In this document: in pieces, positions 1-64,000 of the stretch
How the letters are laid out: every line of letters starts with the position of its first letter
How positions within the stretch are numbered: position 1 is the stretch's first letter
Origin: Deltaproteobacteria bacterium
Lineage (GTDB): Bacteria > Desulfobacterota > B13-G15 > RBG-16-54-18
DNA: 64,000 bases
Reading direction: 5' to 3'
NCBI GenBank assembly: GCA_016927065.1
Contig: JAFGNJ010000020.1
Location: 10,923 to 74,922 of the forward strand
Notes under the pieces: generated by a model
What the model saw: the letters and a program-made list of their open reading frames with translations, nothing else
Told to the model about the DNA's origin: nothing
Databases searched by the model: none
Position numbers and translations under genes: made by a program

Positions 1-1
1 C

Positions 2-1372
2 GAGCGCATCCCTGAACGGGTGGTGCACGCCAAGGGGGCGGGGGCACACGGTTACTTTGAGGTCACCGCTGACGTCACAAAGTACACCAAGGCGAAGTTT
101 CTCTCCGAGGTCGGGAAACGCACCGAGGTATTTGCCCGGTTCTCTACTGTCGGCGGCGAAAAAGGATCGGCCGATGCCGAACGTGATCCGCGCGGATTTG
201 CGCTGAAGTTTTATACCGAGGAGGGCAATTACGACATGACGGGGAACAATACCCCTGTCTTCTTTATCCGGGACCCGCTGAAGTTCCCCGATTTCATTCA
301 CACACAGAAACGCAACCCCGGCACGAACCTGAAAGACGCAGACATGTTCTGGGATTTCCTCTCACTGACTCCGGAGTCGGTACATCAAGTGACGGTCCTC
401 TTTTCCGATCGCGGCACCCCGAGGACATACCGCCACATGAACGGCTACAGCAGCCACACGTACAAGTGGTACAACACGAAGGGGAATTATTTCTGGGTGC
501 AGTATCATTTTAAAACAGAGCAGGGCATCCAGAATCTCACCCTCGCGGAATCCACCAAGATGAAGGGCGAAGACCCCGACCATGCCACGCGGGATCTGTT
601 CCAGGCCATCGACCGGAAGGAATTCCCCTCTTGGCGGCTGGAAATGCAGATCATGACCCCTGAGCAGGCGGCGGACTATCGTTTTGATCCGTTCGATATC
701 ACCAAGGTCTGGTTCCACGCGGATGTTCCACCCATTACAATAGGCCGCATGGTGCTCGACCGTAACCCGGAAAACTACTTCGCCGAGGTCGAGCAAGCGG
801 CGTTCTCCCCGGCTAACTTTGTCCCCGGGATCGCTGCATCACCTGACAAGATGCTCCAGGGGCGCCTCTTTTCATACCACGACACCCATATCCATCGGTT
901 GGGGCCCAATTATCATCTCCTGCCCATCAACCGGCCAAAAGCAGCGCTGAATTACTATCAGCGTGACGGGTTTATGAATTTTAGCGACAACGGCGGAGAT
1001 AGCCCGAACTATTATCCCAACAGCTTCGGTGGCCCTGAACCCGACCCTGATGTCGGTGAACCGCCATTTGAGGTTTCCGGACAGGCGGCGCGTCATCCTT
1101 ATGCCCATCCCAACGACGACTTCTTCCAGGCCGGGGAACTCTATCGCCGGGTGATGACAGATGAGGATCGCGATCATCTTATTGGCAACATCACCTTACA
1201 CCTGGGTAACGCACAGAAACGCATTCAGTTGCGCCAGGCTGCCGTTTTCTATAAGGCTGATCCTGAGTATGGGAGTCGCGTTGCCGAAGGATTGAAGCTT
1301 GATACCAAAGAGGTGAAGCGCCTGGCGGAGATGTCTCAAGAGGATCGGGCCAAAGCAACCCAAGGAACGTGA
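2..1372 (+). CDS. Monofunctional heme catalase, 5'-truncated by the window edge. The reading frame is open from base 2.
   Basis: The translation carries catalase hallmarks ([30 protein letters not shown]-like start, and the heme distal/proximal regions). The ORF runs to the window start without a start codon. Confidence 0.9.
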
Positions 1373-1464
1373 TTGAACATGCAACAACGTTTTTGCGAGA
1401 CGATGGCTAACAAACTACACCAATAACTTGAAGCGCTAGATATAACCTAACAAGGGGGACGAGT

Positions 1465-1974
1465 ATGGACACGAAAATCTTTCGCAAGATCAGCTACGGC
1501 GTCTACATCGTGACTTCGAGAGATGAAGATCGCATCAACGGACAAACAGCCAATGCGGTGATGCAGGTGTGTTCAAGGCCATCTCTGGTCGCCATCGCCA
1601 TAAACAAGGAGAATCTCACCCATGAGTTCATAACAAAAAGCGGCGTATTTTGCGTCTCGATCCTCTCACAGGATGCCCCCCTGAATCTCATCGGGGGATT
1701 CGGATTCAAGTCAGGGAGAGAGGTGGACAAATTTGACGGCATTCCCTATCGTCTGGGAGCGAATGGCTGTCCCATTATTGCAGAGCACACCGTCGGCTAT
1801 CTAGAGGGAACGGTAACGGGAAAACTCGATGCAGGGACACACACCATCTTTCTGGGGGAGGTAACGGAAGGGAAGCTCCTTAATGACGGAGAGCCGATGA
1901 CCTATGCCTATTACCACCAGGTGAAGCGGGGGACCACACCCGAGACGGCCCCCACCTATATTAGAAAAGAATAA
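1465..1974 (+). CDS. Flavin reductase-like domain protein (FMN-binding split barrel), a possible rubredoxin reductase partner
   Basis: 169 aa with a flavin_reduct-like pattern (VYIVTSRDEDRINGQTANAVMQV...). It sits immediately upstream of the rubredoxin-ROO pair. Confidence 0.65.
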   Translation: MDTKIFRKISYGVYIVTSRDEDRINGQTANAVMQVCSRPSLVAIAINKENLTHEFITKSGVFCVSILSQDAPLNLIGGFGFKSGREVDKFDGIPYRLGANGCPIIAEHTVGYLEGTVTGKLDAGTHTIFLGEVTEGKLLNDGEPMTYAYYHQVKRGTTPETAPTYIRKE

Positions 1975-2001
1975 AGAAACAAAAATAAGGAGGGAGAGAA
2001 C

Positions 2002-2163
2002 ATGAAAAAGTACAAGTGTACGGTATGCGGTTATATCTATGATCCTGAAGCGGGAGATGAGGACGGCGGGATCGCTCCGGGAACCCCCTTTGAGGATATT
2101 CCGGACGATTGGGTCTGCCCGGTGTGTGGGGCGAGCAAGGACCAGTTCGAGCCTGAGGAATAG
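2002..2163 (+). CDS. rub: Rubredoxin, 53 aa. It is absent from the ORF track because it is shorter than 60 aa.
   Basis: The translation [53 protein letters not shown] has two CxxCG knuckles. An AGGAGG ribosome-binding site lies 8 nt upstream. Confidence 0.9.
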
Positions 2164-2186
2164 TATAACCGCAACAGAGGAGCGAC

Positions 2187-3287
2187 ATGAAAGTAGAACT
2201 GAAAAAAGGGATCTACTGGGTCGGGGCCATAGACTGGACGATTAGAGATTTCCACGGGTACAGCACTCATAAGGGATCTACCTATAACGCCTATCTCATC
2301 GTGGGTGAAAAGGTGGCTTTGGTGGATACAGTCAAGGCCCCCTTTTTTGAAGAAATGATGGGGCGGATCAGTGAAATCATGCCGCCGGAACGGATAGACT
2401 ACCTGATCGCCAACCACGTGGAGATGGATCATTCGGGCTCTTTACCCCTCTTTAAAAAGGCCCTCCCAAAGGTGGAGGTGTTGTGCAGTCCCAGGGCCAA
2501 GGGGGAATTGAGTCTCCACTATGGCGATGCAATTCCTTTTAAGGTAGTCAAGACAGGGGATATCCTGGATCTCGGGGGGAAAACCTTGACCTTTGTGGAA
2601 ATCCCTATGGTCCACTGGCCGGACTCCATGGCAACCTACGTCAAGGAGGATAAAACGCTCCTGCCCAACGATGCCTTCGGTCAGCACATAGCCTCCGCAG
2701 AGCGGTTTGACGATGAACTGGGATGGGATGCCATCCGCCCTGAGGCGGCGAAGTACTACGCCAACATTGTCATGCCCTACGGCCCACAGGTCCTCAAGGC
2801 CCTGGAAGCATTGCGGGATATCGAGATTGAGGTCATCGGACCGAGCCACGGTGTCATCTGGCGAAAACATATTCCCGAGATCGTAGCGACCTATGAAAAA
2901 TGGGCAAAAGGTGAGACTGAAAAGCGTGCCCTCGTCGTCTACGATACCATGTGGGGATCTACGGAGAAGATGGCACAGGCCATCAACCGGGGGGTTATGG
3001 AGGAAGGGGTGTCGACCAAGTTGTACCGGCTACGCGTCTCGGATAATTCAGACATCGTCCAAGAGCTCCTGGAGAGCCGGGGCCTTGTACTCGGTTCCCC
3101 CACATTAAACAATGGCCTCTTCCCCTCAGTGGCAGAGTTCTCCTGCTATATCAAGGGACTCCGTCCCAAGGGGAGGCTAGCCGCGGTCTTCGGCTCATAC
3201 GGCTGGGGTAAGGGTGCAGCGACCAAGGCCCTCACGACGGACCTCCAGGCCGCGGGTATGGAGGTGATGGAAGAGCTGCAAGTATAA
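2187..3287 (+). CDS. roo: Flavodiiron protein (rubredoxin:oxygen oxidoreductase, ROO/FprA type)
   Basis: An N-terminal metallo-beta-lactamase-like diiron domain (HVEMDHSG) is followed by a C-terminal flavodoxin-like domain. It is directly downstream of rubredoxin. Confidence 0.85.
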   Translation: MKVELKKGIYWVGAIDWTIRDFHGYSTHKGSTYNAYLIVGEKVALVDTVKAPFFEEMMGRISEIMPPERIDYLIANHVEMDHSGSLPLFKKALPKVEVLCSPRAKGELSLHYGDAIPFKVVKTGDILDLGGKTLTFVEIPMVHWPDSMATYVKEDKTLLPNDAFGQHIASAERFDDELGWDAIRPEAAKYYANIVMPYGPQVLKALEALRDIEIEVIGPSHGVIWRKHIPEIVATYEKWAKGETEKRALVVYDTMWGSTEKMAQAINRGVMEEGVSTKLYRLRVSDNSDIVQELLESRGLVLGSPTLNNGLFPSVAEFSCYIKGLRPKGRLAAVFGSYGWGKGAATKALTTDLQAAGMEVMEELQV

Positions 3288-3378
3288 TTCGTCCCCCATG
3301 AGGATGCCCTAAAGCACTGCGAGGAATTGGGCCGCCGTGTGGCACAAAGGATACAACAATCGTAACAAGGAGAGGAAC

Positions 3379-3618
3379 ATGGACATTAAGATATTTACGA
3401 CACCGACGTGACCCTTCTGTCACAAGGCGAAGGAGTTCCTTTCACAACAGGGAGTGAGTTATGAGGAACGTGATGTTACCCAGGACGCGCAGGCCCGGGA
3501 CGAGATGGTTGAGCTTTCGGGCAGGATGGCCGTACCGGTGATCGTCATCGATGGAGAAGTCATCGTAGGTTTTGATCAAAAGACAATTGAGGAAAAATTA
3601 CGAGCACCAGAAAAATAG
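3379..3618 (+). CDS. Glutaredoxin/NrdH-like small redoxin with an in-frame TGA at 3409-3411, read as a putative selenocysteine (active site T-P-T-U-P-F-C)
   Basis: ATG 3379 is preceded by an AAGGAGAGG ribosome-binding site. The translation is MDIKIFTTPT-(TGA)-PFCHKAKEFLSQQGVSYEERDVT...VPVIVIDGEVIVGFD..., a glutaredoxin fold with Sec in place of the first Cys of CPYC. A possible 5-bp stem-loop lies at 3413-3433. Confidence 0.6.
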
Positions 3619-3655
3619 GACGATCCTTGGCTAGAATTAAAGACCGAAGGACACA

Positions 3656-4576
3656 TTGAATACGCACGAGCTCATTATAGTAGGGGCAGGACCGGCAGGC
3701 ATAACCGCTGGGGTCTATGCCGCGCGGAAGCGCATGAAGGTTCTGATGATCGCCGTGGATGTCGGCGGGCAGGCATCGCTAAGCTGGGATGTCGAGAATT
3801 ACCTCGGTTACCAATTCATTACCGGCCCGGAACTTGCCCAGAAATTTAAGGAGCACCTTGATCATTTTGATGTGGAGTTGAGGGAGGGCGAGAAGGCGAC
3901 ATCAGTAGAAAAATCGGGTAACACCGTGAACATCACAACAGATAAGGGGGAATATGCCGCGCAGACGGTAATCGTTGCTTCGGGAAGGAGACCCAGGAAG
4001 CTCGGGGTAGAGGGTGAGGATGAATTTCAGAACAAAGGAATCACATACTGTGCGACCTGTGACGCCCCGCTGTTCGCAGACATGGATGTTGCCGTCATCG
4101 GTGGAGGTAATGCGGCCCTCGATGCCGCAATACAATTAACAAAAATTGCGAAAAAGATATACCTCTTAGAAGTAAAGCCCCAATTGACGGCAGACAGCGT
4201 AATGATAGAAAAGGCCAAGGAAAGCGGCAAGATAGTCTTTAACACCGACACAAAAGTGAAGAAGATCTACGGGGATAAGCTTGTTCAGGGCATAGAAATA
4301 GTCAAGGGTGATACGGTGGAAGATCTCTCTGTCGGCGGCATCTTTGTCGAGATAGGCTCAACACCCGTATCCGATTTCGTCCAAGGGGTAAAGAAAGATG
4401 AGAGGGGAGAAATAATAATCAATTGCAGCTGTGAAACCGATATCCCCGGGATCTTCGCTGCCGGTGATGTCACCAATGTCTTTGCCAAACAGATTATTGT
4501 GGCCTGTGGCGAGGGGGCAAAGGCAGCAATTGCAGCCTTTGATTATGTGAATCGAATGGGAGGAAAAGCAGCATGA
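3656..4576 (+). CDS. trxB: Thioredoxin-disulfide reductase-like FAD/NAD(P) oxidoreductase
   Basis: It has a GxGxxG motif at the N-terminus, a CATC redox-active motif (CATCDAPLF) and a second dinucleotide fold (VIGGGNAALD). A TTG start follows a GAAGGA ribosome-binding site. Confidence 0.7.
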   Translation: MNTHELIIVGAGPAGITAGVYAARKRMKVLMIAVDVGGQASLSWDVENYLGYQFITGPELAQKFKEHLDHFDVELREGEKATSVEKSGNTVNITTDKGEYAAQTVIVASGRRPRKLGVEGEDEFQNKGITYCATCDAPLFADMDVAVIGGGNAALDAAIQLTKIAKKIYLLEVKPQLTADSVMIEKAKESGKIVFNTDTKVKKIYGDKLVQGIEIVKGDTVEDLSVGGIFVEIGSTPVSDFVQGVKKDERGEIIINCSCETDIPGIFAAGDVTNVFAKQIIVACGEGAKAAIAAFDYVNRMGGKAA

Positions 4577-4627
4577 CGTATTCCCCATAACGGGGATAGA
4601 TAAAAAACAAATGAAGGAGGAATTATC

Positions 4628-5005
4628 ATGACTGAGAGGCTCCAGGTCTATAAGTGCGAGGTGTGCGGCAACATCGTGGAGGTCCTGCATGAAGGAGTAG
4701 GTGAGCTCGTGTGCTGCGGTCAGCCCATGAAGCTTCTGGAGGCAAATACCGTGGACGCGGCCAAAGAAAAGCATGTGCCGGTGATAGAAAAGACCGCCAC
4801 TGGTGTCAAAGTAAAAGTGGGAAGCGCCCCCCACCCCATGGAGGAAAAGCACTATATCGAATGGATCGAGATCATAGCGGACGGCAAGGCCTACCGCCAA
4901 TTTTTGAAACCGGGGGATGCGCCCGAGGCCACGTTTGACATCCAGGCGAATAAGATCGAGGCTCGCGAGCACTGCAATATACACGGGTTGTGGAAGGCCC
5001 TGTAA
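4628..5005 (+). CDS. dfx: Desulfoferrodoxin (2Fe superoxide reductase)
   Basis: An N-terminal desulforedoxin CxxC...CC centre ([13 protein letters not shown]...CCGQPM) is followed by a C-terminal SOR centre (KHVPVIE ... HYIEWIE). Confidence 0.9.
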
Positions 5006-5020
5006 GGCCATATCTGTCCA

Positions 5021-6715
5021 ATGGATGATCCGCACCGGCGTGTCTTAAACATCCTCATCGGCGGAGAGGCGGGGCAGGGGCTCGTAACGGTCGGGCAAAT
5101 ACTCGCCAAGGGTCTTGTGCGCAGCGGCTATTACATCTGCGTAACCCAGGACTATCAATCGCGGATCAGGGGCGGGCACAATACCTTCGCCATCAGGGTA
5201 GGAGTTGATGAGGTCAAGGCACCGCAGGAGGCCGTTGATCTGTTGGTCGCTCTCACCGCGGAAACCGTGGAACTTCATAGGGACCAGGTATCAGAGGGTG
5301 GACTCATCGTCATCGATGAAGCCCTACAGATAAAAGGCAATAGCACCCTAACGGTACCCTTCAGCCAGCTGGCCACAGACCAGCATACGAACATCGCCGC
5401 CCTGGGTGTGTGCACTGCCCTCCTCGGTCTCGACAAAAAGATCGTTGACCAGACCGTGACCGATTTCTTTGGCAAGGCCCATCCTGACGTTATTGGAGAA
5501 AACAAGAGAGTCCTAGGGGACTCATATCGCTGGGCTGCTGGGCAATCAGCAACCTTCGCACAACTACCCCCCATTGCCACACCATCTGAGCGATTGATGA
5601 TGAACGGGAACGAGGCCATTGCCCTGGGGGCCGTGACGGGGGGTGTGAAATTCTGCGCCTTCTATCCCATGACGCCCGCCACCTCCATCGCCTTAAACCT
5701 GGCAGGGTGGGCATCCAAGATGGGTCTGGTCGTTGAGCAGGCCGAAGACGAGATCGCAGCCATCAACATGGCCTTAGGCGCCGCCTTTGCCGGGGCGCCG
5801 AGCATGGTGGCCACATCCGGCGGCGGCTTCGCCCTCATGATAGAAGGGGTAAGCCTGGCAGCCATGACTGAAACCCCCGTGGTCATCGTCATAGCCCAGC
5901 GCCCGGCGCCGGCCACCGGCCTCCCCACCCGCACCGAGCAGGCCGATCTGGAACTTGTTCTGCATGCCGGTCACGGCGAGTTCCCGCGGGCCATCTTTGC
6001 ACCCGGCTCCATTGAACAATGCTTTGAGCTGACCCAGAAGGCCTTGCAGGTAGCCGATCGGTATCAAGGTCCGGTCTTTATCTTGACGGACCAGTACCTT
6101 GCCGATTCCTACCGGGCAATCGTCCCTTTTGACCTCGATGGGATAACGCCGGTTCAGCCGTGGTCCACAGAAGGGCTGAAGTTCGCTACACCCTATCGCA
6201 GGTTCGCAATGACGGACAGCGGCGTCTCCCCCCGACTCCTGCCGGGTCTCACAGAGCACCTCGTGGTGGCAGACAGCGATGAGCATACTGAGGATGGCCA
6301 TATCACGGAAGACCTAGGGGTGCGCACGAGAATGGTCCAGAAGCGCCTTAAAAAGGAAGCGGGGATCCGCGGGGAGGTCATCCCGCCTAAACTGCAGGGA
6401 GAGGGAAGACCTGATTTGTTGCTCGTCTGCTGGGGATCGAGCAAGGGAGCGGTTGAGGAGGCGGCAGAACAGCTGAGGTCGACAGGTACAAAGGCGGCCA
6501 CGCTCCACTTCCCCCAGGTCTGGCCTCTGGTACCGGAGCACTTTATGAATTTATTACAAGAGGCCAAAGAGGTGGTCGGGGTGGAGGGGAATGCTACCGG
6601 GCAGTTCGCAAGACTGATCCGGCGGGAGACCGGGTTCCATATCGAGAAGCGCATACTGCGCTATGACGGGCTTTCCATGACCCCGGAGTTCATCCTCCGG
6701 GCGCTGAACCCGTAA
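5021..6715 (+). CDS. korA: 2-oxoacid:ferredoxin oxidoreductase alpha subunit with a fused N-terminal gamma domain
   Basis: A gamma-like N-terminus (GGEAGQG) is followed by the alpha core (FCAFYPMTPATSI). The TPP-binding beta subunit is downstream. Confidence 0.8.
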   Translation: MDDPHRRVLNILIGGEAGQGLVTVGQILAKGLVRSGYYICVTQDYQSRIRGGHNTFAIRVGVDEVKAPQEAVDLLVALTAETVELHRDQVSEGGLIVIDEALQIKGNSTLTVPFSQLATDQHTNIAALGVCTALLGLDKKIVDQTVTDFFGKAHPDVIGENKRVLGDSYRWAAGQSATFAQLPPIATPSERLMMNGNEAIALGAVTGGVKFCAFYPMTPATSIALNLAGWASKMGLVVEQAEDEIAAINMALGAAFAGAPSMVATSGGGFALMIEGVSLAAMTETPVVIVIAQRPAPATGLPTRTEQADLELVLHAGHGEFPRAIFAPGSIEQCFELTQKALQVADRYQGPVFILTDQYLADSYRAIVPFDLDGITPVQPWSTEGLKFATPYRRFAMTDSGVSPRLLPGLTEHLVVADSDEHTEDGHITEDLGVRTRMVQKRLKKEAGIRGEVIPPKLQGEGRPDLLLVCWGSSKGAVEEAAEQLRSTGTKAATLHFPQVWPLVPEHFMNLLQEAKEVVGVEGNATGQFARLIRRETGFHIEKRILRYDGLSMTPEFILRALNP

Positions 6716-6731
6716 CAAAGGATATAATGCA

Positions 6732-7574
6732 ATGGTAACACTTAAAGACTATGGCCAGTATGAGACAGCCTGGTGCCCTGGTTGCGGAAACTTCTCCATC
6801 CTGGAGGCGGCAAAGAAGGCATTAGTGGCGAGCAAACTGGAACCCCACCAATGCCTCTTCGTCTCAGGCATCGGCCAGGCCGCCAAGGCGCCCCACTACC
6901 TTAATGCTAACTGCTTTAACGGCCTGCACGGCCGATCGCTCCCCGTTGCAACCGGGGCAAAGCTCACCAACCCTGACCTTACGGTGATCGTCGAAAGTGG
7001 CGACGGCTGTAACTATGGGGAGGGAGGAAATCATTTTTTAGCGGCCATCAGACGCAACATCGACGTGACCATGCTAGTGCATAACAATCAGATCTACGGG
7101 CTTACCAAGGGGCAGGCCAGTCCGACCACGGCCGAGAATTTTGTTACCAAGGCCCAGCCGGAGGGGGTATTCTCAGCCCCTTTCAACCCCATCGCCGTCG
7201 CGGTGGCCATGGGTGCCGGTTTTGTCGCCAGGGGGTTCAGCGGCATGGTCGACCATCTTGCGGATCTGATCCAGGGGGGCATTGCCCATCAGGGGTTCGC
7301 CCTCATCGACATCTTGCAGCCCTGTGTCTCGTTCAACAAGGTCAACACCTTCGCCTGGTACAAGGAGCGATGCTACCCCTTGCCCACGGAATATGATCCT
7401 ACGAACTGGGAGGCTGCGATGAAACAGACCACGGAGTGGGGGGAAAAGATCCCCCTCGGGGTCATCTATCGCAACGCGAGACCTTCTTTGGGGGAACGCG
7501 TGGGCCGCGGGCGATTGGTGGGGAAAGAAACCGATAGAGGCGTGATCGAAAAGATCATGCAAGGTTTTCGCTGA
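6732..7574 (+). CDS. korB: 2-oxoacid:ferredoxin oxidoreductase beta subunit (TPP-binding)
   Basis: It has CPGCGNF and the GDGx24-27NN TPP-binding motif (ESGDGCNYGEGGNH...). Confidence 0.85.
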   Translation: MVTLKDYGQYETAWCPGCGNFSILEAAKKALVASKLEPHQCLFVSGIGQAAKAPHYLNANCFNGLHGRSLPVATGAKLTNPDLTVIVESGDGCNYGEGGNHFLAAIRRNIDVTMLVHNNQIYGLTKGQASPTTAENFVTKAQPEGVFSAPFNPIAVAVAMGAGFVARGFSGMVDHLADLIQGGIAHQGFALIDILQPCVSFNKVNTFAWYKERCYPLPTEYDPTNWEAAMKQTTEWGEKIPLGVIYRNARPSLGERVGRGRLVGKETDRGVIEKIMQGFR

Positions 7575-7615
7575 TATACGAAAAGACCCCTTGCAGAGAA
7601 TCGAGACACTAGAAC

Positions 7616-9706
7616 ATGAGTGCCGGGCAGCCTAACAAGCTTATATCCGAAAAGAGCCCCTATCTCCTCCAACATGCCCACAACCCCGTTGATTGGCATC
7701 CGTGGGGAACAGAGGCCTTTGAGCGAGCGCGAAAGGAGGACAAGCCCATCTTTCTCTCCATCGGCTACTCCACCTGCCACTGGTGCCACGTGATGGAAGA
7801 GGAGTCCTTTGAGGACCCCGAGGTCGCCCAGTTGATGAACCAGACCTTCGTCTCTATCAAGGTCGATAGAGAGGAGCGGCCCGACATAGACAATATCTAC
7901 ATGACCGTCTGCCAGATGATGACCGGCAGAGGGGGGTGGCCCATGACCATCATCATGACGGCGGATAAGAAGCCATTCTTTGCAACCACCTACATCCCCA
8001 AGGAGACCAGGTTCGGCCAAACAGGGATGAAGGAACTCATACCCGCCATCCGGGCGTTGTGGGAAGGGCGAAGGGAGGATCTGTTCACCTCAGCCGAGCA
8101 GATCGCCGGCGCCCTCAACCAGATAGCAAGCGAATCACCGAGCTCGCCGGGAGGAGAGCTGGGAGAGGGCGTTTTGAAGACGGCTTACGACCAACTCTCC
8201 CAAAATTTCGATACGCAACACGGGGGTTTTGGGACGGCGCCGAAGTTTCCCACGCCCCACACCCTGATGTTTCTGCTCCGATACTGGCGGCGCACCGGCG
8301 ATAAGCAGGCCTTAGAGATGGTGGAGAAGACCATCCAGGAGATGAGGCTGGGAGGCATCTACGACCACGTGGGGTTCGGCTTCCACCGCTACTCCACCGA
8401 CAGCCGGTGGTTCCTCCCCCACTTCGAAAAGATGCTCTATGACCAGGCCTTGCTCGCCATGGCCTACACCGAGGCCTATCAGGCAACCGCTGGCACGGAG
8501 GCATACGAACAAACGGCACGGGAGATCTTCTCTTATGTCCTGCGTGATATGATTGATTCGAAGGGAGGTTTTTACTCTGCCGAAGATGCGGACAGCGAGG
8601 GGGAGGAGGGCAAATTTTACCTCTGGACCCAAAAGGAGGTCAAAAGCATACTCTCTCCGGAAGAGGCACAATTGGTTATCTCCGTCTTCAATATTGAAAA
8701 GGAAGGGAATTTTGCGGAAGAGGCGACCGGGAGGAAGACCGGAGGTAATATTCTCTATTTGAAAAAGCTACTCCAGAAGATCGTCCCGGACGGTCTCGGT
8801 CAAACGTTAGAAGAAGCGCGGGCAAAGCTCTTCGACGCACGGGAGAAGCGCGGGCATCCCCATAAAGACGATAAGATCCTCACTGATTGGAATGGTCTGA
8901 TGATAGCGGCATTTGCCAAGGGGGCACAGGTATTTGCTGAACCCCGCTACGAAGAAGCCGCGAGGCGCGCAGCGGATTTTATCCTGGGCACCATGGTCGA
9001 CGCAAAGGGGCGGCTCTATCATCGCTATCGGGATGGTGATCCCGCAATAGCGGGATTTCTGGATGACTACGCCTTTTTGACCTGGGGGCTCATAGAGTTG
9101 TATGAAGCGACCTTCGCAACGAGCTATCTGGAAAGCGCCCTTGATCTCAACACCATGATGCTGCAACATTTCTGGGATGGGGAGCAGGGCGGATTCTATT
9201 TTACTGCGGACGACGCCGATACAATCTTGACACGAAAGAAGGAGGTCTACGACGGTGCCGTCCCCTCGGGAAACTCGGTAGCCATGCTCAATCTCCTGCG
9301 CCTGGCGCGCCTGACAGCCAACCCGGAGTTGGATGAGAAGGCTGCCCAGATCTCCCACGCATGTTCTCCCCTAGTCTCCCAATCGCCAGGTGCCTATACC
9401 CAATGGATGGTCGCCCTCGATTTTGCACGAGGACTCTCTTATGAAGTCGTCATCGTCGGCGATCCCCAGGCAGATGATACAACGGCCATGCTGAAGGTCC
9501 TCAGAAAGGCCTTTGTGCCGAATAAGGCGGCCATCTTACGCCCCACGAGTGAGGAAGACCCCGACATCACCCACTTGGCTGAATTTACCAAGGGTCTTTC
9601 CAGTCTCAATAACAAGGCCACGGCATATGTGTGCAGGAACTTTCGATGTGAGCTTCCCACAACGGAGCCACAGCAGATGTTGAGACTGTTGGAGGGAGAC
9701 GGATGA
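7616..9706 (+). CDS. Thioredoxin-domain protein of the YyaL/DUF255 family, with a C-terminal N-acylglucosamine-2-epimerase-like six-hairpin glycosidase fold
   Basis: 696 aa. The N-terminus ([34 protein letters not shown]) is characteristic of DUF255/YyaL. Confidence 0.8.
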
Positions 9707-10449
9707 AGTCACCAAAAGAAAAAATCGGCGAACGGTTCCAGCAAGAGACCAAATACGACCCGGAGAGGATGGATGGGCATACCCTCGACTGGAGCAGGCA
9801 GCCCAAGCCATTTAAGGATTATAAGGCCCCCCTCGCCATCGTCCCCCTCCCTGAGCCCGACCTCACCGGCGACCCCCATCTCTGGCAACTCCTCTATAGC
9901 CGCAGATCGAGGAGAGAATATGACGCGGGTCGATCCTTAACAACCGAAAAGCTCTCCGCACTCTTCTGGGCAGCGCAGGGTATCACGGCCAGATACGGAG
10001 AGGTCCTCTTCAGAACAGCGCCCTCTGCCGGTGGGCTCTATCCTGTGGAGACCTATCTCTTGGTGAGGATGGTCGAAGGGCTTGAGCAGGGTATTTATCA
10101 CTTCAGGCCCCAGGCCTTTGATCTCGAATTCCTGCAGAAGGGCGACCTTGCACGTGACCTGTCCGAGGCCGCCCTCGGACAGCAGCTGGTGATGGCGGCC
10201 CAGGTGACCTTTATCTGGACCGCGGTGGTGGAACGGTCCCGGTGGAAATACCGACAAAGGGCCTATCGGTACATCTACCTCGACGCGGGCCACATAGGGG
10301 AGAACCTCTACCTGGCTGCCGGCGCCCTCGGGCTGGGGTGCTGTGCTATCGGGGCCTTCTATGATGACAAGGTAAATACTATCATAGGGGTCGATGGGAT
10401 CGAAGAGGCGGCCATCTACATGGCTACGGTTGGGTGGCCGCAAGAATAA
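9703..10449 (+). CDS. SagB-type dehydrogenase / nitroreductase-superfamily protein
   Basis: A nitroreductase fold ([17 protein letters not shown]). It overlaps the preceding stop by 4 nt, consistent with an operon with the YyaL-like gene. Confidence 0.65.
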
Positions 10450-10615
10450 TCATGTCATGCATACTGGATATAACGTATAATTGTTGTTATTATAATGGTG
10501 TACGCCCCATGATTTCTTCGCCATCAACGAACATTGAAATTTCCTTCTTACCCCCCTTAGAAAAGGGGGGATGGGGGGATTTGAAATCTATTATATTTAA
10601 TAAAGGGAGGAAGAT

Positions 10616-11191
10616 ATGATGAAAAAAAGGGTGCTGTTATTCGTTGCTCTTGCCGTCTGCCTTGTTGCGCTTAATGGTGTACTTGTGGCCGCTGAGGAAT
10701 CGACGATCACTGGCACAGTCCTCGCGCCGATAAAACTTCCCGTTCCCCAAGATCCCACAGCCAAAAACTACCTGGGGCTTACCGAAGAAGGATCGTTCGC
10801 TCTATCGCAGATCAAGGCCCAGGTGGTTATGATTGAAATCTTCAATATGTACTGCAACAACTGTCAGCGGGAGGCACCACGCGTAAATGAGCTCTATCAA
10901 CTGATGAACAAGGATCCAAAGCTAAAGGGGAAGATCAAAATGATAGGAATCGGTGTAGGGAATACCCCCCTTGAGGTCGAGGTATTCAAGAAGACCTACA
11001 AGGTCGCCTTTCCCCTTTTCCCCGACGCGGATTATGCCATCCACAAGATATGCGGCGAGGTGAGGACACCGTATTTCATCGGCGTAAAGATCAAGACAGA
11101 CGGGTCACTCAGAGTTTTTTATACCAAAGAGGGTGGTTTCCAAGACCCCGCCCAATTTCTAAAAATAATAGTTGCTTTATCAGGACTCTAA
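10616..11191 (+). CDS. Secreted thioredoxin-fold (TlpA/ResA-like) thiol-disulfide oxidoreductase
   Basis: It has a signal peptide (MMKKRVLLFVALAVCLVALNG) and a CxxC motif (YCNNCQ) in a redoxin-like context. Confidence 0.5.
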   Translation: MMKKRVLLFVALAVCLVALNGVLVAAEESTITGTVLAPIKLPVPQDPTAKNYLGLTEEGSFALSQIKAQVVMIEIFNMYCNNCQREAPRVNELYQLMNKDPKLKGKIKMIGIGVGNTPLEVEVFKKTYKVAFPLFPDADYAIHKICGEVRTPYFIGVKIKTDGSLRVFYTKEGGFQDPAQFLKIIVALSGL

Positions 11192-11204
11192 GGAGGGCTA
11201 CATC

Positions 11205-11813
11205 ATGCTGCAGAGAAAAAGAATCTATGGCGAACTTGCCATAGGCGCCATTGCCGCCATGTGCTTGGTAACGATGGCCTACGGGGGTTCAGCTACGTTA
11301 AAGGAGAATGTCTACGATGTAGGGGCACTGAAACCTATCGACAGTGTACCCAAGCTCCAGGTCGGAGACAAGGCCCCGGAATTCACCCTCCCCGCGGTCT
11401 CCGGGAAAACGGTGGCACTCGCCCAGTACCGAGACACAAAGAATGTGGTCATCTCATTTGTCCCGGCGGCCTGGACGCCGGTCTGTTCGGAACAGTGGCC
11501 GGGCTACAACATCGCCAAGCCCATCTTTGACCAATATGACGCACAATTGATCGGGATCACCGTGGACAACGTCCCCACGCTCTACGCGTGGACCCATCAG
11601 ATGGGGGGGCTGTGGTTTCCTGCCCTCTCCGACTTTTGGCCCCATGGGGCGGTGGCGGATCAGTACGGTATCTTGCGCTCCGATGGAACATCGGAGCGCG
11701 CCCTCTTCGTCATCGACAAACAGGGGATCATCCGGTACATCGATGTGCACGACATCAACAAAAGGCCGCCTCTCGATGACCTCGTCAGAGAGTTGGAGGA
11801 GCTAAAGAAATAG
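11205..11813 (+). CDS. Peroxiredoxin (AhpC/TSA family) with an N-terminal hydrophobic segment, probably periplasmic
   Basis: It has the FVPAAWTPVCSEQ peroxidatic-Cys motif. The start was moved from 11172 to ATG 11205, which follows an AGGAGG ribosome-binding site. Confidence 0.8.
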   Translation: MLQRKRIYGELAIGAIAAMCLVTMAYGGSATLKENVYDVGALKPIDSVPKLQVGDKAPEFTLPAVSGKTVALAQYRDTKNVVISFVPAAWTPVCSEQWPGYNIAKPIFDQYDAQLIGITVDNVPTLYAWTHQMGGLWFPALSDFWPHGAVADQYGILRSDGTSERALFVIDKQGIIRYIDVHDINKRPPLDDLVRELEELKK

Positions 11814-12035
11814 GATTCTTGTATCGGTGTGCAATGTACGTAATCAGATTTACTAAAATAGTTAATCTGATTATATTATATTAATTCTAGTAACGATAGA
11901 GATAACCTGCATGTGAACAACGAAGCTGTTACATGTCTGCTTCATTGACTTGTTAGGTCCGCCACTAAGTAACAAAAAAGAATCCTATAATCTTATGGAC
12001 GTTTCTTGCCTTGCCCCTTTGGAGATAAATTGAAG

Positions 12036-12602
12036 TTAAACTTTTTCTTTATAATCATCAAATAATGTTGTTACGATGGAGTCTGTTGTTTCTATAAAAT
12101 ATTTTATGCCAAGATTCTTGATTGTTTCATCATCTTCATATCCACATACTGTAGCAAAGGTTAACCCGACTAATTCATTTAAATTATCCTTCAGCTTTTC
12201 AGGTCTAGCATTTCTTAATATTGCAACATACATATCTCTTCGGTTGTTTTGATAATCAATGATTTCCTGAGCTTTGGTTTCGCCTAACTTATGTGTTGCT
12301 AATCCGTGTCTGTGCACCATAACTCTTTCGCTAATAATTTTGTAATCATCATTGATTCCAAAAAATATATAAAGTCCCCATTCAATAGCAAACAAAAGTA
12401 AGCCGCTTAATTCCCACGAAATTCTTTTCTTATCATAGTTCTCTGATAATGATTTATTACAGTCGAATTGTTCTAGTCTATTGGATATGTTTGTTATGAA
12501 AAGCTCTGCGTAATTATCAGGAGTTGGAGTGATCTTTTTCTTCTTCTTGAGTCTTGATAATAATCTCATGAAATATAGCCTTTTAAAAATCAAATATACC
12601 AA
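12036..12602 (-). CDS. Hypothetical membrane-associated protein in low-GC island 1
   Basis: A 188-aa ORF in a roughly 35% GC segment with one predicted TM helix (LSGLLLFAIEWGLYIFFGI). No recognisable family. Confidence 0.4.
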   Translation of the reverse strand: MVYLIFKRLYFMRLLSRLKKKKKITPTPDNYAELFITNISNRLEQFDCNKSLSENYDKKRISWELSGLLLFAIEWGLYIFFGINDDYKIISERVMVHRHGLATHKLGETKAQEIIDYQNNRRDMYVAILRNARPEKLKDNLNELVGLTFATVCGYEDDETIKNLGIKYFIETTDSIVTTLFDDYKEKV

Positions 12603-12795
12603 TATTTCTAAGCACTTACTTTGCGCCGTATGGATTTGGGTATTATTTTACTATTCCTTTCTATGATTGAGCGTGTCAAAAATTACATCGTAATTTATCT
12701 GATCAAAGGTGAAGCCCATTTTTGATCCTATTCACTCCCCAATGACCAAGTCTGAGCTGCGCCCGTCAAGGTCTTCAGGAGAATAAAACGGCGCG

Positions 12796-12822
12796 GTCTG
12801 GCTTCGGCTCCAGGCTTTTTTT
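12796..12822 (+). terminator. Orphan intrinsic-terminator-like hairpin on the plus strand (GUCUGG-8nt-CCAGGC followed by a run of 7 T)
   Basis: A stem-loop plus T-run was read directly from the sequence. There is no plus-strand gene upstream, so it may mark a small unannotated transcript. Confidence 0.3.
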
Positions 12823-12860
12823 GGGCCTTCTTTATCTACCTCTACTATTTAGATAAACCG

Positions 12861-13751
12861 TTAATCGGAACTATCGACAGTGTTAGCAGCGAAACCCCAG
12901 CCAAATCGTATATACTGGCCAAGCGGTTCCCCGATACCCGAAGTATTTGTGTCTCGGATTCCAACGGTAAGTCGCCCGGGCAGAAACATTCCGATAACGA
13001 GGCACATAAAGTCTTGTATAAACTCAAGGCAGTTAGTATAAATTGTTTGCATATACTTCAGAACATCTATTCCCGCAATTCTGGGTACGGTTATTTGCCA
13101 CTGATCAGAGTTTCTCTCGGCCTGATAACTGTACCCGGCTATCGTTTTGAAGTGGTTCAAAGAAGTTCTAAGCGTAATAGCTTGTTTGAGCCATGCTTTT
13201 TGATCATCTCTTATCAACGAAATGATTGAGTCAACTATTTCTGTTTTGGGGTTTTTATCTCCTTTAAACTTCTCAAGACCTTTGATTAGATTCTCGCCCA
13301 TGTCACCAAATGTCTTAGTTTTGAATCTTTTTGGGAAAAGCGCCTCAAGAAATTTTACTGCAAGGTCAAGCGCACTCTTCATCTGGAACATAAAAGCTTC
13401 AAGCTCGAATAGTAGCTCATAAGCTTGCAACGAAATGTGACCATCTGGTCGACACTGTGCCTTCATCTGGCCGATACAAAGTTGCTCATGCTGTTCATAC
13501 CCCTTTAAATGATACTGCATAGCGGAAATCTTGATCATTACATTGAGCAATACAGCAATGAACTTGTCGTGCTCTTTGACTTTAGGATTAAAAAAGTCAA
13601 AGCCGTCGCTGAGCAGCAGCTCTTTGGCTTGATAGTAGAGGCGGCCCATGATCTCGAGATCGAATGGCATCTTTGATAATGCATCAAATTCGGTTTTTCC
13701 GATCTTATCCATTCTTGATCCTATATTGTGGCCCAACAATATTCTAACCAA
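12861..13751 (-). CDS. Hypothetical all-alpha protein in low-GC island 1, with a possible HEPN-like R-x4-H motif (RTSLNH)
   Basis: A 296-aa ORF, AT-rich, with no known domain recognised by eye. The R-x4-H motif is near a predicted C-terminal helix. Confidence 0.4.
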   Translation of the reverse strand: MVRILLGHNIGSRMDKIGKTEFDALSKMPFDLEIMGRLYYQAKELLLSDGFDFFNPKVKEHDKFIAVLLNVMIKISAMQYHLKGYEQHEQLCIGQMKAQCRPDGHISLQAYELLFELEAFMFQMKSALDLAVKFLEALFPKRFKTKTFGDMGENLIKGLEKFKGDKNPKTEIVDSIISLIRDDQKAWLKQAITLRTSLNHFKTIAGYSYQAERNSDQWQITVPRIAGIDVLKYMQTIYTNCLEFIQDFMCLVIGMFLPGRLTVGIRDTNTSGIGEPLGQYIRFGWGFAANTVDSSD

Positions 13752-13914
13752 ATAAACAAATAATTCCAGAAGGAAAATCTGCTTGGCTGCCGTAATTAGT
13801 CCATAATATCATATTATACAGAACCCGTATATCATAGGCAGGAACTTATAGGGGAGAGGCACAAAAAGGTTCAGGCCTTAAAAGATGGCTCAAGCCTACT
13901 AGCCTCTCCCCGCT

Positions 13915-16900
13915 TTACTGGGGCTTCCCCATGTGTACGAGGACCCGATGTTTGATAAAGTCCCGATCCAGTGGGATCACCCTATCCCGTACACGCCGAC
14001 CGTCCAGCTCCACCCACGCAACGCCCCGCTCATAGCCTTCCGGGTTCTCGACCCTGATCTCGTATATCGCTTCGCCGTGACGATAGCGCAGGCTGAAACC
14101 CTCCCACCAGCCGGGGATGACCGGATTTACCTGCATGCGATCCCCCCGCACCTGCAAGCCCAGGATCTCTTCAACCCAGGCTCGGTACATCCACGCAGAG
14201 GCACCCGTATACCACGACCAACCACCGTGACCGATCCTCCCGGGCAATCGGTATACATCAGCCGCGATCACGTAGGGCTCGATCCCGTAGCGCCAGACTG
14301 TTTCCGGATCACGCGCCCGCTCGATCGGGTTAAGCATGCGCATCATTTTCACCGCACGCTCACCATCCCCTCGACGCGCCATGGCCATGGCGAACCACAG
14401 GGCGGCGTGAGTGTACTGGCCTCCGTTCTCGCGCACCCCCGGCGGGTACCCCTTGATGTAGCCGGGTGACGGCTCCGATTTGTCGAAAGGAGGTTCGAGG
14501 AGCAGCACGAGACCTTCATCCTCGCGAACGAGATGTCTCCATGCCGATTCCAAGGCACTCTTTGCACGATCCGTGTCGGCGGCGCCGCTCAGCCACGCCC
14601 AGGATTGGGGCAGGGAATCGATCTTCGCCTCTTCATTCGCCGAAGAGCCAAGCGGCGTGCCATCGTCGAAGATCGCCCGCAGATACCATTCCCCATCCCA
14701 GGCTTTTTGTTCGACAAGCTTAATCAGCGCCTTCCGTTTTTGCTGATAGGTCTTACGCAGATCCGGCCGATCCAGGAGGTCAGCCATCTCGACCATGCCC
14801 TGCAGCACATCCGCCAGGAACCACGCCAGCCACACGCTCTCCCCTTTGCCCCCGGCACCCACAAGGTTCATCCCATCGTTCCAGTCTCCCGTTCCCATCA
14901 GGGGCAACCCGGTGGGCCCAACAGTCAGCCCGCGCGAGACCGCTCGCTCGCAGTGCTCAAACAGCGTACCGCGTTCCCGCGCGATCTCCGGTGTGGAGAG
15001 GGCTTCTCGCTGATCTGCTTCCAACAGAGGAGCGTTGAGGAAGGGAACCGTCGTATGCAGGATGCCCACATCACCGGTGATCCTGATGTAGTGAGCGACG
15101 ACGTAGGGAAGCCATAGGGGATCATCGGAGATCCGCGAGCGGATACCTGCGCCGTTCGGTGGATGCCACCAGTGCTGGACATCGCCTTCCTTGAACTGGC
15201 GGCTCGCCGCAAACAGGATGTGCTCTCGCGCCAGGTCGGGATACGCGTAGACGAAAGCCATGACGTCCTGCAATTGATCGCGGAAGCCGAACGCGCCGCC
15301 GGGCTGGTAAAAGGCGGAACGCCCCCAGATCCGGCAGCTCAGACTTTGGTACAGCAACCAGCGGTTGATGAGGAAGTCCGCTGCGAGCTCGGGGGTATGG
15401 ACTTCGATCGTGCCCAACAGGTCATCCCACCAGGCTTTCATTTTGCTTAGAGAGGTTTCGAACGCCGAGCTTTTCCGGTAGGTTTGAACCAGCTTATGGA
15501 CCTCCTCCGCTGATCCGGCCTGGCCCACCATGCACGTAATCTCAACCTTCTCACCGGGAGCCAGTTCGACCCTGACCTGCAGCGCGGCACAGGGGTCCAA
15601 TCCCGCTCCCGTCCGCAGTGAAAGCCTGATCCGCTCCATCGCCACGGGGTTCGCCATCGAGCGATTGCGCCCCAGGAAGGATGTGCGGTCGCCGTTGTAT
15701 GACTCCACAGGCGGGCTGATGGCCGCGAAGGCCACACGATCCCCATACTCGGGGTGGTAACGATTTCTGGCAAGCAGGGCCTGCGCTTCGTCATCCCAGG
15801 TGGTCACGACGTGCATCTGAGAAGACTCACGGTTCTCCCCCAGTGTCCACTCTACGTAATACGTAACAGACAGTTTGCGATGCCGAGCGGAGTCGTTTCT
15901 CAGCCGCAGCCGCTGCAGTTTGATCGGCTCTCCCCCTTGCTCGTCTACGGGAACGAAGACCAAGAGCTCCTGCTCGATCCCATTGCTATTATGCTCGAAT
16001 GCCGTGTACCCTGCCCCGTGCCGTGTCCGATAGGGGGTCTTTTCGCGGATCGGCGTCGGGGTCGGTGTCCAGTAGACACCGCTCTCCTCATCCCGAATGT
16101 ACAACGCCTCAGACGGTGGATCCATCACGGAGTCGTTCGACCATGGCGTCAGGCGATTGCGCTGGCTGTTGCCATACCAGGTAAAGCCGGCCCCTGTTTC
16201 GCTGAGTACTGTTCCGAAAGTCGGGTTGGCGATGACGTTTACCCAGGGCGCGGGCGTGTGGGTGTCTGGTCCGAAATAGATTGCGTATTCACGCCCGTCC
16301 GGGGTAAACCCACCCAGGCTATTGAAGTAGGGTAATTCCAGGAAGGGCAGCGCAGGCGAAGGCTCCCGGGGGGCACGCTTCTTGACCATGGGTTCCGGCA
16401 TCTCGGGAGCCTCCGCAGGCATACCCAATTGCTGGGGCAATGTGCCGCGGGCCGCCACCAACTCCACACTCGCCGCTGCCCTGAGCAGCGTCAGATCTTC
16501 CTCAGGCATAAGATCAGCGCTACGCACGTAGACACCACCAGACTGATCGATCCCCGCGTGCATCGCATGCGTCTGGATGAGGTGCTCGAGTCGTTCGCGC
16601 AGGGGCTGTTCATAACCGCTCGCTTCCTCATTGAGGATCACTAAGTCTGCCATTAATCCGTGATTATGCCAATAGGCATGCGCCTGGAGCATTTGACGAA
16701 CCAGGGTGATGTCCTGCGCTTCACCGATGGTGACCAGGGCGATCGGCACGTCGCCCGAGATTCCGTAGGGCCACAATCCGGCTTGGCCCTTGCAATTCTT
16801 TTCGATGCATTCAATGGGAGGCCGCAGGCTGGGATTGGGAAACAGCAAGTGGCTTGTCAGCTGCTGGAAGCGGCGGGCCTCGTCGGGCTGGATACGAAGC

Positions 16901-19900
16901 AGCCGCAACTCGAGTTGGGCGGAGGCCCAGGCGACATCCATCGCCCGATCGATCGGAGGGAGTTCTCCGTACTTGTCCATCAGTCTCAAGACCTGCTGGC
17001 GTGTTTCGCCGGCGGCGATAACTAGGGAAACCTGGATGCGCCGGCCCGGACCGAGAGTCACGCTCCGCCGCAGGCTGAGGATCGGGTCGAGAACAAAACC
17101 CTGGTTGCTACCGAGCTCTTGAAAGACACCCATGGGACTGGCGAGCGTCCTCCCGCGTCCGATGAACCGCCGCCGGTCGGTATCGAACTGCAAGGCGTTA
17201 TCCTCGACTTGTTCGAGCGTGAAGCGGTGCGCAATATAGATGGGCGGGTCGTCATCTCCGCGAGGCCTGCGGCACGCGAGAAGCGCCTGATATTCGGGCA
17301 CCGCTTCGGTCTGGATGAACAGCTTGTTAAAGGCCGGATGCTGCCGGTCAGCGTTGTGCGGCGCCATTGAGAGTTCGACGTAGCTTGTGAGCTCGAGGCG
17401 GCGGGTGCGAACGGACCGGTTGATCAGAGTGATCCGCCGGATCTCAACGTCATCTTCCGGCGAGACGATGACCTCGGTTTCGGTTTGAATGCCGCTATCG
17501 GTGCGTCGGAACACGGCACGATCGAGCGCAAAGTTGGCGGAATACGCCTCGACCTTCCCGCCGGTTGGATGATACGTATTGGACCACAAACGATCCGAAT
17601 CGGCTTCATGGATATAGCAGAAGGTTCCCCACGGATCCCGCGTCCGATCAGATCTCCAGCGGGTAATCTCATAGTCTCTCCACCGGCTGTACCCGCCGCC
17701 GGCGTTCGTGAGCATCAGGTTATAGCTACCATTACTCAGCAGTTGGGTTTTGGGTGTAGCGGTGTGTGGCGTATCGAATTTGCTCACTGACGGCACCACT
17801 TCGCCGACGTCCGTCACCGAAGGCGCCCTCTCACGGGTGGTGATGTGGTGGAGCGGAGGAAGGACAGGGATGCGTTCATGGAGCAATGGCTCGACCGCAC
17901 GCACGCGTGCGTCGGCATGAAAACGGCGTTGGATGATATTACCATGGATGAAGTTGGTCAGCGACAGAAAACTCATTCCTTGATGATTAGTCATATACGC
18001 TCGTACCATCACCCCGCGCTCGCCCGGGCGGCCCGGCTGCCGGCTGAAGTCCATCGCTTCGTAATAGCCGTAATCGTTCAAAAGCCCCAACTTAGCTAAG
18101 CGTTTCAGATTCTGCACGGTCTCTCTCGGTGCTATATTCACCGCCAGAAGAGTAGCATAGGGTGCTACGACAACCTCCTCCAAGCCGCGTTTTAATCCGA
18201 GCTCCGGCACACCGAACGCCTTGTATTGATACGTCTTGTTGATGTCCAGGTCTCCAAAGGCGGACTCCGAGATCCCCCACGGCACATGGAGCTTGCGACC
18301 GTAGGCGATGTGGATCGCCACAGCTTCCCGTGTTGCTTTATCCAGGAGTGAATTCCAGTACGTTTTTTGTAAAATGAGCGGCATGAGATATTCGAACATG
18401 CTTCCTGTCCAGCTGAGCAGCACCCGGTGCCGGCCGATCGCGCCGTAGGGCCGGCTCATTGAGAACCAATGCTCAGCGGAGACGTCACCGCGCGCAATGG
18501 CGACAAAACTCCCAAGCCGCGCCTCACTCGCCAGGAGATCGTAATAGGCGCTATCCAAGCGCCCGTCGGAAACATTGTAGCCGACGGAGAACAACCGGCG
18601 TTCGGAGTCATACAGGAAGGGCATGTTGATCGATTCGGACAGTTCGCGTCCATCCTGGACCAGGCGCTCGCCCAAAGCAAGCATTTCACCCGCCAACCAT
18701 TGCGCCTTTGCAAAGGCCTGCAGAAGGCGGCTAATCCACTCGAAGAGGGGGCCTGTTTCCGAGGGAGAAAAGTCCCGAATCGATTGCAGGGTCTGTATAC
18801 AGCCTATATGCCCTTTGGCGAGATCGCGAAGCGACGGCGCGTGATACAGATTCTCGCGCAACGCGAGCACGGCCTCCCTGCCCAGCAAGGCGATCTCATC
18901 TTCCGCTTTTTCATCAATGATTTCGATCCAGGCGAGGTAGCGATCCACAATCTCGCGCCAGGCCAATACCTGTTTCTCCATCTGCCCGGCCCAATAGGCC
19001 GCACGCGATTCACCTCCGGTTTCACCGTCTGTTTCACCTCGGGTTCCCCCTCCGGGTTCCCCAGAGGGTCCGCCGGAGGCGGACTTACGTTTCTTACGGT
19101 AAAGACCTTTTATGCTGTCTTCTAGTTGCCGCAGCAGGCGCAGCGCATCGGCGATGCGATCCGGTGGATTTTCACAACTACGCATCAGTTCGTCAAGGCG
19201 GCGGGCATTGAGAGCGGAAACGCCTTCCTCTTCGACGACCTGCTTCAAGATTTCACCGGTGTCCCGCAGACCTGCAAAGGCTTTCGCATCCAGCATGGGG
19301 TCTTGCATCAAGTCGTCAAGACCTTGCTCCAGGGCCCAGAGGGCGCCAAGCAGGTTTCCACTGTCCACCATGGATACGTAGCGAGGTTCGAGAGGGGTCA
19401 GGGTTTTAATATCGTACCAATTCAACAGATGACCCTCATAGCGCTCGAGTTTGCCGATCGTCTCCATAGTACGCGTCAACTTTTCGATGGCCTGATCCAT
19501 CGTCAGATATCCGAAATCATGGGCGGCGAGCGCGCTGACCATCCAGAAACCGATGTTGGTTGGACTGGTACGCATCGCTAGTTGATTCTTATGGGAGAAC
19601 TGGTAATTGTCCGGCGGAAGCCAAGAGGTGTTTTCTCCGACAAAATCAGAGAAATACCGCCAGGTTCGTCGTGCAACCTTTCTCAGGAACCGCACATCCT
19701 TTTCGGGAAACAGTAATCGCTGTGACCTCGCGTGCGGTCTGAGGGTCAAGAGCCAACCGATCAGAGGGGATAAGAACCACAATACGAGCCAGGGACCGGC
19801 CAGGAAAATGTTCGACGGCATCCAGCGCTGCACCGCCCAACCCATGATCACGCTGAAGATGCTCGCTAGGCCCAGCAACATCACGAACGTCTGCACTCGA

Positions 19901-22900
19901 TCCGGGGCATTTCCATGCATCACCTGGGTTGACGTCCACTCGAGCAACCCTCGATGAGAGATAAGACGACGATACCAGACCCGCAGAATGGCATCCATCG
20001 CCAGCCAGGCCTGGCGCGGAAGCAGTGCAGCTTCGACAATCGCCCGCAGCAGGTCGTGCGCCAATCGTAAGAAGGAAAAGCCCCGTGGCCCCTGGCCGGT
20101 GGTCGCCCATATGAAGGGCTGAACTAAGGGGTGAAAGAGCAGCTGCATGGCGACCACAACGGCAGATATCCACACCATCTCAGAGGAAGTCAGCCAGGAC
20201 GCTATCAGTAAGCCCAGACTGGTCGCAGGTACCAGGCTACGGCGCAAGTTGTCGAAGACCTTCCAGCGGTCGAACCAGGAGAGCGGGTTTGGTCCTCGGC
20301 CTCCTCCGGGCAGGGGAACGCGCGGCAAAATCCAATCCGCAATTTGCCAATCACCGCGAATCCAACGATGCTGCCGGCTGGTGTAGCTCATGTAATCCTG
20401 CGGGAACTCATCATAGAGCTCGATATCACTGGCGAGGCCCACGCGAACATGAGCACCTTCGATCAAATCATGACTGAGCAATTGCTCTTCGGGAAACGTG
20501 CCGGAAAGCACTCGACTGAAGACACGCACGTCATAGATGCCTTTGCCATGATAGGAGCCTTCGCCAGTGAGATCCTGATTGACGTCGGAAACAGCCTTGG
20601 TATAGGGGTCGATTCCGATTGGGTCCGAGAAGAGCCGGCTGAATGGCGTGGCGCTCGTACTCGGCAGGGAGGGGCTCACGCGCGGTTGGATGATCGCATA
20701 GGAGCCGGCCAGGATGCCACCTTTGTCATCGAAGCGCGGCAGGTTGAGCGGGTGGGCCAGGGTTTCAACCATCCTGCGGGCGGTGTCGTGCGGTAGCTGC
20801 GTGTCGCTGTCCAACGTGATGACAAATCTCACATCGGACAGGCGATCCGGGTCGCCGACGTACACCAACCGATTGGCATCTTCAGGCCGCGTTCCATCAA
20901 TCAGACGATTGAGTTCTTCCAGTTTCCCGCGTTTACGCTCCCACCCGATAAATTTCTGTTCGGATTCACTCCATTTTCGCTCTCGATGGAAAAGGGAAAA
21001 ACGTTCGCCGCCATACCGGTTATTGAGGGCTTCGATGCTTTCGATCGTCGCTTGGAGCAGGTGTTCGTCCTCCTCGCCATGCGCTTGCTTTGAATCCGCA
21101 TAATCCGAGAAGAGGCCAAAGAATACATTGTTTTCTTTGTTAGTGAGATATCTGAGCTCGAGCTTTTCCGCCTCGGCCCGGATAGTCTCCGCATCAACCA
21201 ACAGCATGGGCACAACGACGAGCGTTCGAAATTCATCAGGAATCCCCGAGTCCTCGAAATTCATCTTCGGAAGCGTGCGCGGCGGAAGTAACTGCGTGAC
21301 CAGGTAATTCACAACCTCGAGCGAAAGCTGGCTAATCGGAATCAGCAAAAGAAGCGCTAGCAAAAGCCGGATCACGGGTGTCTGCCCGCGCATACCAAGC
21401 AAAACGATCAGGGAGATGAATACCGCGGTAAAAAAGCCGAGCCCAAGAAAGTACACTGCAGCATGATGGCGGTAGACCCATTGCACAACGCGGAACCGGG
21501 GCGCCTCGCGACATCGTATGAGCTGCGCCAGCTCGTGTCTTCCTTCTCCAACCAGATATGTCCCGACATGGATACGCCGTTCATCCTTCACCCCTTTATG
21601 GGCCGCGCGCGTCGCTAGGTCAATGGCGCGCTGGGCGACTCGTTCTTCCGCCTGGCCTGACCTGCGGGCGAGTTCTTCAATCGTCCTACGATACCGATCT
21701 CGCGTGTCGAAATCCATCCGGGGATAGACTCCCGAAGGGTCCATCCGAAGCAACTGCTCCACTCGACTGATCTGTTCGAATATCTTCCTCCAATCCAACA
21801 GGGCGAGTTGTCGCAAACTGGTGAACGCATTCCCGATCGATATCTGATCCTTCATCTGGCGGTTTTGCTCACGAAGGTTGAGATCGCCCAGGGATTTTCG
21901 AAACATACGCTCGAGCCATGCCTTGACCGGCACCAGCGCGGCTTCTTGATCGTAGAGGTTATCGATCAGTTGAAGACTGAAATAGGGACTCGGCTTGGGT
22001 TGCGATTCGGCAAGTTCGGCAAGGATCGAAAGGATTGAGAAAGGCTGGTTGGGGTCTCGCCGATTGGCCGTAATGAGCCTGTTTGCCCAGAAGTCGGCAA
22101 TCTCACGTTCTCGCAGCTCTGTCAGGGCTCTTTCGGCGAGATACAAGAGGCCCTCGACCAATGCCGCGCGCAGCATCTGGGGGACGGCCCAGAGTTCGCC
22201 AATCGACAATGGGCCGACTGATTGATAGGCCTTGATGAACGCGAGGATGTTCTCCCTATCCAGACGCAAGTCCGCATGTGAGACCAGTTCCCGTGCGAGG
22301 CCGTAGATGCGCGGCAGACCACGGTAGGGCCCGCTGGCCAGTGCCGGCAGCTCCTGGTAATAGCGCCGGGGAAGGTTCAACTGCACTTCGCGCACGTTAC
22401 TCTCGATGATGTACTCATTGTCGAGGAGCCACTCGGTGGTTGGAGGCGTACTCTGACCCAGTCGACTCGCTTCGGACAGATCCAGGCAAACACGATGGAT
22501 CCATCGCCGGGTTTGTTCGAGCCACTTGAGCAGTTTGATGTTCCGCCGGGGATTCGTGCTCACCTGATGGTCCTTGGCGAGGCGCTCAGCATACTCCTGG
22601 ATCTGTACCCCAGAGAGCGGACTCTCGAGGCTCGCCGCCTCTCCGATGAAATCCTCTCGCTTCGGATGCAGAAAAAATATGGCGGGCGGGATCTCGTCGC
22701 TTTCCTGCAACACTGCCATGGGGGAGCGCAATGTTTCGATCGGTGCCCGGAGAATCAGGACGGTCTCCTCGGATACCAACCAGCGCGCATGATCCTCGAG
22801 CAGCCTTCGTTCGACGCCGAACCTCGATCGTCGTATCCATGCCACACTGAAGAAGATTCCGGCGATCCCACCCGCAAGGCCCGGAATCAGGGTAGACAGG

Positions 22901-23157
22901 CTTCCAAACGGAATCGGCACCGACCACTGAAGGCTCATAGCGGCAGCCCCAGCGATGAAGCCGCAGAGGAAGAAACCCGCGGCCACTCCAAAGGCCCGGA
23001 GCCGCAGGAAGGGATCTCGAGTTTGGATATGTCCATCCGCTGTCTTGCTCATCAAGGCAACGCGCCGGAAACCCCTCCGCTGCAACCCCTTGAGGGCCCT
23101 GCGAGCCGCATCCTGTTTTGCGAAGTAGCCTATGAGAATGCCTGCTCTCACGTCCAT
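13915..23157 (-). CDS. ndvB: Cyclic beta-1,2-glucan synthase-like giant protein (GT84 glycosyltransferase region plus GH94 glycoside phosphorylase region), 3080 aa
   Basis: A GT2-like core ([19 protein letters not shown]) is flanked by TM segments. The C-terminal half has GH94 signatures ([33 protein letters not shown]). Confidence 0.75.
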   Translation of the reverse strand: [3080 protein letters not shown]

Positions 23158-23343
23158 TCCTTTCTTAACCGTGAGGTACAGATTCCTAGACCGCGAGATT
23201 GACGCCGCTTTTGGATGGGAAGCTACGAGCTGACGCTATCAGCATATCGTCCTGGGTTATCACTGGCCTCAGGCGGAAATCTCCCTTGCACACGAACCTG
23301 CGTCCAAAAGGTGTCAGGTTGTTGAACGATGGCGTACAGTCCC

Positions 23344-23538
23344 TCACTCCTCCCAATGGATACACTCCACCGGGCACGCCTCTATCGCCTCCTCTATCTT
23401 GTCTTCAGAAGCCCCTTTCTGGTCAATAACCTCCACCTTGTCCGTCTTTTCATTGAGTTTAAAGACCTCTGGGCAGATCTCCTCGCACGTGCCGCACCCG
23501 ATGCACTCCTCCTCATCTATAACGATATTACGAGCCAT
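23344..23538 (-). CDS. 4Fe-4S ferredoxin, about 65 aa
   Basis: Translation MARNIVIDEEECIGCGTCEEICPEVF...ACPVECIHWEE. The start was moved to the internal ATG, which has an AGGAGG ribosome-binding site. Confidence 0.8.
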   Translation of the reverse strand: MARNIVIDEEECIGCGTCEEICPEVFKLNEKTDKVEVIDQKGASEDKIEEAIEACPVECIHWEE

Positions 23539-23725
23539 TATACCCTCCTTATGGTTGCTTATAAAATACTTTAACAAAAACCCTATAAAACTAAACTTTC
23601 ATGCCCCGCCGAAAAAAGATAAAGCCCCACCTCGAACAAAGCATCAGGTCCATATTCTTCACTCATAATCCCTTGTAGGGAAAGGAGTACAAGGAGCCGT
23701 GTGGGGGCACAAGCAACTGTGTTGT

Positions 23726-25072
23726 TCAAACTACCATGCCCGCAGCAGTAATGGCATGCCTTTCCTGTATCACCTTTTCTATATTGTAGGTCCCCATACA
23801 GGGTGCATAGAGGTATCCCTGCAGGGCGGCGCGCGCCAGCTGCCCCCCCTCCAACCAGTAGGTCAGCCATTCGTCTGCATTATCCGCGTCCTCCTGACCG
23901 TATCCAGACCCCAGATGAGTCAGCCAGTCACAGTTGCATTGCTCATGCGCGCCGATGTGCGGCGCTATGACGACCGGAAGGCCCAAGGCGGTATAGAATG
24001 ACATCTCGCTCGGTTTGCTCCATAATATATCCGTGGTGCGCAGCGTCCGGTTCATAGCCGTGTAGTATTCTTCGTAGATGTCTGCATAAACAATCGTAAT
24101 GCTCCTGCCCACGTGATTGTCCAGACCGATCCGTTCAATTCCTCGCTCCAGCAATTCCTTTACTTCCGGTTTCGTGCCAGCGGCAATATTGATTTTGATC
24201 CGATCTTCCCTCAGTCGGCGCTCATAGGCCTTGATCATATCAAGGGCGATATCGGCCTGGGCGCCTGCCCCGCCGATCGCATAGGTAATGGTGAGGGGGT
24301 GGTTGGCGTGCCGCTTAAAATCTTTGAACGACGTGGGTGGCGCTGGATCGTCGACAAACAGCTTTTCGCAGATAACCGCCCGTAAGTTTTCAAAAAAAAC
24401 GCCGTTAGGATCCAGGTTCACTAATCGGGCAATCAGATCGTGGTGAAGTATCGAGCGCCGTTCGCCGATATTTTCTTTAGGTAACGGAAAGCCGGTCTCG
24501 ATGATCCGATGCTGCGGGACACCATATTCTCGTAACCGCAGCGATGCATGACGGCACGGCGAAAGATAGGTGATATAGCCCTTCGGCGGATACCGCGACG
24601 CCCACACGCGGTGGATATCCGTATCCGTGACCACACAGTAAGCCTCTCGGCCATGGTAATGAAATACCAGTGCCGGGATGAAATGGGTGGTGATCACCGG
24701 CAGCGGCGAGTCCCCGACGTAGTCCACCAGGCTTCGCCCAAACCCTTTCTTTTTGATGAGTCTCCTGATCTGCCGGACGCTGTAGGTAGGGCGGGAAAGG
24801 TCGCGGAACGGGAAAATAGGGGCTATGTGTTGGAGTCTATTATACAGATCGAACACAAGGTTACCCACTAACGGCACCTCCTTGAGCCGAGAGACGGTTT
24901 CGTAGAACATACGGGCACGCTCCCACAGGAACGTATCGGACTCAGGAACAATGGAATCGTTGTTGGCGGTGATAATGCGGTCCGGTACAAGGCCTTTCAG
25001 GGCATAGGCAGCCCGTTGATGGCCGTATCCCATGTCTACTGAGATGATATGCGCCTTAGGCACGGATCTCAT
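23726..25072 (-). CDS. GT28-like (MGDG synthase / UgtP-like) glycosyltransferase
   Basis: The N-terminal motif IISVDMGYGHQRAAYAL resembles the G-rich loop of MGDG synthase/MurG-type GT-B enzymes. The start was chosen at MRSVPK. Confidence 0.5.
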   Translation of the reverse strand: MRSVPKAHIISVDMGYGHQRAAYALKGLVPDRIITANNDSIVPESDTFLWERARMFYETVSRLKEVPLVGNLVFDLYNRLQHIAPIFPFRDLSRPTYSVRQIRRLIKKKGFGRSLVDYVGDSPLPVITTHFIPALVFHYHGREAYCVVTDTDIHRVWASRYPPKGYITYLSPCRHASLRLREYGVPQHRIIETGFPLPKENIGERRSILHHDLIARLVNLDPNGVFFENLRAVICEKLFVDDPAPPTSFKDFKRHANHPLTITYAIGGAGAQADIALDMIKAYERRLREDRIKINIAAGTKPEVKELLERGIERIGLDNHVGRSITIVYADIYEEYYTAMNRTLRTTDILWSKPSEMSFYTALGLPVVIAPHIGAHEQCNCDWLTHLGSGYGQEDADNADEWLTYWLEGGQLARAALQGYLYAPCMGTYNIEKVIQERHAITAAGMVV

Positions 25073-25202
25073 ATAAGAAACTCCGCTTGAAAATAGCAGC
25101 CCATATGGTAATGGTAAAACCAAGATGTGTCAAAAGATTTTTCAAACAAAAAACAGAATGATATTGCCATAAAAGGTTCGAGAGGCTAGAATACGGAGCG
25201 TA

Positions 25203-26441
25203 ATGACCCTATTCTACATATTTGCATGCCTGGTGTTTTTGGGGATTGTTGTTATTGCGCTACAAAACCTCGCCATACGATCCTCCATCCCAAAAAATCA
25301 GATCATACCGGAATCTGATTTTTTGGCCGGGGAAATGACATGGAGGAAAAATATATCCCCAAAACAGTCTTTGAACGGATTCTCTCCCCCTACATCGATC
25401 CTGAAACCCCTCAAGGGATTGGATGATGACCTCTTTGATAACCTCGTGAGTTTCTGCAACCAAGATTACGCAGAGCATGAGATTATATTCGCCCTTGAAG
25501 ACAAGAATGACCCTGCTCTAAAATTGGCGCAAAAAATAAAAAAGCAGCACCCCCACCAAAAAATCTCCATTATCGTAAAACAAAAAGATCGCGCCTTGAA
25601 TCCGAAAGTCAACAACATGTTCTCCGCCTATAGGATCTCTCAATTTCCATACGTCCTTATCAGCGATAGTGATGTCAGAGTAGACAAAGACTACCTTATG
25701 ACGATAGGTCAATACATGGAAGATCCCCACGTTGGGCTTGTGTGTAATCTCATTCGAGGCATTGGAAGTCGTACCATCGGTTCTCTGTTTGAAAATCTCC
25801 ATCTCAATTCTTTTGTGATCGGAAATATTGCAATTCTCTCCCGGTTTATCAAGATGCCCGTCGTCGTCGGGAAATCCATGCTGATGAGGAAAGAGGCCCT
25901 TGAAGAAATCGGGGGATTTGAGGCGGTGCAGAACGTCCTTGCCGAGGACTATGTGATGGGTGATTTGATGCATAGAAGGGGGAAAAAGGTCATCACCTCT
26001 GGTCATATAATCAATGCGGTGAATCACAATAGAACGATGATGCAATTCCTCAAAAGACACGCCAGGTGGGGGAAAATGCGGTTTAAACTTGGAGGTATAG
26101 GATACGTTTCCGAAATACTCAGCAACACCGTGTTTATAGCATGCCTCTCACTCGCCGTAGTGGGGCCAACCACAGGCACGATTTTTTTAACCTCTACAGC
26201 CTCGCTCGCAACAATAATCGGGAATTACTGCTTGGGAAAAAGGATTGGATCAGCCCATCGCTTCTATCATTATCTGTTATCACCCCTCAAGGATATCATT
26301 ATAGGCGTTATCTGGTTTTTCCCATTCTTCAGTCGGACAGTGATGTGGAGAAAACACAAATATAAAATTGCGCAAGGCTCGGTCCTCATCCCACTTCATG
26401 CTAAGGGCGTTCAACAAGAAAGTCCATTAAAAAACTTGTAA
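25203..26441 (+). CDS. Ceramide-glucosyltransferase-like GT2/GT21 family membrane glycosyltransferase
   Basis: An N-terminal TM segment is followed by a GT-A fold with D..D motifs (LISDSDVRVD) and a Q/RxxRW-like motif (RHARWGKMRF). Confidence 0.6.
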   Translation: MTLFYIFACLVFLGIVVIALQNLAIRSSIPKNQIIPESDFLAGEMTWRKNISPKQSLNGFSPPTSILKPLKGLDDDLFDNLVSFCNQDYAEHEIIFALEDKNDPALKLAQKIKKQHPHQKISIIVKQKDRALNPKVNNMFSAYRISQFPYVLISDSDVRVDKDYLMTIGQYMEDPHVGLVCNLIRGIGSRTIGSLFENLHLNSFVIGNIAILSRFIKMPVVVGKSMLMRKEALEEIGGFEAVQNVLAEDYVMGDLMHRRGKKVITSGHIINAVNHNRTMMQFLKRHARWGKMRFKLGGIGYVSEILSNTVFIACLSLAVVGPTTGTIFLTSTASLATIIGNYCLGKRIGSAHRFYHYLLSPLKDIIIGVIWFFPFFSRTVMWRKHKYKIAQGSVLIPLHAKGVQQESPLKNL

Positions 26442-26639
26442 TTAAATAAAACCTCTATATTCGAATCCTCTTTCTAACACCTTATTGTTGCTCGGAAATA
26501 TTTCCTATGTTAAAATATCTATTTACAGTTAAAAAGATTCTTTCGTCATCAACGGCATGTATAATAGGCAACCGCCAGAACTTGAGAAAGCTGGTAGGGC
26601 AAAAAGAAGTCTTTCATAAATCGTAAGGGGGGAGAGAAG

Positions 26640-27758
26640 ATGAGAACGGCATGGCGTATCTTCACAATATTCGGCATCAAGATCAAGATCGACTCGAGCT
26701 GGGTCTTTATCTTCACCTTTGTCACCTGGGCCCTTGCCGGATACTACTTCCCCAGCCAGTATCCCCATTGGCCCCCCTGGCAGCATTGGATCGTTGGCCT
26801 CATCGCCAGCCTGCTCCTCTTCTCCTCGGTATTAGCCCATGAGCTGACCCACTCTCTCGTGGCCCGCAGCAGGGGAGAGGAGGTGCGCAGTATCACCCTC
26901 TTTCTCTTTGGGGGGGTTGCCGAGATCTCAGAGGAACCAGGGACACCGGCCAAGGAGTTCATCATCGCCTTGGTAGGACCCGTATCCAGCCTGATCATCG
27001 CCGCCCTCTTTTTCGGACTGTGGTATGGCATGCGAGGGATCAACGAACCCATCGCCGCCATAGCCCGCTATCTATCCTTCATCAACGGTATCCTCGCAGT
27101 GTTCAACATGATCCCTGGATTCCCCCTCGATGGGGGGAGAGTCTTGCGGTCCGTAATATGGAAGATGACGGGCAATCTCAAGCGGGCCACCCGGATCGCC
27201 TCCATCACCGGGCAAGTCGTTGCCTTTCTCTTCATCGTTTTCGGCATATCACAGATCTTGCAGGGACTTTTCTTAAACGGCCTCTGGATCGCCCTCATCG
27301 GTTGGTTTATCCACAGTGCCGCCGCTCGGGGATATCGACAAGTCCTCCTGCAAGAGGTGCTCAAAGATGTCAGGGCGCAGGACCTGATGGACACCGCCTT
27401 TGAGACAATCGATGTTTCTCTCACCGTGCAGGATTTGATTGAATATCACATCCTCCAAAAGAAGGAACGGTCATTTTTGGTCACCGATGGTGGCAAGCTG
27501 GCGGGGATCGTCTGCCTGGAGGATGTCAAGCGAGTCCCTCCCGACACGAGGGGAAAAACCACGGTGAGGGAAATCATGACCCCCAAGGATAAATTAGCGG
27601 CCGTTGCTCCCGAGGCGGACGGCAACCACATCCTCGCCAAGCTGGCGAGCAGCAAGATCCACCAGGTGCCGGTAATACAAGGGGGGAAGATCAGGGGATT
27701 GGTCTGTCGTGCCGATATCCTGGACTTCATCCACCTCCACTCAGAACTGGGGACTTAA
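26640..27758 (+). CDS. Site-2 protease family (M50) zinc metalloprotease with a C-terminal tandem CBS domain
   Basis: It has HELTHSLVA (HExxH) in a TM helix and an LDG motif (FPLDGGRVLR). The C-terminus has a CBS pair. Confidence 0.8.
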   Translation: MRTAWRIFTIFGIKIKIDSSWVFIFTFVTWALAGYYFPSQYPHWPPWQHWIVGLIASLLLFSSVLAHELTHSLVARSRGEEVRSITLFLFGGVAEISEEPGTPAKEFIIALVGPVSSLIIAALFFGLWYGMRGINEPIAAIARYLSFINGILAVFNMIPGFPLDGGRVLRSVIWKMTGNLKRATRIASITGQVVAFLFIVFGISQILQGLFLNGLWIALIGWFIHSAAARGYRQVLLQEVLKDVRAQDLMDTAFETIDVSLTVQDLIEYHILQKKERSFLVTDGGKLAGIVCLEDVKRVPPDTRGKTTVREIMTPKDKLAAVAPEADGNHILAKLASSKIHQVPVIQGGKIRGLVCRADILDFIHLHSELGT

Positions 27759-27798
27759 AGGGTAAGCCGTAGGTTCAAGCGGAGAGTGAGCAGACACC

Positions 27799-28827
27799 AT
27801 GGACATCATCATCCCCACCTTAAATAAAAGCTTGATGATCACGATGTTCGTCTTTGTAATGATGACCATGGCGGACTACCTCAATGTGTTGACTGAAGGG
27901 AAGCTGAACAGGGCGATACAAGGGGGACGCGTGAGACAGTACATCGCCACGGCGTCGCTTGGGGCGATCCCGGGTTGTCTCGGTGCCTTTATGAACGTCT
28001 CTTTTTATGTCCATGGACTCATCACCTTTGGGGCGATCGTAGGGGGCATGCTCGCCACCTCAGGCGATGAAGCCTTTGTCATGCTCGCCCTATTCCCGGG
28101 CAAGGCGGTCCTCCTCTTCGCGATCTTGTTTGTCGTCGGAATCTGCTCTGCCTGGCTGGTCGATAAGCTGGTACCCCTTCTTAAGATAAGGCCCTGTGAG
28201 GGGTGCGAAACGCCCGTCCTGCATGAGGATCATAAAGGGTGGCACATTACCGTACACAGGGTAAAAGCAAATTTTCAAACGTTCTCGTTGGCCCGTTTCC
28301 TTCTCCTTATCCTCCTCGGGATATTCATCATCGGCTCTGTCTCAGGGGCTATGGGCCCTGCTGAGGGGGGTTGGGAGCGAATCACTTTTATCCTACTACT
28401 CTCGTTGGCCGCGCTCATAGTCATCACGGCCCCTGAACACTATCTCCACGAGCATATCTGGGTACATATTGCCAAGGGACATCTGTGGCGGATATTGCTT
28501 TGGAGCTTCGGTGCCCTGCTCGTTATAGAAATAGGATTGAGATTCTGGAACCTCGAGGCCTTTGTGCAGACCCATATGCCCTGGGTGTTGTTGGTGGCGG
28601 TCCTGGTAGGCGTCGTCCCTGAATCAGGACCGCATCTTATCTTCGTTATGATGTTTGCCCAGGGCTTGATACCTTTCTCCGTCTTGCTGGCCAGCTCCAT
28701 CGTCCAAGACGGACACGGCATGCTCCCCCTGCTTGCCTATAGCTTTAAAGACTCCCTTTTGATCAAGGCATTTAACGTTCTGATCGGTTTGGGGATCGGG
28801 CTAGCCCTGTATCTGCTGGGCCTTTGA
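27799..28827 (+). CDS. Polytopic membrane protein/permease of unknown family with internal repeat, Cys motifs (PGCLGAF, PCEGCETP) and a His-rich loop. It may be metal-related.
   Basis: About 10 predicted TM helices, with the two halves resembling each other (SGDEAF / SGPHLIF). Family not recognised. Confidence 0.45.
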   Translation: MDIIIPTLNKSLMITMFVFVMMTMADYLNVLTEGKLNRAIQGGRVRQYIATASLGAIPGCLGAFMNVSFYVHGLITFGAIVGGMLATSGDEAFVMLALFPGKAVLLFAILFVVGICSAWLVDKLVPLLKIRPCEGCETPVLHEDHKGWHITVHRVKANFQTFSLARFLLLILLGIFIIGSVSGAMGPAEGGWERITFILLLSLAALIVITAPEHYLHEHIWVHIAKGHLWRILLWSFGALLVIEIGLRFWNLEAFVQTHMPWVLLVAVLVGVVPESGPHLIFVMMFAQGLIPFSVLLASSIVQDGHGMLPLLAYSFKDSLLIKAFNVLIGLGIGLALYLLGL

Positions 28828-28957
28828 AATAGTTCAAGCGAGTATTTATTGAAGCGAGGGGAGTACCATGCTACTATGGAGGGTACCTTGATTTCGGTCA
28901 AGGGAACGCAGCCAGCAGACTATACAGTAAATAAAGCCGAACAAATAAACGGAGGGA

Positions 28958-29764
28958 ATGATGCTAGACGAATTCCAACTTGCGGTGAAGGATCTCCACG
29001 TATCAATAGGAAAGAAGGAGATCCTCAAGGGGGTAAACCTTCAGATAAAGAAGGGAGAGGTCCATGCCATATTCGGACCAAACGGCTCGGGCAAGACCAC
29101 CCTGCTGAACGCCTTAATGGGCTTTGAGGGTTACACAGTCAAAGGGGAAATCTTCTTTGACGGAAAAGACATCTCCCATCTCCCGATCAATGAACGGGCA
29201 AGGCTCGGCATCGGCATATCCTTTCAGCGTCCGCCGGTCATCCGGGGGGTAAAACTGCAAAGACTTATCGAGACCAGTGCCAAGAAAAATGGTAACGCCT
29301 TGGAGAAGTATGCCAAAGGCCTCAATCTGGTGGATTTTCTTGAGCGTGAGGTAAACGTCGGCTTCTCCGGCGGAGAGATCAAGAGGGCGGAACTCTTACA
29401 GCTGATCCTCCAAGACCCGGATTTGGTCCTCTTGGACGAACCTGAATCGGGGGTGGATCTGGAAAATATAGCGCTGATCGGAGAATACACCAACTACCTG
29501 CTGGGGAAAATAAGGGAGCCGAACCAAGACAAGACCATGAAGGAACTGCATCGGGAACGGAAGAAATCGGGTCTCATCATCACTCACACGGGCTACATCC
29601 TCGACTACGTGGATGTGGATGTGGGGTATATCCTCATGCAGGGACAAATCGCCTGCAAGGCCAATCCCCGGGATATGCTCCACACCATCAGGGAGTGTGG
29701 GTTCGGAGAATGCTTTCGTTGCTTCCGAGAGGAGGAGACCAGTGTCAAAAGAAAAAAAGGATAA
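28958..29764 (+). CDS. sufC: Fe-S cluster assembly ATPase SufC
   Basis: Walker A (GPNGSGKTTLLNALMG), ABC signature (FSGGE) and the SufC-typical N-terminus (LAVKDLHVSIGKKEILKGVNL). Confidence 0.85.
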   Translation: MMLDEFQLAVKDLHVSIGKKEILKGVNLQIKKGEVHAIFGPNGSGKTTLLNALMGFEGYTVKGEIFFDGKDISHLPINERARLGIGISFQRPPVIRGVKLQRLIETSAKKNGNALEKYAKGLNLVDFLEREVNVGFSGGEIKRAELLQLILQDPDLVLLDEPESGVDLENIALIGEYTNYLLGKIREPNQDKTMKELHRERKKSGLIITHTGYILDYVDVDVGYILMQGQIACKANPRDMLHTIRECGFGECFRCFREEETSVKRKKG

Positions 29765-30935
29765 GCCGCAACCTGCAGGTGATCTGGATCTGACTATATA
29801 CCGAGAGGAAACGAAGGAACACCCCCTTCTTGACGACCTCTCCAAGCTCTCTCCTGAGGACCGGAGGATCCTCCTGATGACCGGCGTCGACCCCTCGGGC
29901 AAAGAGCGCTCCGGGAGTTTTTTTCAAAAAGACCACTCGGTAATCCACTGCCGCACCGACTTTGACGGCGCGGAGATCATGTCCACTACCACAGCCCGGG
30001 AGAAATATGACGGTCTCACCGAATATTGGGGCAAACTCGTACCCGCAGATAAGGATGTCTATACGAGGCGAGCAGAGGAACACCAGGAGCACGGTTACTA
30101 TATTCGTTCCCTGCCCGGGGCCGACGTTCACTATCCATTGCAGGCCTGCCTCTATCTTACCGAGGATAAGCTCGCTCAGGACGTCCACAACATCGTCATT
30201 GCTGAGGAAGCATCGAACCTGAATATCATCACGGGATGTGCCACCGCCCCCGGCGTGCGTTCCGGCCTGCATGTCGGTGTCTCGGAATTTTTCGTCAAAA
30301 AGGGGGCGACCATCTCCTTTACCATGATCCACAACTGGGCGGAGGAGATGGCGGTCAGACCCAGATCGGCCGTCATCGTGGAAGAGGGGGGCACCTTCAT
30401 CTCCAACTATATCTGTCTCGTGCCCGCCAAAGACCTCCAGATGTATCCTGCAGCCACGCTCAAAGGGAAGGGAGCGGTTGCCACCTTCAATTCGGTACTG
30501 CTGGCCAAACCCGGCTCTTTTATGGATGTCGGCTCCCGGATAATCCTGCAGGGGGAAGGCTGCCGGGGTGAGGTGATCTCCCGCGTCGTCTCGACAGGGG
30601 GGACGGTTATCGCCAGGGGCCACCTGGTTGGTGAATACCCTGGCATCAGGGCCCACCTGGAGTGCAAGGGACTGTTGTTGTCCGATAAGGGCAGGATTCA
30701 CGCCATCCCCGAACTGGAAGGTACGACATCCGATCTGGAGATGTCCCATGAGGCAGCCGTAGGGAAGATCGCCCAGGAAGAGGTCGAGTACTTGATGGCC
30801 CGAGGGCTCTCCGAACAGGAGGCAACGGCCCTCATCATCAAGGGATTTCTCTCCCTCGATATCGTCGGGCTCCCCGCTGATCTCAAGAAAGAACTCGAGC
30901 GCATGATCGAAGAGACGGATACGGAGGCGATGTAG
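29742..30935 (+). CDS. sufB: Fe-S cluster assembly protein of the SufB/SufD family
   Basis: SufBD beta-helix core signatures (NIITGCATAPGVRSGLHVG ... FISNYICLV). The start was moved to GTG 29742, which follows a GAGGAGGAG ribosome-binding site. Confidence 0.8.
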   Translation: MSKEKKDKPQPAGDLDLTIYREETKEHPLLDDLSKLSPEDRRILLMTGVDPSGKERSGSFFQKDHSVIHCRTDFDGAEIMSTTTAREKYDGLTEYWGKLVPADKDVYTRRAEEHQEHGYYIRSLPGADVHYPLQACLYLTEDKLAQDVHNIVIAEEASNLNIITGCATAPGVRSGLHVGVSEFFVKKGATISFTMIHNWAEEMAVRPRSAVIVEEGGTFISNYICLVPAKDLQMYPAATLKGKGAVATFNSVLLAKPGSFMDVGSRIILQGEGCRGEVISRVVSTGGTVIARGHLVGEYPGIRAHLECKGLLLSDKGRIHAIPELEGTTSDLEMSHEAAVGKIAQEEVEYLMARGLSEQEATALIIKGFLSLDIVGLPADLKKELERMIEETDTEAM

Positions 30936-30942
30936 AGCTGCT

Positions 30943-31638
30943 ATGCGAATACTGGCCGTCGTCCAAGGAAACTACGGGAAAAGGATGGTCGAGGCCTGGC
31001 AGGAGCACGGCCCGGCCCAGTGGGAGATCGCGACCCTGGAGATCACCTCCTCTTTGCCCACCATGATGGAGGACCCGTTGGAGTTTCTCCCCAAAGATAT
31101 CCCTCAGGGAGATCTGGTAATCAGCCTCGGGGAACATCCCGGCGTGGCGGAGCTGTTGCCGTCAATCGTCAAGGCCTCAGGGGCACGCGCCGTCATCGCG
31201 CCGGTGGACAATCGCGCCTGGCTCCCTCCCGGCCTGGCCAAACAATTGGAGAGGGACCTTCAGAAGATGGGTGTTACGATCGTCTTTCCGGTCACCTTTT
31301 GCACCCTGGGGGAAGAGGATTCCGACGACCCGCTCATCAAGGAATTCGCCCATCTCTTTGGTATCCCGGAGGTCGAGATCACGGCGGAGGCCGATCGGGT
31401 TAAGGATGCCCGGGTGATCAGGAGCGCCCCCTGCGGGAGCACCTATTTCGTAGCCGAGGCGCTCACGGGGACCAAGGTCCAGGATGCGGAGGAAAAGAGC
31501 GGCATCCTCCATCACAATTACCCCTGTCTGGCCACCATGAACGTGGACTGGCAGTTCCACGACACCCTCATGCACCGGGCCGGTTACTTCACCAAACAGG
31601 CAGTACACCGGGCCCTGAAAAAATCCACCAAGGGATGA
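30943..31638 (+). CDS. DUF166-like hypothetical protein
   Basis: 231 aa in the same operon as sufCBD. It resembles the archaeal/anaerobe DUF166 family, with no catalytic motif recognised. Confidence 0.4.
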   Translation: MRILAVVQGNYGKRMVEAWQEHGPAQWEIATLEITSSLPTMMEDPLEFLPKDIPQGDLVISLGEHPGVAELLPSIVKASGARAVIAPVDNRAWLPPGLAKQLERDLQKMGVTIVFPVTFCTLGEEDSDDPLIKEFAHLFGIPEVEITAEADRVKDARVIRSAPCGSTYFVAEALTGTKVQDAEEKSGILHHNYPCLATMNVDWQFHDTLMHRAGYFTKQAVHRALKKSTKG

Positions 31639-31642
31639 TTTA

Positions 31643-32623
31643 GTGTTTGTCCTCGGCCTCATGGGAAGTCCTCGCAAGCACGGGAATACGGACCTCCTCC
31701 TCGACGCCTTTCTCGAAGGCGCCCAGGCGAAAGGGGCAGTGGTGTCGAAGATCGATGTCCCCGCTAAACATATCGAACCCTGCCAGGGATGCCGGTTCTG
31801 TGAGAAGAAGGGCTACTGCATACAACAAAAGGATGACATGGAGGAGATGAACTATCTCCTGCGCCGAGCAGACATGGTAGTCCTTGCCACTCCCATCTTC
31901 TTTTACGGCCCGTCGGCCCAGATGAAGGCGTTGATCGATCGATCCCAGACCCTCTGGTCCCGGCGGCATATCATGAAGTTGACCGACCCCAAGGCCACCT
32001 TTAGCAGAGGCTTTTTGTTGGCGGTGGGGGCGACCAAGGGGAAAGAACTCTTCACCGGGACAAGTCTTATTGCCAAGTATTTCTATGACGCCGTCAGCGC
32101 GCGCTACGAGGGGTTTTTAGGGTTCCGAGATATGGAAGCCCCTGGCGCAATAGCCCACCACCCCACCGCCCTTGCCGAGGCTAGAACAAAAGGCGAGGAG
32201 TTGACAGGGGCCTTCGTGGGGAGAAAACGAGCCCTCTTCCTGTGCCGGGAGAACGCCTGTCGCAGCCAGATGGCGGAAGCCTTCCTTCAATATTATGCCG
32301 GTGATACATTCGATGTCCAGAGCGCCGGCGACCAGCCCGCCGGGGAGGTCAACCCCCTAGCCCTCGAGGCCATGGCGGAGAAGGGGATCGACTTGGCCTT
32401 TCGCAGGCCCAAGGGGATGGATGCGCTTGAGGATGCGTCTCGCCCCTTTGACCTCATCGTGCAGATGGGGTGCGAGCAGATCTGCCCCCTCACGCCTGAG
32501 GGGAGAATAGAGAACTGGGAACTGGAGGATCCGGCAGGGAAGCCCCTGGAATTCATGCGCACCATCAGGGATGAGATAGAGCAGCGCGTCAAGCTCCTCA
32601 TCGACTCCGCCGAATCGGATTGA
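31643..32623 (+). CDS. Fusion of an iron-sulfur flavoprotein-like NADPH-dependent FMN reductase domain with a C-terminal low-molecular-weight phosphatase/ArsC arsenate reductase domain
   Basis: The N-terminus has GSPRKHGNTD...CQGCRFCEKKGYC (Isf-like). The C-terminus has LFLCRENACRSQMAEAF (the CX5R P-loop of the LMW-PTP/ArsC family). Confidence 0.7.
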   Translation: MFVLGLMGSPRKHGNTDLLLDAFLEGAQAKGAVVSKIDVPAKHIEPCQGCRFCEKKGYCIQQKDDMEEMNYLLRRADMVVLATPIFFYGPSAQMKALIDRSQTLWSRRHIMKLTDPKATFSRGFLLAVGATKGKELFTGTSLIAKYFYDAVSARYEGFLGFRDMEAPGAIAHHPTALAEARTKGEELTGAFVGRKRALFLCRENACRSQMAEAFLQYYAGDTFDVQSAGDQPAGEVNPLALEAMAEKGIDLAFRRPKGMDALEDASRPFDLIVQMGCEQICPLTPEGRIENWELEDPAGKPLEFMRTIRDEIEQRVKLLIDSAESD

Positions 32624-32626
32624 GCA

Positions 32627-33649
32627 ATGGCTGATATCAGGGAGATCTTACGCAAGGCCTTAGAGAAAGAGGCGGCGTCCTCCCAGGAGTATCTTGAGGC
32701 CGCAAAAAATACCTCTGACCCCGAGGCCAAATCCCTCTTAGAACAGTTGGCTCAGGACGAGTTGAGGCATCGACAGGTCCTGAAGACCCAGCTCGAACTT
32801 CTGGAGGCAGCAAGAACATCACACCCCAAGCGGCCTGCGGGGAAAGAGGTCTCTCGCGACCTGGATGGAGAGTCCTGCGAAGCGGAGTTGGAGGGGGCCA
32901 AAAGGGCTACCAGTGTGCTGGCCGAGGCCAAGCGAGAGATCGAAGAGACCCAAAAGGCCAAAGAGGAACTCTATGCCATGGCAACCCATGACCTGCGCTC
33001 CCCGCTCATCTCCATTGTGGCCTTTGCCCAAAAACTCCTCACCTCCCTGCACGGCAAGGTCTCTGAGGCGGAGCATCAGAAAATTCAATGGATCTGGAGC
33101 GAGGCGAGAAAACTGGAGGGATTCGTGAGCAACTTCTTGGACCTGGCCCGCCTTTCCGCTGGCGCAGTGGAACTCAACCGTCAGCCCATAGAGCCGCGCC
33201 TCATAGTCGATGAAGAGATTGAGGCCTTGTCCCCCCAAATCAATGACAAGGGGCTGCATGTGGAGGTAACAATGAGTGGGGTGCCGTGGGTGGAGGCCGA
33301 TGCATGGGCCGCCAGAAGACTCTTTATGAACCTCATGAGCAACGCCGTACTCCACGGAAGGTCCGGCGGCACCATCGAGGTCGGTGGCGAAGGGGAAATT
33401 GGTATGGTCCGCTTCTGGGTGAAGGACGATGGTCCGGGAATTCCTGAGAAAGACTTACCCCATATTTTTGAAACGTTCCACACCGATGCCTCAAAAAGGG
33501 GAAGCGGTCTGGGACTGGCCATAGCCCTTCAGGTGGTACAAGCCCATGGAGGACGCATCTGGGTCGAGAGCCAAGAGGGTGCAGGAGCCACCTTTTACTT
33601 CACCCTCCCCAAGGCGCACGGAGAAAAAAAGGCGCGCAATGCCCCATAG
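32627..33649 (+). CDS. Cytoplasmic sensor histidine kinase (coiled-coil N-terminus, HisKA, HATPase_c), with no adjacent response regulator
   Basis: H-box ATHDLRSPL, N-box LMSNAVLHG, G1 DDGPGI and G2 GSGLGL. Confidence 0.75.
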   Translation: MADIREILRKALEKEAASSQEYLEAAKNTSDPEAKSLLEQLAQDELRHRQVLKTQLELLEAARTSHPKRPAGKEVSRDLDGESCEAELEGAKRATSVLAEAKREIEETQKAKEELYAMATHDLRSPLISIVAFAQKLLTSLHGKVSEAEHQKIQWIWSEARKLEGFVSNFLDLARLSAGAVELNRQPIEPRLIVDEEIEALSPQINDKGLHVEVTMSGVPWVEADAWAARRLFMNLMSNAVLHGRSGGTIEVGGEGEIGMVRFWVKDDGPGIPEKDLPHIFETFHTDASKRGSGLGLAIALQVVQAHGGRIWVESQEGAGATFYFTLPKAHGEKKARNAP

Positions 33650-36617
33650 AATAGAAGTGGCCATCAAGGATGATCTCAGGGACTCCTTGGGTGAAAAGAC
33701 GGCGGCCAGGATGGTGAACGATCTGGGGTTCTCGGTGCAGTCGGTGCGGACTATCGAATCCTACACCATCGACACCACTCTGGACAAGCAACAGCTTGAG
33801 CTGGTGGCCCGCGATGCCTACTGCGACCCCATCACCCAAGTCTGGTCCGTTGATCGCCCTTTGGCAAAGACATTCGACTGGGTCATCGAGGTGGGGTTTT
33901 TGCCCGGTGTGACGGATAATGTGGGGAGGACCGCCCGGGAGGCCCTGGAGGCCAGTCTCTCAATTCATTTAAAGGAAGACGAAAAGGTCTATACCTCTCA
34001 TCAGTACCTGATACAGGGGGATCTCTCCCGAACAGAAGTGGAACAAATCGCCACCCAGCTCCTCGGCAACCCGTTGATCAACCGTTTCGAGATCAAGAGC
34101 AAAGAGGAATGGGATCCCCAGAAGGGATTCGGCCCCCTGGTCCCCAAGGTGACGGGGCTGAAGGGGGGAGAGGTAGAACGGTTCGATTTAGAGATCACTG
34201 ACGAAAAGCTCATCGCCCTCAGCAGGGAACGGTTGCTGGCCCTTTCCCTGGAGGAGATGCAAGCTGTCCAAGCCTACCTCAAGGATACAGCGATCAAGCA
34301 GAAGAGGAAAGAGATCGGCATTGGGGAAGGGATCACCGACGTAGAGCTGGAGGCCATCGCCCAGACTTGGTCCGAGCACTGCAAGCACAAGATCTTCCAG
34401 GCCCGCATTACCTACATCGACGCAGATGGTAAGGAGGAGGTGATCGAGGGGCTTTTCAACACCTATATCAAAGGCTCTACCGAGACAATCAGGCGCGCGT
34501 TAGGGAAGAAAGACCCATGCCTTTCGGTCTTTACGGACAACGCCGGAGTGGTGGCCTTTAACGACCAGTGGAGCCTTGCCTTCAAGGTGGAGACCCACAA
34601 CACCCCCTCCGCCCTTGACCCCTACGGCGGGGCATTAACGGGCATCGTGGGGGTCAATCGCGACCCCTTCGGCACGGGCAAAGGGGCCAAGTTGATCTTC
34701 AACACGGACGTCTTCTGCTTCGCCCCGCCCGACTGGCCCGGCCCCCTGCCGGAGCGGGTACTGCACCCCAAGCGGATCTTCGAGGGGGTCAGGGAAGGGG
34801 TGGAGCACGGGGGGAACAAGAGCGGGATCCCCACGGTGAACGGCAGCATCGTTTTTGATGAACGCTACGTGGGTAAGCCCCTGGTCTACTGCGGCACCTG
34901 CGGGATCATGCCGAGGACCATCAAGGGCGAGCCCTCGCATATAAAAGAGGCCCATCCCGGTGATGTGGTTGTGATGGTGGGGGGGCGCATCGGCAAGGAC
35001 GGGATTCACGGGGCCACCTTCTCCTCGGAAGAGCTCCACGAGGAATCCCCTACCAGCGCCGTGCAGATCGGGGACCCCATTACCCAAAAAAGGATGACCG
35101 ATTTTCTCCTGAGGGCCCGTGATCGAGGCCTCTACACCGCTATCACGGACAACGGCGCAGGCGGGCTCTCATCATCAGTAGGTGAGATGGCAAAAGAGCC
35201 TGGCGGATGTGAGATCCACCTCGAGCGCGCGCCGCTCAAGTATCCCGGCCTCGACCCCTGGGAAATCCTCGTGTCCGAATCGCAGGAGCGGATGACCCTG
35301 GCAGTGGCCCCTGACAAGATAGACGCCCTGTTTGAGCTTGCCTCGAAGATGGATGTGGAGGCCACTGAAGTGGGACGCTTTACTGACAGCGGTGTATTTC
35401 ACTGCCTCTGGCACGGCGAGACCGTTGCGTACCTGGCAATGGAGTTTTTCCACGAGGGGGCCCCGCGCATGGACCTCGTGGCCCGATGGCAGCCTCCCCG
35501 CCCTGAGGAGCCTGTTGTTGATCCACCGCACGATCTAACCGCAACCCTGGAAGGAATGCTCTCCCGTCTCAACATCTGCAGCAAGGAGTCAGTAGTGCGT
35601 CAGTACGATCACGAGGTCCAGGGGGGGAGCACGATCAAGCCGTTAGTTGGTGAGAACGCGGACGGCCCTGGGGATGCCGCCGTCATCCGATCACTGTTGG
35701 ACTCCTATAAAGGGATCGTGGTCTCGCATGGGATCTGCCCTCGATACAGCGACATCGATACCTACCCAATGATGGCGTGCGCCATCGACGAGGCCGTCAG
35801 GAACGCCGTGGCCGTGGGGGGTGACCCGGCAAGAATGGTGGGACTGGACAACTTCTGCTGGCCCGATCCTGTGCAGTCGGAAAAGACCCCTGACGGCGAG
35901 TACAAGCTGGCGCAGCTGGTACGCGCAAACAAGGCCCTGTACGACTACACCATTGCGTATCAATGCCCCTGCATCTCAGGCAAGGACAGCATGAAGAACG
36001 ACTTCATGGCCGGTGAGGTGAAGATCTCCGTGCCGCCCACGGTCCTCTTTTCGGTCCTGGGAACAATTGATGACGTGCGCAAGGCCGTGACCATGGATTG
36101 CAAGGCACCCGGGGATTTGGTCTACGTCGTGGGGCAGACCTATGAGGAGATGGGAGGATCGGAATACTTCGCCATGCACGGATCAATCGGCAATCAGGTC
36201 CCGCAGGTCAGGGCCGAACAGGCCAAGGAAATCTATCACAAACTCCACACGGCCATCATGGATGGGCTCATTGCCTCGTGCCACGACTGCTCCGATGGGG
36301 GAATGGGAGTAGCCCTGGCTGAGAGCGCCTTTGCCGGCGGGTTCGGCATGGAGGTGGACTTGAGAAATGTCCCTGCCGAGGGGATAGTACGGGACGACTA
36401 CCTCCTCTTCTCCGAGTCCCAGAGCAGGTTCGTCGTAACAGTCAACCCCGCTAAAAAGGATGCCTTCCTCGCCATCATGAAAGGTATCACCTTAGGAGAA
36501 ATTGGAAGGGTGCCCAAGGGCAAGGCATTCATCGTGACTGGGCTTAAAGGCAAAAAGGTCATCCAGGGAGATATCTATAAGCTGAAAGTAGCCTGGCAAA
36601 AGCCGTTGGGGGTATAG
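33639..36617 (+). CDS. purL: Phosphoribosylformylglycinamidine synthase II with a fused N-terminal PurS-like domain (PurS-PurL)
   Basis: PurL signatures (HNTPSALDPYGGALTGIVGVNRD, AITDNGAGGLSSSVGEMA) follow an extra N-terminal domain of about 100 aa. The start was chosen at ATG 33639 and overlaps the histidine-kinase stop by 11 nt. Confidence 0.8.
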   Translation: MPHRIEVAIKDDLRDSLGEKTAARMVNDLGFSVQSVRTIESYTIDTTLDKQQLELVARDAYCDPITQVWSVDRPLAKTFDWVIEVGFLPGVTDNVGRTAREALEASLSIHLKEDEKVYTSHQYLIQGDLSRTEVEQIATQLLGNPLINRFEIKSKEEWDPQKGFGPLVPKVTGLKGGEVERFDLEITDEKLIALSRERLLALSLEEMQAVQAYLKDTAIKQKRKEIGIGEGITDVELEAIAQTWSEHCKHKIFQARITYIDADGKEEVIEGLFNTYIKGSTETIRRALGKKDPCLSVFTDNAGVVAFNDQWSLAFKVETHNTPSALDPYGGALTGIVGVNRDPFGTGKGAKLIFNTDVFCFAPPDWPGPLPERVLHPKRIFEGVREGVEHGGNKSGIPTVNGSIVFDERYVGKPLVYCGTCGIMPRTIKGEPSHIKEAHPGDVVVMVGGRIGKDGIHGATFSSEELHEESPTSAVQIGDPITQKRMTDFLLRARDRGLYTAITDNGAGGLSSSVGEMAKEPGGCEIHLERAPLKYPGLDPWEILVSESQERMTLAVAPDKIDALFELASKMDVEATEVGRFTDSGVFHCLWHGETVAYLAMEFFHEGAPRMDLVARWQPPRPEEPVVDPPHDLTATLEGMLSRLNICSKESVVRQYDHEVQGGSTIKPLVGENADGPGDAAVIRSLLDSYKGIVVSHGICPRYSDIDTYPMMACAIDEAVRNAVAVGGDPARMVGLDNFCWPDPVQSEKTPDGEYKLAQLVRANKALYDYTIAYQCPCISGKDSMKNDFMAGEVKISVPPTVLFSVLGTIDDVRKAVTMDCKAPGDLVYVVGQTYEEMGGSEYFAMHGSIGNQVPQVRAEQAKEIYHKLHTAIMDGLIASCHDCSDGGMGVALAESAFAGGFGMEVDLRNVPAEGIVRDDYLLFSESQSRFVVTVNPAKKDAFLAIMKGITLGEIGRVPKGKAFIVTGLKGKKVIQGDIYKLKVAWQKPLGV

Positions 36618-36792
36618 CGCAATCTGGGTAACAACGTCCCCAAAGTCCCTCCGTAGGCTGCGCACAATTGGGACAAGTAAGAAAAACTGCCAACTATGAC
36701 CGAAAATGTTTGATTTAAGATGATAAAATAGCATAAAGTGATAAAAAGAGAACTTAAATGGCAAAAATAAGGAAAAATGAGAGTTGATAAAA

Positions 36793-36806
36793 GTATCAAT
36801 TGATAC
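36793..36806. promoter_or_regulatory. Perfect 14-bp palindrome GTATCAATTGATAC, 10 nt upstream of the toxin start; candidate operator for toxin-antitoxin autoregulation
   Basis: The palindrome was read directly from the sequence in the AT-rich promoter region of the toxin-antitoxin pair. Confidence 0.4.
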
Positions 36807-36815
36807 CAAACTGTA

Positions 36816-37181
36816 ATGACTAGACCTTCTCATAAGGAAATACACGGAAAGATAAGGAAAGCAAGAGAGTTAGTATCAGATGGTTATTTTGCTGTAATAG
36901 AACCAGACAGTATTGCTGCTGATGCATTAGAGTTAGGCTATTTAATAGAGGACCTTCCAAATATTCCTTCTGAGATTTTAATTGAAGTAAAAGCCGAAAA
37001 TTATGTCGGCGATCAACCTCCACAGCGTTCCTATGAGAAACAAATTATAGATTGTGAGCTCTTTGCATTTAGATGGGCAAGCAAACGATTTGGTTGTGAA
37101 ATCTATGTAAAGTTTACACTCAAGGATAACACAATGTGGCTTGTGTCCTTGCATGAACATAGGGAGAAGGAGGATGAATAA
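36816..37181 (+). CDS. mqsR: MqsR-like toxin (predicted ribosome-independent mRNA interferase, RelE/MqsR fold)
   Basis: A 121-aa protein whose pattern matches E. coli MqsR as recalled from memory (KARELVSDGYFAV..ADALELGY ... YVKFTLKDNTMWLVSLHEHREK versus MqsR ...ALLNADELGLDF ... YLKITVIHDVLIVSFKEK). It is in a low-GC island, and its stop overlaps the antitoxin start. Confidence 0.55.
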   Translation: MTRPSHKEIHGKIRKARELVSDGYFAVIEPDSIAADALELGYLIEDLPNIPSEILIEVKAENYVGDQPPQRSYEKQIIDCELFAFRWASKRFGCEIYVKFTLKDNTMWLVSLHEHREKEDE

Positions 37182-37998
37182 AATTATAAATGAAATGATA
37201 AACTGCCCGAACGGGCATGGTGAAATGCAAATTACTAGAGTAGAGAAAAAACTGAAGTTCCGTGGTGTGGATATAACTTTTCAGACAGAACATTACTTGT
37301 GCTCAGTTTGTGGTATAGAAGTAGGCTCCATCGAACAAGCATCAGTTACTCAGCGAGTAATTTCCGACGCGTATCGCAAAGCGGTTGGTCTACTGACGAG
37401 CGAGGAGATTCGTGGAGGCAGAAAGAAATTAGGCCTAACGCAAGCCGATCTTGCGCAGCATATGTGTGTTGGTATCGCCAGTCTAAAGAGGTGGGAGGGG
37501 GGAATAATTCAGACTAAGTCAATGGATAGGGCACTTCGAAACGTTCTTCAAGGCCAAGTATTTAGCGATGTTTACACAGGAAATCGATCATTTTCAATTC
37601 CAAGAGTAAAACTTGTTTTAAGAGAATTTGAGTTATCATTACAGAGAAAAATTCTGCAAGATGATAAAGGACTCTTCTCAGCTAAGTATTTATGGTACGC
37701 GGATATGGTAGCTTTCCGGGAGTTAGGTGAGAGTATGACTGGATCAACTTATGCTCGCCTTCCTCTCGGTCCCCAACTTAATAATTATCGAGACCTGATT
37801 GATGCCATAAAAGAAGCTGATGAAAGCGATGCGGAACCTCTTACGTCAGAGGAAAAAAAGATAATCTCCAAAATTTCAATGGTTTTCCCTAAGGATAAGA
37901 TGGTTTTTGATGTTTCCCATAGAGAAGTAATCGTGCAAAAAAAAGCAATTGGAAACATAATTCCATATTTGGATGCGGCAGAATTGACTGGGTTATGA
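37174..37998 (+). CDS. mqsA: MqsA-like antitoxin (N-terminal YgiT-type zinc ribbon plus HTH_XRE) extended by a C-terminal Panacea/DUF4065-like domain
   Basis: It has a CPNGHGEM...CSVCG zinc ribbon, an HTH (LGLTQADLAQHMCVGIASLKRWEGG) and a C-terminal region (KYLWYADMVAFRELGESMTGSTYARLPLGPQ) typical of Panacea domains. ATG 37174 is preceded by GGAGAAGGAGG. Confidence 0.55.
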   Translation: MNKIINEMINCPNGHGEMQITRVEKKLKFRGVDITFQTEHYLCSVCGIEVGSIEQASVTQRVISDAYRKAVGLLTSEEIRGGRKKLGLTQADLAQHMCVGIASLKRWEGGIIQTKSMDRALRNVLQGQVFSDVYTGNRSFSIPRVKLVLREFELSLQRKILQDDKGLFSAKYLWYADMVAFRELGESMTGSTYARLPLGPQLNNYRDLIDAIKEADESDAEPLTSEEKKIISKISMVFPKDKMVFDVSHREVIVQKKAIGNIIPYLDAAELTGL

Positions 37999-38013
37999 TT
38001 AACATTGATAATT

Positions 38014-38040
38014 AACCCATGCCCTAGAAATGGGTTTTTT
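38014..38040 (+). terminator. Rho-independent terminator (AACCCA-11nt-TGGGTT followed by a T-run) downstream of the antitoxin gene
   Basis: A 6-bp stem followed by TTTTTT, read from the sequence. Confidence 0.5.
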
Positions 38041-38096
38041 GAAAATAAAAAGGGGGCGGTTCTATTTTTTAGCTAATCCTTCTTCTTGGGTCTCCC

Positions 38097-39563
38097 CTAT
38101 CTCCTCGTTCGACCCCTCTCTCTTCTTCGACCAACGTCTTTTTTGTTCTTAGGGCGGCGGCGCTTTCGGCTCGCTCCCGGCTTTTTTTGTCCTTTTCCTT
38201 TGTCCGACGGTGCTTCAGAGGGTTGAGGTAAGGGGGCATGGAGCATCTGCTGATAATAATCGTCCAGTAACATGGCAATGATGGCGGACTCGTCTTCATT
38301 TTCAGCCAGGGTGCGGCCAAGCGAAACAAATCGCTTGCTGCGTTCGGTTTTTTGCGCGTCCCGATCGCGCAGGCGGGCTTCGAGCAGGGCCGTTACCCGT
38401 TCTGCAACAACGGCCGCTACGTCGGCATCCGTCGGCAAAGGCCACTCGTGCAGGTCGATACTATATTTTTTAGCGATACGGTCGAGAACGAATGTTTCCA
38501 GGTGGGTTGCCAGCGTCATGGCGACTCCCGCCTTGCCGACTCGGCCCGTTCGCCCGGCCCGGTGGATATAGTCCTCTAAATCATCGGACGGTTCGTATTG
38601 AATCACATGAGAGAGGTCAGGGACGTCGAGCCCCCGAGCGGCCACATCGGTGGCCACCAGAAAACGAAGCGTCTTCTTGCGAACACGCTCCAAAACCCGA
38701 TCGCGATCCTTCTGTGAAAGATCAGCTGTCAATTCATCCGCGTCATAACCGAAATTTTGCAGGACGGTCGACACATAATGTACTTCAGCCTTGGTATTGC
38801 AGAAAATAATGGCTGAAACCGGGTTCTCAATCTCGATGATGCGGATAAGGCTGCGATCTTTGTCCATGCCGGGCACGGTATAGAAGACGTGCGCGGTGTC
38901 GGTGACGTGAACGTGGTCTTCGCTGAGGGAGATGAATTCCGGTTCGCGAATGAATTCACTCGCGGTGCGCATGACATGGGGCGGGAAGGTTGCCGAGAAC
39001 ATACAGCCGTTGATACGGCGAGGCGGAAGGTATTTCTGCACCTTTTTCATGTCGGGGTAAAAACCCATGGACAGCATGCGGTCGGCTTCGTCAAAGATGA
39101 GCATCTCAAGATGTTCGAGAGAAAGTGTCCGCTTGAGAAGATGATCGAGTATACGACCCGGCGTACCGACGACAATGTGCGCGCCGTGGCGAAATGCGTC
39201 TATTTGCTCGCCATAACCAACACCGCCGTACACAGCGACAACACGAAAGCCTGCCTGGCCGCACAGCAGTTCGGCTGCTTGCGACACTTGCCGGGCCAGT
39301 TCACGCGTGGGGACGAGGATGAGCGCTTGACAGTGACGTTTCGCTGAATCGAGCCGCTCCAGCATGGGTAACAGAAACGCGCCGGATTTACCGCTGCCGG
39401 TACGGGCCTGGATCATCATGTTTCTTCCTGCAAGCAAGTAAGGAATGCCCCGCGCCTGAACGGGCATGAGGGTCGTCCAACCCGCGCGGGCGGCGGCATC
39501 TCGCAAGCGCGCGGGAAGTTGTTCCAGCGTTACATCAGGCAGTGGGTTGGTTTTGTTATCCAT
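38097..39563 (-). CDS. DEAD-box ATP-dependent RNA helicase with an Arg/Lys-rich C-terminal tail
   Basis: Q-motif, Walker A ARTGSGKSGAF, DEAD (IFDEADRM), SAT and HRAGRTGR motifs. The start was chosen at the internal ATG (MDNKTNPLP). Confidence 0.85.
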   Translation of the reverse strand: MDNKTNPLPDVTLEQLPARLRDAAARAGWTTLMPVQARGIPYLLAGRNMMIQARTGSGKSGAFLLPMLERLDSAKRHCQALILVPTRELARQVSQAAELLCGQAGFRVVAVYGGVGYGEQIDAFRHGAHIVVGTPGRILDHLLKRTLSLEHLEMLIFDEADRMLSMGFYPDMKKVQKYLPPRRINGCMFSATFPPHVMRTASEFIREPEFISLSEDHVHVTDTAHVFYTVPGMDKDRSLIRIIEIENPVSAIIFCNTKAEVHYVSTVLQNFGYDADELTADLSQKDRDRVLERVRKKTLRFLVATDVAARGLDVPDLSHVIQYEPSDDLEDYIHRAGRTGRVGKAGVAMTLATHLETFVLDRIAKKYSIDLHEWPLPTDADVAAVVAERVTALLEARLRDRDAQKTERSKRFVSLGRTLAENEDESAIIAMLLDDYYQQMLHAPLPQPSEAPSDKGKGQKKPGASRKRRRPKNKKDVGRRRERGRTRR

Positions 39564-40003
39564 GCGGGCCTCGCAACTATTGATTTGGTCATGACTAAAA
39601 CAGAAGATTCTCTTTGTATATTTATAGCACAATATCATAAATATTTTCATTGCGGTAGTTAAAGTCTTTGAAAGGAACTGGAAATTTTGGGGACACCATA
39701 CTTGATTATCGCGATAGCGGATATCCCCGTCTAATATTTTGATATGGAGGGACGTATTAAAGAACGTTAGTATACAAACAATTTCTTTTGATCTCTGCCA
39801 ACTATCTCTACCTTTCTCAGGCGACCATTTTTAGCTCAAAAAAGCCTGCAGCGGACGTTGGAAGTATGCCGCAATTTAGGTACACGTCCCTTAAGTTCTC
39901 AGGTCTCTGCGTCTCCTCAGGATTCATTTTTCAGCGATTGTGTGCTATAGTGTAGTTAACGTGTGACGTTTAAGTAACACTTCATAGTCTTATAGGAGGC
40001 GTC

Positions 40004-40504
40004 ATGAAGAACATGATATATAAAATATGTGTTGCGGCGGTACTTGCGATCATATTCTGCGCGTGCGGTATAATGAGCACAGCAGGGGCTGCAGAAAAAA
40101 ATGTAACTGCCAAAGATCTTATTGGAATATGGATCCAAAAGATCACGTGGACTGGCATAACCGAATCCCATCATTATCAACTAATCGCGACAGGTGAAAA
40201 TTCAATTAAACTCCAGTACGTAAAAAGCACACTATCCGATCCGAGTTCATCCTCTGAAGCGCTCTTGCGGGAGATCGATGCCACTGTAAGCGCAGACGGA
40301 GAAATCACAGGAACGGCGACCTATTATCTGGATAGGATATACCAACTTGGGCCGCCCAAAACATCCGAAATATTCGGCAGTGTATCTGCCGATAAACGTA
40401 GGATCACATTGCAGGGAAAAACACCTGGATTCAGCGGCAGACCCGGTCAGTTTAAGTGGAACGGGTCATTTAAAGATACCGTGACAATACTGGAGCGTTA
40501 TTAA
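40004..40504 (+). CDS. Hypothetical lipoprotein/secreted protein in low-GC island 3
   Basis: A signal peptide with a lipobox-like FCAC. No family recognised. Confidence 0.4.
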   Translation: MKNMIYKICVAAVLAIIFCACGIMSTAGAAEKNVTAKDLIGIWIQKITWTGITESHHYQLIATGENSIKLQYVKSTLSDPSSSSEALLREIDATVSADGEITGTATYYLDRIYQLGPPKTSEIFGSVSADKRRITLQGKTPGFSGRPGQFKWNGSFKDTVTILERY

Positions 40505-40631
40505 ACTTTCATGCAAGGGATGGTTCCACAGTTAGCCAGATGTTACCCTCTTTGATAAAGAGGGTAACAATTGAGGGGGATAATACAGCAAGGCAAATTT
40601 ACCCGACAATCAGTGGTTAAGCAGAAAATTT

Positions 40632-41174
40632 ATGAATTGGTTACAATTTATTTTGGGATTTGGGGCTGGCTTTGTTGTGGCGGTCCTACTTGCACTCTGG
40701 ATCTGGATGAAACATGGGTACAAACATATTTATATTCAACATAGTGCGCCTGAAGAAATAAAATCTATAGTCGAATTTCAACCATATGTAAAATGGCTTA
40801 TCGCTACCGAAGCAGACGAAGGAGAATTATATTTTCGAACAAAAAAACCAGTGTTCCTACTTAGGATGCAGAAGTTAAAATTTAAAAACAAACCAGATGT
40901 TATAGAAATTGACATTCGAAGCAGCGATGAAAACAACCAGCATTACTTAGCTGTTAGAGAGGGATTGAGTCAAAATGAAATAGATTTTAAAGAGCGCTTC
41001 ACTCCAAAACAGAAGAGGCCTAAAGATATGCGTGTGAGAATTGAGGTTGGTGCATTTGCACCAGCTGCTGTAGCAAATATACTAAAAATAATTACAACTT
41101 CAATTGGATGCAATGCAAATGAAGGAATATATGTTAGTGAACGGCATCCAAGTTTTTGGAGCAACACCGCTTAA
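40632..41174 (+). CDS. Hypothetical N-terminally membrane-anchored protein in low-GC island 3
   Basis: One N-terminal TM helix, AT-rich, no family recognised. Confidence 0.4.
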   Translation: MNWLQFILGFGAGFVVAVLLALWIWMKHGYKHIYIQHSAPEEIKSIVEFQPYVKWLIATEADEGELYFRTKKPVFLLRMQKLKFKNKPDVIEIDIRSSDENNQHYLAVREGLSQNEIDFKERFTPKQKRPKDMRVRIEVGAFAPAAVANILKIITTSIGCNANEGIYVSERHPSFWSNTA

Positions 41175-41245
41175 CAATTTAATAAACGGATTGGCTGAAA
41201 CACCTGCCAAGCCGGTTATCAAAACGTTGGACATGAGTCAATAAG

Positions 41246-41695
41246 ATGAAATCAACCTGCATATCACTCGCTTCTTTGCTTCTGCTGGCGGCTTTCTGTC
41301 TCGCAGCCGACAATCCAGCTAGGGGCAAGAACGTGGCCTACCTCGGCGGCGAAATGAACAAGACCCCTGCAGAATGGATTGGGAAAAAGGTAGCGGATAT
41401 TCTTCCCACAGGTACGGTCAGCAAAGTCATCATCCTTCGCTCCATGTCGAGCGCTCCACTAGCCTATCATGAAGCTGCACTTGGTCGTCTATGGACTGTC
41501 CCCCTCAAGGTAATCGCAGTGGGAAATCCAAAACTCGATGCCGAAGCTTGGTTCGACGCAGTCATTGTGCTGAAATCGGGTGACTATGTAAGGGTCACGT
41601 TCTGGAACGAGCATGGTCGCTTCGTGACTACTCAGGGAATCGGATACTTTAACCGGAAGGAAATCTATGCCCAACCCAAAGAGGGGGGAAAGTGA
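41246..41695 (+). CDS. Hypothetical secreted protein
   Basis: A signal peptide (MKSTCISLASLLLLAAFCLAA). No family recognised. Confidence 0.4.
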   Translation: MKSTCISLASLLLLAAFCLAADNPARGKNVAYLGGEMNKTPAEWIGKKVADILPTGTVSKVIILRSMSSAPLAYHEAALGRLWTVPLKVIAVGNPKLDAEAWFDAVIVLKSGDYVRVTFWNEHGRFVTTQGIGYFNRKEIYAQPKEGGK

Positions 41696-41760
41696 AAGTA
41701 ACGAAGGCGATCCTCTTAATATAAAATTTGAGGTGACCAGAACCGCCCCCTTGTTTTTTG

Positions 41761-42810
41761 CTACTTTTCAAATAATTTCAAAAACTCTTCATATCCTTCT
41801 TTTCCCAGATCCGCAACAGGGATAAACCGCAGCGCGGCGGAGTTGATGCAATAGCGAAGACCGGTCGGCGCAGGGCCGTCAGAAAAGACATGGCCAAGGT
41901 GTGAATCCGCGTTCTTACTTCTCACCTCTGTCCTCACCATCAGCAGCGACCTATCCTTTTTTTCAACGATATTCTCCGGCACCAGAGGCCTGGTAAAACT
42001 CGGCCACCCGGTTCCGGAGTCGAATTTATCCTGTGAGCTGAAGAGCGGCTCACCTGAAACAATATCGACATAGATCCCCGCTTTTTTGTTGTCCCAGTAT
42101 TCGTTGTCAAATGGCCTCTCAGTGCCGTTTTCTTGCGTGACATGGTATTGCAAAGGCGTCAGTCTCTTTTTTAATGCGCTTATATCCTTTTCCCCCTTTG
42201 TGCCCCAGATCTTTGCTAAAAATTGATCTCGGCCGGAACCGTTTCTATACAACTGATAGTGCGATGGATTTTTCTTGTAATAATCCTGGTGATATTCTTC
42301 AGCCTTATAAAACGTCGAAGCGCGAATGATGGGGGTAACAATCGGCTTATCGAAGAGCTTTTTCTTTTCCAAGGCCCGTTTTGATTCCTCAGCCAAGCGC
42401 TTTTGCTCGTTATCAAAATAAAAGATGGCTGTCGAATACGCCTTGCCTCTATCAGCGAATTGGCCGCCGGGATCAGTTGGATCTATCTGCTGCCAAAATA
42501 CCTCCAACAGCTGAGTATAGGTGATGTTCTGGGGATCATATACAATTTCCACGGCCTCACTATGGCCCCCTGAGGCGTAATCTTTATATGTGGGATTTTT
42601 ACTTGTACCGCCCGTGTAACCGGATGTAACTGAAACTACGCCTTCTAATTCTTCAAATGATTTTTCCATGCACCAAAAACAGCCCCCCGCAAACAGGGCC
42701 TTTTTGAGCTTTGATGTATCTTGCGCATGGGTGATGCTACCGAGTAATAACGGAAAAAGAAACATTGCAATTGCAGCTATATACTCCAGTTGTATATTCA
42801 TATTCTTCAT
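41761..42810 (-). CDS. msrAB: Secreted bifunctional peptide-methionine sulfoxide reductase MsrA-MsrB fusion
   Basis: An MsrA GCFWC motif ([12 protein letters not shown]) and an MsrB C-terminal domain ([11 protein letters not shown]) with an N-terminal signal peptide. Confidence 0.85.
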
Positions 42811-43014
42811 GTCGCACCTCACTCCTTGTAATTTTAGTATTAATTAAAATATAAGCACGAAATGGTCTAAACGAAGAAAAAAGATCGGTCCGAGTGGAGA
42901 ACCCCCCACTTTCCTCACATAGTAATTCCTGGTTGACAGAGGAATAGCAGCAGGATATCTTCGGGTACTGTAGCTCAGTATTGCAAAAAGTCAAAAAAGC
43001 AAGGAATCGCCTAA

Positions 43015-43707
43015 ATGCCCGTTCCTCTTGTATGGATTTATTGGATCGTTAGTTTGACCATCGTTACCTATGCCAGCGCTGCTATCGTCAAGCGTTTTCC
43101 CGAACACGGCTTCGCGGCGCTGGTGGCCTTTTACACCATCTACCTGGGTGCCTCTCAGATCATGGCGGTCAGAATCGTGGAGTTTGACCTGGGGTTTCAT
43201 CGTTTTTTCGCCCCTGCCTCCGTATTCATCTACCCCTTTGTCGCCCAGGCCATCGATATGATCAACGAGGCCTACGGGAAGAGCAAGGCCCACCTGGCGA
43301 TCATCATCGCCTTCATCACCCAGGTGTTGCTCGTTGCCTTTATCCTGATGGTGAAGAACCTCTCCCCTGCCCCCTTTTTCCCATATGAGGAGGCCTGGCA
43401 GAAGATGTTTGCATTGGGGATCAGGATCACGGCGGCCTCATGGATCGCCTTCCTGATCTGTCAGAACCTCGACGCCTATGTCTTCGCCTGGCTGAAGAAG
43501 CGGTACGAAAAGCGCATCTGGCTGCGCAGTATTAGCAGCGACGTCCTGGACCTAACGCTGGACAGTGTGATCTTTGTGACCCTGGCCTTCGCTGGTGTCT
43601 TGCCTATTTTGCCCCTCATCATCGGACAGATCGTCAGCAAAAACGTCATCGGCCTCCTGGACACCCCCTGGTTTGTCTGGTACAAAAGAATATTGGGGCG
43701 AAAATAA
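43015..43707 (+). CDS. yhhQ: Queuosine-precursor transporter of the YhhQ/DUF165 (VUT) family
   Basis: 230 aa and about 6 TM helices, with conserved YhhQ motifs (FIYPFVAQAIDMINEAYG). Confidence 0.75.
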   Translation: MPVPLVWIYWIVSLTIVTYASAAIVKRFPEHGFAALVAFYTIYLGASQIMAVRIVEFDLGFHRFFAPASVFIYPFVAQAIDMINEAYGKSKAHLAIIIAFITQVLLVAFILMVKNLSPAPFFPYEEAWQKMFALGIRITAASWIAFLICQNLDAYVFAWLKKRYEKRIWLRSISSDVLDLTLDSVIFVTLAFAGVLPILPLIIGQIVSKNVIGLLDTPWFVWYKRILGRK

Positions 43708-43801
43708 TCTACCGTTTTGCGCTGTTCACATCTGTAACAATGTTACAAATGAACCCTATCTATTCAACTAAAACAAGCTTCGTAACTAAGAGGAGGAAGG
43801 G

Positions 43802-44080
43802 ATGGAAATTAAGATATTTGCCGCGGTCTTTGCAAGCATCTTCCTGGCCGAGTTGGGGGATAAGACCCAACTGGCGACCCTGCTGCTTGCCTCAGATAGA
43901 GGGGTTAATAAGGTGGGCCTGTTTGTGGCTGCCTCTTCGGCCCTGGTGCTGGCGACCTTTATGGCAGTTGTTGCCGGATCGTTTGTCAGCCGCTGGGTCT
44001 CCCCGCAGGTTATTAAGGTCATTGCCGGTATAGGGTTTATCGCGATCGGTATCTGGGTATTGTGGGGAGCGAGGACATAG
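43802..44080 (+). CDS. UPF0016 (GDT1/TMEM165/MneA-like) family membrane protein, single-repeat half-size form
   Basis: An E-L-G-D-K-T motif in TM1 (FLAELGDKTQLATLLLA). Its 92 aa match one repeat of the normally two-repeat family. Confidence 0.6.
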   Translation: MEIKIFAAVFASIFLAELGDKTQLATLLLASDRGVNKVGLFVAASSALVLATFMAVVAGSFVSRWVSPQVIKVIAGIGFIAIGIWVLWGART

Positions 44081-44247
44081 CTGAATAAGGGGAAACATTG
44101 TGCATGGAGCGCAAACTCTCCACCAAGCTATGCGTCATGTATAAGTAAGGTATAAGGTTTGGTGATGATGTAATAAATTTTCGTTATTTTCTTAGATACC
44201 TTTGCAAGTCTAACAGGTCAAGTGTTTCCTTTGCTTTTTACTCATGA

Positions 44248-44625
44248 TCACCAGAGGCGTTTGATTTCTTTTATCGTCTGGTTGGTGAGGCGACGGTACG
44301 TTTGGTCAGGGTGAGCCAGCACGGTGAGAAGGATGTCATGCCCATTGATGGCAAAGTAACGACAGACGAGGCGGGTGCCGTCATCGCCCACGATGGAGAT
44401 CTCATCCACCTGGGGGAGGCGTAATTCTCGATTAAGCTTGTTAGCCGTATCATTAAGCAAGGCTACCATGGCCGCCGTCATTTGATCCTCATAATAGAGC
44501 GGCGAAGACGCAAGAGGTAATCCGTCTTTGAGTGAAAGTACTGCCGCTTCGAAATTACCATCTTGGTTCATCCTGGATAAGGCCTTTTCAAAAAGCTCTT
44601 GCTTAGATCCCATAGCGCTCCTCAC
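44248..44625 (-). CDS. Roadblock/LC7 domain protein (MglB-like)
   Basis: 125 aa with a Roadblock-like pattern (AAVLSLKDGLPLAS ... ISIVGDDG). It is in an operon with an MglA-like GTPase. Confidence 0.55.
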   Translation of the reverse strand: MRSAMGSKQELFEKALSRMNQDGNFEAAVLSLKDGLPLASSPLYYEDQMTAAMVALLNDTANKLNRELRLPQVDEISIVGDDGTRLVCRYFAINGHDILLTVLAHPDQTYRRLTNQTIKEIKRLW

Positions 44626-44652
44626 TATCTACGGCTATCGCCGTTAGGTTAC

Positions 44653-45186
44653 TTAATGTTCTGTAATCTTTTCAAGCTCTTTGTCCAAAAGACGATCAAA
44701 TTCTTCGTCCACAAGCTGCATCTTCACCTGAACAACTTCAGAATTGTTCATCGATACTTCATGTATGATCTCTGACAACCTGTGGCGAGCCTGTTCTACG
44801 AAAACTCGCACGACACCAATTTTTACCTCATTGCCGAAGGCCACACTCAAAATGACCACATCAGCCACACTAGTAGAAAAGATGCTGTAATCTTCCGTTT
44901 CATGCAAAAGATTGATAAAGGGTGTCTTTTTAGCTAAAAGCTTAATAAACTCCACACTCGCTGCATGGCTGCCGGCGATCAGAGCCGCGAGGGCTTCGGC
45001 CTTTTTTGCGTCGATGTGGCCTCGAGATACAATCAGTTGTCCGGTGGTGTCGGTCAGCAGTATGGTTGGTGCCCCTGTGCTGCCAACCAATTCATCAAGA
45101 CACGCATCGACTTTTTCCATCTGTTCGGTGCTGAACTGGGCGGCATCAGGAATGGCAAAATCATAACAGGATGAGGACATAATCAT
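44653..45186 (-). CDS. Second Roadblock/LC7-like protein (longer, 177 aa; MglB/MglC-like)
   Basis: Roadblock-like core (APTILLTDTTGQLIVSRGHID...AALIAGSHAAS). Confidence 0.5.
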   Translation of the reverse strand: MIMSSSCYDFAIPDAAQFSTEQMEKVDACLDELVGSTGAPTILLTDTTGQLIVSRGHIDAKKAEALAALIAGSHAASVEFIKLLAKKTPFINLLHETEDYSIFSTSVADVVILSVAFGNEVKIGVVRVFVEQARHRLSEIIHEVSMNNSEVVQVKMQLVDEEFDRLLDKELEKITEH

Positions 45187-45197
45187 TTCCTTTAGAA

Positions 45198-45773
45198 TTA
45201 CATTTTTCTCTGGGTGACCTGAGTAATGATGGCCTTCATGGTATCAAATACGCTCTTGCCCTCCGTCGCGATCGCTCCGAAACGGGGCTGCCCATTTAAG
45301 CCCAGCCGCTTGCTCAGCTCATCAGGAGCAGTAGCAGACGAAAGATCCTGTTTGTTACATTGCAGGACAAAGGGAAACTCGCTCAGGGAACTCCCTTTCT
45401 CTTTAAGATATCCTCCCAACTCGGTCAGACTTTCGATATTCTCTTTTAGCCTATCTTCCTGCGAATCGGCAACAAAAACCACTCCGTCAACCCCCCGCAG
45501 TACTAATCTGCGACTGGCAGTATACATCGGTTGGCCAGGGACCGTATAAAAATTAAATTTTGGTTTTAGACCGTTGATCGTTGTCAATTCAATATACAAA
45601 AAATCAAAGAAAAGGGTGCGATCCCCTTCCGTCTTAACAGAGACCAATTCCCCCCGCAGCTGAGGGTTGATGTGATCGTGAATAAATTCAACGTTTGTGG
45701 TCTTGCCACCGCCACCCACGCCGTAGTAGACGACCTTGAAACTAATCTCTCCTCGTTGATGATTAATAAGCAC
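45198..45773 (-). CDS. mglA: MglA-family small Ras-like GTPase
   Basis: P-loop GVGGGGKTT and the MglA-typical TVPGQ motif in place of the Ras DxxGQ. 191 aa. Confidence 0.7.
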   Translation of the reverse strand: MLINHQRGEISFKVVYYGVGGGGKTTNVEFIHDHINPQLRGELVSVKTEGDRTLFFDFLYIELTTINGLKPKFNFYTVPGQPMYTASRRLVLRGVDGVVFVADSQEDRLKENIESLTELGGYLKEKGSSLSEFPFVLQCNKQDLSSATAPDELSKRLGLNGQPRFGAIATEGKSVFDTMKAIITQVTQRKM

Positions 45774-46026
45774 TGTTATTCCTTCTTCATATAGCTAATC
45801 TGCCTTGTGATTGATACCTTTTACCAAACTCTTACCAGTCAATGCACAAAACCGCAAAGTAGATGCCTTCTCTTTGCCTGCCGTTAAGTTCGCCACTCCA
45901 TTACTCCTTTCAGTAGCCCTCATAATAACAGGAGCAATTTATGTGCCGAAATTCTGTTTTGCCCTTATCTAATTTCCTAGAATTATTGGACTTTTATTCT
46001 CCCCAATTAAGCAGTATCTCCAAATG

Positions 46027-46055
46027 AAAAAAGTGACAATTATTGTCACTTTTTT
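46027..46055. terminator. Perfect 13-bp-stem palindromic hairpin flanked by an A-run and a T-run (AAAAAAGTGACAA-tta-TTGTCACTTTTTT). It could be a bidirectional terminator or an operator, and a partial repeat GCAATTGTCAC follows.
   Basis: Read directly from the sequence. It is about 175 nt downstream of the acyl-CoA ligase stop. Confidence 0.45.
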
Positions 46056-46229
46056 GTGAGGCAATTGTCACGTGCCCTTAAAAACCTGGGATGGGGTCTA
46101 ATCTATATGTAATGAAATAATGACGCGTTAGATTTCAGTGAGGCACAACCTATTCTCATAACAGCGACAAACGGAATTCGTACGTGCTCATCCAAGAGAA
46201 AAGTTTTTATGTGTCCTGGATTTTTCTGG

Positions 46230-47909
46230 TCATCTCGCCTGAAGCTTTTTCTCTATGTCTTCCCGTAGGGATCGTTTGTCTACTTTTTCCGCTCCGGTAT
46301 AGGGCATGGTTTTGATATATTCGATCCGCTCTGGAAGCTGGAGCACAGAGGCCTTCTGCCCTTTTAAGAAGGAAATGATCTCCTCAAAAGTCGGGTGGGA
46401 CCCGGCCTTGGGCTGGATATAGGCACAAACCCTCTCACCCATGGTTTGATCAGGCATTGCGATCACGGCCACGGCTGCAACATCCGGGTGGCGGCTAATG
46501 AGTCTTTCAATTTCCGTTGCGCTGATACTCTCACCCCCCCGGTTGATCATCTCTTTGATGCGGCCGGTAAGCCTAATGTAGCCTCGTTCATCGATTTTGG
46601 CCACATCGCCGGTCTTAAAGAATCCATTCTGGGTAAATGCCCTTTTATTTTCCTCTAGATTATTATAATAGCCTGTAAATACACCGGGGCCCTTAACGAC
46701 CAATTCACCCTCGCTATGAGGGGGAAGTTCATGCCCCTGTGGATCAACAATCTTGTACATGTCATAGGGGCACGTAGGTCTACCCACAGTAGAACAGATC
46801 GTTGCTAAATCATCATCGGTGCGTGTGATGGTCGTCATTCCTTCTGTTGCGCCGTAGCCATTGTAAAACTTCATCTGCAACTTTTCCGTGACATCTTTGA
46901 CGAGATCAGGGTGACTTGCTCCCCCTGCACTGTGCATCTTTTTCAAGGAACTCAAATCATGCTTGTCAAGATCTTTGTATTGAAGCATTCTTTGCGCCAG
47001 CGTGGGAACCCAAATGATTGACGTAACTTTTTCTCTTGCAATGATATCGCATATCTCTCTATCTTCTGTAGAATCTAGAAATATAACCTTTCCACACGTG
47101 ATGATACTCCCGATAAACCCCTTGGAGAATGTCAGATCATGTCCTATGGGACCAGCAAGGAGATTAATATCCTGGCAATGCTGCTCCCAGGCTTTTGAAC
47201 AGTATTCAATGCCCGTAATGAGGCTGTTGTGCGAGCGAGGGACAATCTTCGGTGCGCCGGTTGTCCCTCCAGTCGGTCCCATGTGGGCTACCTGCATGGG
47301 ATCCGGGCGTCTGCTGGCGAGCCGGGTCAGATTCTCCTCCGTCAATTCAACCTCCTCGATCAATCTTTCGAGGCTTGAAAAGGGCTGCTGATCACCGTCT
47401 CCCCGGACAGTGATGACATGCTCAAGTTCCGGATGTTCTTCCAGGACGTCATTGACAATAGGGATGTAATCTGTCTTTCTGTATCTGAAAGCAACGATCC
47501 AGGCTGTGGCCCCTGTAAGGCTCAGCAGGTGGTTGATCTCAAACTGGCGATATCGTTCAATCAATAATACCGGGATTGCGCCAATCTTTTGCAGGGCAAA
47601 ATAAGCGAAAACGAACTCGTTCCAGTTTGGAAGTTGAAGCAGAACCCGATCCAGGGGTTGGATGCCCAAATCCATAAGCCCAATGGCCAGCCTATTTGTC
47701 TTGTCCCGCGCCTCCCCATAGGTCAGGCGCGTCTTCCGATCCACAAAGGCTTCTTTGTCCGGATGAATATCCGCAGCCCTGTCAAGTACATCACCAAATG
47801 TCAGTCCTGACCACCATCGAAGTCTCGTATACTTTTCTGCATCGTCTTTGTTATAGGGGGTAACTCCTTCTAGGAGTTTAGTCATACCTGATCGTTCCAT
47901 TCTACTCAT
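46230..47909 (-). CDS. AMP-dependent synthetase/ligase (acyl- or aryl-CoA ligase)
   Basis: AMP-binding motifs (TGGTTGAPK, GYGATEG, TGDVAKIDERGYIRLTGRIKE). Confidence 0.8.
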   Translation of the reverse strand: MSRMERSGMTKLLEGVTPYNKDDAEKYTRLRWWSGLTFGDVLDRAADIHPDKEAFVDRKTRLTYGEARDKTNRLAIGLMDLGIQPLDRVLLQLPNWNEFVFAYFALQKIGAIPVLLIERYRQFEINHLLSLTGATAWIVAFRYRKTDYIPIVNDVLEEHPELEHVITVRGDGDQQPFSSLERLIEEVELTEENLTRLASRRPDPMQVAHMGPTGGTTGAPKIVPRSHNSLITGIEYCSKAWEQHCQDINLLAGPIGHDLTFSKGFIGSIITCGKVIFLDSTEDREICDIIAREKVTSIIWVPTLAQRMLQYKDLDKHDLSSLKKMHSAGGASHPDLVKDVTEKLQMKFYNGYGATEGMTTITRTDDDLATICSTVGRPTCPYDMYKIVDPQGHELPPHSEGELVVKGPGVFTGYYNNLEENKRAFTQNGFFKTGDVAKIDERGYIRLTGRIKEMINRGGESISATEIERLISRHPDVAAVAVIAMPDQTMGERVCAYIQPKAGSHPTFEEIISFLKGQKASVLQLPERIEYIKTMPYTGAEKVDKRSLREDIEKKLQAR

Positions 47910-48049
47910 TAATTAACGTGATAAAAAGATAGCGTTAAGAACTTTTTTCTTCTCCTTTTTAACACCACCCGATCACCCTCTCGCGATGCAGGTCATCATA
48001 CGTGAGTTACTCTATCTTTATTTAAAAGCCGATTCCTGATATTTCGATC

Positions 48050-48811
48050 CTAAAAAACAAACAGATCAAGGCCTCCTAACATATTCACCACCGCACCGGT
48101 CATGTACCGGGCTTCGTCCGATACCACATAGGTGATGGCATCGGCGATCTCCTGGGGGTCTGCAAACCGGCCGATAGCCGTTCTCTTCTCAACCCTTTTG
48201 AGGACCTCTTCCTGAAGGAGCGTAGAGGCATCGGTTGCGGCTAAACCGACTAATACACAATTTGTCGTAATATTGTATCGAGCCCCCTCCAATGCCGTTG
48301 ACTTTGCCAGGGCGATCAGCCCCGCCTTGGCAGCACCGTAGCTCGTCTGACCATACCCACCTATAACACCGGCAACAGAGGTTATATTAACGATCCGTCC
48401 CCACTTGCTGGCACACATATCCGCCCATGCCTCCTTGATGCAATAAAAGGCGGAATTCAGGCAGACCTTAACCTCATTATCCCATTCCTCTATGGTGGTC
48501 TTAGCAATGGTGATATTATGGCCCATAAGGGCAGCATTGTTCACCAAGATATTCACTGGTCCAAGCTCATTTTTTATGGCCGCAAAGGCCTTTTGGACAT
48601 CCGCATGATCCCTTCCATCCATTTTGACGGCCAGCGATTGTCGGCCAAGGGCCTTTATCTCTTCGGCCACAGATAGGGCCCCTTCCATGTGGTTAAAGCC
48701 GCTCACAGCTACGTCAGCCCCGTGTCGTGCAAAGGTAAGGGCGATGGCCCTGCCAATACCCCGGGGCATTGATGCACCAGTTACGAAAGCCTTCTTGCCT
48801 TGCAATGACAT
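48050..48811 (-). CDS. SDR-family oxidoreductase, first of two tandem paralogues
   Basis: TGASMPRGIG dinucleotide motif, NNAA, and a YxxxK catalytic dyad (YGAAK). Confidence 0.8.
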   Translation of the reverse strand: MSLQGKKAFVTGASMPRGIGRAIALTFARHGADVAVSGFNHMEGALSVAEEIKALGRQSLAVKMDGRDHADVQKAFAAIKNELGPVNILVNNAALMGHNITIAKTTIEEWDNEVKVCLNSAFYCIKEAWADMCASKWGRIVNITSVAGVIGGYGQTSYGAAKAGLIALAKSTALEGARYNITTNCVLVGLAATDASTLLQEEVLKRVEKRTAIGRFADPQEIADAITYVVSDEARYMTGAVVNMLGGLDLFVF

Positions 48812-48852
48812 ACGCGCTCCCTGTATCAACGTCCTACAGAAATAAAAAAATC

Positions 48853-49617
48853 CTAAAAAACAAACAGGTCAAGACCGCCCACCATATTCATCACACCACC
48901 GGTCATGTACCGAGCCTCATCCGATACTACATAAGCAACGGCATCAGCGATCTCCTGAGGATCAGAAGGCCTGCCTATGGCCGTTCTCTTTTCAATCCTT
49001 TGGCGGACCTCTTCCGGGATCGGTTCATAATAGGCCTCCGTATTGGCTATGCCGACTAAAACACAATTTGCGGTTATATTGAAGCGAGCCCCCTCCAATG
49101 CCGTTGACTTTGCCAGGCCGATCAGTCCTGCCTTGGCAGCACCGTAGCTCGTCTGTCCATACCCACCCATGACTCCGGCAACAGAGGTCATATTGACGAT
49201 TCGGCCCCACTTATTAGCACACATATCTGCCCATGCCTCCTTGATGCAATAGAAGGCGGAATGCAGGCAGAGTTTAACCTCATTCTCCCAGTCTTCTATC
49301 GTGGTCTTGGCAAGGGTCACCATACGACGCATCTGGGCGGCATTGTTCACCAAAATATTCACAGGGCCCAACGCATCTTTTATGGCAGAAAAGGCCTTCT
49401 GGACATCTGCGTAATCCCTCCCGTTCATTTTAACCGCCACCGATCTTCTGCCCATTGATTGTATTTCATCTGCTACAGCCTGGGCCCCTTCTATATGGTT
49501 AAAGCCGGTTACTGCGACATCCGCACCGTGTCTTGCCAAGGTAAGGGCGATGGCCTTGCCGATGCCTTGCGGCATAGTAGCGCCTGTTACCAATGCGATC
49601 TTGCCTTCTAACGACAT
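48853..49617 (-). CDS. SDR-family oxidoreductase, second tandem paralogue, about 75-80% identical to the first
   Basis: Near-identical architecture and motifs (TGATMPQGIG, YGAAK). Confidence 0.8.
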   Translation of the reverse strand: MSLEGKIALVTGATMPQGIGKAIALTLARHGADVAVTGFNHIEGAQAVADEIQSMGRRSVAVKMNGRDYADVQKAFSAIKDALGPVNILVNNAAQMRRMVTLAKTTIEDWENEVKLCLHSAFYCIKEAWADMCANKWGRIVNMTSVAGVMGGYGQTSYGAAKAGLIGLAKSTALEGARFNITANCVLVGIANTEAYYEPIPEEVRQRIEKRTAIGRPSDPQEIADAVAYVVSDEARYMTGGVMNMVGGLDLFVF

Positions 49618-49716
49618 ATACTCTCCTCCTCTAGTATTTATATTTACGATGCTGTCTGCATTCTACAGTGAGCCATATCGTACCTATCAAGGGGAGCGGA
49701 TTTTACCTCCCTCCTC

Positions 49717-50910
49717 TCAGCCTACTTTGAGTACAAGGGCGGCCCCTGTGTCTCCTGCTGCACAGCCAGCCCACAGCCCATAGCCGCCCCCAAGCAATAC
49801 CAGTTCCTCCACCAACTCGGCAATGAGCCTTCCTGCCGTGGGACTCTGGGGATGGCCATAAATCAAAGAGCTGCCATAATTGTTCATCCACATTACGTCA
49901 ATATCCATCTGTTTGGACATGTAAATATCGTTTACCGTGAAGGGATTATGGGTCTTGATCGCTTTCATGTCTGTGACCGTGAGTCCGGCGTTTTTCAGGG
50001 CCATCTGTGCAGCAGGTACGGGTGCTTGAGCCATAAAGGCCTTCTTTGCCCTGGCAAAACCATAAGACATGATCTGAATCTCTGTCTTGGGATCGACGCT
50101 TAATTCCCTGGCCTTTTCCCGGGACGTGACGATAAAGCCGCAGTTTCCATCCGCAGGATGGGTCTGGGATCCGAATGTCAAGACGCCGTTAGGCTCTACT
50201 GGCTTGAGCTTGGCCAATCCCTCCACCGTGCTGGGGGTAATGCCCTCATCTTCTTCGATCATGATGGTTTGCTTTCTGGATACCCGTACCTCAACTGGGA
50301 ACATGTACCGCTTCTGAAAGGCCCGGTTGTCCTTCAAGGAATCCAGATACTGCTCGTAACGCCGTAAGGCCACCGCATCGCTCTCTTGCCGGGTAATTCC
50401 GGCCTCCGCGGCCACATTTTCCGCCGTTTGAACCATCATCTTCCCGCCCCAGGGGTCAGTAAAATTGTCCATCATCCAGTTTTCTGACTCCACCTCTCCA
50501 CCCGGACCCAACGGCTGCGCCCATACGGTGTGCGGACCGTTGGAACACCGATCCGACATGAGGGCAAATGCCGTTTCATACGTACCAACCTCAATATTCA
50601 CCGCAGCAAGGTGAATACACGTCGCTGAAGTCGTGCAGGCCTGATTTACCATCAGCCCAGGCAGGTTCTTCTTGCCGTCAACCAGCATGCCTGCGGCCCA
50701 GTTGTGGCTGTGGAACATATAGTGCTGAGCCACGGTGATCCCATAGTACACATAGTCAACCACAGTAGGGTCTAACTCCCGACTTAAAAACCAACGTCTC
50801 GCCGTCTTCGCACCCAACTCAATGGCATTTTCATTTGCCATCTTCCCCTGCCAACGGCAAAAAGGGCTTGAATAATAACCGCTATAGGGTATATATGCCT
50901 TGGTCAACAT
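49717..50910 (-). CDS. Thiolase-family protein (acetyl-CoA C-acyltransferase-like)
   Basis: Thiolase N- and C-terminal domain patterns, with a nucleophile Cys in MVNQACTTSATC and C-terminal GGGYG...AG motifs. The start was chosen at MLTKAY. Confidence 0.7.
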   Translation of the reverse strand: MLTKAYIPYSGYYSSPFCRWQGKMANENAIELGAKTARRWFLSRELDPTVVDYVYYGITVAQHYMFHSHNWAAGMLVDGKKNLPGLMVNQACTTSATCIHLAAVNIEVGTYETAFALMSDRCSNGPHTVWAQPLGPGGEVESENWMMDNFTDPWGGKMMVQTAENVAAEAGITRQESDAVALRRYEQYLDSLKDNRAFQKRYMFPVEVRVSRKQTIMIEEDEGITPSTVEGLAKLKPVEPNGVLTFGSQTHPADGNCGFIVTSREKARELSVDPKTEIQIMSYGFARAKKAFMAQAPVPAAQMALKNAGLTVTDMKAIKTHNPFTVNDIYMSKQMDIDVMWMNNYGSSLIYGHPQSPTAGRLIAELVEELVLLGGGYGLWAGCAAGDTGAALVLKVG

Positions 50911-50956
50911 GCCATTTCTCCTCACTAATTACATTATGTCTGTTCCTACAATAAGC

Positions 50957-52261
50957 CTAATAAGTGATAAAGCTCGGTAAAAAGGTAGCGATCTGCGGGA
51001 AAATAATTAATAGAGCCGTAACAATAATCAATGCCCCCAGGAAGGGGAATATCCCCTTAAATATATTCTCAAGGGGTACATCAGGGGCAATCCCCTTAAT
51101 GACAAATACATTGACCCCTACCGGCGGGGTGAGCACCCCCATCTCCCCTACGAGCACAATGATGACACCAAACCAGATCAAGTCAAAGCCGAGCTCCTTA
51201 ACGAGTGGGAAAAAGATGGGGACGGTAAGCACGATGAGGGCCATGGAATCCATAAAGAAGCCACCTACAAAATAGATGAAGATGATAACTATCATGACAG
51301 CCATAGGGGATATGGGGAGCCCCCCGAGCCACTCAGCCAGGACAAAGGGTATCCTTGATACCGCCATGAAGTGACCAAAGACAGTAGCCCCAGCGATAAT
51401 AAATAGTACCATGCACGCAGTTCGCACGCCTTCTTTGCCGGCCTCAAAAAATGAACGCCAACTGAGCTGTCGCCGGACCAAGCCGATGAGCAAGGCACCG
51501 CCGGCTCCGATTGCTCCGGCCTGGGTAGGGCTGAACCAGCCGAGAAAGAGCCCCCCTATGGCCAGAAGGAAGAGAATGACGGCTTCGATTATCCCTCCCG
51601 TAGCTCGCAGCTTCTCTTTGAAGCTGACGGGGGCCCCAGGGGGACCAATGGCGGGGTTGCGCCAGCAAAGCAAGGCCACGGTGGCGGCAAAAAAGATGCT
51701 CAGGAGAATCCCCGGCAAAACGCCGGCGATGAAGAGTTTGCCGATGGATTCCTCAGTCAAATACCCGTAGACGATGAGGATGGTGCTCGGCGGGATAAGG
51801 ATCCCAAGGGTGCCGGCTGCGGCAACGGTACCGGTGGCAAGTGTGTCATCGTACTTATACTTCTTCATTTCAGGAATCGCTATCTGGCCCATGGTAGCTG
51901 CCGTTGCCGTGCTCGACCCACAAATAGCACCAAAACCGGCACAGGCAAAGACGGTAGCCATGGTCAGGCCGCCCCTGAACTGCCCGATCCATGCATAGGT
52001 CGTCTGGTAAAGCCTTTTGCTGATCCCCGAAGCAAAAGCGAAGGTCCCCATGAGGATAAACATGGGGATAACGCTCAATGGATAATTGGTAAAATCTTCG
52101 AAGATATCGCGGCCGATAAGACCCAGTGCCGCTTCTGGGGTAGTTAAATAAGTAAAGCCAACAAATCCTACCAATGCCATGGCAAAGGCCACCGGCATCC
52201 TGAGCAAAAAGAGTAAGACGAGAAGGGCAATGCCGATGCAGCCTACGGTGACTGGGTTCAT
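50957..52261 (-). CDS. dctM: TRAP transporter large permease subunit
   Basis: 434 aa and about 12 TM helices, with the typical DctM composition. Confidence 0.85.
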   Translation of the reverse strand: MNPVTVGCIGIALLVLLFLLRMPVAFAMALVGFVGFTYLTTPEAALGLIGRDIFEDFTNYPLSVIPMFILMGTFAFASGISKRLYQTTYAWIGQFRGGLTMATVFACAGFGAICGSSTATAATMGQIAIPEMKKYKYDDTLATGTVAAAGTLGILIPPSTILIVYGYLTEESIGKLFIAGVLPGILLSIFFAATVALLCWRNPAIGPPGAPVSFKEKLRATGGIIEAVILFLLAIGGLFLGWFSPTQAGAIGAGGALLIGLVRRQLSWRSFFEAGKEGVRTACMVLFIIAGATVFGHFMAVSRIPFVLAEWLGGLPISPMAVMIVIIFIYFVGGFFMDSMALIVLTVPIFFPLVKELGFDLIWFGVIIVLVGEMGVLTPPVGVNVFVIKGIAPDVPLENIFKGIFPFLGALIIVTALLIIFPQIATFLPSFITY

Positions 52262-52800
52262 CTCTGCTCCTTCTTGGTAAGTGATTTAAGAAATCTCAAG
52301 AAAAATACCACACCGACGGGAATACAGGCGAGGGCAATGCCATAGGCGAAAGGGTAATAGGGTATGTGGATAGTGGCACTATAGTCCCCTGAGGTTTGCA
52401 ATAAATAACCAAGCGCAGCGAGGCGCCACACAATCACCATGAAGAGCCCTAAGCCGAGAAACAGCACAACGCTATTGACAATTGCTCCGAGACGCCGTGG
52501 CAGCAGTTTGACAAAGAATTCTACCTGAATATGCCGGCCTAGAATCAGCGCCATGCTGGCACCAAAGGCGATTGCCACTGTCTGGGCAAGCATCACGATG
52601 TCAAGGGATCCCGGGAGAGGCCACCGAAAGACCTTGGCCCCCACGACATCGATGCAGGTAACAACCATCATCACCAGCAGCCCAAGAAACGCGAGCCACT
52701 CAAACCATTCACTTAACCGACGATTATACCGTTCTATTTTATCTAACACTGAACCTCCCTCACCATCCTCGGGGTGAGCGCGGGCTTTGCCCGCGCTCAC
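52258..52800 (-). CDS. dctQ: TRAP transporter small permease subunit
   Basis: 180 aa and 4 TM helices. A 4-nt overlap with dctM. Confidence 0.75.
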   Translation of the reverse strand: MSAGKARAHPEDGEGGSVLDKIERYNRRLSEWFEWLAFLGLLVMMVVTCIDVVGAKVFRWPLPGSLDIVMLAQTVAIAFGASMALILGRHIQVEFFVKLLPRRLGAIVNSVVLFLGLGLFMVIVWRLAALGYLLQTSGDYSATIHIPYYPFAYGIALACIPVGVVFFLRFLKSLTKKEQR

Positions 52801-52908
52801 CCCATAAGGTCTGTACTATAGAGTAATAAACAATCCGAGGCGATCACCCGTACATCCCCCAGCTTATATGCCTGGCGTTAGGGGACTTTCCTCAGAGGAT
52901 CAGTTTGT

Positions 52909-54024
52909 TTATTTTAGCATCAGGGCCTTAGGTTTCAACTCCGGAGGCCCGACTGCTGATGGGATGCGCAATTCTATCTGCTTCTGCTTCCAGAATTCAG
53001 CTCGATCCTGCAGGAATTTGATCCACCCTTTCACCTCTGCCTCGGAATATCCTTTCCCTACCATGGTTTTCACATAATCACCGAATACCGGTTCAACAGC
53101 TGTCTGCCATCTCTTAAGCTCACTCGGGGACAGTTCAATAAATGTTACCCCTTTCTCCTTCCCAAATTTTTCACCGACGAAATCTATGGCATTCCACATC
53201 AGGATATATCGCTCCTTGTACTCTCCAACAAGCTTGTCAAAGATAGGCTTAATGTCTGCCGGCAACTTCTCATAGCTCTTCTTGTTCATCGCCAGATAAA
53301 AGGGATAGGGATGGTTAATCGGCCAGATTGACGTCTCATATTTTACCACTTCAGCAAACTTGAAGGCGAACAGTGTTTCATAGTTTGAAGCCTCCCCATC
53401 AATAACACCTTTGGCCATCGCATCATACACCTCCGGCATCGGCGTGGGGGCTGGGGTTCCACCCAGTGCCTTCATAACTTCGCCAGCCATCCCCGGTGCC
53501 CGTATGGTGAGTCCCTTAAGGTCTTCCAGCCTGCGTATCGGCTTCTTGGTAGTGGCTATACCACTCGGAGGGGATGCATTCATCCAGAGCACTTTCACCG
53601 CATCAAATTCCTTGGGCCTAAATTCTTGGTAGAAATCATTCATGACCTGACTCGCTACCCAGCCACTGGCATAGCCGATAGGCAAACCACAGGCTTCGGT
53701 AACCAGCATACGCCCGGGGGTGTAATACACATGGGAGTACCCGATGTCGGCGATTCCGTTCACTACCCCATCAAACGTCGCCGTGGATTTCAGCAATGAT
53801 TGCCCTGCATAGTAATCAACCTTCACCTGGCCATTGGTGCGCTTTTCTAAGTCCCGACAAAACTCTTCTAACACCTTAGATTGAAAAGCCGGGGTACCAA
53901 AGTAATTAGCTACCTTGAGCCTTATCACCTTTGCATGGGCCTTTCCGGTAGGTAAGACAGTTGCCATAAGCCCTACAAAAAGAACCGCCACTAAGACTGC
54001 CATTAATATTTTTTCCAGTCTCAT
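52909..54024 (-). CDS. dctP: TRAP transporter periplasmic solute-binding protein, DctP-like
   Basis: A signal peptide and a solute-binding-protein pattern upstream of dctQM. Confidence 0.65.
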   Translation of the reverse strand: MRLEKILMAVLVAVLFVGLMATVLPTGKAHAKVIRLKVANYFGTPAFQSKVLEEFCRDLEKRTNGQVKVDYYAGQSLLKSTATFDGVVNGIADIGYSHVYYTPGRMLVTEACGLPIGYASGWVASQVMNDFYQEFRPKEFDAVKVLWMNASPPSGIATTKKPIRRLEDLKGLTIRAPGMAGEVMKALGGTPAPTPMPEVYDAMAKGVIDGEASNYETLFAFKFAEVVKYETSIWPINHPYPFYLAMNKKSYEKLPADIKPIFDKLVGEYKERYILMWNAIDFVGEKFGKEKGVTFIELSPSELKRWQTAVEPVFGDYVKTMVGKGYSEAEVKGWIKFLQDRAEFWKQKQIELRIPSAVGPPELKPKALMLK

Positions 54025-54220
54025 TTGTCATACCTCCTTTTTTGTTGATACATTACGTCATGACATGCAACATTCATCAAAAACTTCTTCCTCCTCTCAC
54101 AGTGCACTAGAATCCATCATGGAGCAAAAACCTATGAATCTCACCTCCTTTCAAGTTCGTATATAGAACCTTGCTCAACACCTCGAATCAATCATGATGA
54201 TCAGCTCAGCAAGGGTATAC

Positions 54221-54400
54221 TCACCATAGATCTTGCACATCACTGATATTGAGTTCCAGCATCTTGATGCTGGCCAGTATACGATCCAGGTTTCTCTCCA
54301 CCGCCTGAATTCCATCGGCCATCTCTTTCAATTCTTCAGCATCGTGGCGCATCCGCTGAATGATCACATCTAGCGCCTTTATATCCACACTCTCCATATC
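54221..54400 (-). CDS. Small hypothetical protein of about 59 aa, translationally coupled to the PaaK-like gene (TGAtATG)
   Basis: MESVDIKALDVIIQRMRHDAEELKEMADGIQAVERNLDRILASIKMLELNISDVQDLW, predicted helical/coiled-coil. The start is 1 nt after the PaaK stop. Confidence 0.3.
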   Translation of the reverse strand, partial: DMESVDIKALDVIIQRMRHDAEELKEMADGIQAVERNLDRILASIKMLELNISDVQDLW

Positions 54401-55739
54401 ACCCTTTCTTCTCACGCAGGTCCTTAAACCTCTTAGCTTTAACCTCATATCGGGGTAACGAGCCCCAGGGATGAACCTCTATTCGGTAACCGAGGTTGGT
54501 CTTCAATCGCAACTGATCCTTTAACCGGGATAAAATGTTTTCTTTCTCTTTTTCTCTTTCAGGCCTTATCTCGATCTTTAAAAAAATATCATCGATATCA
54601 CCTTTCTTGCTGACAATCACCTCATACTCATCCCCAAGTTCGGGGATGCTCCGCACCACCTCCTCTATGGCCGTGGGTGCTAAAAGAACACCCTTCACCT
54701 TGGTGATGTCATCAGCGCGCCCGACAATTCCACCATCAATGATCCGAAAGGTCCTGCCGCAACTACACTGATAATCTGCCCACCGAATTACGTCTTTGGA
54801 GTCAAAGCGAATACAGGGTTTTGCATGTCGATCCAGCGCAGTGATGACCATCTTTCCGTTCTTGCCCGGCTCGGTAATGATCTCGCCGGTCTCCACATCT
54901 TCAATCTCCACTAAGAAAAAGGCCTCGTTGACATGCAACCCGCCCGGCTGTTCCGTACATTCATAACTCCATGCCCCGATCTCAGTAGCCCCAATATGAT
55001 CATAGACTTTGGCGCCCCATGCCTCCTCCATCCTTTTTTTGGTAGTGGGGATACTTGCCCCTGGCTCGCCTGCGCAGGTGATTCGGTTAATAGTAAGGTC
55101 TTTTGCCGGATCGATCCCCAGCCTGTTACGGGCTGTGTCCGCCATCCCCAGAACGTAGGTCGGCGTGGCCAAAAAGCTTGTGCACTTGAGTTCTTGCATC
55201 TTGAGGATCCTGGCCTGGGTGTCTAAAACGCCTCCGGGAACGACTTCAGCACCGAGCTTCTCCGCCGCATAATGTCCGGCCCAGAAGGCGACGAAAATAT
55301 TATAGCCGAAGGGCAAAAATACCCTGTCGGTATCACGATAACCCTGAGAGTAGAGAATGTAGCACCAACACTCTGCCCACCAATCCCAGTCCTGCCATGT
55401 GTCGGCCTGGTAAACAGGCGTCCCCGTAGTTCCGCTGGTTTGTCTGAAGACGGTTACTTGCTCAAGGGGGACAGCAAGCATATCACCATAGGGGAAGGGC
55501 TCGTGCTGCTGGACTTCTCTCATCATCCCCTTCTCGATCTTCGGGATCTTCCGAACATCTTCATATGTTTTTATATCCCCCGGTTCGAAACCCGCCTCTT
55601 TATAGAGCCTGTTGTAAAAGGGGGAATGTTCATAGGCCAATACTACGATACGCTTGAATTTTTTTAGTTGTAGGGTTTGAAGTTTTTCCTGTGGGAGGGT
55701 TTCAGTAATAGGATTCCAATATGCCTGCTCACTGAGCAT
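54399..55739 (-). CDS. paaK: Phenylacetate-CoA ligase-like adenylate-forming enzyme (PaaK / F390 synthetase family)
   Basis: PaaK-family motifs (TSGTTGTP, N-terminal YWNPITETLP...). The start was chosen at MLSEQ. Confidence 0.75.
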   Translation of the reverse strand: MLSEQAYWNPITETLPQEKLQTLQLKKFKRIVVLAYEHSPFYNRLYKEAGFEPGDIKTYEDVRKIPKIEKGMMREVQQHEPFPYGDMLAVPLEQVTVFRQTSGTTGTPVYQADTWQDWDWWAECWCYILYSQGYRDTDRVFLPFGYNIFVAFWAGHYAAEKLGAEVVPGGVLDTQARILKMQELKCTSFLATPTYVLGMADTARNRLGIDPAKDLTINRITCAGEPGASIPTTKKRMEEAWGAKVYDHIGATEIGAWSYECTEQPGGLHVNEAFFLVEIEDVETGEIITEPGKNGKMVITALDRHAKPCIRFDSKDVIRWADYQCSCGRTFRIIDGGIVGRADDITKVKGVLLAPTAIEEVVRSIPELGDEYEVIVSKKGDIDDIFLKIEIRPEREKEKENILSRLKDQLRLKTNLGYRIEVHPWGSLPRYEVKAKRFKDLREKKG

Positions 55740-56613
55740 ACGATGGTCTCCTCCGCGTATCGTGTGTATCACTCGTTGTTACAAATAACTCTTCACGAGT
55801 TATCCTCTCATAAATCTGCTCAACATCCGCTCCGAAAATATAAGAGATTTTTCTGGCGAATTCCGCTACCTTGTTTCCGTATTGGTCAGCCAAAGTCTCA
55901 TCAAAGACGCCAACGACAACTAAACATGCAACCACTTTCCCATTGTGGCCAAAGACCGGGGCCGCAACGGAATTATATCGAGTATCTATTTCGCCGAGAT
56001 CCTGTGCAAACCCCACCTCTCGACACCTGTCAAGCTCTTCCCTCAACTGTTCCATATTCACCGGTGAGGTATCACTGTAAAACCAGAGCTTTTCTGACGC
56101 GAGGATTTGCTCCCGTTCATCGTATGGGAGGAACGCCAAGATGGCCTTGCCGTGAGACCTGTAGGTCAGGGGAAATCTGTACCCGAGTCGTATCGATATG
56201 TTTACCCCACTGTAGGCTTCATGTTTGGCTATCACAAAGAGGTGGCTATCGACTATCAATCCAAAGAATGCTGTGCTTTGTGTCTCTTTGGCAAGAGACT
56301 CAAGGAACGGGGCTACTTTCTCCTGATTATATATATTATCCAAAACTCTCCCCGAAAGAAAAATAAGAGCCGGCCCCAAAGAGTACGTTTTTGTCTGAGG
56401 GTCTTTTTCGATAAAACCAAAATTCTTTAGGGTATGCAAGATTGAATATCCCTTGCTCTTATGAATACCTACCTGCTGGCAGATGTCCGTGAGCCTCATT
56501 TTGAACGTTTGATTCTTCGCTAAACAAAGAAGAATTTGTGATGCCTGCTGCACGGCTGGAACCAAAGGCGCATACCCTGTTTTGGATTTATTTGTTTGCT
56601 TAATCTCGGTCAT
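55729..56613 (-). CDS. IclR-family transcriptional regulator
   Basis: N-terminal winged HTH (ASQILLCLAKNQ...MRLTDICQQVGIHKSKGYSILHTL) and a C-terminal effector-binding domain. Confidence 0.8.
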   Translation of the reverse strand: MTEIKQTNKSKTGYAPLVPAVQQASQILLCLAKNQTFKMRLTDICQQVGIHKSKGYSILHTLKNFGFIEKDPQTKTYSLGPALIFLSGRVLDNIYNQEKVAPFLESLAKETQSTAFFGLIVDSHLFVIAKHEAYSGVNISIRLGYRFPLTYRSHGKAILAFLPYDEREQILASEKLWFYSDTSPVNMEQLREELDRCREVGFAQDLGEIDTRYNSVAAPVFGHNGKVVACLVVVGVFDETLADQYGNKVAEFARKISYIFGADVEQIYERITREELFVTTSDTHDTRRRPSYAQ

Positions 56614-56939
56614 TGTGAATTTTCAATGAGGTATCATTAAAAAACGACGAATAAATACTAGTATAAGTTAACCTAAATTCTATATAGAGAAAATTATTCT
56701 GTGTAGAGAATTTGTATGCTTATATAACATCTTTAAAACTAGGTGTCAAGCAAAAAACTAGATTAGGAGTAGGTTACAAGATATCTGGTATTTACGATGG
56801 CTGTTCGTATGGATTGATTCAGTTGCTATTGAGAAATACCGGAGGAGAAGGATATCAAATGTGTATAGTGCCAATATTCAGTTTTCATCACTGTATTGTT
56901 GCCAGGAGGACCAGGTGGGAACACGTTCGGCTTGTTCGA

Positions 56940-57854
56940 CTAGGACCCTCTCGCTGTAGTCCTCCTCCAATTCACGAAGAAAATCCCCAGAGAGACCAAA
57001 GAGAGCCCCACCATCAAAAAATAAGTAAATTCCTCATTTAGAAAAATGACGCCGAAAAGGACCCCGAACATGGGGGTCAAAAAAGTAAAGGCGGAAAGCC
57101 TACTTGCGGAATAGCTGTGTATGAGCTTGAACCAGACAAAGTAACTGAGAAAGGCGACAATGACCGATTGATAGAACAGTGAGGTGGCGATAGTAAGATC
57201 GATCTTTGAGATCCATTGTGGCTCAATGATTAGGCTTACTGCCAAGAGGATGGGAATAGAAAAAACAAGCTGGTACAGAAAGGTGTTGATGGGGTGGACC
57301 TTTCCCGCCATGTATCTTTTAATATAGATTGTAGTCGCGCCCCACAGGAAGGCCGCCATAATTTCCAAGATATCCCCGATGAACATGGTCGGCTTGGCAG
57401 ATTGCGGTCTTCCCTGGAAGACAATAACGATGCCGGCAAAGGCACACATGAGACCAATGATCTTTAACATAGTCAATCGATCGCCCTTTAAAAAGAAATG
57501 GGCCCCTATGGCCACCACAAAAGGACTCAGATAGACGAAAATCGAGGACCGGGCAGCATCTGTGTACAACAACCCTAAGTATAAACAGGCGAATTCCAGT
57601 CCGAACAAAAGACCTACCATGAAGCCATGAAAGAGCATGATATCGGTGTGGAATAGACGTTCACCTTTCCGTATGCAGTAGATCACTCCGCACATCGAGG
57701 CGATGATGGAACGCAGCGCACAGGCAAAGACAGGAGATATCCCTTGATTTGAAAATTTTACGGCAGTGTAGTTAAATCCCCATAGGATGGTCAAGATGAC
57801 GAGGGTCACGATGGCCCTCAGATCTAAATAGTCCTTGCTCATCCCGTTTTCCAT
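56940..57854 (-). CDS. DMT-superfamily (EamA-like) transporter
   Basis: 10 TM helices with two EamA repeats. Confidence 0.75.
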   Translation of the reverse strand: MENGMSKDYLDLRAIVTLVILTILWGFNYTAVKFSNQGISPVFACALRSIIASMCGVIYCIRKGERLFHTDIMLFHGFMVGLLFGLEFACLYLGLLYTDAARSSIFVYLSPFVVAIGAHFFLKGDRLTMLKIIGLMCAFAGIVIVFQGRPQSAKPTMFIGDILEIMAAFLWGATTIYIKRYMAGKVHPINTFLYQLVFSIPILLAVSLIIEPQWISKIDLTIATSLFYQSVIVAFLSYFVWFKLIHSYSASRLSAFTFLTPMFGVLFGVIFLNEEFTYFLMVGLSLVSLGIFFVNWRRTTARGS

Positions 57855-58231
57855 TTCTTGCTCCTGAAATGTTAGTTCACTACGAAAACCGTGTGCATAA
57901 GTAATGCACGTAGCCAAAACTCTGACAAAAGATTAGCAAAACGCGGCGTGTTTCACAAGAATTTTTGACATGATAATATGATAATAACCCATGCGCTATA
58001 TAGCGAGTATACTATAGACTATGAAGTCTGGGAAAAAACATCCTGTTGGTGAAAATTTCCCACGGGGTCAAGTAAAAAGCCCCTATATGTTCCTTGAAAA
58101 ACTGATGCAGAGGATCATCCACACCGTGAGAAGCCTACAATGGGATCCCCCTCCATGCCTTATCGTTTTGCTCTTTTTTAGTTTGTTCTCTGGGGCTGTA
58201 AGGAGTAAGTTTAGTTGCAAAATGCAGCCTT

Positions 58232-59578
58232 CTAGTGCACCAGTTTTTTATCTCTCTCAAAATTAAAGCCGTCATCCTGGTCAGGGGTGTGACATTGGAG
58301 GCAGAGATCTTGATTGACGACAGGGGGTGCATTCTCCTTTTGAGACGTACCCGATTGGAACTCGATATGCCCCTCCATCCTCCCGTGACACTGTGTGCAC
58401 TGAATCCCTGCATACTCAGGCGTCTTTCCCCACGAGACAAAGCCACCCTTGAGGTAATAGGTGGTGTGGCAGATTATACATTCTGGATTCTGGTGTTCAT
58501 TTGTCTCAATCAGCGACTCAATGGCATGGGCATGGGGTGTTTCCTTCCATGTGTTGTAGATATCACTGTGACAACTTTGACAATCCGTCGCCCGCAAGAC
58601 CGGTGGAAACTGGGCAGCAACCTCCTCATCATGCTTTTTCGTGAGTTCCTTTGACAACTGTGCAACACGTTCAAGATACCGTGCATATGTACTAATTAGG
58701 AGGGGATCTCCCGGAACAGTTTGATCGAGAGGAATAAGTTTGTTAGCAAAACTCCACGTCCCTCCGGTGCGGTAGACATCCACCCTGCCGAGATATTGAC
58801 CCTCGCTCCCCGCACAGAGCAGGAGCGAATCATCGATATTCACCGGCGTTTTTAATTCTGCCAAACAGTGAGATAGAATCACGATGTCTATACCCTTATG
58901 TCTTTTTACAAATGCGCTTGTCTGGGACATATCTCCATGAAGCATGGCGACGATGAGATCGGCATTTTTTCTTGCGTAGGCCAACTGCTCCAATGCGGTC
59001 TTTTCGGAAGCATCTAGTGCCCAGTACATTTTTGCCGCTTCCGGTATGTGGCCGCCGACAAAGAAGCTTACTATACCAATACTGACTCCACCCCTGCGGA
59101 GGATAAGGGGCTTGCTGCACAGCCTTGTGCCCTGAAATGATACATTGAGGGTTGCCAAAGGGACCCGTGAGGCCTTGGCTTTCTGCAACGCGTTATACGT
59201 ATCTCGTTGCATCAACATTTCGCGCGTGCCTATACTGATAGCGTCATATTGCATCTGGTGGAACGATTCGAGGAGCGCCTCGAACTTGATCTCACCCTGC
59301 TGACTGTATATAGGAGCAAACTCTCCGGCATCAATCACAATCGTTGGAATATTTTGCCGTCTGACCTCATTGATCTTGGTAGCTCGCCGAGCTATTCCTC
59401 CCAGGGGGTTGCTCCCTCAGCCGCAGGGTTCAAGAGTGCCCTGTAGATCGTTGGTGTAAAAGATAGCTATGTGCTTTTCATGTTGCTCACAGTACGAACA
59501 AAAATGATTATGCAGCAACACCATAATAACCCCAGCGAGAAGTATGGTTGCGAATAACTTTATCGAGCTTCGCTTCAT
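58232..59578 (-). CDS. Secreted fusion of a 5'-nucleotidase-like metallophosphoesterase domain with a C-terminal tetraheme cytochrome c domain. It has an in-frame TGA at 59417-59419, read as a putative selenocysteine (motif E-P-C-G-U-G-S), though it could instead be a nonsense-mutated pseudogene.
   Basis: The frame is continuous from ATG 59578 through the TGA to stop 58232. The signal peptide is MKRSSIKLFATILLAGVIMVLL. Metallophosphoesterase motifs (IAIFYTNDLQG, VIDAGEF) flank the TGA in the same frame. The C-terminus has four CxxCH motifs (CQSCH, CIICH, CTQCH, CLQCH). Confidence 0.5.
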
Positions 59579-59845
59579 TTCTAACTATTCTCCTTATCTT
59601 GGAAATATTTCACTGTTATTGTACCTTAAAAACAACGCTTGGAGAAGGTAAAATAAAAGCTAAGCGTGTATGCTCAAAGCTTAGCACAACAAAAAACAAG
59701 AAAAAACTTTCTATTATTTTATAGCAACTTCTCAAAAAAGTCCTTTTTATTGCCTAGTCTCAGTTATTAAATAATATAATAAATTTAAACGCCTTTACAA
59801 TTAAAAATAATCCCCTTATAATTTTATTAGCGGAGTTTAATCACT

Positions 59846-61153
59846 ATGTGGCGAAAATATTCAAGAAAAAATTATCTATTCTCCCACAACAAAACATCAT
59901 TGCCTATCCAAAACCAGCTGTGTGACCCTCTCTTTTTTTACAAGTCAAGCTTTTTGAGATATTTGAAAAAAATAAGTATCCTTTTTGTCCTCGTCTCCGC
60001 CCTTTTCGGTTGTGGCATCAGGACGCAGATCCCCCCTCCGGAAGTTCCACAAGAACCTCGCCCTTTCAATCAACTAACCATTGCTGCCATCGGCGACATC
60101 ATGGTCCATGGCGCGCAATTAACGTCGGCATGGGATGTTGAAAACGATACCTACGATTTTGAGCCTGTCTTCTCCACGGCTAAAGACTTTCTCTCTGCCG
60201 CCGACTTGACCATCGGCAATTTAGAGACAACGCTACCCGGCAGGAAAAAGCTGTACGCCGGGTATCCACGATTCGGCACACCCGATGCCCTTGTTACAGC
60301 CATACACGGAGCTGGTATAGATATACTCACGACGGCCAACAATCACTCGTGCGATACGGGCAAACGAGGCGTGGTCCAAACAATCAAGGTCTTGGACGAG
60401 TACAACATCCTGCACGTTGGGACCTATCGTAACAAATCAGAATATGAAGCCAACCGTATTCTGATGGTCGAACGCAACTACATCAGGCTTGCCTTGCTCA
60501 GTTACACGTACGGCCTCAATGACATGCCTATTCCTAAGGGAACGCATGTAAACCTTATTGATAAACAGCAGATGACGGAAGACATTGCCCTGGCAAGGGA
60601 ACAATTCCCGGACTTCATCATCGTTCTCATCCACTATGGGAAGGAATATGAGCGCTACCCCGATCAGTTTCAGAAGGAGATAGTCGCTTTCCTCTTTAAT
60701 GAAGGGGTTGATATTGTCTTGGGGAGTCACCCTCATGTTGTGCAGCCTTTTGTCCTCAGACAGGTCACCGACAAATACGGCGATACAAAACCCCGCCTCG
60801 TGATATACTCATTGGGGAATTTCGTATCCAATCAAAGAGATCGCTACCGTGATGGGGGTATTATCTTTAAATTCATCCTACAAAAAAATTACACGACCAA
60901 TAAAAGCATAACACGGAATATCACCAACATACACTACATCCCCACGTGGGTCTATGTCCACCGTACAGCAGATAAAAATCAATTTTACATCTTACCGATC
61001 CCGAAATATCTCAAAAACGACCAGCCGTTACACCTGCCGGAAGACGCTTATCAAAAAATGTTGACCTTTTACAAGGATACACAATTACATCTGCTATCAA
61101 GCCCAATCCAAATAAAACAAGAGATGAAGATCCCACTGCCTAAGGAGGAATAA
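59846..61153 (+). CDS. CapA/PgsA-family metallophosphoesterase-like lipoprotein (poly-gamma-glutamate synthesis CapA-like)
   Basis: CapA motifs (AAIGDIMVHG, IGNLETTL, ILTTANNHSCDTG) and an N-terminal lipoprotein-like signal. Confidence 0.7.
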   Translation: MWRKYSRKNYLFSHNKTSLPIQNQLCDPLFFYKSSFLRYLKKISILFVLVSALFGCGIRTQIPPPEVPQEPRPFNQLTIAAIGDIMVHGAQLTSAWDVENDTYDFEPVFSTAKDFLSAADLTIGNLETTLPGRKKLYAGYPRFGTPDALVTAIHGAGIDILTTANNHSCDTGKRGVVQTIKVLDEYNILHVGTYRNKSEYEANRILMVERNYIRLALLSYTYGLNDMPIPKGTHVNLIDKQQMTEDIALAREQFPDFIIVLIHYGKEYERYPDQFQKEIVAFLFNEGVDIVLGSHPHVVQPFVLRQVTDKYGDTKPRLVIYSLGNFVSNQRDRYRDGGIIFKFILQKNYTTNKSITRNITNIHYIPTWVYVHRTADKNQFYILPIPKYLKNDQPLHLPEDAYQKMLTFYKDTQLHLLSSPIQIKQEMKIPLPKEE

Positions 61154-61174
61154 GAGGTAGGGGTTGCACGTGAG

Positions 61175-61603
61175 ATGGGAAAGGAACTCTGGTACAAAGA
61201 CGGCCTTTGTTTTGAGTGCCTGCAATGTGGAAGCTGCTGTAGCGGATTCTCCGGTACGGTGCGAGTCAGCGATGTAGAGATTAGTGCGCTCGCTCACCGT
61301 CTTGGTCTCCCGGAGGCCGATTTTCGCAAACATTATACGCGCGTTGTGGGTGGCGGGGTGATCAGTCTCATCGAAAAGCCGAACAAGGACTGTATCTTTT
61401 TTGAAAGAGAGCGGGGGTGCACGGTGTACGAAGACCGCCCCCGACAGTGCCGGACCTGGCCGTTCTGGCGTTCAAACGTCTATTCACCCCATGCGTGGAA
61501 ACGGGGGGCCAAAAGGTGCCCCGGTATGAATAGTGGCCATCTCCACCCCGCCGACCTCATTAAGGAGATGAGTGAAGACGATGGAAGTTTGGGCGCCGGT
61601 TAG
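61175..61603 (+). CDS. YkgJ-family CxxCxxCC cysteine-cluster protein (UPF0153)
   Basis: CFECLQCGSCCSGF plus downstream Cys residues. Confidence 0.65.
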   Translation: MGKELWYKDGLCFECLQCGSCCSGFSGTVRVSDVEISALAHRLGLPEADFRKHYTRVVGGGVISLIEKPNKDCIFFERERGCTVYEDRPRQCRTWPFWRSNVYSPHAWKRGAKRCPGMNSGHLHPADLIKEMSEDDGSLGAG

Positions 61604-61950
61604 GTGCTGATATAACTTGAAGCAAGTACCCTTTTATTGCCCGGATGGAGGTACCGTGTAAAGACTCATGTGCAAGGTCACCTTCTTAACAAAAACAAAT
61701 AGATACCTCGACAAAATTAAACACTTAGTCGTTGTAATAGGCTGCATAACCTCCTTTTCCCAAAACCCACCTCTCAACACCCCTCCTGATGACCGGAGAG
61801 CATATTATTCTCCGGTTCTCTTTTGTGAGCTTTGGTATTATATTTGTAACAATCTTGGTTTTTGTTACGGTATGTGGTATCAGTTCAAACAGGGGTGCCA
61901 TGCACAATTGTCAAGACGGATTCTAGGGTTACCAACGAGGAGGATATATT

Positions 61951-62499
61951 ATGTTTCTTGATCTCATAAAAAAGAGAAGGAGTATCAGAAAGTTCTTGGA
62001 CAAGCCGATCGAGGCTGAGCAGATCGACCTCCTGCTTGAAGCGGCACTCCGTGCCCCGTCGTCCAGGGGATTGAACCCCTGGGAGTTTATCATGGTGACG
62101 GACCGGGATTTGTTGGGAAAGCTTTCGCTGGCAAAACAGCACGGGGCTACTTTCCTCAAGGATGCCCCTCTGGGTATCGTTGTGTGCGCAGACCCTCAAA
62201 CGTGCGATGTGTGGGTTGAGGACGCCTCTATCGCCTCCATTTTTATCCACCTGGCAGCCGAATCTCTGGGATTGGGGAGTTGCTGGATACAGATACGCGA
62301 GCGGATGCACAATACAAAGAAGAGCTCCCAGGAGTATATTGCTGAGCTCCTTAACATACCGGCAAAAAAGCAAGTGGAGTCGATCATCGCCATCGGACAT
62401 CCCGATGAGAAACTGCCCCCGCATGAGCAAGAAGAACTATTATATGAAAAGGTACATAAAGATACCTACGGCAGGCCCTATTACAAAGTAAGGGTATAA
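61951..62499 (+). CDS. Nitroreductase-family protein
   Basis: An N-terminal RRSIRKF motif and a nitroreductase fold. Confidence 0.75.
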   Translation: MFLDLIKKRRSIRKFLDKPIEAEQIDLLLEAALRAPSSRGLNPWEFIMVTDRDLLGKLSLAKQHGATFLKDAPLGIVVCADPQTCDVWVEDASIASIFIHLAAESLGLGSCWIQIRERMHNTKKSSQEYIAELLNIPAKKQVESIIAIGHPDEKLPPHEQEELLYEKVHKDTYGRPYYKVRV

Positions 62500-62587
62500 C
62501 CTCTTCATTCCCTCACATGATGAGATCAGTACATAATAAAACAGGGCATCGTCCAACAGTTGCCGGACAATGCCCTGTGCAATGGCA

Positions 62588-63076
62588 CTACTGAACCTCT
62601 ACGTCGGTTTCTCTCTTCTCTGAGGTCTTTTGTTCCTTGACCTCAATCTTCTTTGTCTTTACCTCAGTCTTTGGGAGGGCGACTTTCAAGACGCCATCCT
62701 TGTAGTTCGCTTTAATCTTATCCGACGTTACATGCTCGGGAAAGCGGAAGCCTCGATGGAATGATCCGTACTCTCGTTCAATCCGGTGGTAGCGCTCACC
62801 CTTCTCTTCCTCTTCCTTCTTTTTTTCGCCCGTTATGCTCAAGACGCCATCTGTAAGGGTTACCTTGAGGTCTTTCGCCTCAATGCCGGGTATCTCACCG
62901 GTGATGGTATATTCCTTTTCCGTTTCAGCGATATCAAATGCCGGCACCAACTCCCCTTCTCTGCCGAAGAGCGCAGGAAGTTCTAGATCACCGAAAAACC
63001 GATCCAATACAGCAAACTCAGGTACCACAGAGAGAAACCTTCCTTGTCTGGGTATTAATCTTAATAGCCTTGTCAT
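62588..63076 (-). CDS. Hsp20/alpha-crystallin-family small heat-shock protein
   Basis: An alpha-crystallin domain (PAFDIAETEKEYTI...GVLKVALPK). The start was chosen at MTRLLRL. Confidence 0.85.
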   Translation of the reverse strand: MTRLLRLIPRQGRFLSVVPEFAVLDRFFGDLELPALFGREGELVPAFDIAETEKEYTITGEIPGIEAKDLKVTLTDGVLSITGEKKKEEEEKGERYHRIEREYGSFHRGFRFPEHVTSDKIKANYKDGVLKVALPKTEVKTKKIEVKEQKTSEKRETDVEVQ

Positions 63077-63322
63077 CGCTCTCACCTCCTTTTGTTCTAA
63101 AGAGAATTTAATCACTTTAAGTCGTGTTTCAACCTCGGTTTTTCTGTGTGGTTTTTAACGGGAGCGATGAGGACAAGCGATTTTGTGGGTAAAGTTTTTA
63201 TACTCCACTTTATTCCTCTCCCCTTGTCGAAGATCTGGCCGATGGGCCACCTTCGGCCTCCATCTTTTTGGTGGGAGGGGAGGATAGCTAGGATTTTTCC
63301 CGCCCTTGGCGGGGTAGTTTAC

Positions 63323-64000
63323 CTACGAGGCAGCCTGAAAGGCGCCGTGGAGGGCGGCGAGAGTCTTCTCAATATCTTCATCTGTGTGGGCCAAGGAGAG
63401 AAAGCCCGCTTCAAACTGGGAAGGGGCGACATAGATCCCCCCTTTGAGGAGGGCCCAGAAGTAGCGTCGGAAGGCATCAATATCGCTCTGTTTGGCTGAA
63501 TCGTAGTCGACCACCGGCCCTGGGGTGAAAAAGGTGCAGAACATGGAGCCCACACGGGTGCAGTATGTCGAGGTTTTTGAGGAATGGGCGACTTTCTCTG
63601 CCTCGGTGCAGAGGTACGCTGCCTTCTCTTCCAAGTGTTCATATACCCCCGCCTCTTTCAGGAGCTTCAGGGTCTCGATGCCGGCGGTCATGGCCAGGGG
63701 GTTTCCCGCCAGGGTCCCGGCCTGATAGACACCCCCTGCGGGGGCCAAGTTCTCCATGATCTCCCGTCTGCCGCCGAAGGCCCCTACCGGCAGCCCCCCG
63801 CCGATGATCTTGCCGAGGCAAGTGAGATCGGGTGTCACTCCATACAAACCCTGCGCGCCAGACCACCCCACCCGGAAACCGGTGATCACTTCATCGAAGA
63901 TCAAACAGATACCTTCCTGATCGCACACCTTCCTCAAACCTTCGAGAAACCCCTCCTGCGGTGTGATCACCCCCATATTCCCGGCGACGGGCTCTACGAC
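63323..64000 (-). CDS. hemL: Glutamate-1-semialdehyde 2,1-aminomutase, C-terminal part. The N-terminus lies beyond the window end.
   Basis: A class-III aminotransferase pattern ([12 protein letters not shown], the conserved lysine region [17 protein letters not shown]). Confidence 0.85.

Follow-up and report, generated by a model that had tools for sequence, protein, structure and literature searches.

Sec-glutaredoxins (Sec-Grx) are listed as an experimentally verified family in a table of PMC13188914, which cites Kim et al. (2011, Mol Microbiol), and the characterised member from Clostridium is described in passages of the same review as GSH-linked. Because the family has already been recognised and curated (NF041212, TIGR02196; PMC13188914), the gene described below does not represent a novel type of selenoprotein; nor does it reveal a new mechanism, as Sec-glutaredoxins, Cp9-type relays and bacterial SECIS hairpins located within the ORF are all established. 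Members of NF041212 (Uxx-star/Sec-Grx, Pfam PF00462 with UxxC) are small Trx-fold proteins with Sec in the first position of UxxC, with Cys-type homologues and with a SECIS-type hairpin in the ORF after the UGA, and all of these features recur, or are predicted to recur, at the locus studied here. The other pertinent system is that of Clostridium pasteurianum, in which Cp9 carries electrons from the NADH-dependent Cp34 to the peroxiredoxin Cp20 (PMC3720550). Cp9 (YruB) is a redoxin of 75–80 aa that belongs to TIGR02196 and has a CP[YW]C-type motif like that of Grx, a description that also fits the protein predicted here. A similar logic, namely, electron transfer from NADH via a flavoprotein and a Trx-fold carrier to a peroxiredoxin, characterizes AhpF/AhpC and would apply to the present locus.

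The locus resides in a MAG of the Deltaproteobacteria/Desulfobacterota, on a stretch of DNA of 64 kb that is referred to hereinafter as the window. The reading frame at 3379–3618 (+ strand) is, by our assessment, very probably a genuine Sec-decoded glutaredoxin-like gene, adding a well-supported Sec-redoxin to an oxygen-defence cluster of an anaerobe. Whereas the Clostridium Sec-Grx pairs with Sec-MsrA, the gene from this desulfobacterial MAG is found next to an AhpF-like reductase gene in an O2/ROS-defence cluster, and its reductant is probably a flavoprotein, not GSH. As in the Cp9 system, the redoxin gene adjoins a gene for a TrxR/AhpF-like flavoprotein, and a rubredoxin gene is present in the cluster. 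Unlike Cp9, the protein appears to carry Sec in place of the first Cys, and its gene is located upstream of the reductase gene. The peroxiredoxin gene also differs in placement from that of the Cp9 system, being not adjacent and, in relatives, lying upstream of the Sec-Grx gene and itself encoding a predicted selenoprotein.

Identification of the gene and its start site

The gene for a flavodiiron protein (ROO/FprA type; 2187–3287, + strand; Pfam ODP and Flavodoxin_1) is separated from the next gene of the same cluster by a gap of 368 nt. A first-pass annotation of the window had maintained that this gap is not empty, and indeed, it contains a complete glutaredoxin-like frame that opens with ATG 3379–3381 and closes with TAG 3616–3618. 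Translation, HMMs and orthologues identify the product as a 79-aa protein of the YruB/Cp9 type ('Uxx-star'), MDIKIFTTPT-U-PFCHKAKEFLSQQGVSYEERDVT...VPVIVIDGEVIVGFDQKTIEEKLRAPEK, with a predicted U11-P-F-C14 site. The in-frame TGA that had been read as giving U-P-F-C is located at 3409–3411 (+ strand), and in the alignment with Cys-type homologues, this codon, predicted to specify Sec, falls on the nucleophilic, N-terminal residue of the CxxC motif. The good ribosome-binding site attributed to ATG 3379 also is present: sequence inspection reveals a Shine–Dalgarno motif, AAGGAG (3367–3372, + strand), with a 6-nt spacer, and of the 14 clade-A orthologues, most have an AAGGAG(G)-type motif at an equal distance from the start codon and a few have a weaker variant.

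The gene had been considered unannotated, which holds for the full 79-aa frame; GenBank, however, includes its tail, a 54-aa C-terminal piece denoted 'hypothetical protein JXA50_08505' (MBN1255298.1). The close homologues in the databases are similarly called as fragments, all of 48–59 aa and beginning after the TGA, and yet, the contigs that carry them encode the conserved sequence MD[IV]KIFTT[PQ]T-U-P[FYH]CHKAKEFL. The public annotation is corrected here from a 54-aa hypothetical protein to a predicted 79-aa selenoprotein.

Conservation of the in-frame UGA codon

The UGA codon at 3409–3411 aligns with the invariant Cys11 of the Cys-type homologues. Patterns derived solely from the C-terminal portion of the protein, leaving the UGA region unused, served to collect the 78 nearest readable relatives from metagenomes; in these, the codon in this position is TGA in 74 cases and TGT in the remaining four, and every close orthologue examined has an in-frame TGA with a conserved peptide on both sides. 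Judging from these alignments, the conservation of the in-frame TGA is far beyond chance, and the codon is predicted to direct actual insertion of Sec. The same comparison shows that predicted Sec forms prevail in this YruB/Cp9-like subfamily in sediments and soils; among them is a large clade from soil with a U-Q-S-C site and without a neighbouring reductase gene. The control set consisted of Cys-type homologues only: the peptide pattern used for that contig search included the Cys, so that only such homologues were returned (from CPR, DPANN, Omnitrophota and others).

If the TGA were a true stop, the locus would be a relic, or else only the 54-aa fragment starting from GTG 3454 would be produced, as implied by the GenBank record. 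Such a reading would agree with the gene callers, which, like GenBank, report only this piece, with the weakness of the SECIS hairpin in the window (see below) and with the lack of sel genes in the 64-kb window, where ORF searches revealed no selA, selB or selD and ARAGORN reported no tRNA or tRNA-Sec. It would also be compatible with the nonsense codon in the adjacent ROO gene, which is ended early by TAA 3285–3287 where the relatives have CAA, as found by comparison of the C-termini, so that some decay of the locus is conceivable. However, the 54-aa fragment is devoid of strand beta1 and of the entire CxxC site and hence cannot be a redoxin, and GTG 3454 is not preceded by an appropriately spaced Shine–Dalgarno site. 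Furthermore, the ATG and the decapeptide preceding the TGA, along with the AAGGAG motif in most cases, are conserved across the orthologues, the frame is kept on both sides of the TGA, and the 10 upstream codons show mostly synonymous differences (five synonymous and no non-synonymous ones compared with relative L091). Retention of the TGA itself in 74 of the 78 relatives is not the behaviour of a decaying gene either, and we regard termination at this codon as very improbable.

An error for TGC or TGT introduced during sequencing or assembly, or reassignment of TGA, is a generic concern for any metagenome-assembled genome, with no specific indication at this locus. Against an error, positions 1141–4864 of the window (3.7 kb) are reproduced with 100% identity in a separate Logan assembly of SRR13394437, and dozens of contigs, independent of one another and drawn from different samples, share the TGA. 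Against reassignment, TGA serves as an ordinary stop in the window, ending 19 of its 53 long ORFs, where the Pfam domains are complete, among them the neighbouring reductase gene. Both scenarios appear barely credible. Decoding of UGA as Sec is, by contrast, in line with the presence, in the same cluster of syntenic relatives, of a peroxiredoxin gene with TGA in the position of the peroxidatic Cys (FTFV-U-PTE), from which the lineage is deduced to use Sec.

The predicted SECIS hairpin

According to published criteria, the geometry of a bSECIS includes a loop of 3–9 nt, a stem of 4–16 bp, a G as one of the loop's first two nucleotides and a distance of 16–37 nt from the UGA, with an MFE of −7.5 kcal/mol or lower (PMC13188914). 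A bacterial SECIS hairpin is predicted at 3427–3445 (+ strand), with a family consensus stem at 3427–3433/3439–3445 and a loop at 3434–3438. In the window, the stem is shortened to 5 bp (3429–3433/3438–3442) because of a C3428/A3444 mismatch and is capped by an AGUU tetraloop (3434–3437) located 22 nt after the UGA, all within the published geometry. The loop of 4–5 nt, the stem of 5–9 bp, the G in loop position 2 with a U after it and the 22 nt from the UGA to the loop likewise agree with the bSECISearch model (PMC13188914). The difference from this model concerns stability: the window hairpin alone, at −4.5 kcal/mol, misses the −7.5 kcal/mol limit, which is attained by most of the relatives (−8 to −10 kcal/mol).

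Across 69 Sec-type sequences, 96.8% of the cells are paired in the consensus register, compared with 52–69% when the partners are slid, and the conserved hairpin is also the RNAalifold consensus, with AGUU(Y) as the family loop. Changes on both sides are observed in four of the seven pairs and, the stem being almost invariant, compensatory changes are few (four cells); relative L101 provides an example, with compensatory U-A and C-G pairs. The codons that make up the hairpin are close to fixation in the Sec forms, namely, GCG for Ala (64/66), GAG for Glu (67/67), CTT for Leu (66/68) and TCG for Ser (61/64), and the neighbouring codons vary. In 84 Cys forms, mixed codons are used and the hairpin is missing, with a mean MFE of −2.2 kcal/mol versus −9.9 kcal/mol in the Sec forms.

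A different stem, 3413–3417/3429–3433, had been put forward in the first-pass annotation as the SECIS candidate. It does form in this sequence, where it is the MFE structure, but it is not conserved across the Sec forms, being only 43% paired over the 69 Sec-type sequences, no better than the slid controls, and was rejected as functional. The segment 3429–3433, which had been taken for a 3′ arm, is the 5′ arm of the conserved hairpin. A second hairpin predicted in the window, at approximately 3436–3467, has the loop AACAGGGA, neither of whose first two nucleotides is G. Searches against Rfam gave no match, either for the whole window at gathering thresholds or for 3300–3700 at E values up to 10.

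The weakness of the window version raises the question of whether, in a true selenoprotein family, the SECIS has degraded in the sub-lineage that includes the window and relatives L172–174 and L175/176, so that UGA decoding has become inefficient or the gene is in the process of being lost or converted to a Cys form. The lower stem is weakened by a G-to-A change and by the Ser codon TCA in place of TCG, which creates the C/A mismatch: the resulting A in SECIS position 36 disrupts a C-G pair found in 65 of 68 distinct sequences. Thermodynamic predictions for the window sequence favour other pairings, with a probability of about 0–0.08 for the conserved hairpin, and when this hairpin is enforced in 48 or 60 nt of the window, the resulting structures (−8.3 or −9.3 kcal/mol) are not the MFE. 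Nevertheless, the nearest relatives carry the same weak variant with the TGA and the ORF intact: three distinct variant-bearing sequences, at ~91% nucleotide identity, retain both and encode a conserved protein. L175 has a further change, G21 to A, by which, in the short-stem register, a G-U pair is replaced with an A-U pair, and a similar mismatch is tolerated in L100. No change affects the upper stem or the AGUU loop, and in E. coli fdhF, it is the upper stem and loop that SelB binds. Moreover, with the UGA in the A site, positions +4 to about +15 are covered by the ribosome, which prevents the strongest competing stem, 3413–3417/3429–3433, from forming at that stage. Degradation of the SECIS in this sub-lineage is, in our opinion, improbable. 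In the Sec-decoded reading that we favour, translation would start from ATG 3379 behind the strong Shine–Dalgarno site, and the UGA at 3409–3411 would be read as Sec with the aid of the hairpin located within the coding sequence ~22 nt downstream (3429–3442, AGUU loop), whose role would be to recruit SelB along with Sec-tRNA(Sec).

Family assignment

Homology searches, run with U replaced by C, yielded a full-length match to Pfam Glutaredoxin (PF00462; E = 3.9e-25; 88.3 bits versus a cut-off of 22.9), with residues 3–62 covering positions 1–60 of the 60-position model. Two curated models were matched above their cut-offs, namely, TIGR02196 GlrX_YruB (95.4 bits versus 88.55; residues 3–74 corresponding to positions 2–73 of 74) and NF041212 Uxx_star (80.5 bits versus 66). 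Together with the Sec/Cys pair and the conserved UGA, these family HMMs support the core of the first-pass annotation, in which the gene was described as a Sec-containing glutaredoxin/NrdH-like one.

The more specific assignment deserves attention because the protein could, in principle, be a real Sec-Grx and yet act as a classical GSH-dependent glutaredoxin, or as an NrdH-type redoxin, without the neighbouring reductase. Indeed, glutaredoxin 3 (1fov, E = 2e-16) and glutaredoxins 7c10/7c12 are among the top-scoring solved structures, and a link to GSH is mentioned for the Clostridium Sec-Grx in the relevant passages of PMC13188914. In contrast to the YruB model, the Grx3 models (TIGR02181, 68.2 bits versus 90; NF007923, 72 versus 129) and the NrdH-redoxin model (TIGR02194, 53.2 bits versus 85.75) all score below their cut-offs. 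No ribonucleotide reductase genes were detected among the ORFs of the window and, in particular, no nrdIEF genes are found near the Sec-Grx gene, which speaks against the NrdH type. GSH-binding glutaredoxins have GG-x-DD in the C-terminal motif, where our protein has VGFD. Given, in addition, that the reductase gene is conserved beside both the Sec and the Cys forms, we consider a classical or NrdH-type function unlikely.

Genomic neighbourhood and a putative peroxide-reducing relay

The gene following that of the Sec-Grx, 37 nt downstream (3656–4576, + strand), encodes a 306-aa flavoprotein disulfide reductase (Pfam Pyr_redox_2, E = 1.5e-43; identical to GenBank MBN1255299.1) that resembles either AhpF in its C-terminal half or a thioredoxin reductase of low Mr. 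In the PDB, it is matched best by 1fl2, the AhpF catalytic core (E = 5e-66). The reductase aligns over its full length with AhpF 212–517, such that its CATC corresponds to the redox-active CPHC of AhpF and the stretch 'LLEVKPQLTAD' in the pyridine-nucleotide domain to 'LLEFAPEMKAD'. Unlike AhpF, it is missing the N-terminal double Trx-fold domain and scores below the AhpF cut-off of TIGR03140 (306 bits versus 502.9); with no redoxin domain of its own, a separate small redoxin is expected as the carrier, and the Sec-redoxin would be the substitute. Farther downstream, the same cluster encodes desulfoferrodoxin (superoxide reductase; 4628–5005, + strand; TIGR00320, 225.8 bits versus a cut-off of 146.9). 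The first-pass picture of a gene that adjoins a TrxR-like flavoprotein gene within an O2/ROS-defence operon is thus supported, and the pairing is repeated in relatives of both the Sec and the Cys type: the AhpF/TrxR-like gene lies directly downstream of the grx gene in the clade-A relatives and, among the more distant homologues, in Sec forms (L106, L160) and Cys forms (L107, L116, L125). There are variations on this arrangement, in that a multihaem cytochrome gene is inserted between the grx and reductase genes in some relatives, and L098 has a grx gene with no adjacent reductase gene.

By comparison with the Clostridium proteins, the Sec-Grx might function as the middle carrier of a peroxide-reducing relay similar to Cp34/Cp9/Cp20, a role towards which we lean slightly. 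In such a relay, electrons from NADH would pass to the FAD and the CATC disulfide of the AhpF-like reductase, which is the probable reductant of the Sec-Grx, then to the selenenylsulfide of the Sec-Grx and, from there, to a peroxiredoxin and perhaps to further thiol proteins in oxidised form. We infer the reductase partner, the NADH donor and the peroxiredoxin acceptor from gene context and from these parallels. There is no peroxiredoxin gene adjoining the Sec-Grx gene in the window; a candidate acceptor, a Cys-type peroxiredoxin (AhpC/TSA; 11172–11813, + strand; Pfam AhpC-TSA, E = 3e-33), is encoded further down the cluster. This protein has an N-terminal hydrophobic segment resembling a signal peptide or a membrane anchor, suggestive of export, which argues against it being a cytoplasmic partner.

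In syntenic relatives, the Sec-peroxiredoxin (Sec-Prx) gene precedes that of the Sec-Grx by several genes, lying just upstream of the catalase gene, and the matching position here would fall beyond the 5′ end of the window. This arrangement suggests a testable peroxide relay with two selenoproteins, Sec-Grx and Sec-Prx, driven by the AhpF-like reductase. More broadly, we tentatively propose, as a possibility that for now falls short of an even chance, that a group of sediment Desulfobacterota uses selenium twice, with electrons flowing from NADH through the carrier-less AhpF-like reductase and the free-standing Sec-Grx to the Sec-Prx, all encoded in one conserved cluster, and with the Sec form as the norm of the subfamily (74/78).

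Screening of all TAA/TAG-bounded frames of the window for other TGA-split genes, followed by translation of the two most suggestive ones, revealed no further selenoprotein candidate. The MsrAB encoded at 41764–42822 is a Cys form.

An in-frame TGA in a glutaredoxin-like gene

The first-pass annotation had placed an unrecognized glutaredoxin-like gene (Sec-Grx; 3379-3618, + strand) in a 370-nt gap between the flavodiiron protein gene (ROO, 2187-3287) and that of a thioredoxin reductase-like flavoprotein (3656-4576). The interval from the ROO stop to the next called gene measures 368 nt and does contain such a reading frame, with a ribosome-binding site (AAGGAG, 3367-3372), ATG at 3379, the claimed in-frame TGA at 3409-3411 and a TAG stop at 3616-3618. 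The conceptual product is a 79-aa protein, MDIKIFTTPT-U-PFCHKAKEFLSQQGVSYEERDVTQDAQARDEMVELSGRMAVPVIVIDGEVIVGFDQKTIEEKLRAPEK. When U is replaced by C, the protein spans the whole Pfam Glutaredoxin model (residues 3-62 on model positions 1-60 of 60, E = 3.9e-25), bearing out the proposal that the fold continues across the TGA. A protein search with the same query retrieved glutaredoxin-like relatives, among which the full-length ones (50-64% identity) have CPxC at the Sec position; the database entries for the close relatives (80-88% identity) are all fragments of 48-59 aa that start just past the TGA position. On the contigs corresponding to three groups of these fragments (loci L001-L010), the in-frame TGA is present in every case, with a conserved MD[IV]KIFTT[PQ]T on its 5' side and P[FYH]CHKAKEFL on its 3' side.

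We then scanned metagenome contigs with C-terminal patterns only ([ED]V[IML]VGFDQ and [ST]GR[MR]AVPVI), which avoids bias towards TGA. The contig covers the relevant codon at 78 loci, of which 74 carry TGA and four TGT; the active sites are UPFC, UPYC, UPHC, UPWC, UQSC, URSC, UGPC and USAC. The ATG is conserved in 14 close orthologues of the window gene (members of clade A), most of which keep the AAGGAG(G) Shine-Dalgarno motif. In the 10 codons upstream of the TGA, these sequences differ from the window mostly by synonymous changes (for example, five synonymous and no non-synonymous with respect to L091 and L095), the signature of a translated segment. The genetic code is not reassigned, since TGA ends 19 of the 53 long ORFs of the window, including the reductase gene immediately downstream. 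Nor is the TGA an artefact of one assembly: window positions 1141-4864 recur without a difference in a Logan assembly of run SRR13394437, with the proviso that some reads may be common to both assemblies.

A conserved, predicted SECIS hairpin within the coding sequence

Folding of 69 unique Sec-type sequences revealed one recurring hairpin 3' of the UGA, GCGAA(A/G)G-AGUU(U/C)-CUUUCG(C/U), over the codons Ala-Lys-Glu-Phe-Leu-Ser. With the U of UGA as position 1, the stem comprises positions 19-25/31-37 and the loop 26-30. In the gap-free Sec-type alignment, standard pairs occupy 96.8% of cells, compared to 52-69% after a shift of the 3' partners by one to three columns, and four of the seven pairs change on both sides somewhere in the alignment (for instance, the pairs in L101 are U20-A36 and C19-G37, in place of the usual C-G and G-C/U). 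The RNAalifold consensus is the same helix. The first-pass annotation had instead suggested a stem at 3413-3417/3429-3433; this is the minimum free energy (MFE) structure of the window sequence, but its share of paired cells across the family is only 43%, no better than in the shifted controls. Such a stem would also lie inside the ribosome while the UGA occupies the A site.

Because the hairpin sits in coding sequence, codon choice was compared with that of 84 Cys-type homologues. The codons of the hairpin are nearly fixed among Sec forms (Ala GCG 64/66, Glu GAG 67/67, Leu CTT 66/68, Ser TCG 61/64); the flanking codons of the same sequences are free (Cys TGC 36, TGT 33; all four Gly codons used), and Cys forms use mixed codons at the hairpin positions (for example, Glu GAA 20 and GAG 19; Leu CTT 14/51). 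The hairpin is lacking in Cys forms, with a mean MFE of nt 15-42 of -2.2 kcal/mol versus -9.9 kcal/mol in Sec forms (Mann-Whitney p = 3e-24). The comparison of the two sets calls for caution, as GC content differs between them (0.41 versus 0.56) and many Sec sequences are mutually related. The bacterial SECIS model calls for a loop of 3-9 nt, a stem of 4-16 bp, a distance of 16-37 nt from the UGA and a G at either of the first two positions of the loop, with G or U as the next base (PMC13188914); the geometry of the present hairpin, with the loop A-G-U-U(Y) and a UGA-loop distance of 22 nt, fits this model.

Family membership and annotation

Sec-Grx scores above the curated NCBIfam cut-offs of TIGR02196, 'glutaredoxin-like protein, YruB-family' (95.4 versus 88.55 bits), and NF041212, 'Uxx-star family glutaredoxin-like (seleno)protein' (80.5 versus 66 bits), and below those of the Grx3 (TIGR02181, NF007923), NrdH (TIGR02194) and mycoredoxin models. 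The nearest solved structures are the small glutaredoxins 7c10, 7c12 and 1fov, and the NrdH/Cp9-like thioredoxin BC3987 (3zij). A 2026 review of prokaryotic selenoproteomes lists glutaredoxin (PF00462, UxxC) as experimentally verified, citing Kim et al. 2011, and the UXX-star families among computationally predicted selenoproteins (PMC13188914). Earlier surveys report Sec-Grx from Geobacter sulfurreducens, Alkaliphilus and Moorella, as well as Olavius symbiont sequences. The protein is thus of a known, already curated kind. In GenBank, however, only its 54-aa tail is annotated ('hypothetical protein JXA50_08505', MBN1255298.1), so that the full selenoprotein is absent from public annotation. 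Overall, we consider it highly probable that the publicly misannotated gene is genuine and conserved, and that it encodes a YruB/Cp9-type glutaredoxin-like protein containing Sec, with a family-specific SECIS hairpin inside its reading frame. The find has some value in correcting the annotation, in showing that Sec forms dominate the subfamily and in the weakened SECIS of one sub-lineage.

Weakening of the hairpin in the sub-lineage of the window

The window has Ser TCA in place of TCG, with A at SECIS position 36 (window 3444), and Gly GGA in place of GGG, with A at position 45. A36 breaks a C-G pair found in 65 of 68 distinct sequences, and A45 weakens a lower stem that occurs in clade A. 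Together, these changes leave the window with five stem pairs (3429-3433/3438-3442) closed by the tetraloop AGUU (3434-3437), a hairpin that alone yields -4.5 kcal/mol, compared to -8 to -10 kcal/mol in most relatives; the predicted probability of the conserved hairpin in the window sequence is 0-0.08 in contexts of 48-60 nt. Closer relatives, sought through the reductase protein, fall into two groups (L172-174 and L175/176), each with ~91% nucleotide identity to the window gene. Both share A36, yet in both the TGA is retained, the frame is intact and the protein is conserved, indicating that the weak variant was inherited in the sub-lineage rather than being a private lesion; L175 carries an additional G21-to-A change, by which an A-U pair replaces G-U when the short stem is considered. 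The weak variant is apparently a tolerated state of the sub-lineage, although there is real uncertainty over how efficiently the UGA is decoded in the window.

A large clade of Sec forms, apparently from soil samples (L109-L170; e.g. L117, 770-960), has the site TVYW[ST][ST]T-U-QSC-HAAKEFLSS and retains the same hairpin (GCGAAAGAGUUUCUUUCGU); no AhpF/TrxR-like gene was found in its 3-kb flanks.

The probable reductase partner and a possible peroxide relay

The 306-aa reductase, 100% identical to MBN1255299.1 of a 'Deltaproteobacteria bacterium' MAG, most closely resembles the catalytic core of AhpF (1fl2, E = 5e-66), aligning to residues 212-517, with its CATC on the redox-active CPHC. Unlike AhpF, it lacks the N-terminal redoxin domain. 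The stretch IYLLEVKPQLTAD aligns on VTLLEFAPEMKAD of AhpF, a likeness from which the electron donor is presumably NADH rather than NADPH. An AhpF/TrxR-like gene lies directly downstream of the redoxin gene in clade-A relatives, in distant Sec forms (L106, L160) and in Cys forms (L107, L116, L125). In some clade-A relatives, the two are separated by an inserted multihaem cytochrome gene; this cytochrome c gene (493 aa; L005 6167-7648, L008 5769-7250, L177 3940-5421), spaced by 1-4 nt or overlapping, hints at a link of the redoxin pair to a haem electron carrier.

In the closest syntenic relatives (L172, L008 and L001), the reading frame of a peroxiredoxin is interrupted by TGA where the peroxidatic Cys would stand (FYPGDFTFV-U-PTE). 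This Sec-peroxiredoxin is called as two ORFs (83 and 137 aa), yet is one gene (L008 1481-2194, L001 2807-3520, L172 730-1443); split forms also occur in L002, L003, L009 and L173. Its position in L172, L008 and L009, two genes upstream of catalase, would fall just beyond the 5' end of the window. The presence of this gene is indirect evidence for Sec decoding by the lineage; within the 64-kb window, no selA, selB, selD or tRNA-Sec was found. Upstream of the point corresponding to the window start, the cluster in relatives is headed by genes for a Fur-family, possibly PerR-like, regulator and an Fpg DNA glycosylase (L001 1126-2335; L005 3460-4690).

The YruB protein Cp9 of Clostridium pasteurianum and C. 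novyi has its gene between those for the NADH-dependent TrxR-like Cp34 and the peroxiredoxin Cp20, and carries electrons from one to the other (PMC3720550). Given this precedent, the reductase pairing and the Sec-peroxiredoxin of the relatives, Sec-Grx most likely plays the role of Cp9, with Sec at the attacking position. From the observed gene neighbourhood, we slightly favour a path in which NADH would reduce the AhpF-like reductase, which would pass electrons to Sec-Grx, with its selenenylsulfide/selenol-thiol couple, and thence to peroxiredoxin, other oxidized thiol proteins being possible further targets. A probable two-selenoprotein peroxide relay is also of some value.

The oxygen-defence cluster and other genes of the window

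The location in an O2/ROS-defence operon beside a TrxR-like flavoprotein, proposed at first reading, holds: all genes from 20 to 11813 are on the + strand, in the order catalase, flavin reductase, rubredoxin, flavodiiron protein, Sec-Grx, flavoprotein reductase, desulfoferrodoxin, alpha and beta subunits of 2-oxoacid:ferredoxin oxidoreductase, DUF255/DsbH-like thioredoxin-domain protein, nitroreductase, ResA-like thiol-disulfide oxidoreductase and peroxiredoxin. The last two genes (10616-11813), encoding a ResA/TlpA-like oxidoreductase (CNNC) and an AhpC/TSA protein, overlap by 20 nt; the N-terminus of each product is hydrophobic, which suggests that the two form a thiol peroxidase pair that is exported. 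The ROO gene ends at a TAA (3285-3287) where four relatives read CAA (ELQV-Q-FVP), and the following 26 codons (3288-3365) still encode the conserved C-terminus (FVPHEDALKHCEELGRRVAQRIQQS, then a stop); the same base is present in the Logan assembly. The flavodoxin domain appears to have been truncated by a recent nonsense mutation, which accounts for the ROO-grx spacer of 91 nt, compared to 14 nt in L172.

Elsewhere, an MsrA-MsrB fusion (41764-42822, - strand) is of the Cys form (GCFWC) and has an apparent signal peptide; thus, in contrast to the Clostridium case, the methionine sulfoxide reductase of the window is not a selenoprotein. A single 3080-aa ORF (13915-23157, - strand) with GH94 supersandwich and catalytic domains and a glucoamylase-like domain may be a cyclic beta-1,2-glucan synthase or a phosphorylase-type giant protein. 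Genes for a Roadblock/LC7-domain protein and an Arf-like small GTPase form an MglB/MglA-like pair (44653-45773, - strand), and one gene (37141-37998, + strand) combines MqsA-antitoxin and SocA/Panacea domains.

Follow-up and report, generated by a model that had tools for sequence, protein, structure and literature searches.

A low-GC island that probably consists of two integron-type cassettes, one of them encoding a HEPN-like protein

Within the 64-kb window analyzed here (the whole stretch of 64,000 nucleotides), a segment of ~2.1 kb with a conspicuously low GC content lies between a peroxiredoxin (Prx) gene and a gene for a 3080-aa glucan-synthase-like protein. How did this segment reach its site, and do its two genes, A and B, work together? 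The original prediction had taken it for horizontally acquired cargo forming a two-gene defence or addiction module. The foreign origin was borne out and the two-gene module was not, and a likely mechanism of acquisition, integron cassettes, had been missed. On balance, we favor the reading that the island is an integrase-less, CALIN-like array of two independently mobile integron-type cassettes, of which one would encode a HEPN-like effector (A) and the other an unrelated orphan protein (B).

The drop in GC content that had been described is real. Positions 11814-13914 have a GC content of 0.381, against 0.535 and 0.610 in the flanks (9700-11813 and 13915-16015, respectively), and represent the minimum among 1238 sliding windows of 2.1 kb (mean 0.516, sd 0.052); just two of these windows, both overlapping this segment, are equally low. 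Codon usage also departs from that of native genes: GC3 is 0.68-0.75 in the native neighbors, but 0.45 in A and 0.28 in B. As predicted, both ORFs are co-oriented on the minus strand. If started from TTG, the A ORF (12861..13751) encodes 296 aa and the B ORF (12036..12602) 188 aa, but near-identical metagenome contigs are called from internal ATG codons. This places gene A at 12861..13712 (283 aa) and gene B at 12036..12569 (177 aa), with ATG start codons at 13712 and 12569, respectively.

Next, we compared the site with homologous loci in relatives (designated L and a number). Homology to L014 and L015 on the Prx side stops at 11910 and 11895, respectively, and homology to L019 and L022 on the glucan-synthase side restarts at 13922. 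The variable cargo region therefore spans 11895..13921 (minus strand, GC 0.385), bounded by the conserved Prx flank on one side and by the stop codon of the glucan-synthase-like gene on the other. Relatives with the same Prx and glucan-synthase flanks hold other genes here: L019 is syntenic (NTR-Trx-Prx ... glucan synthase) and has its gap filled by a Rieske gene and a DUF7716 gene, a GDT1 transporter gene occupies the matching gap in L022, and in L014 and L015 an MGMT gene and a 448-aa uncharacterized gene directly follow the shared Prx flank. All cargo at this junction has one orientation. A search for flanking direct repeats of the IS or prophage type around the island found none, and tRNA and Rfam scans of the window gave no matches. 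Three further elements lie outside the cassettes. An inverted repeat just after the Prx stop codon (11841..11873; 15-nt arms, 3-nt loop; folding z = -2.45 and -2.24) is a flank motif common to L014, L015, L019, L094, and L095, and belongs to the host-side flank rather than to the cargo. At the opposite end, a hairpin directly after the glucan-synthase stop codon (13851..13911, minus strand; 10-bp GC-rich outer stem, -29.7 kcal/mol, z = -2.79), which is not common to L019 or L022, is probably the terminator of that gene. A promoter-like site at 13808..13835 (minus strand), with an exact TATAAT (13817..13812) and a 9/12 match to the consensus, lies upstream of and outside the A cassette.

We then investigated the ends of the putative cassettes. 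An attC site was defined by inverse cores (RYYYAAC ... GTTRRRY) in an imperfect palindrome of 57-141 nt that follows an ORF. Homology and position point to three attC-like sites on the minus strand within a span of 1.9 kb. Two of the three are decayed, and none passes a strict scan for RYYYAAC/GTTRRRY. The B-cassette site (11888..11958) has a canonical R'' (ACCTAAC, 11958..11952) and a non-canonical R' (GTTACTA, 11894..11888), and is homologous over 67 matched positions to the canonical 57-nt attC site (GTCTAAC..GTTAGAG) that follows B in L105. The G|TT of this R' marks the onset of conservation with the other relatives. The A-cassette site (12744..12826) has R'' GCCCAAA (12826..12820) and, at its other end, CTTGGTC (12750..12744), and failed the strict scan because these core sites are non-canonical. 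Its 5' half aligns with the attC site after the A homologue in L007 (AAGGCCCAAC...), and its 3' half (CGCAGCTCAG) with the canonical attC site that runs up to the start of B in L106. The third site is a canonical R' core, GTTGGGC (13731..13737), 18 nt upstream of the A start codon, where the A cassette begins; its R'' partner is degenerate. This core is near-identical in sequence, and the same in relative position, to the ATTGGGT that closes an attC site (ATTTAAC..ATTGGGT) before the A homologue in L005, and the sequence from core to ATG is homologous to L005 as well.

A hairpin at 12795-12828, described originally as an orphan terminator, does exist, but it lies within the A-cassette site and is best read as part of that decayed recombination site. 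We rejected it as a terminator on statistical grounds: two terminator-like sites were found in the region versus 1.8 expected from shuffles, and neither strand of the segment folds more stably than shuffled sequence (z = +0.55 and -0.02). A heuristic attC scan proved unspecific: it gave 21 matches in the window, mostly within coding regions, and in several loci its matches were roughly as frequent as in shuffles. None of the evidence for the window sites is drawn from it. When nine hand-picked attC sites were aligned with MAFFT, their L-box pairs fell in different registers, and a covariance model built from them would be unreliable for this reason.

The relatives provide canonical sites. In L003, the A homologue stands between two canonical attC sites (9911-9979, GGCTAAC..GTTGGGC; 10891-10987, GCCCAAC..GTTGTGC); L007 and L010 have attC-like sites of a looser form after their A homologues, and L011 and L005 have them before. 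A canonical attC site follows B in L105, and another precedes B in L106 (794-899) and abuts the B block exactly. A-family genes hence occur as cassettes in L003, L007, L010, and L011, and B occurs in other contexts in L004, L105, and L106. The cargo of L014, L015, and L019 closes with an attC-like palindrome that contains a bulged base and abuts the same flank base, at which all three loci part from the window. The complete architecture (7-nt inverse cores, a two-stem hairpin, a bulged base, 57-128 nt) is present in L003, L015, L019, L105, and L106, where these textbook sites sit exactly between ORFs. A tblastn search of the window with IntI1 (an approximate query sequence) and with the IntI of L045 returned nothing below E = 0.25. 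In L045, a more distant relative, an IntI with the integron-specific insertion is encoded 116 nt from the Prx gene; given its orientation, a classical divergent array would face away from Prx, hence the link of this integrase to the array in the window is uncertain. An integrase beside B in L004 was rejected as an integron integrase, as it is without the IntI-specific insertion and has an IS91/Y2 transposase alongside. An array without a nearby intI is a CALIN if at least two attC sites lie less than 4 kb apart on one strand (PMC4889954).

It is conceivable, although in our judgment unlikely, that the site is a generic recombination or defence-island hotspot with no integron, where terminators or REP-like elements account for the palindromes and chance for the AAC/GTT ends. 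The non-canonical sites of the window, the failure to find intI in it, and the shuffle-like rate of the heuristic scan are in keeping with this explanation. It sits poorly, however, with the textbook attC sites exactly between ORFs in five loci, with the break in conservation exactly at G|TT, with the single orientation of all cargo, and with a true IntI beside Prx in L045. We therefore retain the integron-type cassette array as the preferred reading.

Are A and B nevertheless a functional pair? They could form a two-gene toxin-antitoxin or defence operon, with A as the HEPN toxin and B as an antitoxin, immunity, or sensor partner. The two genes are co-oriented and adjacent, and the locus is carried at ~96% identity by seven contigs (L094-L100), among which L094 and L095, the only two long enough to reach B, both have B after A; all seven derive from JGI metagenome samples, however, and probably represent one population. 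Moreover, a HEPN-motif gene adjoins B in three of its four contexts, namely A in the window, a HEPN_AbiU2 gene in L106, and a gene for an RNDAVGH protein in L105, which could be due to a functional connection and not to a chance sharing of arrays. Against an operon, B was found at none of the 13 loci with an A-family gene at which it was sought, so that the two genes are no conserved pair, contrary to what the module hypothesis had anticipated. B instead travels alone, in a sharply bounded unit of ~0.8 kb (11966..12761, minus strand) that recurs in unrelated contexts at 95% identity in L004 (3284-4066), 94% in L106 (877-1678), and 88% in L105 (197-929), and that contains its own promoter-like site (12679..12650, minus strand; TTGACA-18-AATAGT). 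In L105 and L106 canonical attC sites lie between B and its neighbors, the HEPN-motif genes included; in L004 the gene that precedes B has 150 aa and is not of the HEPN type; and the A homologue of L003 is alone between its two attC sites. The GC3 values of A and B also differ, and B belongs neither to the MNT family nor to any known antitoxin family. An operon thus appears improbable.

B has few relatives: five close homologues, 80-96% identical, with a dN/dS of ~0.5 from few substitutions. As had been stated, it falls in no recognizable family, with no match in Pfam, PADLOC, or NCBIfam; a weak match in PHROGs (E = 0.012) is to an entry of unknown function. The suggested nucleotidyltransferase partner was not found in B, which matched neither NTP_transf_2 nor Polbeta and is not a nucleotidyltransferase. 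The predicted poly-Lys run is present (KKKKK, N-terminal). A transmembrane helix, however, is possible at most, as the single hydrophobic stretch (residues 54-72, Kyte-Doolittle 19-residue mean 1.84) contains an invariant Glu. The AF2 model of B is helical and of low confidence (pLDDT 64), and a Foldseek search of the PDB with this low-confidence model returned nothing below E = 0.2. B was not found in viral contigs or plasmids. In the array envisaged here, cassette 2 would encode this small helical, possibly membrane-anchored protein, which may be merely co-resident with A.

The A family comprises ~470 clusters at 50% identity and has no Pfam assignment. At significance thresholds, the window protein indeed belongs to no recognizable family in Pfam, PADLOC, NCBIfam, or PHROGs; profile searches of PDB sequences, including 3JRT, found nothing relevant, and the curated HEPN profiles of Pfam gave no match at E<=1. 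Weaker matches recur among relatives. In the body of the protein, the only recurrent Pfam matches of 106 diverse members were to HEPN_Apea (13/106, best 6e-4) and HEPN_Cthe2314 (5/106, best 2.5e-5), all sub-threshold or borderline, and NCBI names one relative (P0072) a 'Cthe-2314-like HEPN domain-containing protein'. The defence models of PADLOC, which gave nothing for B, gave a weak match for A: PDC-M22A matches 10 of 31 family members (best 5e-5) and the window protein at E = 6e-4. Comparison of the A family with single AbiU2-type and RNDAVGH proteins by hhalign found nothing, as is expected of a comparison that spans different HEPN families. Searches of viral contigs and plasmids for A-family genes returned nothing.

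The HEPN-like R-x4-H motif of the original prediction is present as R182-T-S-L-N-H187 (codons at 13152..13169, minus strand), and it is well conserved among homologues: R182 is kept in 198 of 198 full-length relatives and H187 in 197 (the family consensus is R-D-x3-H, whereas the window copy has R-T). A second motif, D-x3-K in helix 98-125, is formed by D116 (197/198) and K120 (160/198, with R in 6 more). K61, H68, Q110, K112, S113, and D116 are nearly invariant, and further invariants are an ELEAFxFQxKSxLD motif, W174, and P210. HEPN proteins are characterized by R-x4-6-H with a polar N, D, or H after the R, and by an acidic residue in helix 2, typically in E-x3-[KR] (PMC3710099); the former motif closes core helix 3 at its C terminus and leads into the H3-H4 connector (PMC3710099; bioRxiv 10.64898/2026.01.26.701840). 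In the AF2 model of A (pLDDT 81, pTM 0.83), R182-H187 closes helix 157-188, after which come a beta-hairpin (195-208) and helix 217-243; the HEPN-like core spans approximately residues 45-245, with an insert between H2 and H3 and the beta-hairpin before H4. The model thus places R-x4-6-H at the C-terminal end of helix 3, as in a HEPN active site, and an acidic residue in helix 2. It is mostly helical, as predicted, but with short beta elements it is not all-helical. Its topology is compatible with the HEPN fold, a four-helix up-down bundle, but Foldseek found nothing below E = 0.2 in the PDB or among BFVD viral models; two HEPN structures were among its matches, only at E = 1.6-2.4. Altogether, sequence and model suggest that A is probably a stand-alone member of an undescribed HEPN-like family and a probable RNase toxin or defence protein.

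The genomic contexts of A homologues lend support to defence-type cargo. In nine independent loci they neighbor defence or toxin genes, including those for TIR, PDC-S31/DUF2971, PD-Lambda-2_B-like, Eco57I-type methylase, TumE, HepT/MNT, Fic, and caspase-like peptidase proteins; a conserved partner gene of the family was looked for and none was found. A might alternatively have a HEPN fold and act as a ligand- or nucleotide-binding or regulatory subunit rather than a nuclease effector, or use its R and H for other chemistry. Some HEPN families are non-catalytic (PMC3710099), A has unusually many invariant polar residues besides R and H, and no structural match confirms its fold. We nonetheless hold this alternative to be doubtful, as the HEPN proteins predicted to bind substrates are those that lose R-x4-6-H (PMC3710099), whereas the motif of A is invariant over ~200 divergent relatives, and as the contexts of its homologues are of the conflict type. 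Lastly, the notion that A and B are native low-expression genes with an incidentally low GC content might appeal to other 41-45% GC patches in the window, but it is effectively refuted because the closest relatives hold alternative cargo instead of A and B at the same site; moreover, A homologues lie below the GC content of their hosts in 5/5 loci tested, and the family is scattered over Acidobacteriota, Planctomycetota, Bdellovibrionales, Desulfobacteraceae, and Omnitrophota.

If the cassette reading is correct, the array would have inserted between the Prx and glucan-synthase-like genes at a junction that holds other cassettes in related genomes, and cassette 1 would encode A as a stand-alone member of the HEPN superfamily. 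Judging from other HEPN proteins, A most likely dimerizes to create a composite R-x4-H active site, and the dimer would cleave RNA. A may then be a latent single-protein toxin or abortive-infection effector that stays inactive until triggered, controlled by that trigger rather than by an adjacent antitoxin. More tentatively, the family as a whole could represent a new single-protein abortive-infection RNase with a minimal size of 280 aa, spread across phyla mainly as an integron cassette and triggered directly by infection as ApeA is. Less likely still, B could be a recurrent accessory of HEPN cassettes with a modulating or immunizing role. Were A an active solo HEPN RNase, it would add a compact uncharacterized family to the single-gene defence effectors, and environmental chromosomal cassette arrays beyond the well-studied Vibrio and clinical integrons would be seen to stock such effectors.

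Among known proteins, the Cthe_2314-/ApeA-like HEPN group (PF18730, PF18739; PMC3710099) resembles A in that R-x4-H closes helix 3, helix 2 carries an acidic-x3-basic motif, inserts separate H2 from H3 and H3 from H4, and there is no fixed partner gene; for Cthe_2314, gene contexts were given as 'none detected' (Anantharaman et al., 2013, PMC3710099). The A family differs in its own extra invariants (K61, H68, ELEAFxFQxKSxLD, W174, and P210). ApeA is likewise a solo HEPN protein without an antitoxin and with insertions around H3 and H4 (bioRxiv 10.64898/2026.01.26.701840), and by this analogy a latent tRNA or RNA nuclease that is switched on during infection is a plausible model for A. However, ApeA has ~580 aa with a C-terminal HEPN_ApeA domain, and its N-terminal and Mid domains form a ligand pocket and doughnut-shaped oligomers (bioRxiv 10.64898/2026.01.26.701840), whereas A has 283 aa with only ~45 extra N-terminal residues, departs from the ApeA architecture, and has no significant sequence or fold match to ApeA. 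Similar to A, HepT of the HepT/MntA (HEPN/MNT) system is a small HEPN toxin with R-x4-H, but A is twice the size of HepT and has no adjacent MNT gene, and B is no nucleotidyltransferase. The similarity to PADLOC PDC-M22 (gene A model PDLC04520) is weak and covers R-x4-H and the hairpin and helix that follow; PDC-M22 is a multi-gene candidate for which we found no published function in the literature.

HEPN toxins and phage-defence genes have precedents as cassettes (PDB 3JRT; bioRxiv 10.1101/2024.07.02.601719; PMC12614218), although A has no sequence match to the cassette-encoded HEPN protein 3JRT. The island resembles CALIN and SALIN elements (Cury et al., 2016, PMC4889954) in its co-oriented single-ORF units bounded by attC-like imperfect palindromes, in the occurrence of the same cassettes in other arrays, and in having no integrase nearby, and two cassettes, as here, is the commonest CALIN size (PMC4889954). 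It differs in that two of its three attC sites are decayed or non-canonical, and its host, apparently an uncultured sediment bacterium to judge from the metagenome sources, differs from the well-studied integron hosts. Its junction with host DNA at G|TT resembles that of attG insertion (bioRxiv 10.1101/2022.09.11.507474). The locus is no new kind of system, since HEPN toxins, CALINs, and defence genes in integrons are known already. As one chromosomal junction that holds different cassettes in related strains (MGMT, DUF7716, the 448-aa gene, A, and B), it offers a clean natural example for studies of cassette turnover and attC decay.

The island at 11814-13914 has a GC content of 0.381, against 0.535 in the left flank (9700-11813) and 0.610 in the right flank (13915-16015), which bears out the sharp compositional break of the original prediction. 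Among 2.1-kb sliding windows across the 64 kb (n = 1238, mean GC 0.516, sd 0.052), two were as low, both overlapping the island, and the island is the GC minimum among such stretches. Both predicted minus-strand ORFs are present: gene A (12861..13712, 283 aa) and gene B (12036..12569, 177 aa), each starting here at the internal ATG used by gene callers on near-identical metagenome contigs. The RTSLNH motif of A, and the KKKKK run and hydrophobic stretch of B, were all found in the sequence. Given GC3 values of 0.45 (A), 0.28 (B), and 0.68-0.75 (native neighbours), A and B are unlike the host and unlike each other. Further low-GC patches (GC 0.37-0.45, GC3 down to 0.29) lie at 25203-26441, 37141-37998, 40004-41174, ~56000-57000, and ~59000-60000, and may be acquired genes too; heuristic matches there to attC, the integron cassette recombination site, fell inside ORFs and were not credible.

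Scanning metagenome contigs with the protein of the left-hand peroxiredoxin gene (Prx) yielded 80 loci, several of which share the window gene order of nitroreductase, thioredoxin-like gene, Prx, then the convergent giant glucan-synthase-like gene. Gene content after Prx varies among these syntenic relatives: a Rieske gene and a DUF7716 gene in locus L019, a GDT1 transporter gene of native GC in L022, an MGMT gene in L014 (Prx 95% identical), and a 448-aa unknown gene in L015. At the nucleotide level, the window and these relatives are homologous up to 11895-11910 on the left and again from 13922 on the right. Relatives with the same flanks thus hold other genes, as expected of the foreign cargo originally proposed. 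The right-hand 3080-aa ORF (13915-23157, minus strand), originally called a giant glucan synthase, served as a synteny anchor only; L019 and L022 match its last 500 aa at 83-89% identity. The A-B arrangement also occurs, at ~96% identity, in seven contigs that probably represent one population (L094-L100, all JGI metagenome samples), with B visible after A in the only two that are long enough (L094 and L095). We noted that in L019, L094, and L095 a Rieske [2Fe-2S] gene lies directly 3' of Prx, and beyond it the final ~39 nt of Prx, together with the flank hairpin, occur a second time in degenerate form (duplication region: window 11775-11882, L019 7047-7154, and the L094 and L095 tails). The Rieske gene is missing from the window, where the 3' end of Prx seems to be joined to the second copy; this suggests that recombination between the two copies produced a deletion or, conversely, an insertion.

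The window, L014, L015, and L019 diverge at one shared flank base, the ...TAGTAA/C junction after the final A (G/TT on the cassette strand), and the alternative cargo in each of the three relatives ends at that base in an attC-like palindrome of its own, which has two stems and a bulged base. Relatives of A and B elsewhere adjoin clearer sites. A textbook 57-nt attC (GTCTAAC ... GTTAGAG) follows B in L105; L106 has sites at 127-254 (GTCCAAC..GTTGGGC) and 794-899 (GTCCAAC..GTTAGGC), the latter ending at the exact start of the B block; and in L003 an A homologue lies between canonical sites at 9911-9979 and 10891-10987, with additional sites beyond the following gene. In L005, L007, L010, and L011, too, A-family genes have attC-like sites next to them. 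In the window, the L105 attC has a homologue in the minus-strand site after B (11958..11888, ACCTAAC ... GTTACTA), the L007 and L106 sites can be aligned with the minus-strand site in the A-B spacer (12826..12744, GCCCAAA ... CTTGGTC), and a canonical core, GTTGGGC, lies 18 nt upstream of the A ATG, matching the L005 arrangement. These sites in the window are decayed, and they were assigned from homology and position rather than with the IntegronFinder model; the heuristic attC scan used here is not specific. The hairpin originally read as an orphan terminator is present (12795-12828), but as a terminator it is statistically indistinguishable from chance; it lies inside the attC-like spacer site and, judged from the sequence, is part of a recombination site. 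A and B would both be integron-type cassettes, a claim that shares the moderate probability of the composite explanation to which it belongs.

No integron integrase was found in the 64-kb window. The more remote relative L045, with a 71% identical Prx, encodes an integrase (IntI; 912-1682, minus strand) convergent to Prx and 116 nt from it, 47% identical to IntI1 and with the integron-specific insertion. Because this alignment spans 256 residues including the insertion, small errors in the IntI1 query would not alter the L045 identification. C-terminal IntI fragments occur in L077 (1773-1901, minus strand), beside transposase-like ORFs, and in L087 (6433-6561, minus strand; fragment only). By published definitions (PMC4889954) the window array, with attC-like sites assigned by homology and position, would be CALIN-like, i.e. 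an attC cluster without an integrase. Cassette insertion at a secondary G/TT site has been described (bioRxiv 10.1101/2022.09.11.507474); either this or loss of intI would explain an integrase-less array.

For B, searches gave only five close homologues and neither a family nor a fold match. B with ~180 nt upstream and ~70 nt downstream makes up a discrete block (window 11966-12747/12761), of which three copies with 88-95% identity were found elsewhere. One follows a 150-aa gene, with an IS91/Y2 transposase and an accessory tyrosine recombinase nearby (L004); one follows a HEPN_AbiU2 gene (L106); and one precedes the gene for a 324-aa RNDAVGH-motif protein (L105). In L004 a tandem 12-nt repeat (GAACAGTCGGAT, ~4 copies; 4068-4115) directly follows the block, then two ACATAGGTAACAA repeats. 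The L105 B homologue is frameshifted at its poly-A/Lys tract (~265-300), which could be sequencing error, pseudogenization, or slippage-prone phase variation. Since B is absent from all 13 A-family loci (0/13), the A-B pair is not a conserved module, and the recurrence of the B block alone likewise speaks against the two-gene module originally proposed. That A and B nevertheless form a functional pair is very unlikely in our estimation. B does lie repeatedly near HEPN-motif cassettes, but plentiful toxin and defence cassettes in arrays explain this more simply than a partnership would: defence genes are known to be carried in integrons (bioRxiv 10.1101/2024.07.02.601719; PMC12614218), and attC sites lie between B and these neighbours. 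HEPN-type motifs were seen in cassettes beside B (L105 945-1874, the 324-aa protein) and beside A (L003 11009-11467, 152 aa, RNQVAH); a 'hypothetical protein' encoded by plasmid NC_008738.1 of Marinobacter nauticus VT8 shares 34.5% identity with the 324-aa protein.

A has ~100 homologues when these are clustered at 90%, and 471 representatives when clustered at 50% (E<=0.001), all unnamed or 'hypothetical' bar one 'Cthe-2314-like HEPN domain-containing protein' (NCBI). Poor conservation of R-x4-H had been set beforehand as a possible refutation, which fails: among 198 full-length relatives, R182 is present in 198 and H187 in 197, and K61, H68, Q110, K112, S113, L115, D116, G139, W174, and P210 are nearly invariant. 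A good AlphaFold model (pLDDT 81, pTM 0.83) has a long helix (residues 45-86), a helix carrying ELEAFxFQxKSxLD and D116-x3-K120 (98-125), a short inserted helix (137-149), a helix ending in R-x4-H (157-188), a beta-hairpin (195-208), and a further helix (217-243). No curated family model matched the window protein above threshold, and fold searches with the model were uninformative. Across 106 diverse members, the only recurrent matches to the protein body were HEPN_Apea (13, best 6e-4) and HEPN_Cthe2314 (5, best 2.5e-5); the PADLOC candidate PDC-M22A was matched by 10/31 members. Membership of A in the HEPN superfamily is likely in our view. In 10/106 family members, distant ones such as P0102, P0103, P0105, and P0238, the HEPN-like body is fused to a SEC-C zinc-binding motif at the N-terminus.

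A homologues are sporadic in MAGs of several phyla, were lower in GC than their surroundings in 5/5 loci tested, and were not found in viral contigs or plasmids. No neighbour was conserved across the loci compared, and conflict-type genes are abundant: PDC-S31/DUF2971 (L007), TIR proteins (L010 and L102), a PD-Lambda-2_B-like HTH-M78 protein (L009), an Eco57I-type methylase and TumE (L001), HepT/MNT, Fic, and a transposase (L101), and a caspase-like peptidase, QueC-DpnII/MboI-NTD, and a DNA methylase (L103 and L104). Two unrelated genomes have these TIR-domain proteins as direct neighbours of distant A-family genes (L010 6916-7740; L102 7517-7984 and 4877-6346), with a gap of only 17 nt in L102 and an attC-like site between the two genes in L010. 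The foreign origin, HEPN likeness, and defence-type setting of the original prediction thus stand, while its two-gene module and terminator do not. The most likely reading, held with moderate confidence, is a composite one: A would be a latent HEPN RNase acting as a single-protein effector of abortive-infection type, and B an unrelated gene cassette sharing the array.

In HEPN proteins as described in PMC3710099, helix 3 ends in R-x4-6-H, helix 2 carries an acidic-x3-basic motif, and H2 and H3 are often separated by inserts; in Csx1 a beta-hairpin comes after the HEPN motif. The modelled layout of A agrees with this description, and also with the ApeA HEPN domain, which has active-site residues in H3 and insertions between H3 and H4 (bioRxiv 10.64898/2026.01.26.701840). 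However, ApeA has ~580 aa and three domains, against the 283 aa of A, which rules out that A is ApeA itself. 'Integron cassette HEPN' is already listed in PMC3710099. What seems new, as far as sequence comparison can tell, is this HEPN-like family in a small integrase-less cassette array, the kinds themselves being known.

Follow-up and report, generated by a model that had tools for sequence, protein, structure and literature searches.

The cassette lies on the forward strand of a 64,000-nt window, by which we mean the whole stretch of DNA that was analysed, and comprises two genes. A 121-aa open reading frame (ORF) at 36816-37181, hereafter the toxin gene, precedes a 274-aa antitoxin ORF at 37174-37998, which was delimited by ORF reading and homolog alignment, and the two overlap by 8 nt (ATGAATAA, 37174-37181), as a sequence-only reading of the same DNA had described. 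A TTG at 37141 offers an alternative antitoxin start; alignment with 40 homologs favored the ATG at 37174. The low-GC island noted in that earlier reading was also found, with a GC content of 38% in the cassette compared to 58% in the flanks. The cassette is bordered by purL on one side and by a DEAD-box helicase gene on the other. Neither of these genes adjoined the cassette in any of the related loci compared, and the genomic context differed at each of them.

The antitoxin is, by domain profiles and by its AF2 model, an MqsA-family protein consisting of a zinc-binding domain (ZBD) and an HTH, with a Panacea domain at the C-terminus. TIGR03830 (MqsA family) scored 74.4 bits over aa 11-124, above its 61.8 cutoff, and PF15731 scored 28.3 bits, slightly below its cutoff of 30. 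The AF2 model showed three modules (pLDDT 83), and its best Foldseek matches in the PDB were the MqsA chains 3GN5_B and 3GN5_A (E = 2e-4, 124 columns, 25% identity), so that the earlier assignment of the second protein to the MqsA type held for both profile and fold. The ZBD (about aa 10-50, 37201-37323) was located from an alignment of 41 homologs, the β-hairpins of the AF2 model and alignment to E. coli MqsA. Residues C11, H15, C43 and C46 were invariant in the 41 homologs. The arrangement is not the CxxC...CxxC of a zinc ribbon: the first knuckle reads C11-x3-H15 and the second C43-x2-C46, with G14 standing where E. coli MqsA has C6. A distant relative retains CxxC. Zinc would presumably be held in this antitoxin through a Cys3His site. 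The XRE-type HTH (about aa 76-125, 37399-37548) was supported by domain profiles, alignment, the AF2 model and Foldseek, in which this part of the model matched many XRE repressors; its recognition helix, G-I-A-S-x-K-R-W-E, was invariant in the 41-homolog alignment.

The remainder of the protein (about aa 142-274, 37597-37995) was assigned to Panacea (DUF4065) by PF13274, which scored 31.9 bits compared to a gathering score of 25.7 and covered aa 171-226, corresponding to profile positions 3-82 of 113. This bore out the earlier proposal for the C-terminal domain, and the motif quoted in its favor, KYLWYADMVAFRELGESMTGSTYARLPLGPQ, is present within the Panacea-matching part. The model places seven helices (142-156, 167-184, 205-214, 225-237, 241-250, 252-255 and 265-270) and two strands (193-196 and 199-202) in this region, consistent with the compact fold of seven helices and two strands described in Ernits 2023 (PMC10440598). 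The PDB matches to the antitoxin model in Foldseek included no solved Panacea structure. Invariant residues of the domain include W174, Y175, D177, G199, P200 and Q201, and precomputed PF13274 annotation was present in nearly all antitoxin homologs. The three-module antitoxin had been called unusual, a description that did not survive the comparison: more than 830 protein clusters have the same ZBD-HTH-Panacea architecture, which has been published and experimentally dissected (PMC8832971, PMC10440598).

The toxin was harder to place. Searches of Pfam, NCBIfam and PDB sequences at E ≤ 1 matched it to neither MqsR nor RelE, and this HMM search had been named beforehand as the test of the MqsR assignment, so on that formal ground the result went against it. 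A PDB profile search with the toxin did not recover 3HI2, and PADLOC and PHROGs searches returned nothing. The sole weak NCBIfam match, to gp7 of phage SPP1 (E = 0.16), was dismissed as noise. The claimed resemblance to MqsR, which failed at the level of a significant HMM match, was nevertheless upheld by fold and by family profile. Using the AF2 model of the toxin (pLDDT 90.9), Foldseek returned E. coli MqsR 3HI2_B and 3HI2_D as the best PDB matches (E = 2e-4 and 5e-4, probability 1.0), with a target-normalised TM of 0.69-0.73; these were the only PDB matches below E = 1e-3, and RelE, HigB and ParE followed at E > 0.1. Profile-profile comparison by hhalign of the toxin family with the canonical MqsR family gave 77% probability (E = 2e-5, 90 colinear columns). 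The same comparison against E. coli MqsR singly reached just 6.6% and became informative only once the family alignment was used. PF15723 showed sub-threshold matches in 16 of 86 toxin-family members (best E = 0.004), and every other Pfam family among the best 25 of 37 was matched by just one of the 86. Structure, profile-profile comparison, the sub-threshold PF15723 matches and gene context together point to a divergent MqsR-like protein with a RelE/ParE-type fold, which standard annotation missed because it is too divergent.

Four residues, K56, Q68, Y81 and K96, were reportedly proposed as catalytic in MqsR by Brown et al. in 2009. In the hhalign alignment, which is uncertain in the insert region, Y81 aligned with toxin Y97, nearly invariant in the toxin family, while K96 aligned with the invariant H113, K56 with G65 and Q68 with A84. 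The Tyr alone of the four is thus retained, and the activity or specificity of the toxin may for this reason differ from that of canonical MqsR, which cuts at GCU. In RelE-type RNases the general acid is often a C-terminal His. The conserved polar residues of the family are R3, E8, Y63, Y97, K99, S111 and H113, and an insert of about 20 aa carries an invariant Y-x-G-x-x-P-P-x-x-S-Y motif. The first gene would encode, if the fold is a guide to function, a divergent MqsR-fold endoribonuclease that arrests growth through RNA cutting. Loss of three of the four proposed residues in the alignment and the failure of the HMM searches would also suit an MqsR-fold protein that has degenerated or taken on another role, such as that of a co-regulator, making the pair a transcription-factor operon; eight PanT candidates proved non-toxic in E. 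coli (Kurata 2022, PMC8832971). We regard this as quite improbable, given that strong purifying selection acts on the toxin family and its polar residues are conserved, that the catalytic Tyr and an invariant C-terminal His are kept, and that loci in which the toxin has been deleted fit the usual course of toxin-antitoxin (TA) decay.

The association of the two proteins was examined across genomes. In species-representative genomes 203 antitoxin relatives were found, and an exhaustive search gave 405 toxin representatives at 50% identity; the few source records carrying a name call the toxin-family members "hypothetical protein". An apparent excess of antitoxin homologs (830) over toxin homologs (43) proved to stem from the word-indexed search; the toxin count rose to 405 on exhaustive searching, and the pairing is nearly one to one. 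A toxin-family ORF was present in 70 of the 80 genome loci retrieved via the antitoxin, directly upstream of the antitoxin gene in nearly all, and look-ups starting from the toxin gave the same pairing, including for a toxin of 40% identity. Some loci have the toxin deleted and retain the antitoxin and the operator, which fits the usual TA decay, where loss begins with the toxin.

A perfect 14-bp palindrome, GTATCAATTGATAC (36793-36806, no strand), lies upstream of the toxin gene, as had been pointed out earlier, although it ends 9 nt, rather than 10 nt, ahead of the toxin ATG at 36816. It occupies the 17-nt spacer between a -35-like hexamer, TTGATA (36784-36789, + strand; TTGACA in most homologous loci), and a weak -10-like hexamer, CAAACT (36807-36812, + strand; YATAAT-like in homologs), both read from the sequence and putative as promoter elements; a promoter scan of the window did not call the CAAACT -10. 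Perfect palindromes of this length are not rare per se, six being seen in the window compared to ~4.3 expected from shuffles, and the probability of one falling by chance within the 198-nt intergenic region was ~0.009. The near-chance rate in the window would be compatible with a chance occurrence, a hairpin in the RNA or a mobile-element end in place of a protein operator. The palindrome goes beyond chance because it is conserved across loci. Of 80 related loci, 73 carried the 14-mer with ≤2 mismatches, and all but one of the matches lay at the operon promoter, between the -35 and -10, the single off-promoter match being found in 383 kb. Across 67 single-site loci each of the 14 positions was 97-100% conserved; in most of these a TTGACA-like hexamer lay 2-6 nt upstream, and the consensus directly after the palindrome was Y-A-T-A-n-T. 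The site is often duplicated, usually at a spacing of 30 nt. Dozens of loci with proteins of just 50-65% identity carried the identical 14-mer, including its central AATT, which in a hairpin would be the loop, and a 40%-identical system keeps a variant retaining the GTATCA half-site. With these observations a non-operator origin appears very improbable.

Conservation within the promoter spacer together with the invariant recognition helix makes GTATCAATTGATAC a strongly supported predicted operator for a dimeric antitoxin HTH, in line with the autoregulatory role suggested for it earlier. An HTH dimer would bind the palindrome and autoregulate the operon, and the bound antitoxin would block RNA polymerase, because the palindrome fills the -35/-10 spacer, and so repress transcription. 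The palindrome sequence did not turn up in a full-text search of the literature. The near-invariance of this putative operator across dozens of genomes and its position within the -35/-10 spacer are what is new here, together with the lack of space for a Shine-Dalgarno ahead of the toxin start in most loci.

The two genes differ in their predicted translation signals. No Shine-Dalgarno sequence was found ahead of the toxin start in the window, and in 38 of 49 loci no more than 13 nt separated the palindrome from the toxin start and an SD-like motif was absent. The mRNA from which the toxin is translated is probably leaderless or almost so, since the toxin start lies a few nucleotides past the promoter and lacks a Shine-Dalgarno; against this, in some loci the start is too near to, or within, the presumed -10. 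The antitoxin has a Shine-Dalgarno region at 37163-37171 (+ strand), within the 3' end of the toxin gene, read from the surrounding GGAGAAGGAGG at 37162-37172. The 8-nt overlap suggests translational coupling, by which the second gene would be tied to translation of the first with the help of this strong Shine-Dalgarno. Leaderless translation would hold toxin synthesis under antitoxin synthesis. Downstream of the antitoxin gene, folding identified a candidate intrinsic terminator (38014-38041, + strand) with the stem AACCCAT/ATGGGTT (7 bp, 38014-38020 / 38030-38036), a 9-nt loop and a U-run. What had been described as a clean terminator at 38014-38040 is thus a plausible hairpin with a U-run, but a modest one (-9 kcal/mol, z = -2.3), which a consensus scan missed because the loop exceeds the limit of the scan.

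The E. coli operator bound by MqsA is of the ACCT-N-AGGT type, which differs from GTATCAATTGATAC. In other respects E. coli MqsR/MqsA (PDB 3HI2, 3GN5, 3O9X) shares with the cassette its toxin-first order and the RelE-like MqsR fold, and MqsA, with its N-terminal ZBD and C-terminal XRE HTH binding palindromes in its own promoter, has the same two modules as the present antitoxin with its predicted operator; two operator sites, as in E. coli, were found in some related loci. In E. coli the toxin weakens DNA binding by the antitoxin. MqsR is 98 aa and MqsA, which has no Panacea, 131 aa, compared to 121 aa and 274 aa in the window, and K56, Q68 and K96 of MqsR are not conserved in the window toxin, which has the ~20-aa insert. 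A Panacea/DUF4065 antitoxin beside a small toxin is also the arrangement of PanAT systems (Kurata et al. 2022, PMC8832971), for which MqsR-like proteins are the commonest recognised partner toxins (n = 90), HTH N-terminal domains occur in 343 PanAs, and the toxin precedes the antitoxin in the T2 group (PMC8832971). In the accessible part of Kurata Dataset S1 (PMC8832971), neither the window toxin family nor the five genera looked for were found. Among the closest known systems are the MqsR(D2):PanA pairs from Bacillus fungorum (WP_099686063.1 / WP_099686064.1) and Lactobacillus rossiae (WP_017263062.1 / WP_017263061.1), which are toxin-first with an MqsR fold and ZBD-HTH-Panacea architecture, as here (PMC10440598). 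These systems are from Firmicutes and the window relatives from Thermodesulfobacteriota MAGs; in contrast to MqsR(D2):PanA, the window toxin was missed by PF15723 and the first zinc knuckle of the antitoxin is CxxxH. The antitoxin is 274 aa compared to 349 aa in B. fungorum, and its Panacea, at ~135 aa, is shorter than the 175 aa of B. fungorum. The catalytic Tyr is numbered 97 in both the B. fungorum and the window toxins, which may be coincidence as the sequences are unaligned. The consulted passages of Ernits 2023 (PMC10440598) contained no mention of the operator and promoter architecture found here.

The same report bears on how the toxin might be neutralised. [quoted passage not shown] By analogy with this tested system, the N-terminal ZBD of the window antitoxin would bind and neutralise the toxin, a role transferred from B. 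fungorum, whose Panacea is longer. The Panacea domain would probably not be the neutralising part and might instead sense an activating cue or aid dimerisation. Many PanAs, unlike the three-module antitoxin here, are Panacea-only and neutralise by Panacea itself, binding many unrelated toxins (PMC8832971), and the window Panacea is highly conserved with many invariant residues, so that Panacea could be imagined to neutralise here too, leaving the MqsA-like half for DNA binding. That arrangement seems rather unlikely to us: the single dissected architecture-matched system neutralises via ZBD or ZBD-HTH (PMC10440598), and in the present family the ligands of the ZBD are invariant and the domain occurs strictly together with the MqsR-like toxin. 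For one MqsR:PanA pair, that of Herbaspirillum frisingense, no neutralisation was seen in E. coli (PMC8832971). A Panacea domain is also found in SocA of the Caulobacter type VI TA system SocAB, where SocA, in contrast to the window antitoxin, is a ClpXP adaptor degrading the replication inhibitor SocB, with no ZBD, HTH or RNase toxin; PanA antitoxins neutralise without the help of proteases (Kurata 2022, PMC8832971).

A sensory Panacea in multi-domain PanAs is favored by Ernits et al. (PMC10440598), and low-GC insertion with a new context at each locus is typical of mobile defence genes. Both would suit an abortive-infection module in which detection of a phage cue by Panacea sets free or switches on the RNase, a possibility compatible with the preferred TA reading rather than exclusive of it. 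It is nevertheless unlikely, since no PADLOC model matched toxin or antitoxin, no defence genes were identified among the neighbours, there is no known trigger, and IMG/VR viral contigs held neither the cassette nor a close antitoxin relative. Two IMG/VR matches to the promoter-operator pattern, considered as a sign of phage origin, lay within unrelated coding sequence with neither protein encoded and were put down to chance.

Homology and analogy with tested relatives make it likely that the cassette is a chromosomally inserted type II toxin-antitoxin of the MqsR:PanA class. Its kind has already been described and tested in other bacteria and is in that sense ordinary; the cassette adds a new, divergent member to a known kind of TA system. 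It leaves the current picture of TA biology unchanged. More speculatively, and with the odds clearly against it, the 121-aa family may form a distinct unannotated MqsR-fold clade, marked by the invariant His in place of Lys96, the family-specific insert, the leaderless mRNA and the near-invariant portable promoter-operator; if the altered site were to change target or cleavage specificity and Panacea were to sense the trigger, this would be a functionally new MqsR:PanA branch. About 400 "hypothetical" protein clusters, mainly of Thermodesulfobacteriota, become annotatable as MqsR-like toxins with ZBD-HTH-Panacea partners. The frequent lack of a leader or Shine-Dalgarno ahead of the toxin suggests a simple route by which toxin-first operons may keep toxin below antitoxin, and the MqsR:PanA class gains, in GTATCAATTGATAC and its promoter layout, a first well-defined putative operator that can be used to find further cassettes.

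The toxin-antitoxin cassette lies in a 1.4-kb stretch of 38% GC, as against 58% in its flanks, where a 121-aa toxin ORF (36816-37181) is followed on the same strand by a 274-aa antitoxin ORF (37174-37998). The two ORFs, the palindrome and the low-GC stretch described in the sequence-only reading are all present, as is the 8-nt overlap of the two frames, ATGAATAA. A GGAG/GGAGG Shine-Dalgarno sequence precedes the antitoxin start, and the toxin start has none. The exact proteins are deposited from a Deltaproteobacteria MAG as “hypothetical protein JXA50_08620” and “DUF4065 domain-containing protein”. A candidate terminator at 38014-38041 does consist of a hairpin followed by a U-run, but with a fold of −9 kcal/mol (z = −2.3) it is plausible and modest rather than “clean”. 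One flank carries a purL-type FGAM synthase gene (33546-36617, plus strand; AIRS, AIRS_C and FGAR-AT linker domains), whose 1023-aa product has an N-terminal PurS-like match (E = 6.5e-7) that suggests a PurS-PurL fusion; the other carries a convergent DEAD-box helicase gene (38097-39650, minus strand).

Two further low-GC stretches occur in the window. The first island (37-42% GC) holds ORFs of 188 and 296 aa (12036-12602 and 12861-13751, minus strand) that match no Pfam family at E ≤ 0.001, and adjoins a GC-rich stretch containing a single 3080-aa ORF (13915-23157, minus strand). The third stretch (39650-41200, 36-46% GC), just past the helicase gene, holds ORFs of 166 and 180 aa (40004-40504 and 40632-41174, plus strand) whose N-termini are hydrophobic and for which Pfam gave no match.

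The HMM check proposed for the toxin failed, with nothing returned by Pfam or NCBIfam, and PADLOC, PHROGs and the PDB, the last searched by sequence and by profile, gave no match either. The toxin belongs to a conserved family of ~120-aa proteins comprising 43 clusters in a word-indexed search, none with a precomputed Pfam domain, and 405 representatives at 50% identity in an exhaustive profile search. A structural model built from 36 homologs (pLDDT 90.9, pTM 0.83) had as its sole PDB matches at E < 1e-3 the two MqsR chains of the E. coli structure 3HI2 (probability 1.0, target-normalised TM 0.69-0.73), followed by RelE, HigB, YoeB and ParE toxins at E > 0.1. When a profile of 86 family members was compared with one of 37 canonical MqsR sequences, the probability was 77% (E = 2e-5) over 90 colinear columns. 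Sub-threshold matches to PF15723 (MqsR) were found in 16 of the 86 members, and the other Pfam families among the top 25 of 37 in the same scan each matched a single member. Taken together, the model match, the profile comparison and the sub-threshold hits point to a toxin that is MqsR-like in fold and context, though failing sequence-HMM membership; the original identification was right, and it was structure that rescued it. The E. coli MqsR sequence used for comparison matched 3HI2_B (E = 1.8e-62). In the hhalign alignment, toxin Y97 corresponds to the catalytic Y81 of MqsR, and K99 and S111 to K83 and S94; the invariant H113 occupies the position of K96, and nothing equivalent to MqsR K56 and Q68 is found. 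A family-specific insert of ~20 residues contains the invariant motif Y63-x-G-x-x-P-P-x-x-S-Y73. The active site may thus differ from that of canonical MqsR.

The MqsA-type N-terminal half of the antitoxin was confirmed by NCBIfam TIGR03830 (zinc ribbon plus HTH; residues 11-124, 74.4 bits, cutoff 61.8) and the Panacea domain by PF13274 (31.9 bits, gathering score 25.7), while PF15731 (MqsA) scored just below its cutoff. An AlphaFold model from 41 homologs (pLDDT 83) predicts three modules: beta-hairpins at 10-50, helices at 53-125 and, after a disordered linker (126-140), a C-terminal domain (142-274) made up of seven helices and two strands, a count that agrees with the Panacea description in PMC10440598. 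The best solved-structure match was E. coli MqsA 3GN5 (E = 2e-4, 124 columns, 25% identity), and the HTH part matched many XRE repressors. The candidate zinc ligands C11, H15, C43 and C46 are invariant among homologs, forming CxxxH...CxxC in contrast to the CxxC...CxxC ribbon of the MqsA family. The presumed recognition helix G-I-A-S-(I/L)-K-R-W-E-G-G is likewise invariant in the homolog alignment.

This three-module antitoxin had been called unusual, a claim of rarity that does not hold. According to PMC8832971, a DUF4065 protein was noticed as an alternative MqsR partner in 2013. Kurata et al. 2022 (PMC8832971) reported that Panacea antitoxins are most often paired, among recognised partners, with MqsR-like toxins (n = 90), that 343 PanAs have HTH N-terminal domains, and that the toxin gene comes first in their T2 group. 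Ernits et al. 2023 (PMC10440598) validated MqsR:PanA pairs from B. fungorum and L. rossiae in which the antitoxin annotation reads “Panacea; ZBD (MqsA); HTH”. [quoted passage not shown] Since this architecture has been both published and dissected by experiment, the cassette represents a divergent new case of a known class. Judged from sequence, it adds a lineage that has diverged, a Panacea domain that is shorter (~135 aa compared to 175 aa in B. fungorum), a putative CxxxH zinc knuckle and a defined candidate operator.

Searching species-representative genomes with the antitoxin alignment yielded 203 relatives, the best 80 of which, taken for locus analysis, come nearly all from Thermodesulfobacteriota/“Deltaproteobacteria” MAGs, with Desulfosarcina widdelii and Smithella. 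A toxin-family member was found in 70/80 loci (including two toxin-antitoxin fusions and one weak remnant), nearly always directly upstream of the antitoxin, and searches starting from the toxin found the same partner even with a toxin of 40% identity. Several loci lacking the toxin end at a contig edge; several others retain the promoter ~80 nt from the antitoxin, indicating that the toxin was deleted there. Five loci (L005, L016, L018, L069 and L080) keep the antitoxin and promoter-operator with the toxin gene absent or a remnant, the palindrome preceding the listed antitoxin start by 43-118 nt (~80 nt in the first three), which looks like decay of the system through toxin loss. None of the window's flanking genes recurs around the cassette in related loci, and cassette GC is often below that of its surroundings; the module is evidently mobile. 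No close relative was found in IMG/VR.

Several loci deserve separate mention. The most distant toxin relative among those examined (40% identity; locus L084, 2010-3368, downstream 3491-4236) is paired with a 288-aa antitoxin bearing a canonical CxxC...CxxC zinc ribbon, and its cassette adjoins resolvase and zinc-ribbon recombinase genes. Locus L047 holds a canonical MqsR (HMM 54 bits) with an MqsA-like partner (328-1135) ~1 kb upstream, on the same contig, of a long-MqsR/PanA cassette (1990-3310) whose toxin ORF is in two fragments. Toxin and antitoxin frames share one ORF, or the antitoxin bears an N-terminal toxin remnant, in L044 (2117-3304), L008 (1346-2278) and protein P0128, probably through frameshift or assembly error at the overlapping stop/start. 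MAG CAWGWZ01 carries two cassette copies (L017 and L023) with identical operators, so that cross-regulation between paralogs is possible.

The palindrome GTATCAATTGATAC (36793-36806) ends 9 nt, not 10 as first counted, ahead of the toxin ATG. Taken alone it is unremarkable; the window contains 6 perfect 14-bp palindromes against ~4.3 expected, and the chance of one within the intergenic region is ~0.009. Across related loci it recurs (up to 2 mismatches) in 73/80, at the operon start in all matches but one (383 kb scanned). Each of its 14 positions is 97-100% conserved in the 67 single-site loci, whose proteins are just 50-65% identical to those of the window. The 40%-identical system has the variant GTATCATATGATC, which retains the GTATCA half-site and spacing. 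A TTGACA-like hexamer lies 2-6 nt upstream of the palindrome and a Y-A-T-A-n-T hexamer directly after it, and the palindrome therefore fills the 17-18-nt spacer between −35 and −10; the window has −35-like TTGATA (36784-36789) and, after a 17-nt spacer, a weak −10-like CAAACT (36807-36812). In 38/49 loci the toxin start lies ≤13 nt past the palindrome and lacks a Shine-Dalgarno-like motif, from which we infer a leaderless or near-leaderless toxin mRNA; its exact geometry is tentative, since a few loci have the ATG directly adjoining or overlapping the presumed −10. Where the gap is longer or there are two sites, a Shine-Dalgarno sequence is mostly present. Paired palindromes are usually spaced by 30 nt, or roughly three turns of the helix (start to start in L038, L042, L043, L045, L048, L058 and L072; 31 nt in L068), and most of these eight loci have a Shine-Dalgarno sequence ahead of the toxin gene. 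The two-site arrangement is a second promoter layout beside the single-site, leaderless-looking one.

We consider it fairly probable that these parts work as a whole, the functional ones being assigned by homology and analogy: an MqsR-fold RNase toxin, weakly translated from a leaderless message, would be neutralised by the ZBD of an antitoxin translationally coupled to the toxin gene, the HTH dimer would bind the promoter-spacer palindrome to cause autorepression, and Panacea would act as an accessory or sensor domain. The conserved putative operator-promoter unit is the strongest new result.

Follow-up and report, generated by a model that had tools for sequence, protein, structure and literature searches.

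The question raised by this locus is whether a single in-frame TGA separates two genes, disables one gene, or encodes selenocysteine (Sec) within a longer protein. The window (the whole 64-kb stretch of DNA that was analysed) contains a minus-strand frame, read from 59578 to 58232, that runs for 448 codons with no stop other than one TGA at 59417–59419. The program's ORF list divides this frame into a 368-residue ORF with a GTG start (58232–59338) and a separate ORF of 53 residues (59417–59578). The initial annotation had noted that only the internal-GTG gene is called, and that the frame continues upstream to an ATG at 59576–59578 with the TGA as its sole interruption; the ORF list and a reading of the sequence agree with both statements. 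The features of the frame and its 5' end are:

58232–59578, minus strand: full read-through coding sequence, 448 codons including the putative Sec54; stop codon TAG at 58232–58234.
59590–59595, minus strand: Shine-Dalgarno-like AAGGAG, 11 nt 5' of the ATG at 59576–59578.
59498–59578, minus strand: N-terminal signal or anchor, residues 1 to ~27 (MKRSSIK followed by a hydrophobic stretch, as read from the sequence).
59417–59419, minus strand: UGA codon 54 (putative Sec) in the motif Cys52-Gly53-Sec54; TGA in 22/22 loci covering it.

Taken at face value, the ORF list and the public annotation pipelines describe two genes, one for an exported peptide of 53 residues and another whose own start, for instance the GTG at 59338, lies just beyond the stop. 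All 45 database homologues (41–94% identity) are likewise truncated at the N-terminus, beginning after the UGA position and at most ~30 residues past it. However, the called starts differ among them, giving proteins of 368 to 397 residues, and no Shine-Dalgarno site comparable to AAGGAG is seen before the internal GTG at 59338. In tblastn searches of related loci, residues 1–448 are matched across the TGA, and an equivalent hydrophobic N-terminus occurs in every read-through homologue. Attachment of c-type heme requires export. A separate downstream product would have no signal peptide, although heme has to be attached to its four CXXCH motifs in the periplasm. Motif I and the first beta-strand of the UshA fold would be lost from it as well, yet the alignment to solved 5'-nucleotidases, and to full-length relatives of the Cys type, passes through the stop without a break. 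Two separate genes are thus very improbable. The correct annotation would be one selenoprotein of 448 residues and not a 368-residue fragment, and the same correction is due in public databases, where at least 45 protein clusters are truncated.

The codon itself is strongly conserved. The initial annotation placed the TGA beside a cysteine in a Cys-x-Sec arrangement; the context is indeed E-P-C-G-U-G-S, and Cys52, Gly53 and the TGA are invariant in 18 read-through sequences. Among related loci, the 22 that cover the UGA region (42–74% identity, 16 distinct sequences) all have TGA at the identical alignment column, and never TAA or TAG, which is more than would be expected by chance. Protein sequence is conserved on both sides of the TGA in these loci, and the upstream frame is open to the signal peptide. 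A recent nonsense pseudogene, in which the TGA disables a decaying gene, had been offered as an alternative; it would account for a gene that is intact save for one in-frame stop and that gene callers split. The same TGA would then have to be retained in 16 distinct sequences whose protein identity falls as low as 42%, at loci that differ at many other sites, and neither a stop nor the 53 codons upstream of it would be kept for so long. Together with the strong amino-acid conservation on either side, this effectively refutes the pseudogene, whose probability is negligible. A frameshift fares no better, as the conserved TGA column and its conserved flanks favour Sec.

Distant relatives point in the same direction. 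At the column of Sec54, a Cys (EPCGC) is found in the full-length proteins P0046, P0049, P0052 and ~50 others, while EPCG-TGA recurs in more distant Sec-type members (clearly in L027 and L028, less so in L029). The initial annotation had proposed aligning orthologues at this position, and the column holds either Cys or TGA with conserved flanks; its candidate Sec codon is upheld by this alignment and by the 22 loci. It also listed a second Sec-like gene in the window, which was identified as follows:

3379–3618: glutaredoxin gene with a UxxC motif (Pfam PF00462, E = 4e-25); TGA at 3409–3411 in the context T-U-P-F-C.

It might still be supposed that the UGA is read as Trp, Cys or Gly, either by near-cognate suppression or in a reassigned code, as the inserted residue cannot be read from sequence alone and no gene for Sec machinery is visible in the 64-kb window: ARAGORN finds in it neither tRNA-Sec nor any other tRNA, and selA, selB and selD are absent from its scanned ORFs (Pfam, including 24 other ORFs). 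A reassigned code is contradicted by the window itself, where TGA is the stop codon of 12 of 32 long, domain-supported ORFs, as expected of the standard genetic code. The Cys of homologues at this column makes the classic Sec/Cys pairing, curation treats the family as a selenoprotein, the glutaredoxin gene is also of Sec type, and a conserved hairpin with the geometry of a bacterial SECIS (bSECIS) element follows the codon. Insertion of a standard amino acid is therefore improbable, if slightly less so than the two-gene arrangement.

The hairpin is a small element within the coding region:

59378–59398, minus strand: SECIS-like hairpin, GG / AA bulge / UAGCUC / GGC / GAGCUA / CC (RNAalifold consensus and pair counts).

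A hairpin AGCTC-ggc-GAGCT had been reported ~26 nt 3' of the UGA. It is present but longer than described (6+2 bp), with a core of UAGCUC-GGC-GAGCUA at 59380–59394 and two further G-C pairs that extend it to 59378–59398. The GGC loop (59386–59388) starts 28 nt 3' of the UGA; relatives have GUC or GGA loops, giving a consensus triloop of G[G/U]N. All six core pairs are formed in 16/16 sequences (RNAalifold and pair counts), and pairing is possible in 94.6% of cells compared with 20–53% when the partners are slid. Covariation is limited to one core pair (27:39), which switches from A-U to G-C in three sequences and so represents one compensatory change. The stem consists of palindromic codons for Ala-Arg-Arg-Ala. 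Its synonymous sites are invariant, whereas both synonymous positions in the loop vary. A single codon is used across all sequences in just 4 of 124 conserved degenerate columns, and these include the TGA and the GCT of stem residue Ala63. The stem codons also encode the protein motif GG-I-A-R-R-A-T, which is ancestral to true 5'-nucleotidases. In the more distant L027, L028 and L029 the hairpins differ in sequence, have G-rich loops and lie 21–25 nt downstream of the UGA, L029 again being less clear.

Published bSECIS rules specify an apical loop of 3–9 nt with G in its first two positions, an upper stem of 4–16 bp, a distance of 16–37 nt from the UGA and a free energy of -7.5 kcal/mol or lower (PMC13188914). 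The loop, the 6-bp upper stem and the 28-nt spacing satisfy three of these four rules. The outcome for the fourth depends on the span to which it is applied: the 21-nt hairpin alone is weak in the window, at -6.0 kcal/mol and so above the limit (-5.8 to -9.6 in relatives), and the 60 nt from the UGA have -15.2 kcal/mol. The hairpin is revealed by comparative analysis and not by single-sequence folding, since the 86 nt around the UGA fold no better than shuffled sequences (z = 0.06). Rfam gives no match at gathering thresholds anywhere in the window, and around the UGA only noise at E up to 10. Two other pairings, a second helix CCCC/GGGG (alignment columns 12–23) and an alternative GAGC/GCUC pairing, occur in some sequences; neither was counted because both are absent from the L014/L018/L020 clade. 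The short hairpin 28 nt downstream would assist in decoding UGA-54 as Sec. With the conserved TGA, the Cys of distant homologues and the second selenoprotein gene, it indicates, at the level of sequence, that selenocysteine is very probably what the UGA encodes.

The initial annotation considered the protein a possible new selenoprotein family. This part is not sustained, as a 'UshA-like, COG0737, CxU' entry already appears in the selenoproteome table of Zhang and Gladyshev from 2008 (PMC2398784), and UshA-like COG0737 CxU is listed again in 2022 (PMC9312934) and 2026 (PMC13188914). By far the best family for the window protein is NCBIfam NF041198, named 'UshA_like_PCGU' (E = 3.8e-71). The P-C-G-U/C motif of the protein follows immediately on the first beta-strand (motif I), which is the same place as in the core family, where Sec and Cys forms both exist. 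It also shares the architecture of the core, a signal peptide and UshA-type N-terminal domain followed by a C-terminal multiheme c554-like (tetraheme) domain, and matches fall in each half of the profile (positions 6–266 and a second stretch; clade members match 349–519). The gene is a mis-annotated member of this known, catalogued family and does not represent a new one. Taken together, these observations make it very likely that 58232–59578 on the minus strand encodes one exported selenoprotein of 448 residues belonging to the UshA-like 'PCGU' family. As that family has been catalogued since 2008, the finding is an ordinary one when viewed as a discovery in its own right.

Within the family, the protein is somewhat removed from the core. 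Its NF041198 score is 240.2 bits (with U replaced by C), below the curated cutoff of 275 bits. Five other members of its clade score 210–247 bits, and the core proteins P0046, P0055 and P0061 reach 373–401 bits. Identity to core members such as P0046 is ~25%, and its length is ~448 residues against 519 positions in the profile. Every member of the clade that was found is a Sec form annotated as a truncated protein. The clade ends in a conserved His (His448 in the window protein), at a position where the core family conserves a Cys in '...VKC-P'. Given scores below the cutoff, the clade constitutes a divergent and uniformly mis-annotated subclade, and because the cutoff misses it, automated pipelines keep splitting the gene. 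NF049981 ('UshA-like (seleno)protein family 2'), another selenoprotein family with the UshA fold, matches weakly at 56.5 bits and does not reach its 140-bit cutoff; its motif is CxxU, not CxU, and its 262-position model is without a cytochrome domain. A literature search found no functional study of the UshA-like PCGU family.

The N-terminal portion of the protein is the part that spans the UGA:

58679–59476, minus strand: UshA/5'-nucleotidase-type domain, residues 35 to ~300, with a degenerate dimetal site (PDB, NF041198 and AF2).

The initial annotation described this region as a conserved metallophosphoesterase domain with 5'-nucleotidase motifs in the same frame on both sides of the TGA. 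The fold and its continuity stand. PDB 3ivd is matched over residues 35–266 without a break at the UGA (phmmer, E = 3e-11), and CD73 is also matched. An AF2 model, made for the Cys-type relative P0046 and not for the window protein, aligns with E. coli UshA and CD73 over ~320 columns (Foldseek E = 1e-24); confidence in this model is good overall, with a pLDDT below 50 in the Cys-x-Cys loop. Retention of the 5'-nucleotidase (UshA/CD73-type) fold is therefore strongly supported. The word 'conserved' is too strong, as the read-through protein has no match to Pfam PF00149 (Metallophos) at E below 1, the cytochrome domain being the only one detected, and the metal ligands vary. Of the canonical ligands Asp/His/Asp/Asn/His/His, the first three columns are occupied in the clade by D/N/A/F/S, Q/R/E/D/S and G/D/E, and the last three (Asn/His/His) by T/E/I, R/P/S and H/Y/S/W/A. 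A competent dimetal site (DxH, GD, GNH(E/D), H, GHxH) is not conserved, with variation in every column; the window protein itself has D-L-Q, G-E and G-T-R-E at the phosphoesterase motifs. Judged from these alignments, loss of a conserved dimetal phosphoesterase site in the clade is strongly supported. While the ligands vary, Cys52-Gly53-Sec54 is invariant, and this triad lies in the loop just after the first metal-binding motif.

In the C-terminal portion, the fusion to a tetraheme cytochrome c recognized in the initial annotation is confirmed by PF13435 and four CXXCH motifs:

58235–58591, minus strand: c554-like tetraheme cytochrome c domain, residues 330–448 (Pfam PF13435, E = 1e-14; PDB 1bvb).
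58568–58582, minus strand: CXXCH motif at C333.
58466–58480, minus strand: CXXCH motif at C367.
58385–58399, minus strand: CXXCH motif at C394.
58289–58303, minus strand: CXXCH motif at C426.

PDB 1bvb, which matches this domain, is cytochrome c554. The domain stands in place of the nucleotide-binding C-terminal domain of UshA. All Cys and His residues of the four CXXCH motifs are invariant in 45 homologues. Outside these motifs only two histidines, H349 and H404, are invariant in the same set, for four hemes. One further conserved position in the C-terminal part, with His in the window clade but Cys in the core family, hints that axial ligation may vary. These features could suggest that, in a genuine selenoprotein, the Cys or Sec ligates or overlies a heme iron. 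Cytochrome c554, the closest relative of the heme domain, naturally has one five-coordinate heme, so that missing distal ligands need no special explanation, and the low confidence of the Cys-x-Cys loop in the P0046 model also weighs against such a site. An analogy is offered by MccSep, in which a His/Cys heme with a nearby Sec catalyses the reduction of polysulfide (PMC13510729). A heme-chalcogen site of this kind is unlikely, although considerably less so than any of the alternatives to Sec discussed above.

The preferred reading of the protein, with a Cys/Sec centre separate from the heme irons, suggests a periplasmic oxidoreductase in which that centre is wired to four hemes. Sec54 would act as the nucleophile towards a small substrate, the resulting adduct being resolved by Cys52 through a selenenylsulfide, and the hemes would carry electrons between the Cys/Sec centre and the respiratory chain. 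The most plausible class of substrate would be a sulfur or other chalcogen compound. Among 18 loci, no neighbouring gene is conserved across subclades and none points to a substrate. An EamA transporter gene lies downstream in the closest relatives only, and another subclade has an adjacent PilZ gene. The Sec form of every clade member found, the C-terminal His of the clade where the core has Cys, and the loss of all phosphoesterase ligands raise the tentative and rather doubtful possibility that the sub-cutoff clade is a functionally distinct periplasmic selenoenzyme, a hitherto unrecognised reductase or oxidase that serves respiration or detoxification and acts on a compound of sulfur, selenium or arsenic. 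The former dimetal hydrolase pocket would in that case have been rebuilt as a Cys-Gly-Sec centre with a link to four hemes, and a heme-linked selenoenzyme would have evolved independently a second time, next to MccSep.

With E. coli UshA, CD73 and other 5'-nucleotidases (PF00149 and PF02872) the window protein shares the fold of the N-terminal domain and the helix start GG-[IV]-A-R-R-A-T. Their dimetal ligands are not conserved in its clade, and the cytochrome takes the place of their C-terminal substrate-binding domain. In a venom 5'-nucleotidase related to CD73, two cysteines lie in the loop aligned with C-G-U, and these form a disulfide, as in CD73. The thiosulfohydrolase SoxB is a weak profile match (TIGR04486, E = 1.5e-12).

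A plausible functional analogue is MccSep, or ExtKL (GSU2937-2936), of Geobacter sulfurreducens, a pentaheme selenoenzyme identified in 2026 as the long-sought Geobacter polysulfide reductase (PMC13510729). Like the window protein, it is a periplasmic multiheme cytochrome c from the Desulfobacterota whose Sec UGA splits the annotated gene. Unlike the window protein, it has five hemes at the N-terminus and its Sec (U325, in DGUP) in a C-terminal Ig-like domain, is without the UshA fold, and is not homologous outside the heme motifs. Its profile NF040886 gives no match to the window protein at E up to 0.01 and a weak one (28.8 bits) to the cytochrome region of the relative P0049. By analogy, MccSep provides a plausible functional model in which a Sec nucleophile is fed by hemes. 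Since it shows that multiheme selenoproteins can be key respiratory enzymes, the UshA-like family is a reasonable target for experiment.

The gene is carried on the minus strand, and its frame remains open across a single TGA. The initial annotation had placed the start, frame, TGA and ORF calls correctly, as confirmed by re-reading each from the sequence.

Read-through gene and associated hairpin
59576-59578, minus strand: ATG start, preceded by AAGGAG at 59590-59595
58232-59578, minus strand: read-through frame, 448 codons, with a TAG stop at 58232-58234
59417-59419, minus strand: lone in-frame TGA, codon 54, context E-P-C-G-U-G-S
59417-59578, minus strand: 53-aa ORF in the mechanical ORF list
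58232-59338, minus strand: 368-aa ORF in the same list, with an internal GTG start
59378-59398, minus strand: SECIS-like hairpin, loop 59386-59388, 28 nt past the UGA

A protein-database search with the read-through protein, U being replaced by C, returned 45 homologue clusters at 41-94% identity. All 45 are short (340-397 aa) and span just 76-87% of the query, indicating that gene callers have cut each of them after the stop position, within ~30 residues. The DNA of relatives was taken from 4 Thermodesulfobacteriota/Desulfobacteraceae MAGs (reference genomes) and 22 metagenome loci. Among these 26 loci, all 22 that cover the region have a stop in the identical column; each uses TGA, and TAA and TAG do not occur there. 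It is preceded by (E/A)(P/T)-C-G and followed by x-x-(N/D)-x-(L/M)-G-G-(I/M/L)-A-R-R-A. In each locus reaching far enough, the open frame continues upstream through a hydrophobic signal sequence to a start codon. The 22 loci comprise 16 distinct nucleotide sequences with protein identity down to 42%, ruling out both a sequencing error and a nonsense mutation of recent origin. Of the window's 32 long ORFs, 12 end in TGA, which shows that the standard genetic code is used.

The orthologue alignment proposed in the initial annotation shows the TGA column conserved in these loci and occupied by Cys in distant full-length relatives (ENCGC in P0046, EPCGC in P0049 and P0052). When P0046 was used as the query, 408 relatives were retrieved. 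The ~50 full-length ones all carry C-G-C and many others are cut short at this position; for three truncated relatives from other subclades (L027-L029) the DNA reads EPCG-TGA.

The hairpin noted initially 3' of the UGA is present, with a longer stem. In an RNAalifold consensus of the 75 nt from the UGA onward (16 distinct sequences), a single hairpin pairs core columns 26-31 with 35-40 (UAGCUC/GAGCUA), adds two G-C pairs (22:42 and 23:41) below a 2-nt bulge, and closes on a G-[G/U]-[C/A] triloop. The six core pairs form in all 16 sequences; at 27:39, G-C replaces A-U in three of them and G-U replaces it in one. Paired cells amount to 94.6%, versus 20-53% with the partner columns slid. When the codons of 18 read-through genes were aligned, 124 columns were conserved and degenerate; just 4 of these use a single codon throughout, among them the TGA and the stem codon Ala63 (GCT). 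Arg65 likewise lies in the stem and has an invariant third base, and the third base of Ala66 changes together with the Ile/Met62 codon. The two synonymous loop positions (Arg64 third base, Arg65 first base) are variable. Together, the pairing counts, covariation and synonymous-site pattern provide evidence of selection on a predicted RNA structure. Its geometry agrees with the rules for bacterial SECIS elements: a 3-9 nt loop with G[G|U]N, a 4-16 bp stem and a distance of 16-37 nt from the UGA (PMC13188914).

Folded by itself, the window's hairpin reaches only -6.0 kcal/mol, and those of relatives range from -5.8 to -9.6. An 86-nt segment containing the UGA shows no folding advantage over shuffled sequences. 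Because GG-I-A-R-R-A-T, a motif common to true 5'-nucleotidases, is encoded by these stem codons, covariation rests on one pair and the synonymous-site pattern. The stem (59380-59394, minus strand) consists of palindromic Ala-Arg-Arg-Ala codons, GCU CGN CGA GCU. True 5'-nucleotidases already possess this peptide, and the RNA element therefore seems to have arisen through fixation of codon choice within an older protein motif. Residues past the UGA differ in other subclades; L027 and L028 show hairpins of other sequence with G-rich loops 21-25 nt downstream, and that of L029 is unclear. No Rfam family matched the whole window or the region around the UGA.

The second Sec-like gene suggested initially encodes a glutaredoxin whose TGA lies in a UxxC redox motif (T-U-P-F-C). 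It falls within an oxidative-stress cluster, between flavodiiron-type and thioredoxin-reductase-type genes.

Second UGA gene and surrounding cluster
3379-3618, plus strand: glutaredoxin gene (PF00462, E 4e-25), in-frame TGA at 3409-3411
20-1372: catalase
2187-3287: flavodiiron-type protein
3656-4576: thioredoxin-reductase-type protein

The hairpin after this UGA (-20 kcal/mol over 62 nt, z = -2.0) has an ACAA loop without the usual G. This gene is likely a second selenoprotein, and its UxxC motif supports a Sec-decoding host. No tRNA was found within the 64-kb window, a small sample of the genome, and no sel gene among the ORFs scanned in it. The conserved TGA column, the Cys in distant relatives, the hairpin and the glutaredoxin make it very likely that the initial reading of the UGA as selenocysteine is right. 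Sec forms of MsrA are known; the fused MsrA-MsrB methionine sulfoxide reductase at 41761-42822 (minus strand; PMSR and SelR domains) is apparently normal and uninterrupted.

Residues 35-266 align with 5'-nucleotidases in phmmer searches of the PDB (3ivd, E 3e-11; CD73), unbroken across the UGA, and residues 331-401 with cytochrome c554. Four CXXCH motifs lie in the C-terminal third, which matches Pfam Cytochrome_C554 (PF13435, E 1e-14). A structure model was built for the Cys-type relative P0046 from a 70-sequence alignment (mean pLDDT 87.5, pTM 0.83). In Foldseek its N-terminal metallophosphatase domain and long linker helix superpose on E. coli UshA and human CD73 (E ~1e-24, ~320 columns); in the model, the cytochrome domain stands in place of the UshA C-terminal domain. 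Every dimetal-ligand and catalytic-His column varies within the clade.

Residues at metal-ligand and catalytic columns in the clade
Motif I Asp: D/N/A/F/S
Motif I His: Q/R/E/D/S
Motif II Asp: G/D/E
Motif III Asn: T/E/I
Motif III His: R/P/S
Motif IV His: H/Y/S/W/A

With this variation the metal site is degenerate, and the UshA enzyme chemistry is not kept. Of the 'conserved metallophosphoesterase' initially described, the UshA-type fold therefore stands, but the metal ligands are not conserved and Pfam gives no match in the N-terminal two thirds. Cys52, Gly53, Sec54, Gly60, Gly61, Arg64 and Arg65 are invariant in the clade. The C-G-U triad lies in the loop directly after motif I, which by homology borders the former active site. 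In the phmmer/PDB alignment, this loop contains two cysteines in a snake-venom 5'-nucleotidase, a CD73 relative. They form a disulfide there, as in CD73.

A single exported polypeptide combines the UshA fold and its degenerate metal site with the invariant Cys-Gly-Sec and four c-type heme motifs. It is most likely a periplasmic oxidoreductase in which Sec54 would act as nucleophile and Cys52 as resolving residue, forming a selenenylsulfide, with electrons exchanged between this centre and the tetraheme domain. Alternatively, Cys or Sec might act at heme iron, as in MccSep, a pentaheme selenoenzyme of Geobacter sulfurreducens. Consistent with this, only two invariant non-CXXCH histidines are available for four hemes, and a conserved C-terminal position is His in the clade and Cys in the core family. 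This last conserved residue, His448 (58235-58237), is the His of ..K-L-V-H in the window clade and several others; core members have the Cys of ..V-K-C-P. The difference may represent a distal heme ligand switch, bis-His versus His/Cys, the latter being characteristic of cytochromes in sulfur metabolism. For the proposed oxidoreductase, there are weak hints of a substrate in sulfur or other chalcogen chemistry: the family's likeness to the SoxB profile (TIGR04486, E 1e-12 to 1e-23), the occurrence of relatives in Desulfobacterota MAGs, and the precedent of MccSep as a heme-linked selenoenzyme in sulfur chemistry (PMC13510729).

No neighbour gene is kept across the subclades. In the window an EamA transporter gene lies downstream and a PGA_cap gene is divergently transcribed. 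In one subclade (L013, L014, L016, L018-L020) a small PilZ-domain gene (2852-3274 in L014, 7964-8323 in L013) adjoins the selenoprotein gene, upstream in most loci and downstream in L013; neither the window nor its closest relatives have it. Elsewhere in the window, a 3080-residue ORF (13915-23157, minus strand) with GH94 supersandwich, catalytic and glucoamylase-like domains resembles cyclic beta-1,2-glucan synthase.

The window protein matches the NCBIfam model NF041198, 'UshA_like_PCGU, UshA-like (seleno)protein' (E 3.8e-71, 240 bits), with profile positions 6-266 among those matched; clade members also match 349-519, the cytochrome half. It and five other clade members score 210-247 bits, below the curated cutoff of 275 bits and thus just outside the family by NCBI's own criterion; core members score 373-401 bits. 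In 2008 Zhang & Gladyshev listed 'COG0737, UshA-like, CxU' in their GOS selenoproteome, counting 76 Sec forms and 92 Cys forms (PMC2398784), and reviews from 2022 (PMC9312934) and 2026 (PMC13188914) tabulate it as well. The initial suggestion of an undescribed selenoprotein family is therefore not upheld. Every public homologue found is annotated as a truncated protein, and no functional study of the family appeared in the literature searched. The window protein belongs to a known, functionally uncharacterised selenoprotein family, of which it is a divergent and wrongly annotated member, and the value of the finding lies in correcting annotation and providing a candidate for biochemical study. 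MccSep/ExtKL, published in 2026, gives no profile match to the window protein and is a different protein, with five hemes and its Sec in a C-terminal Ig-like domain.
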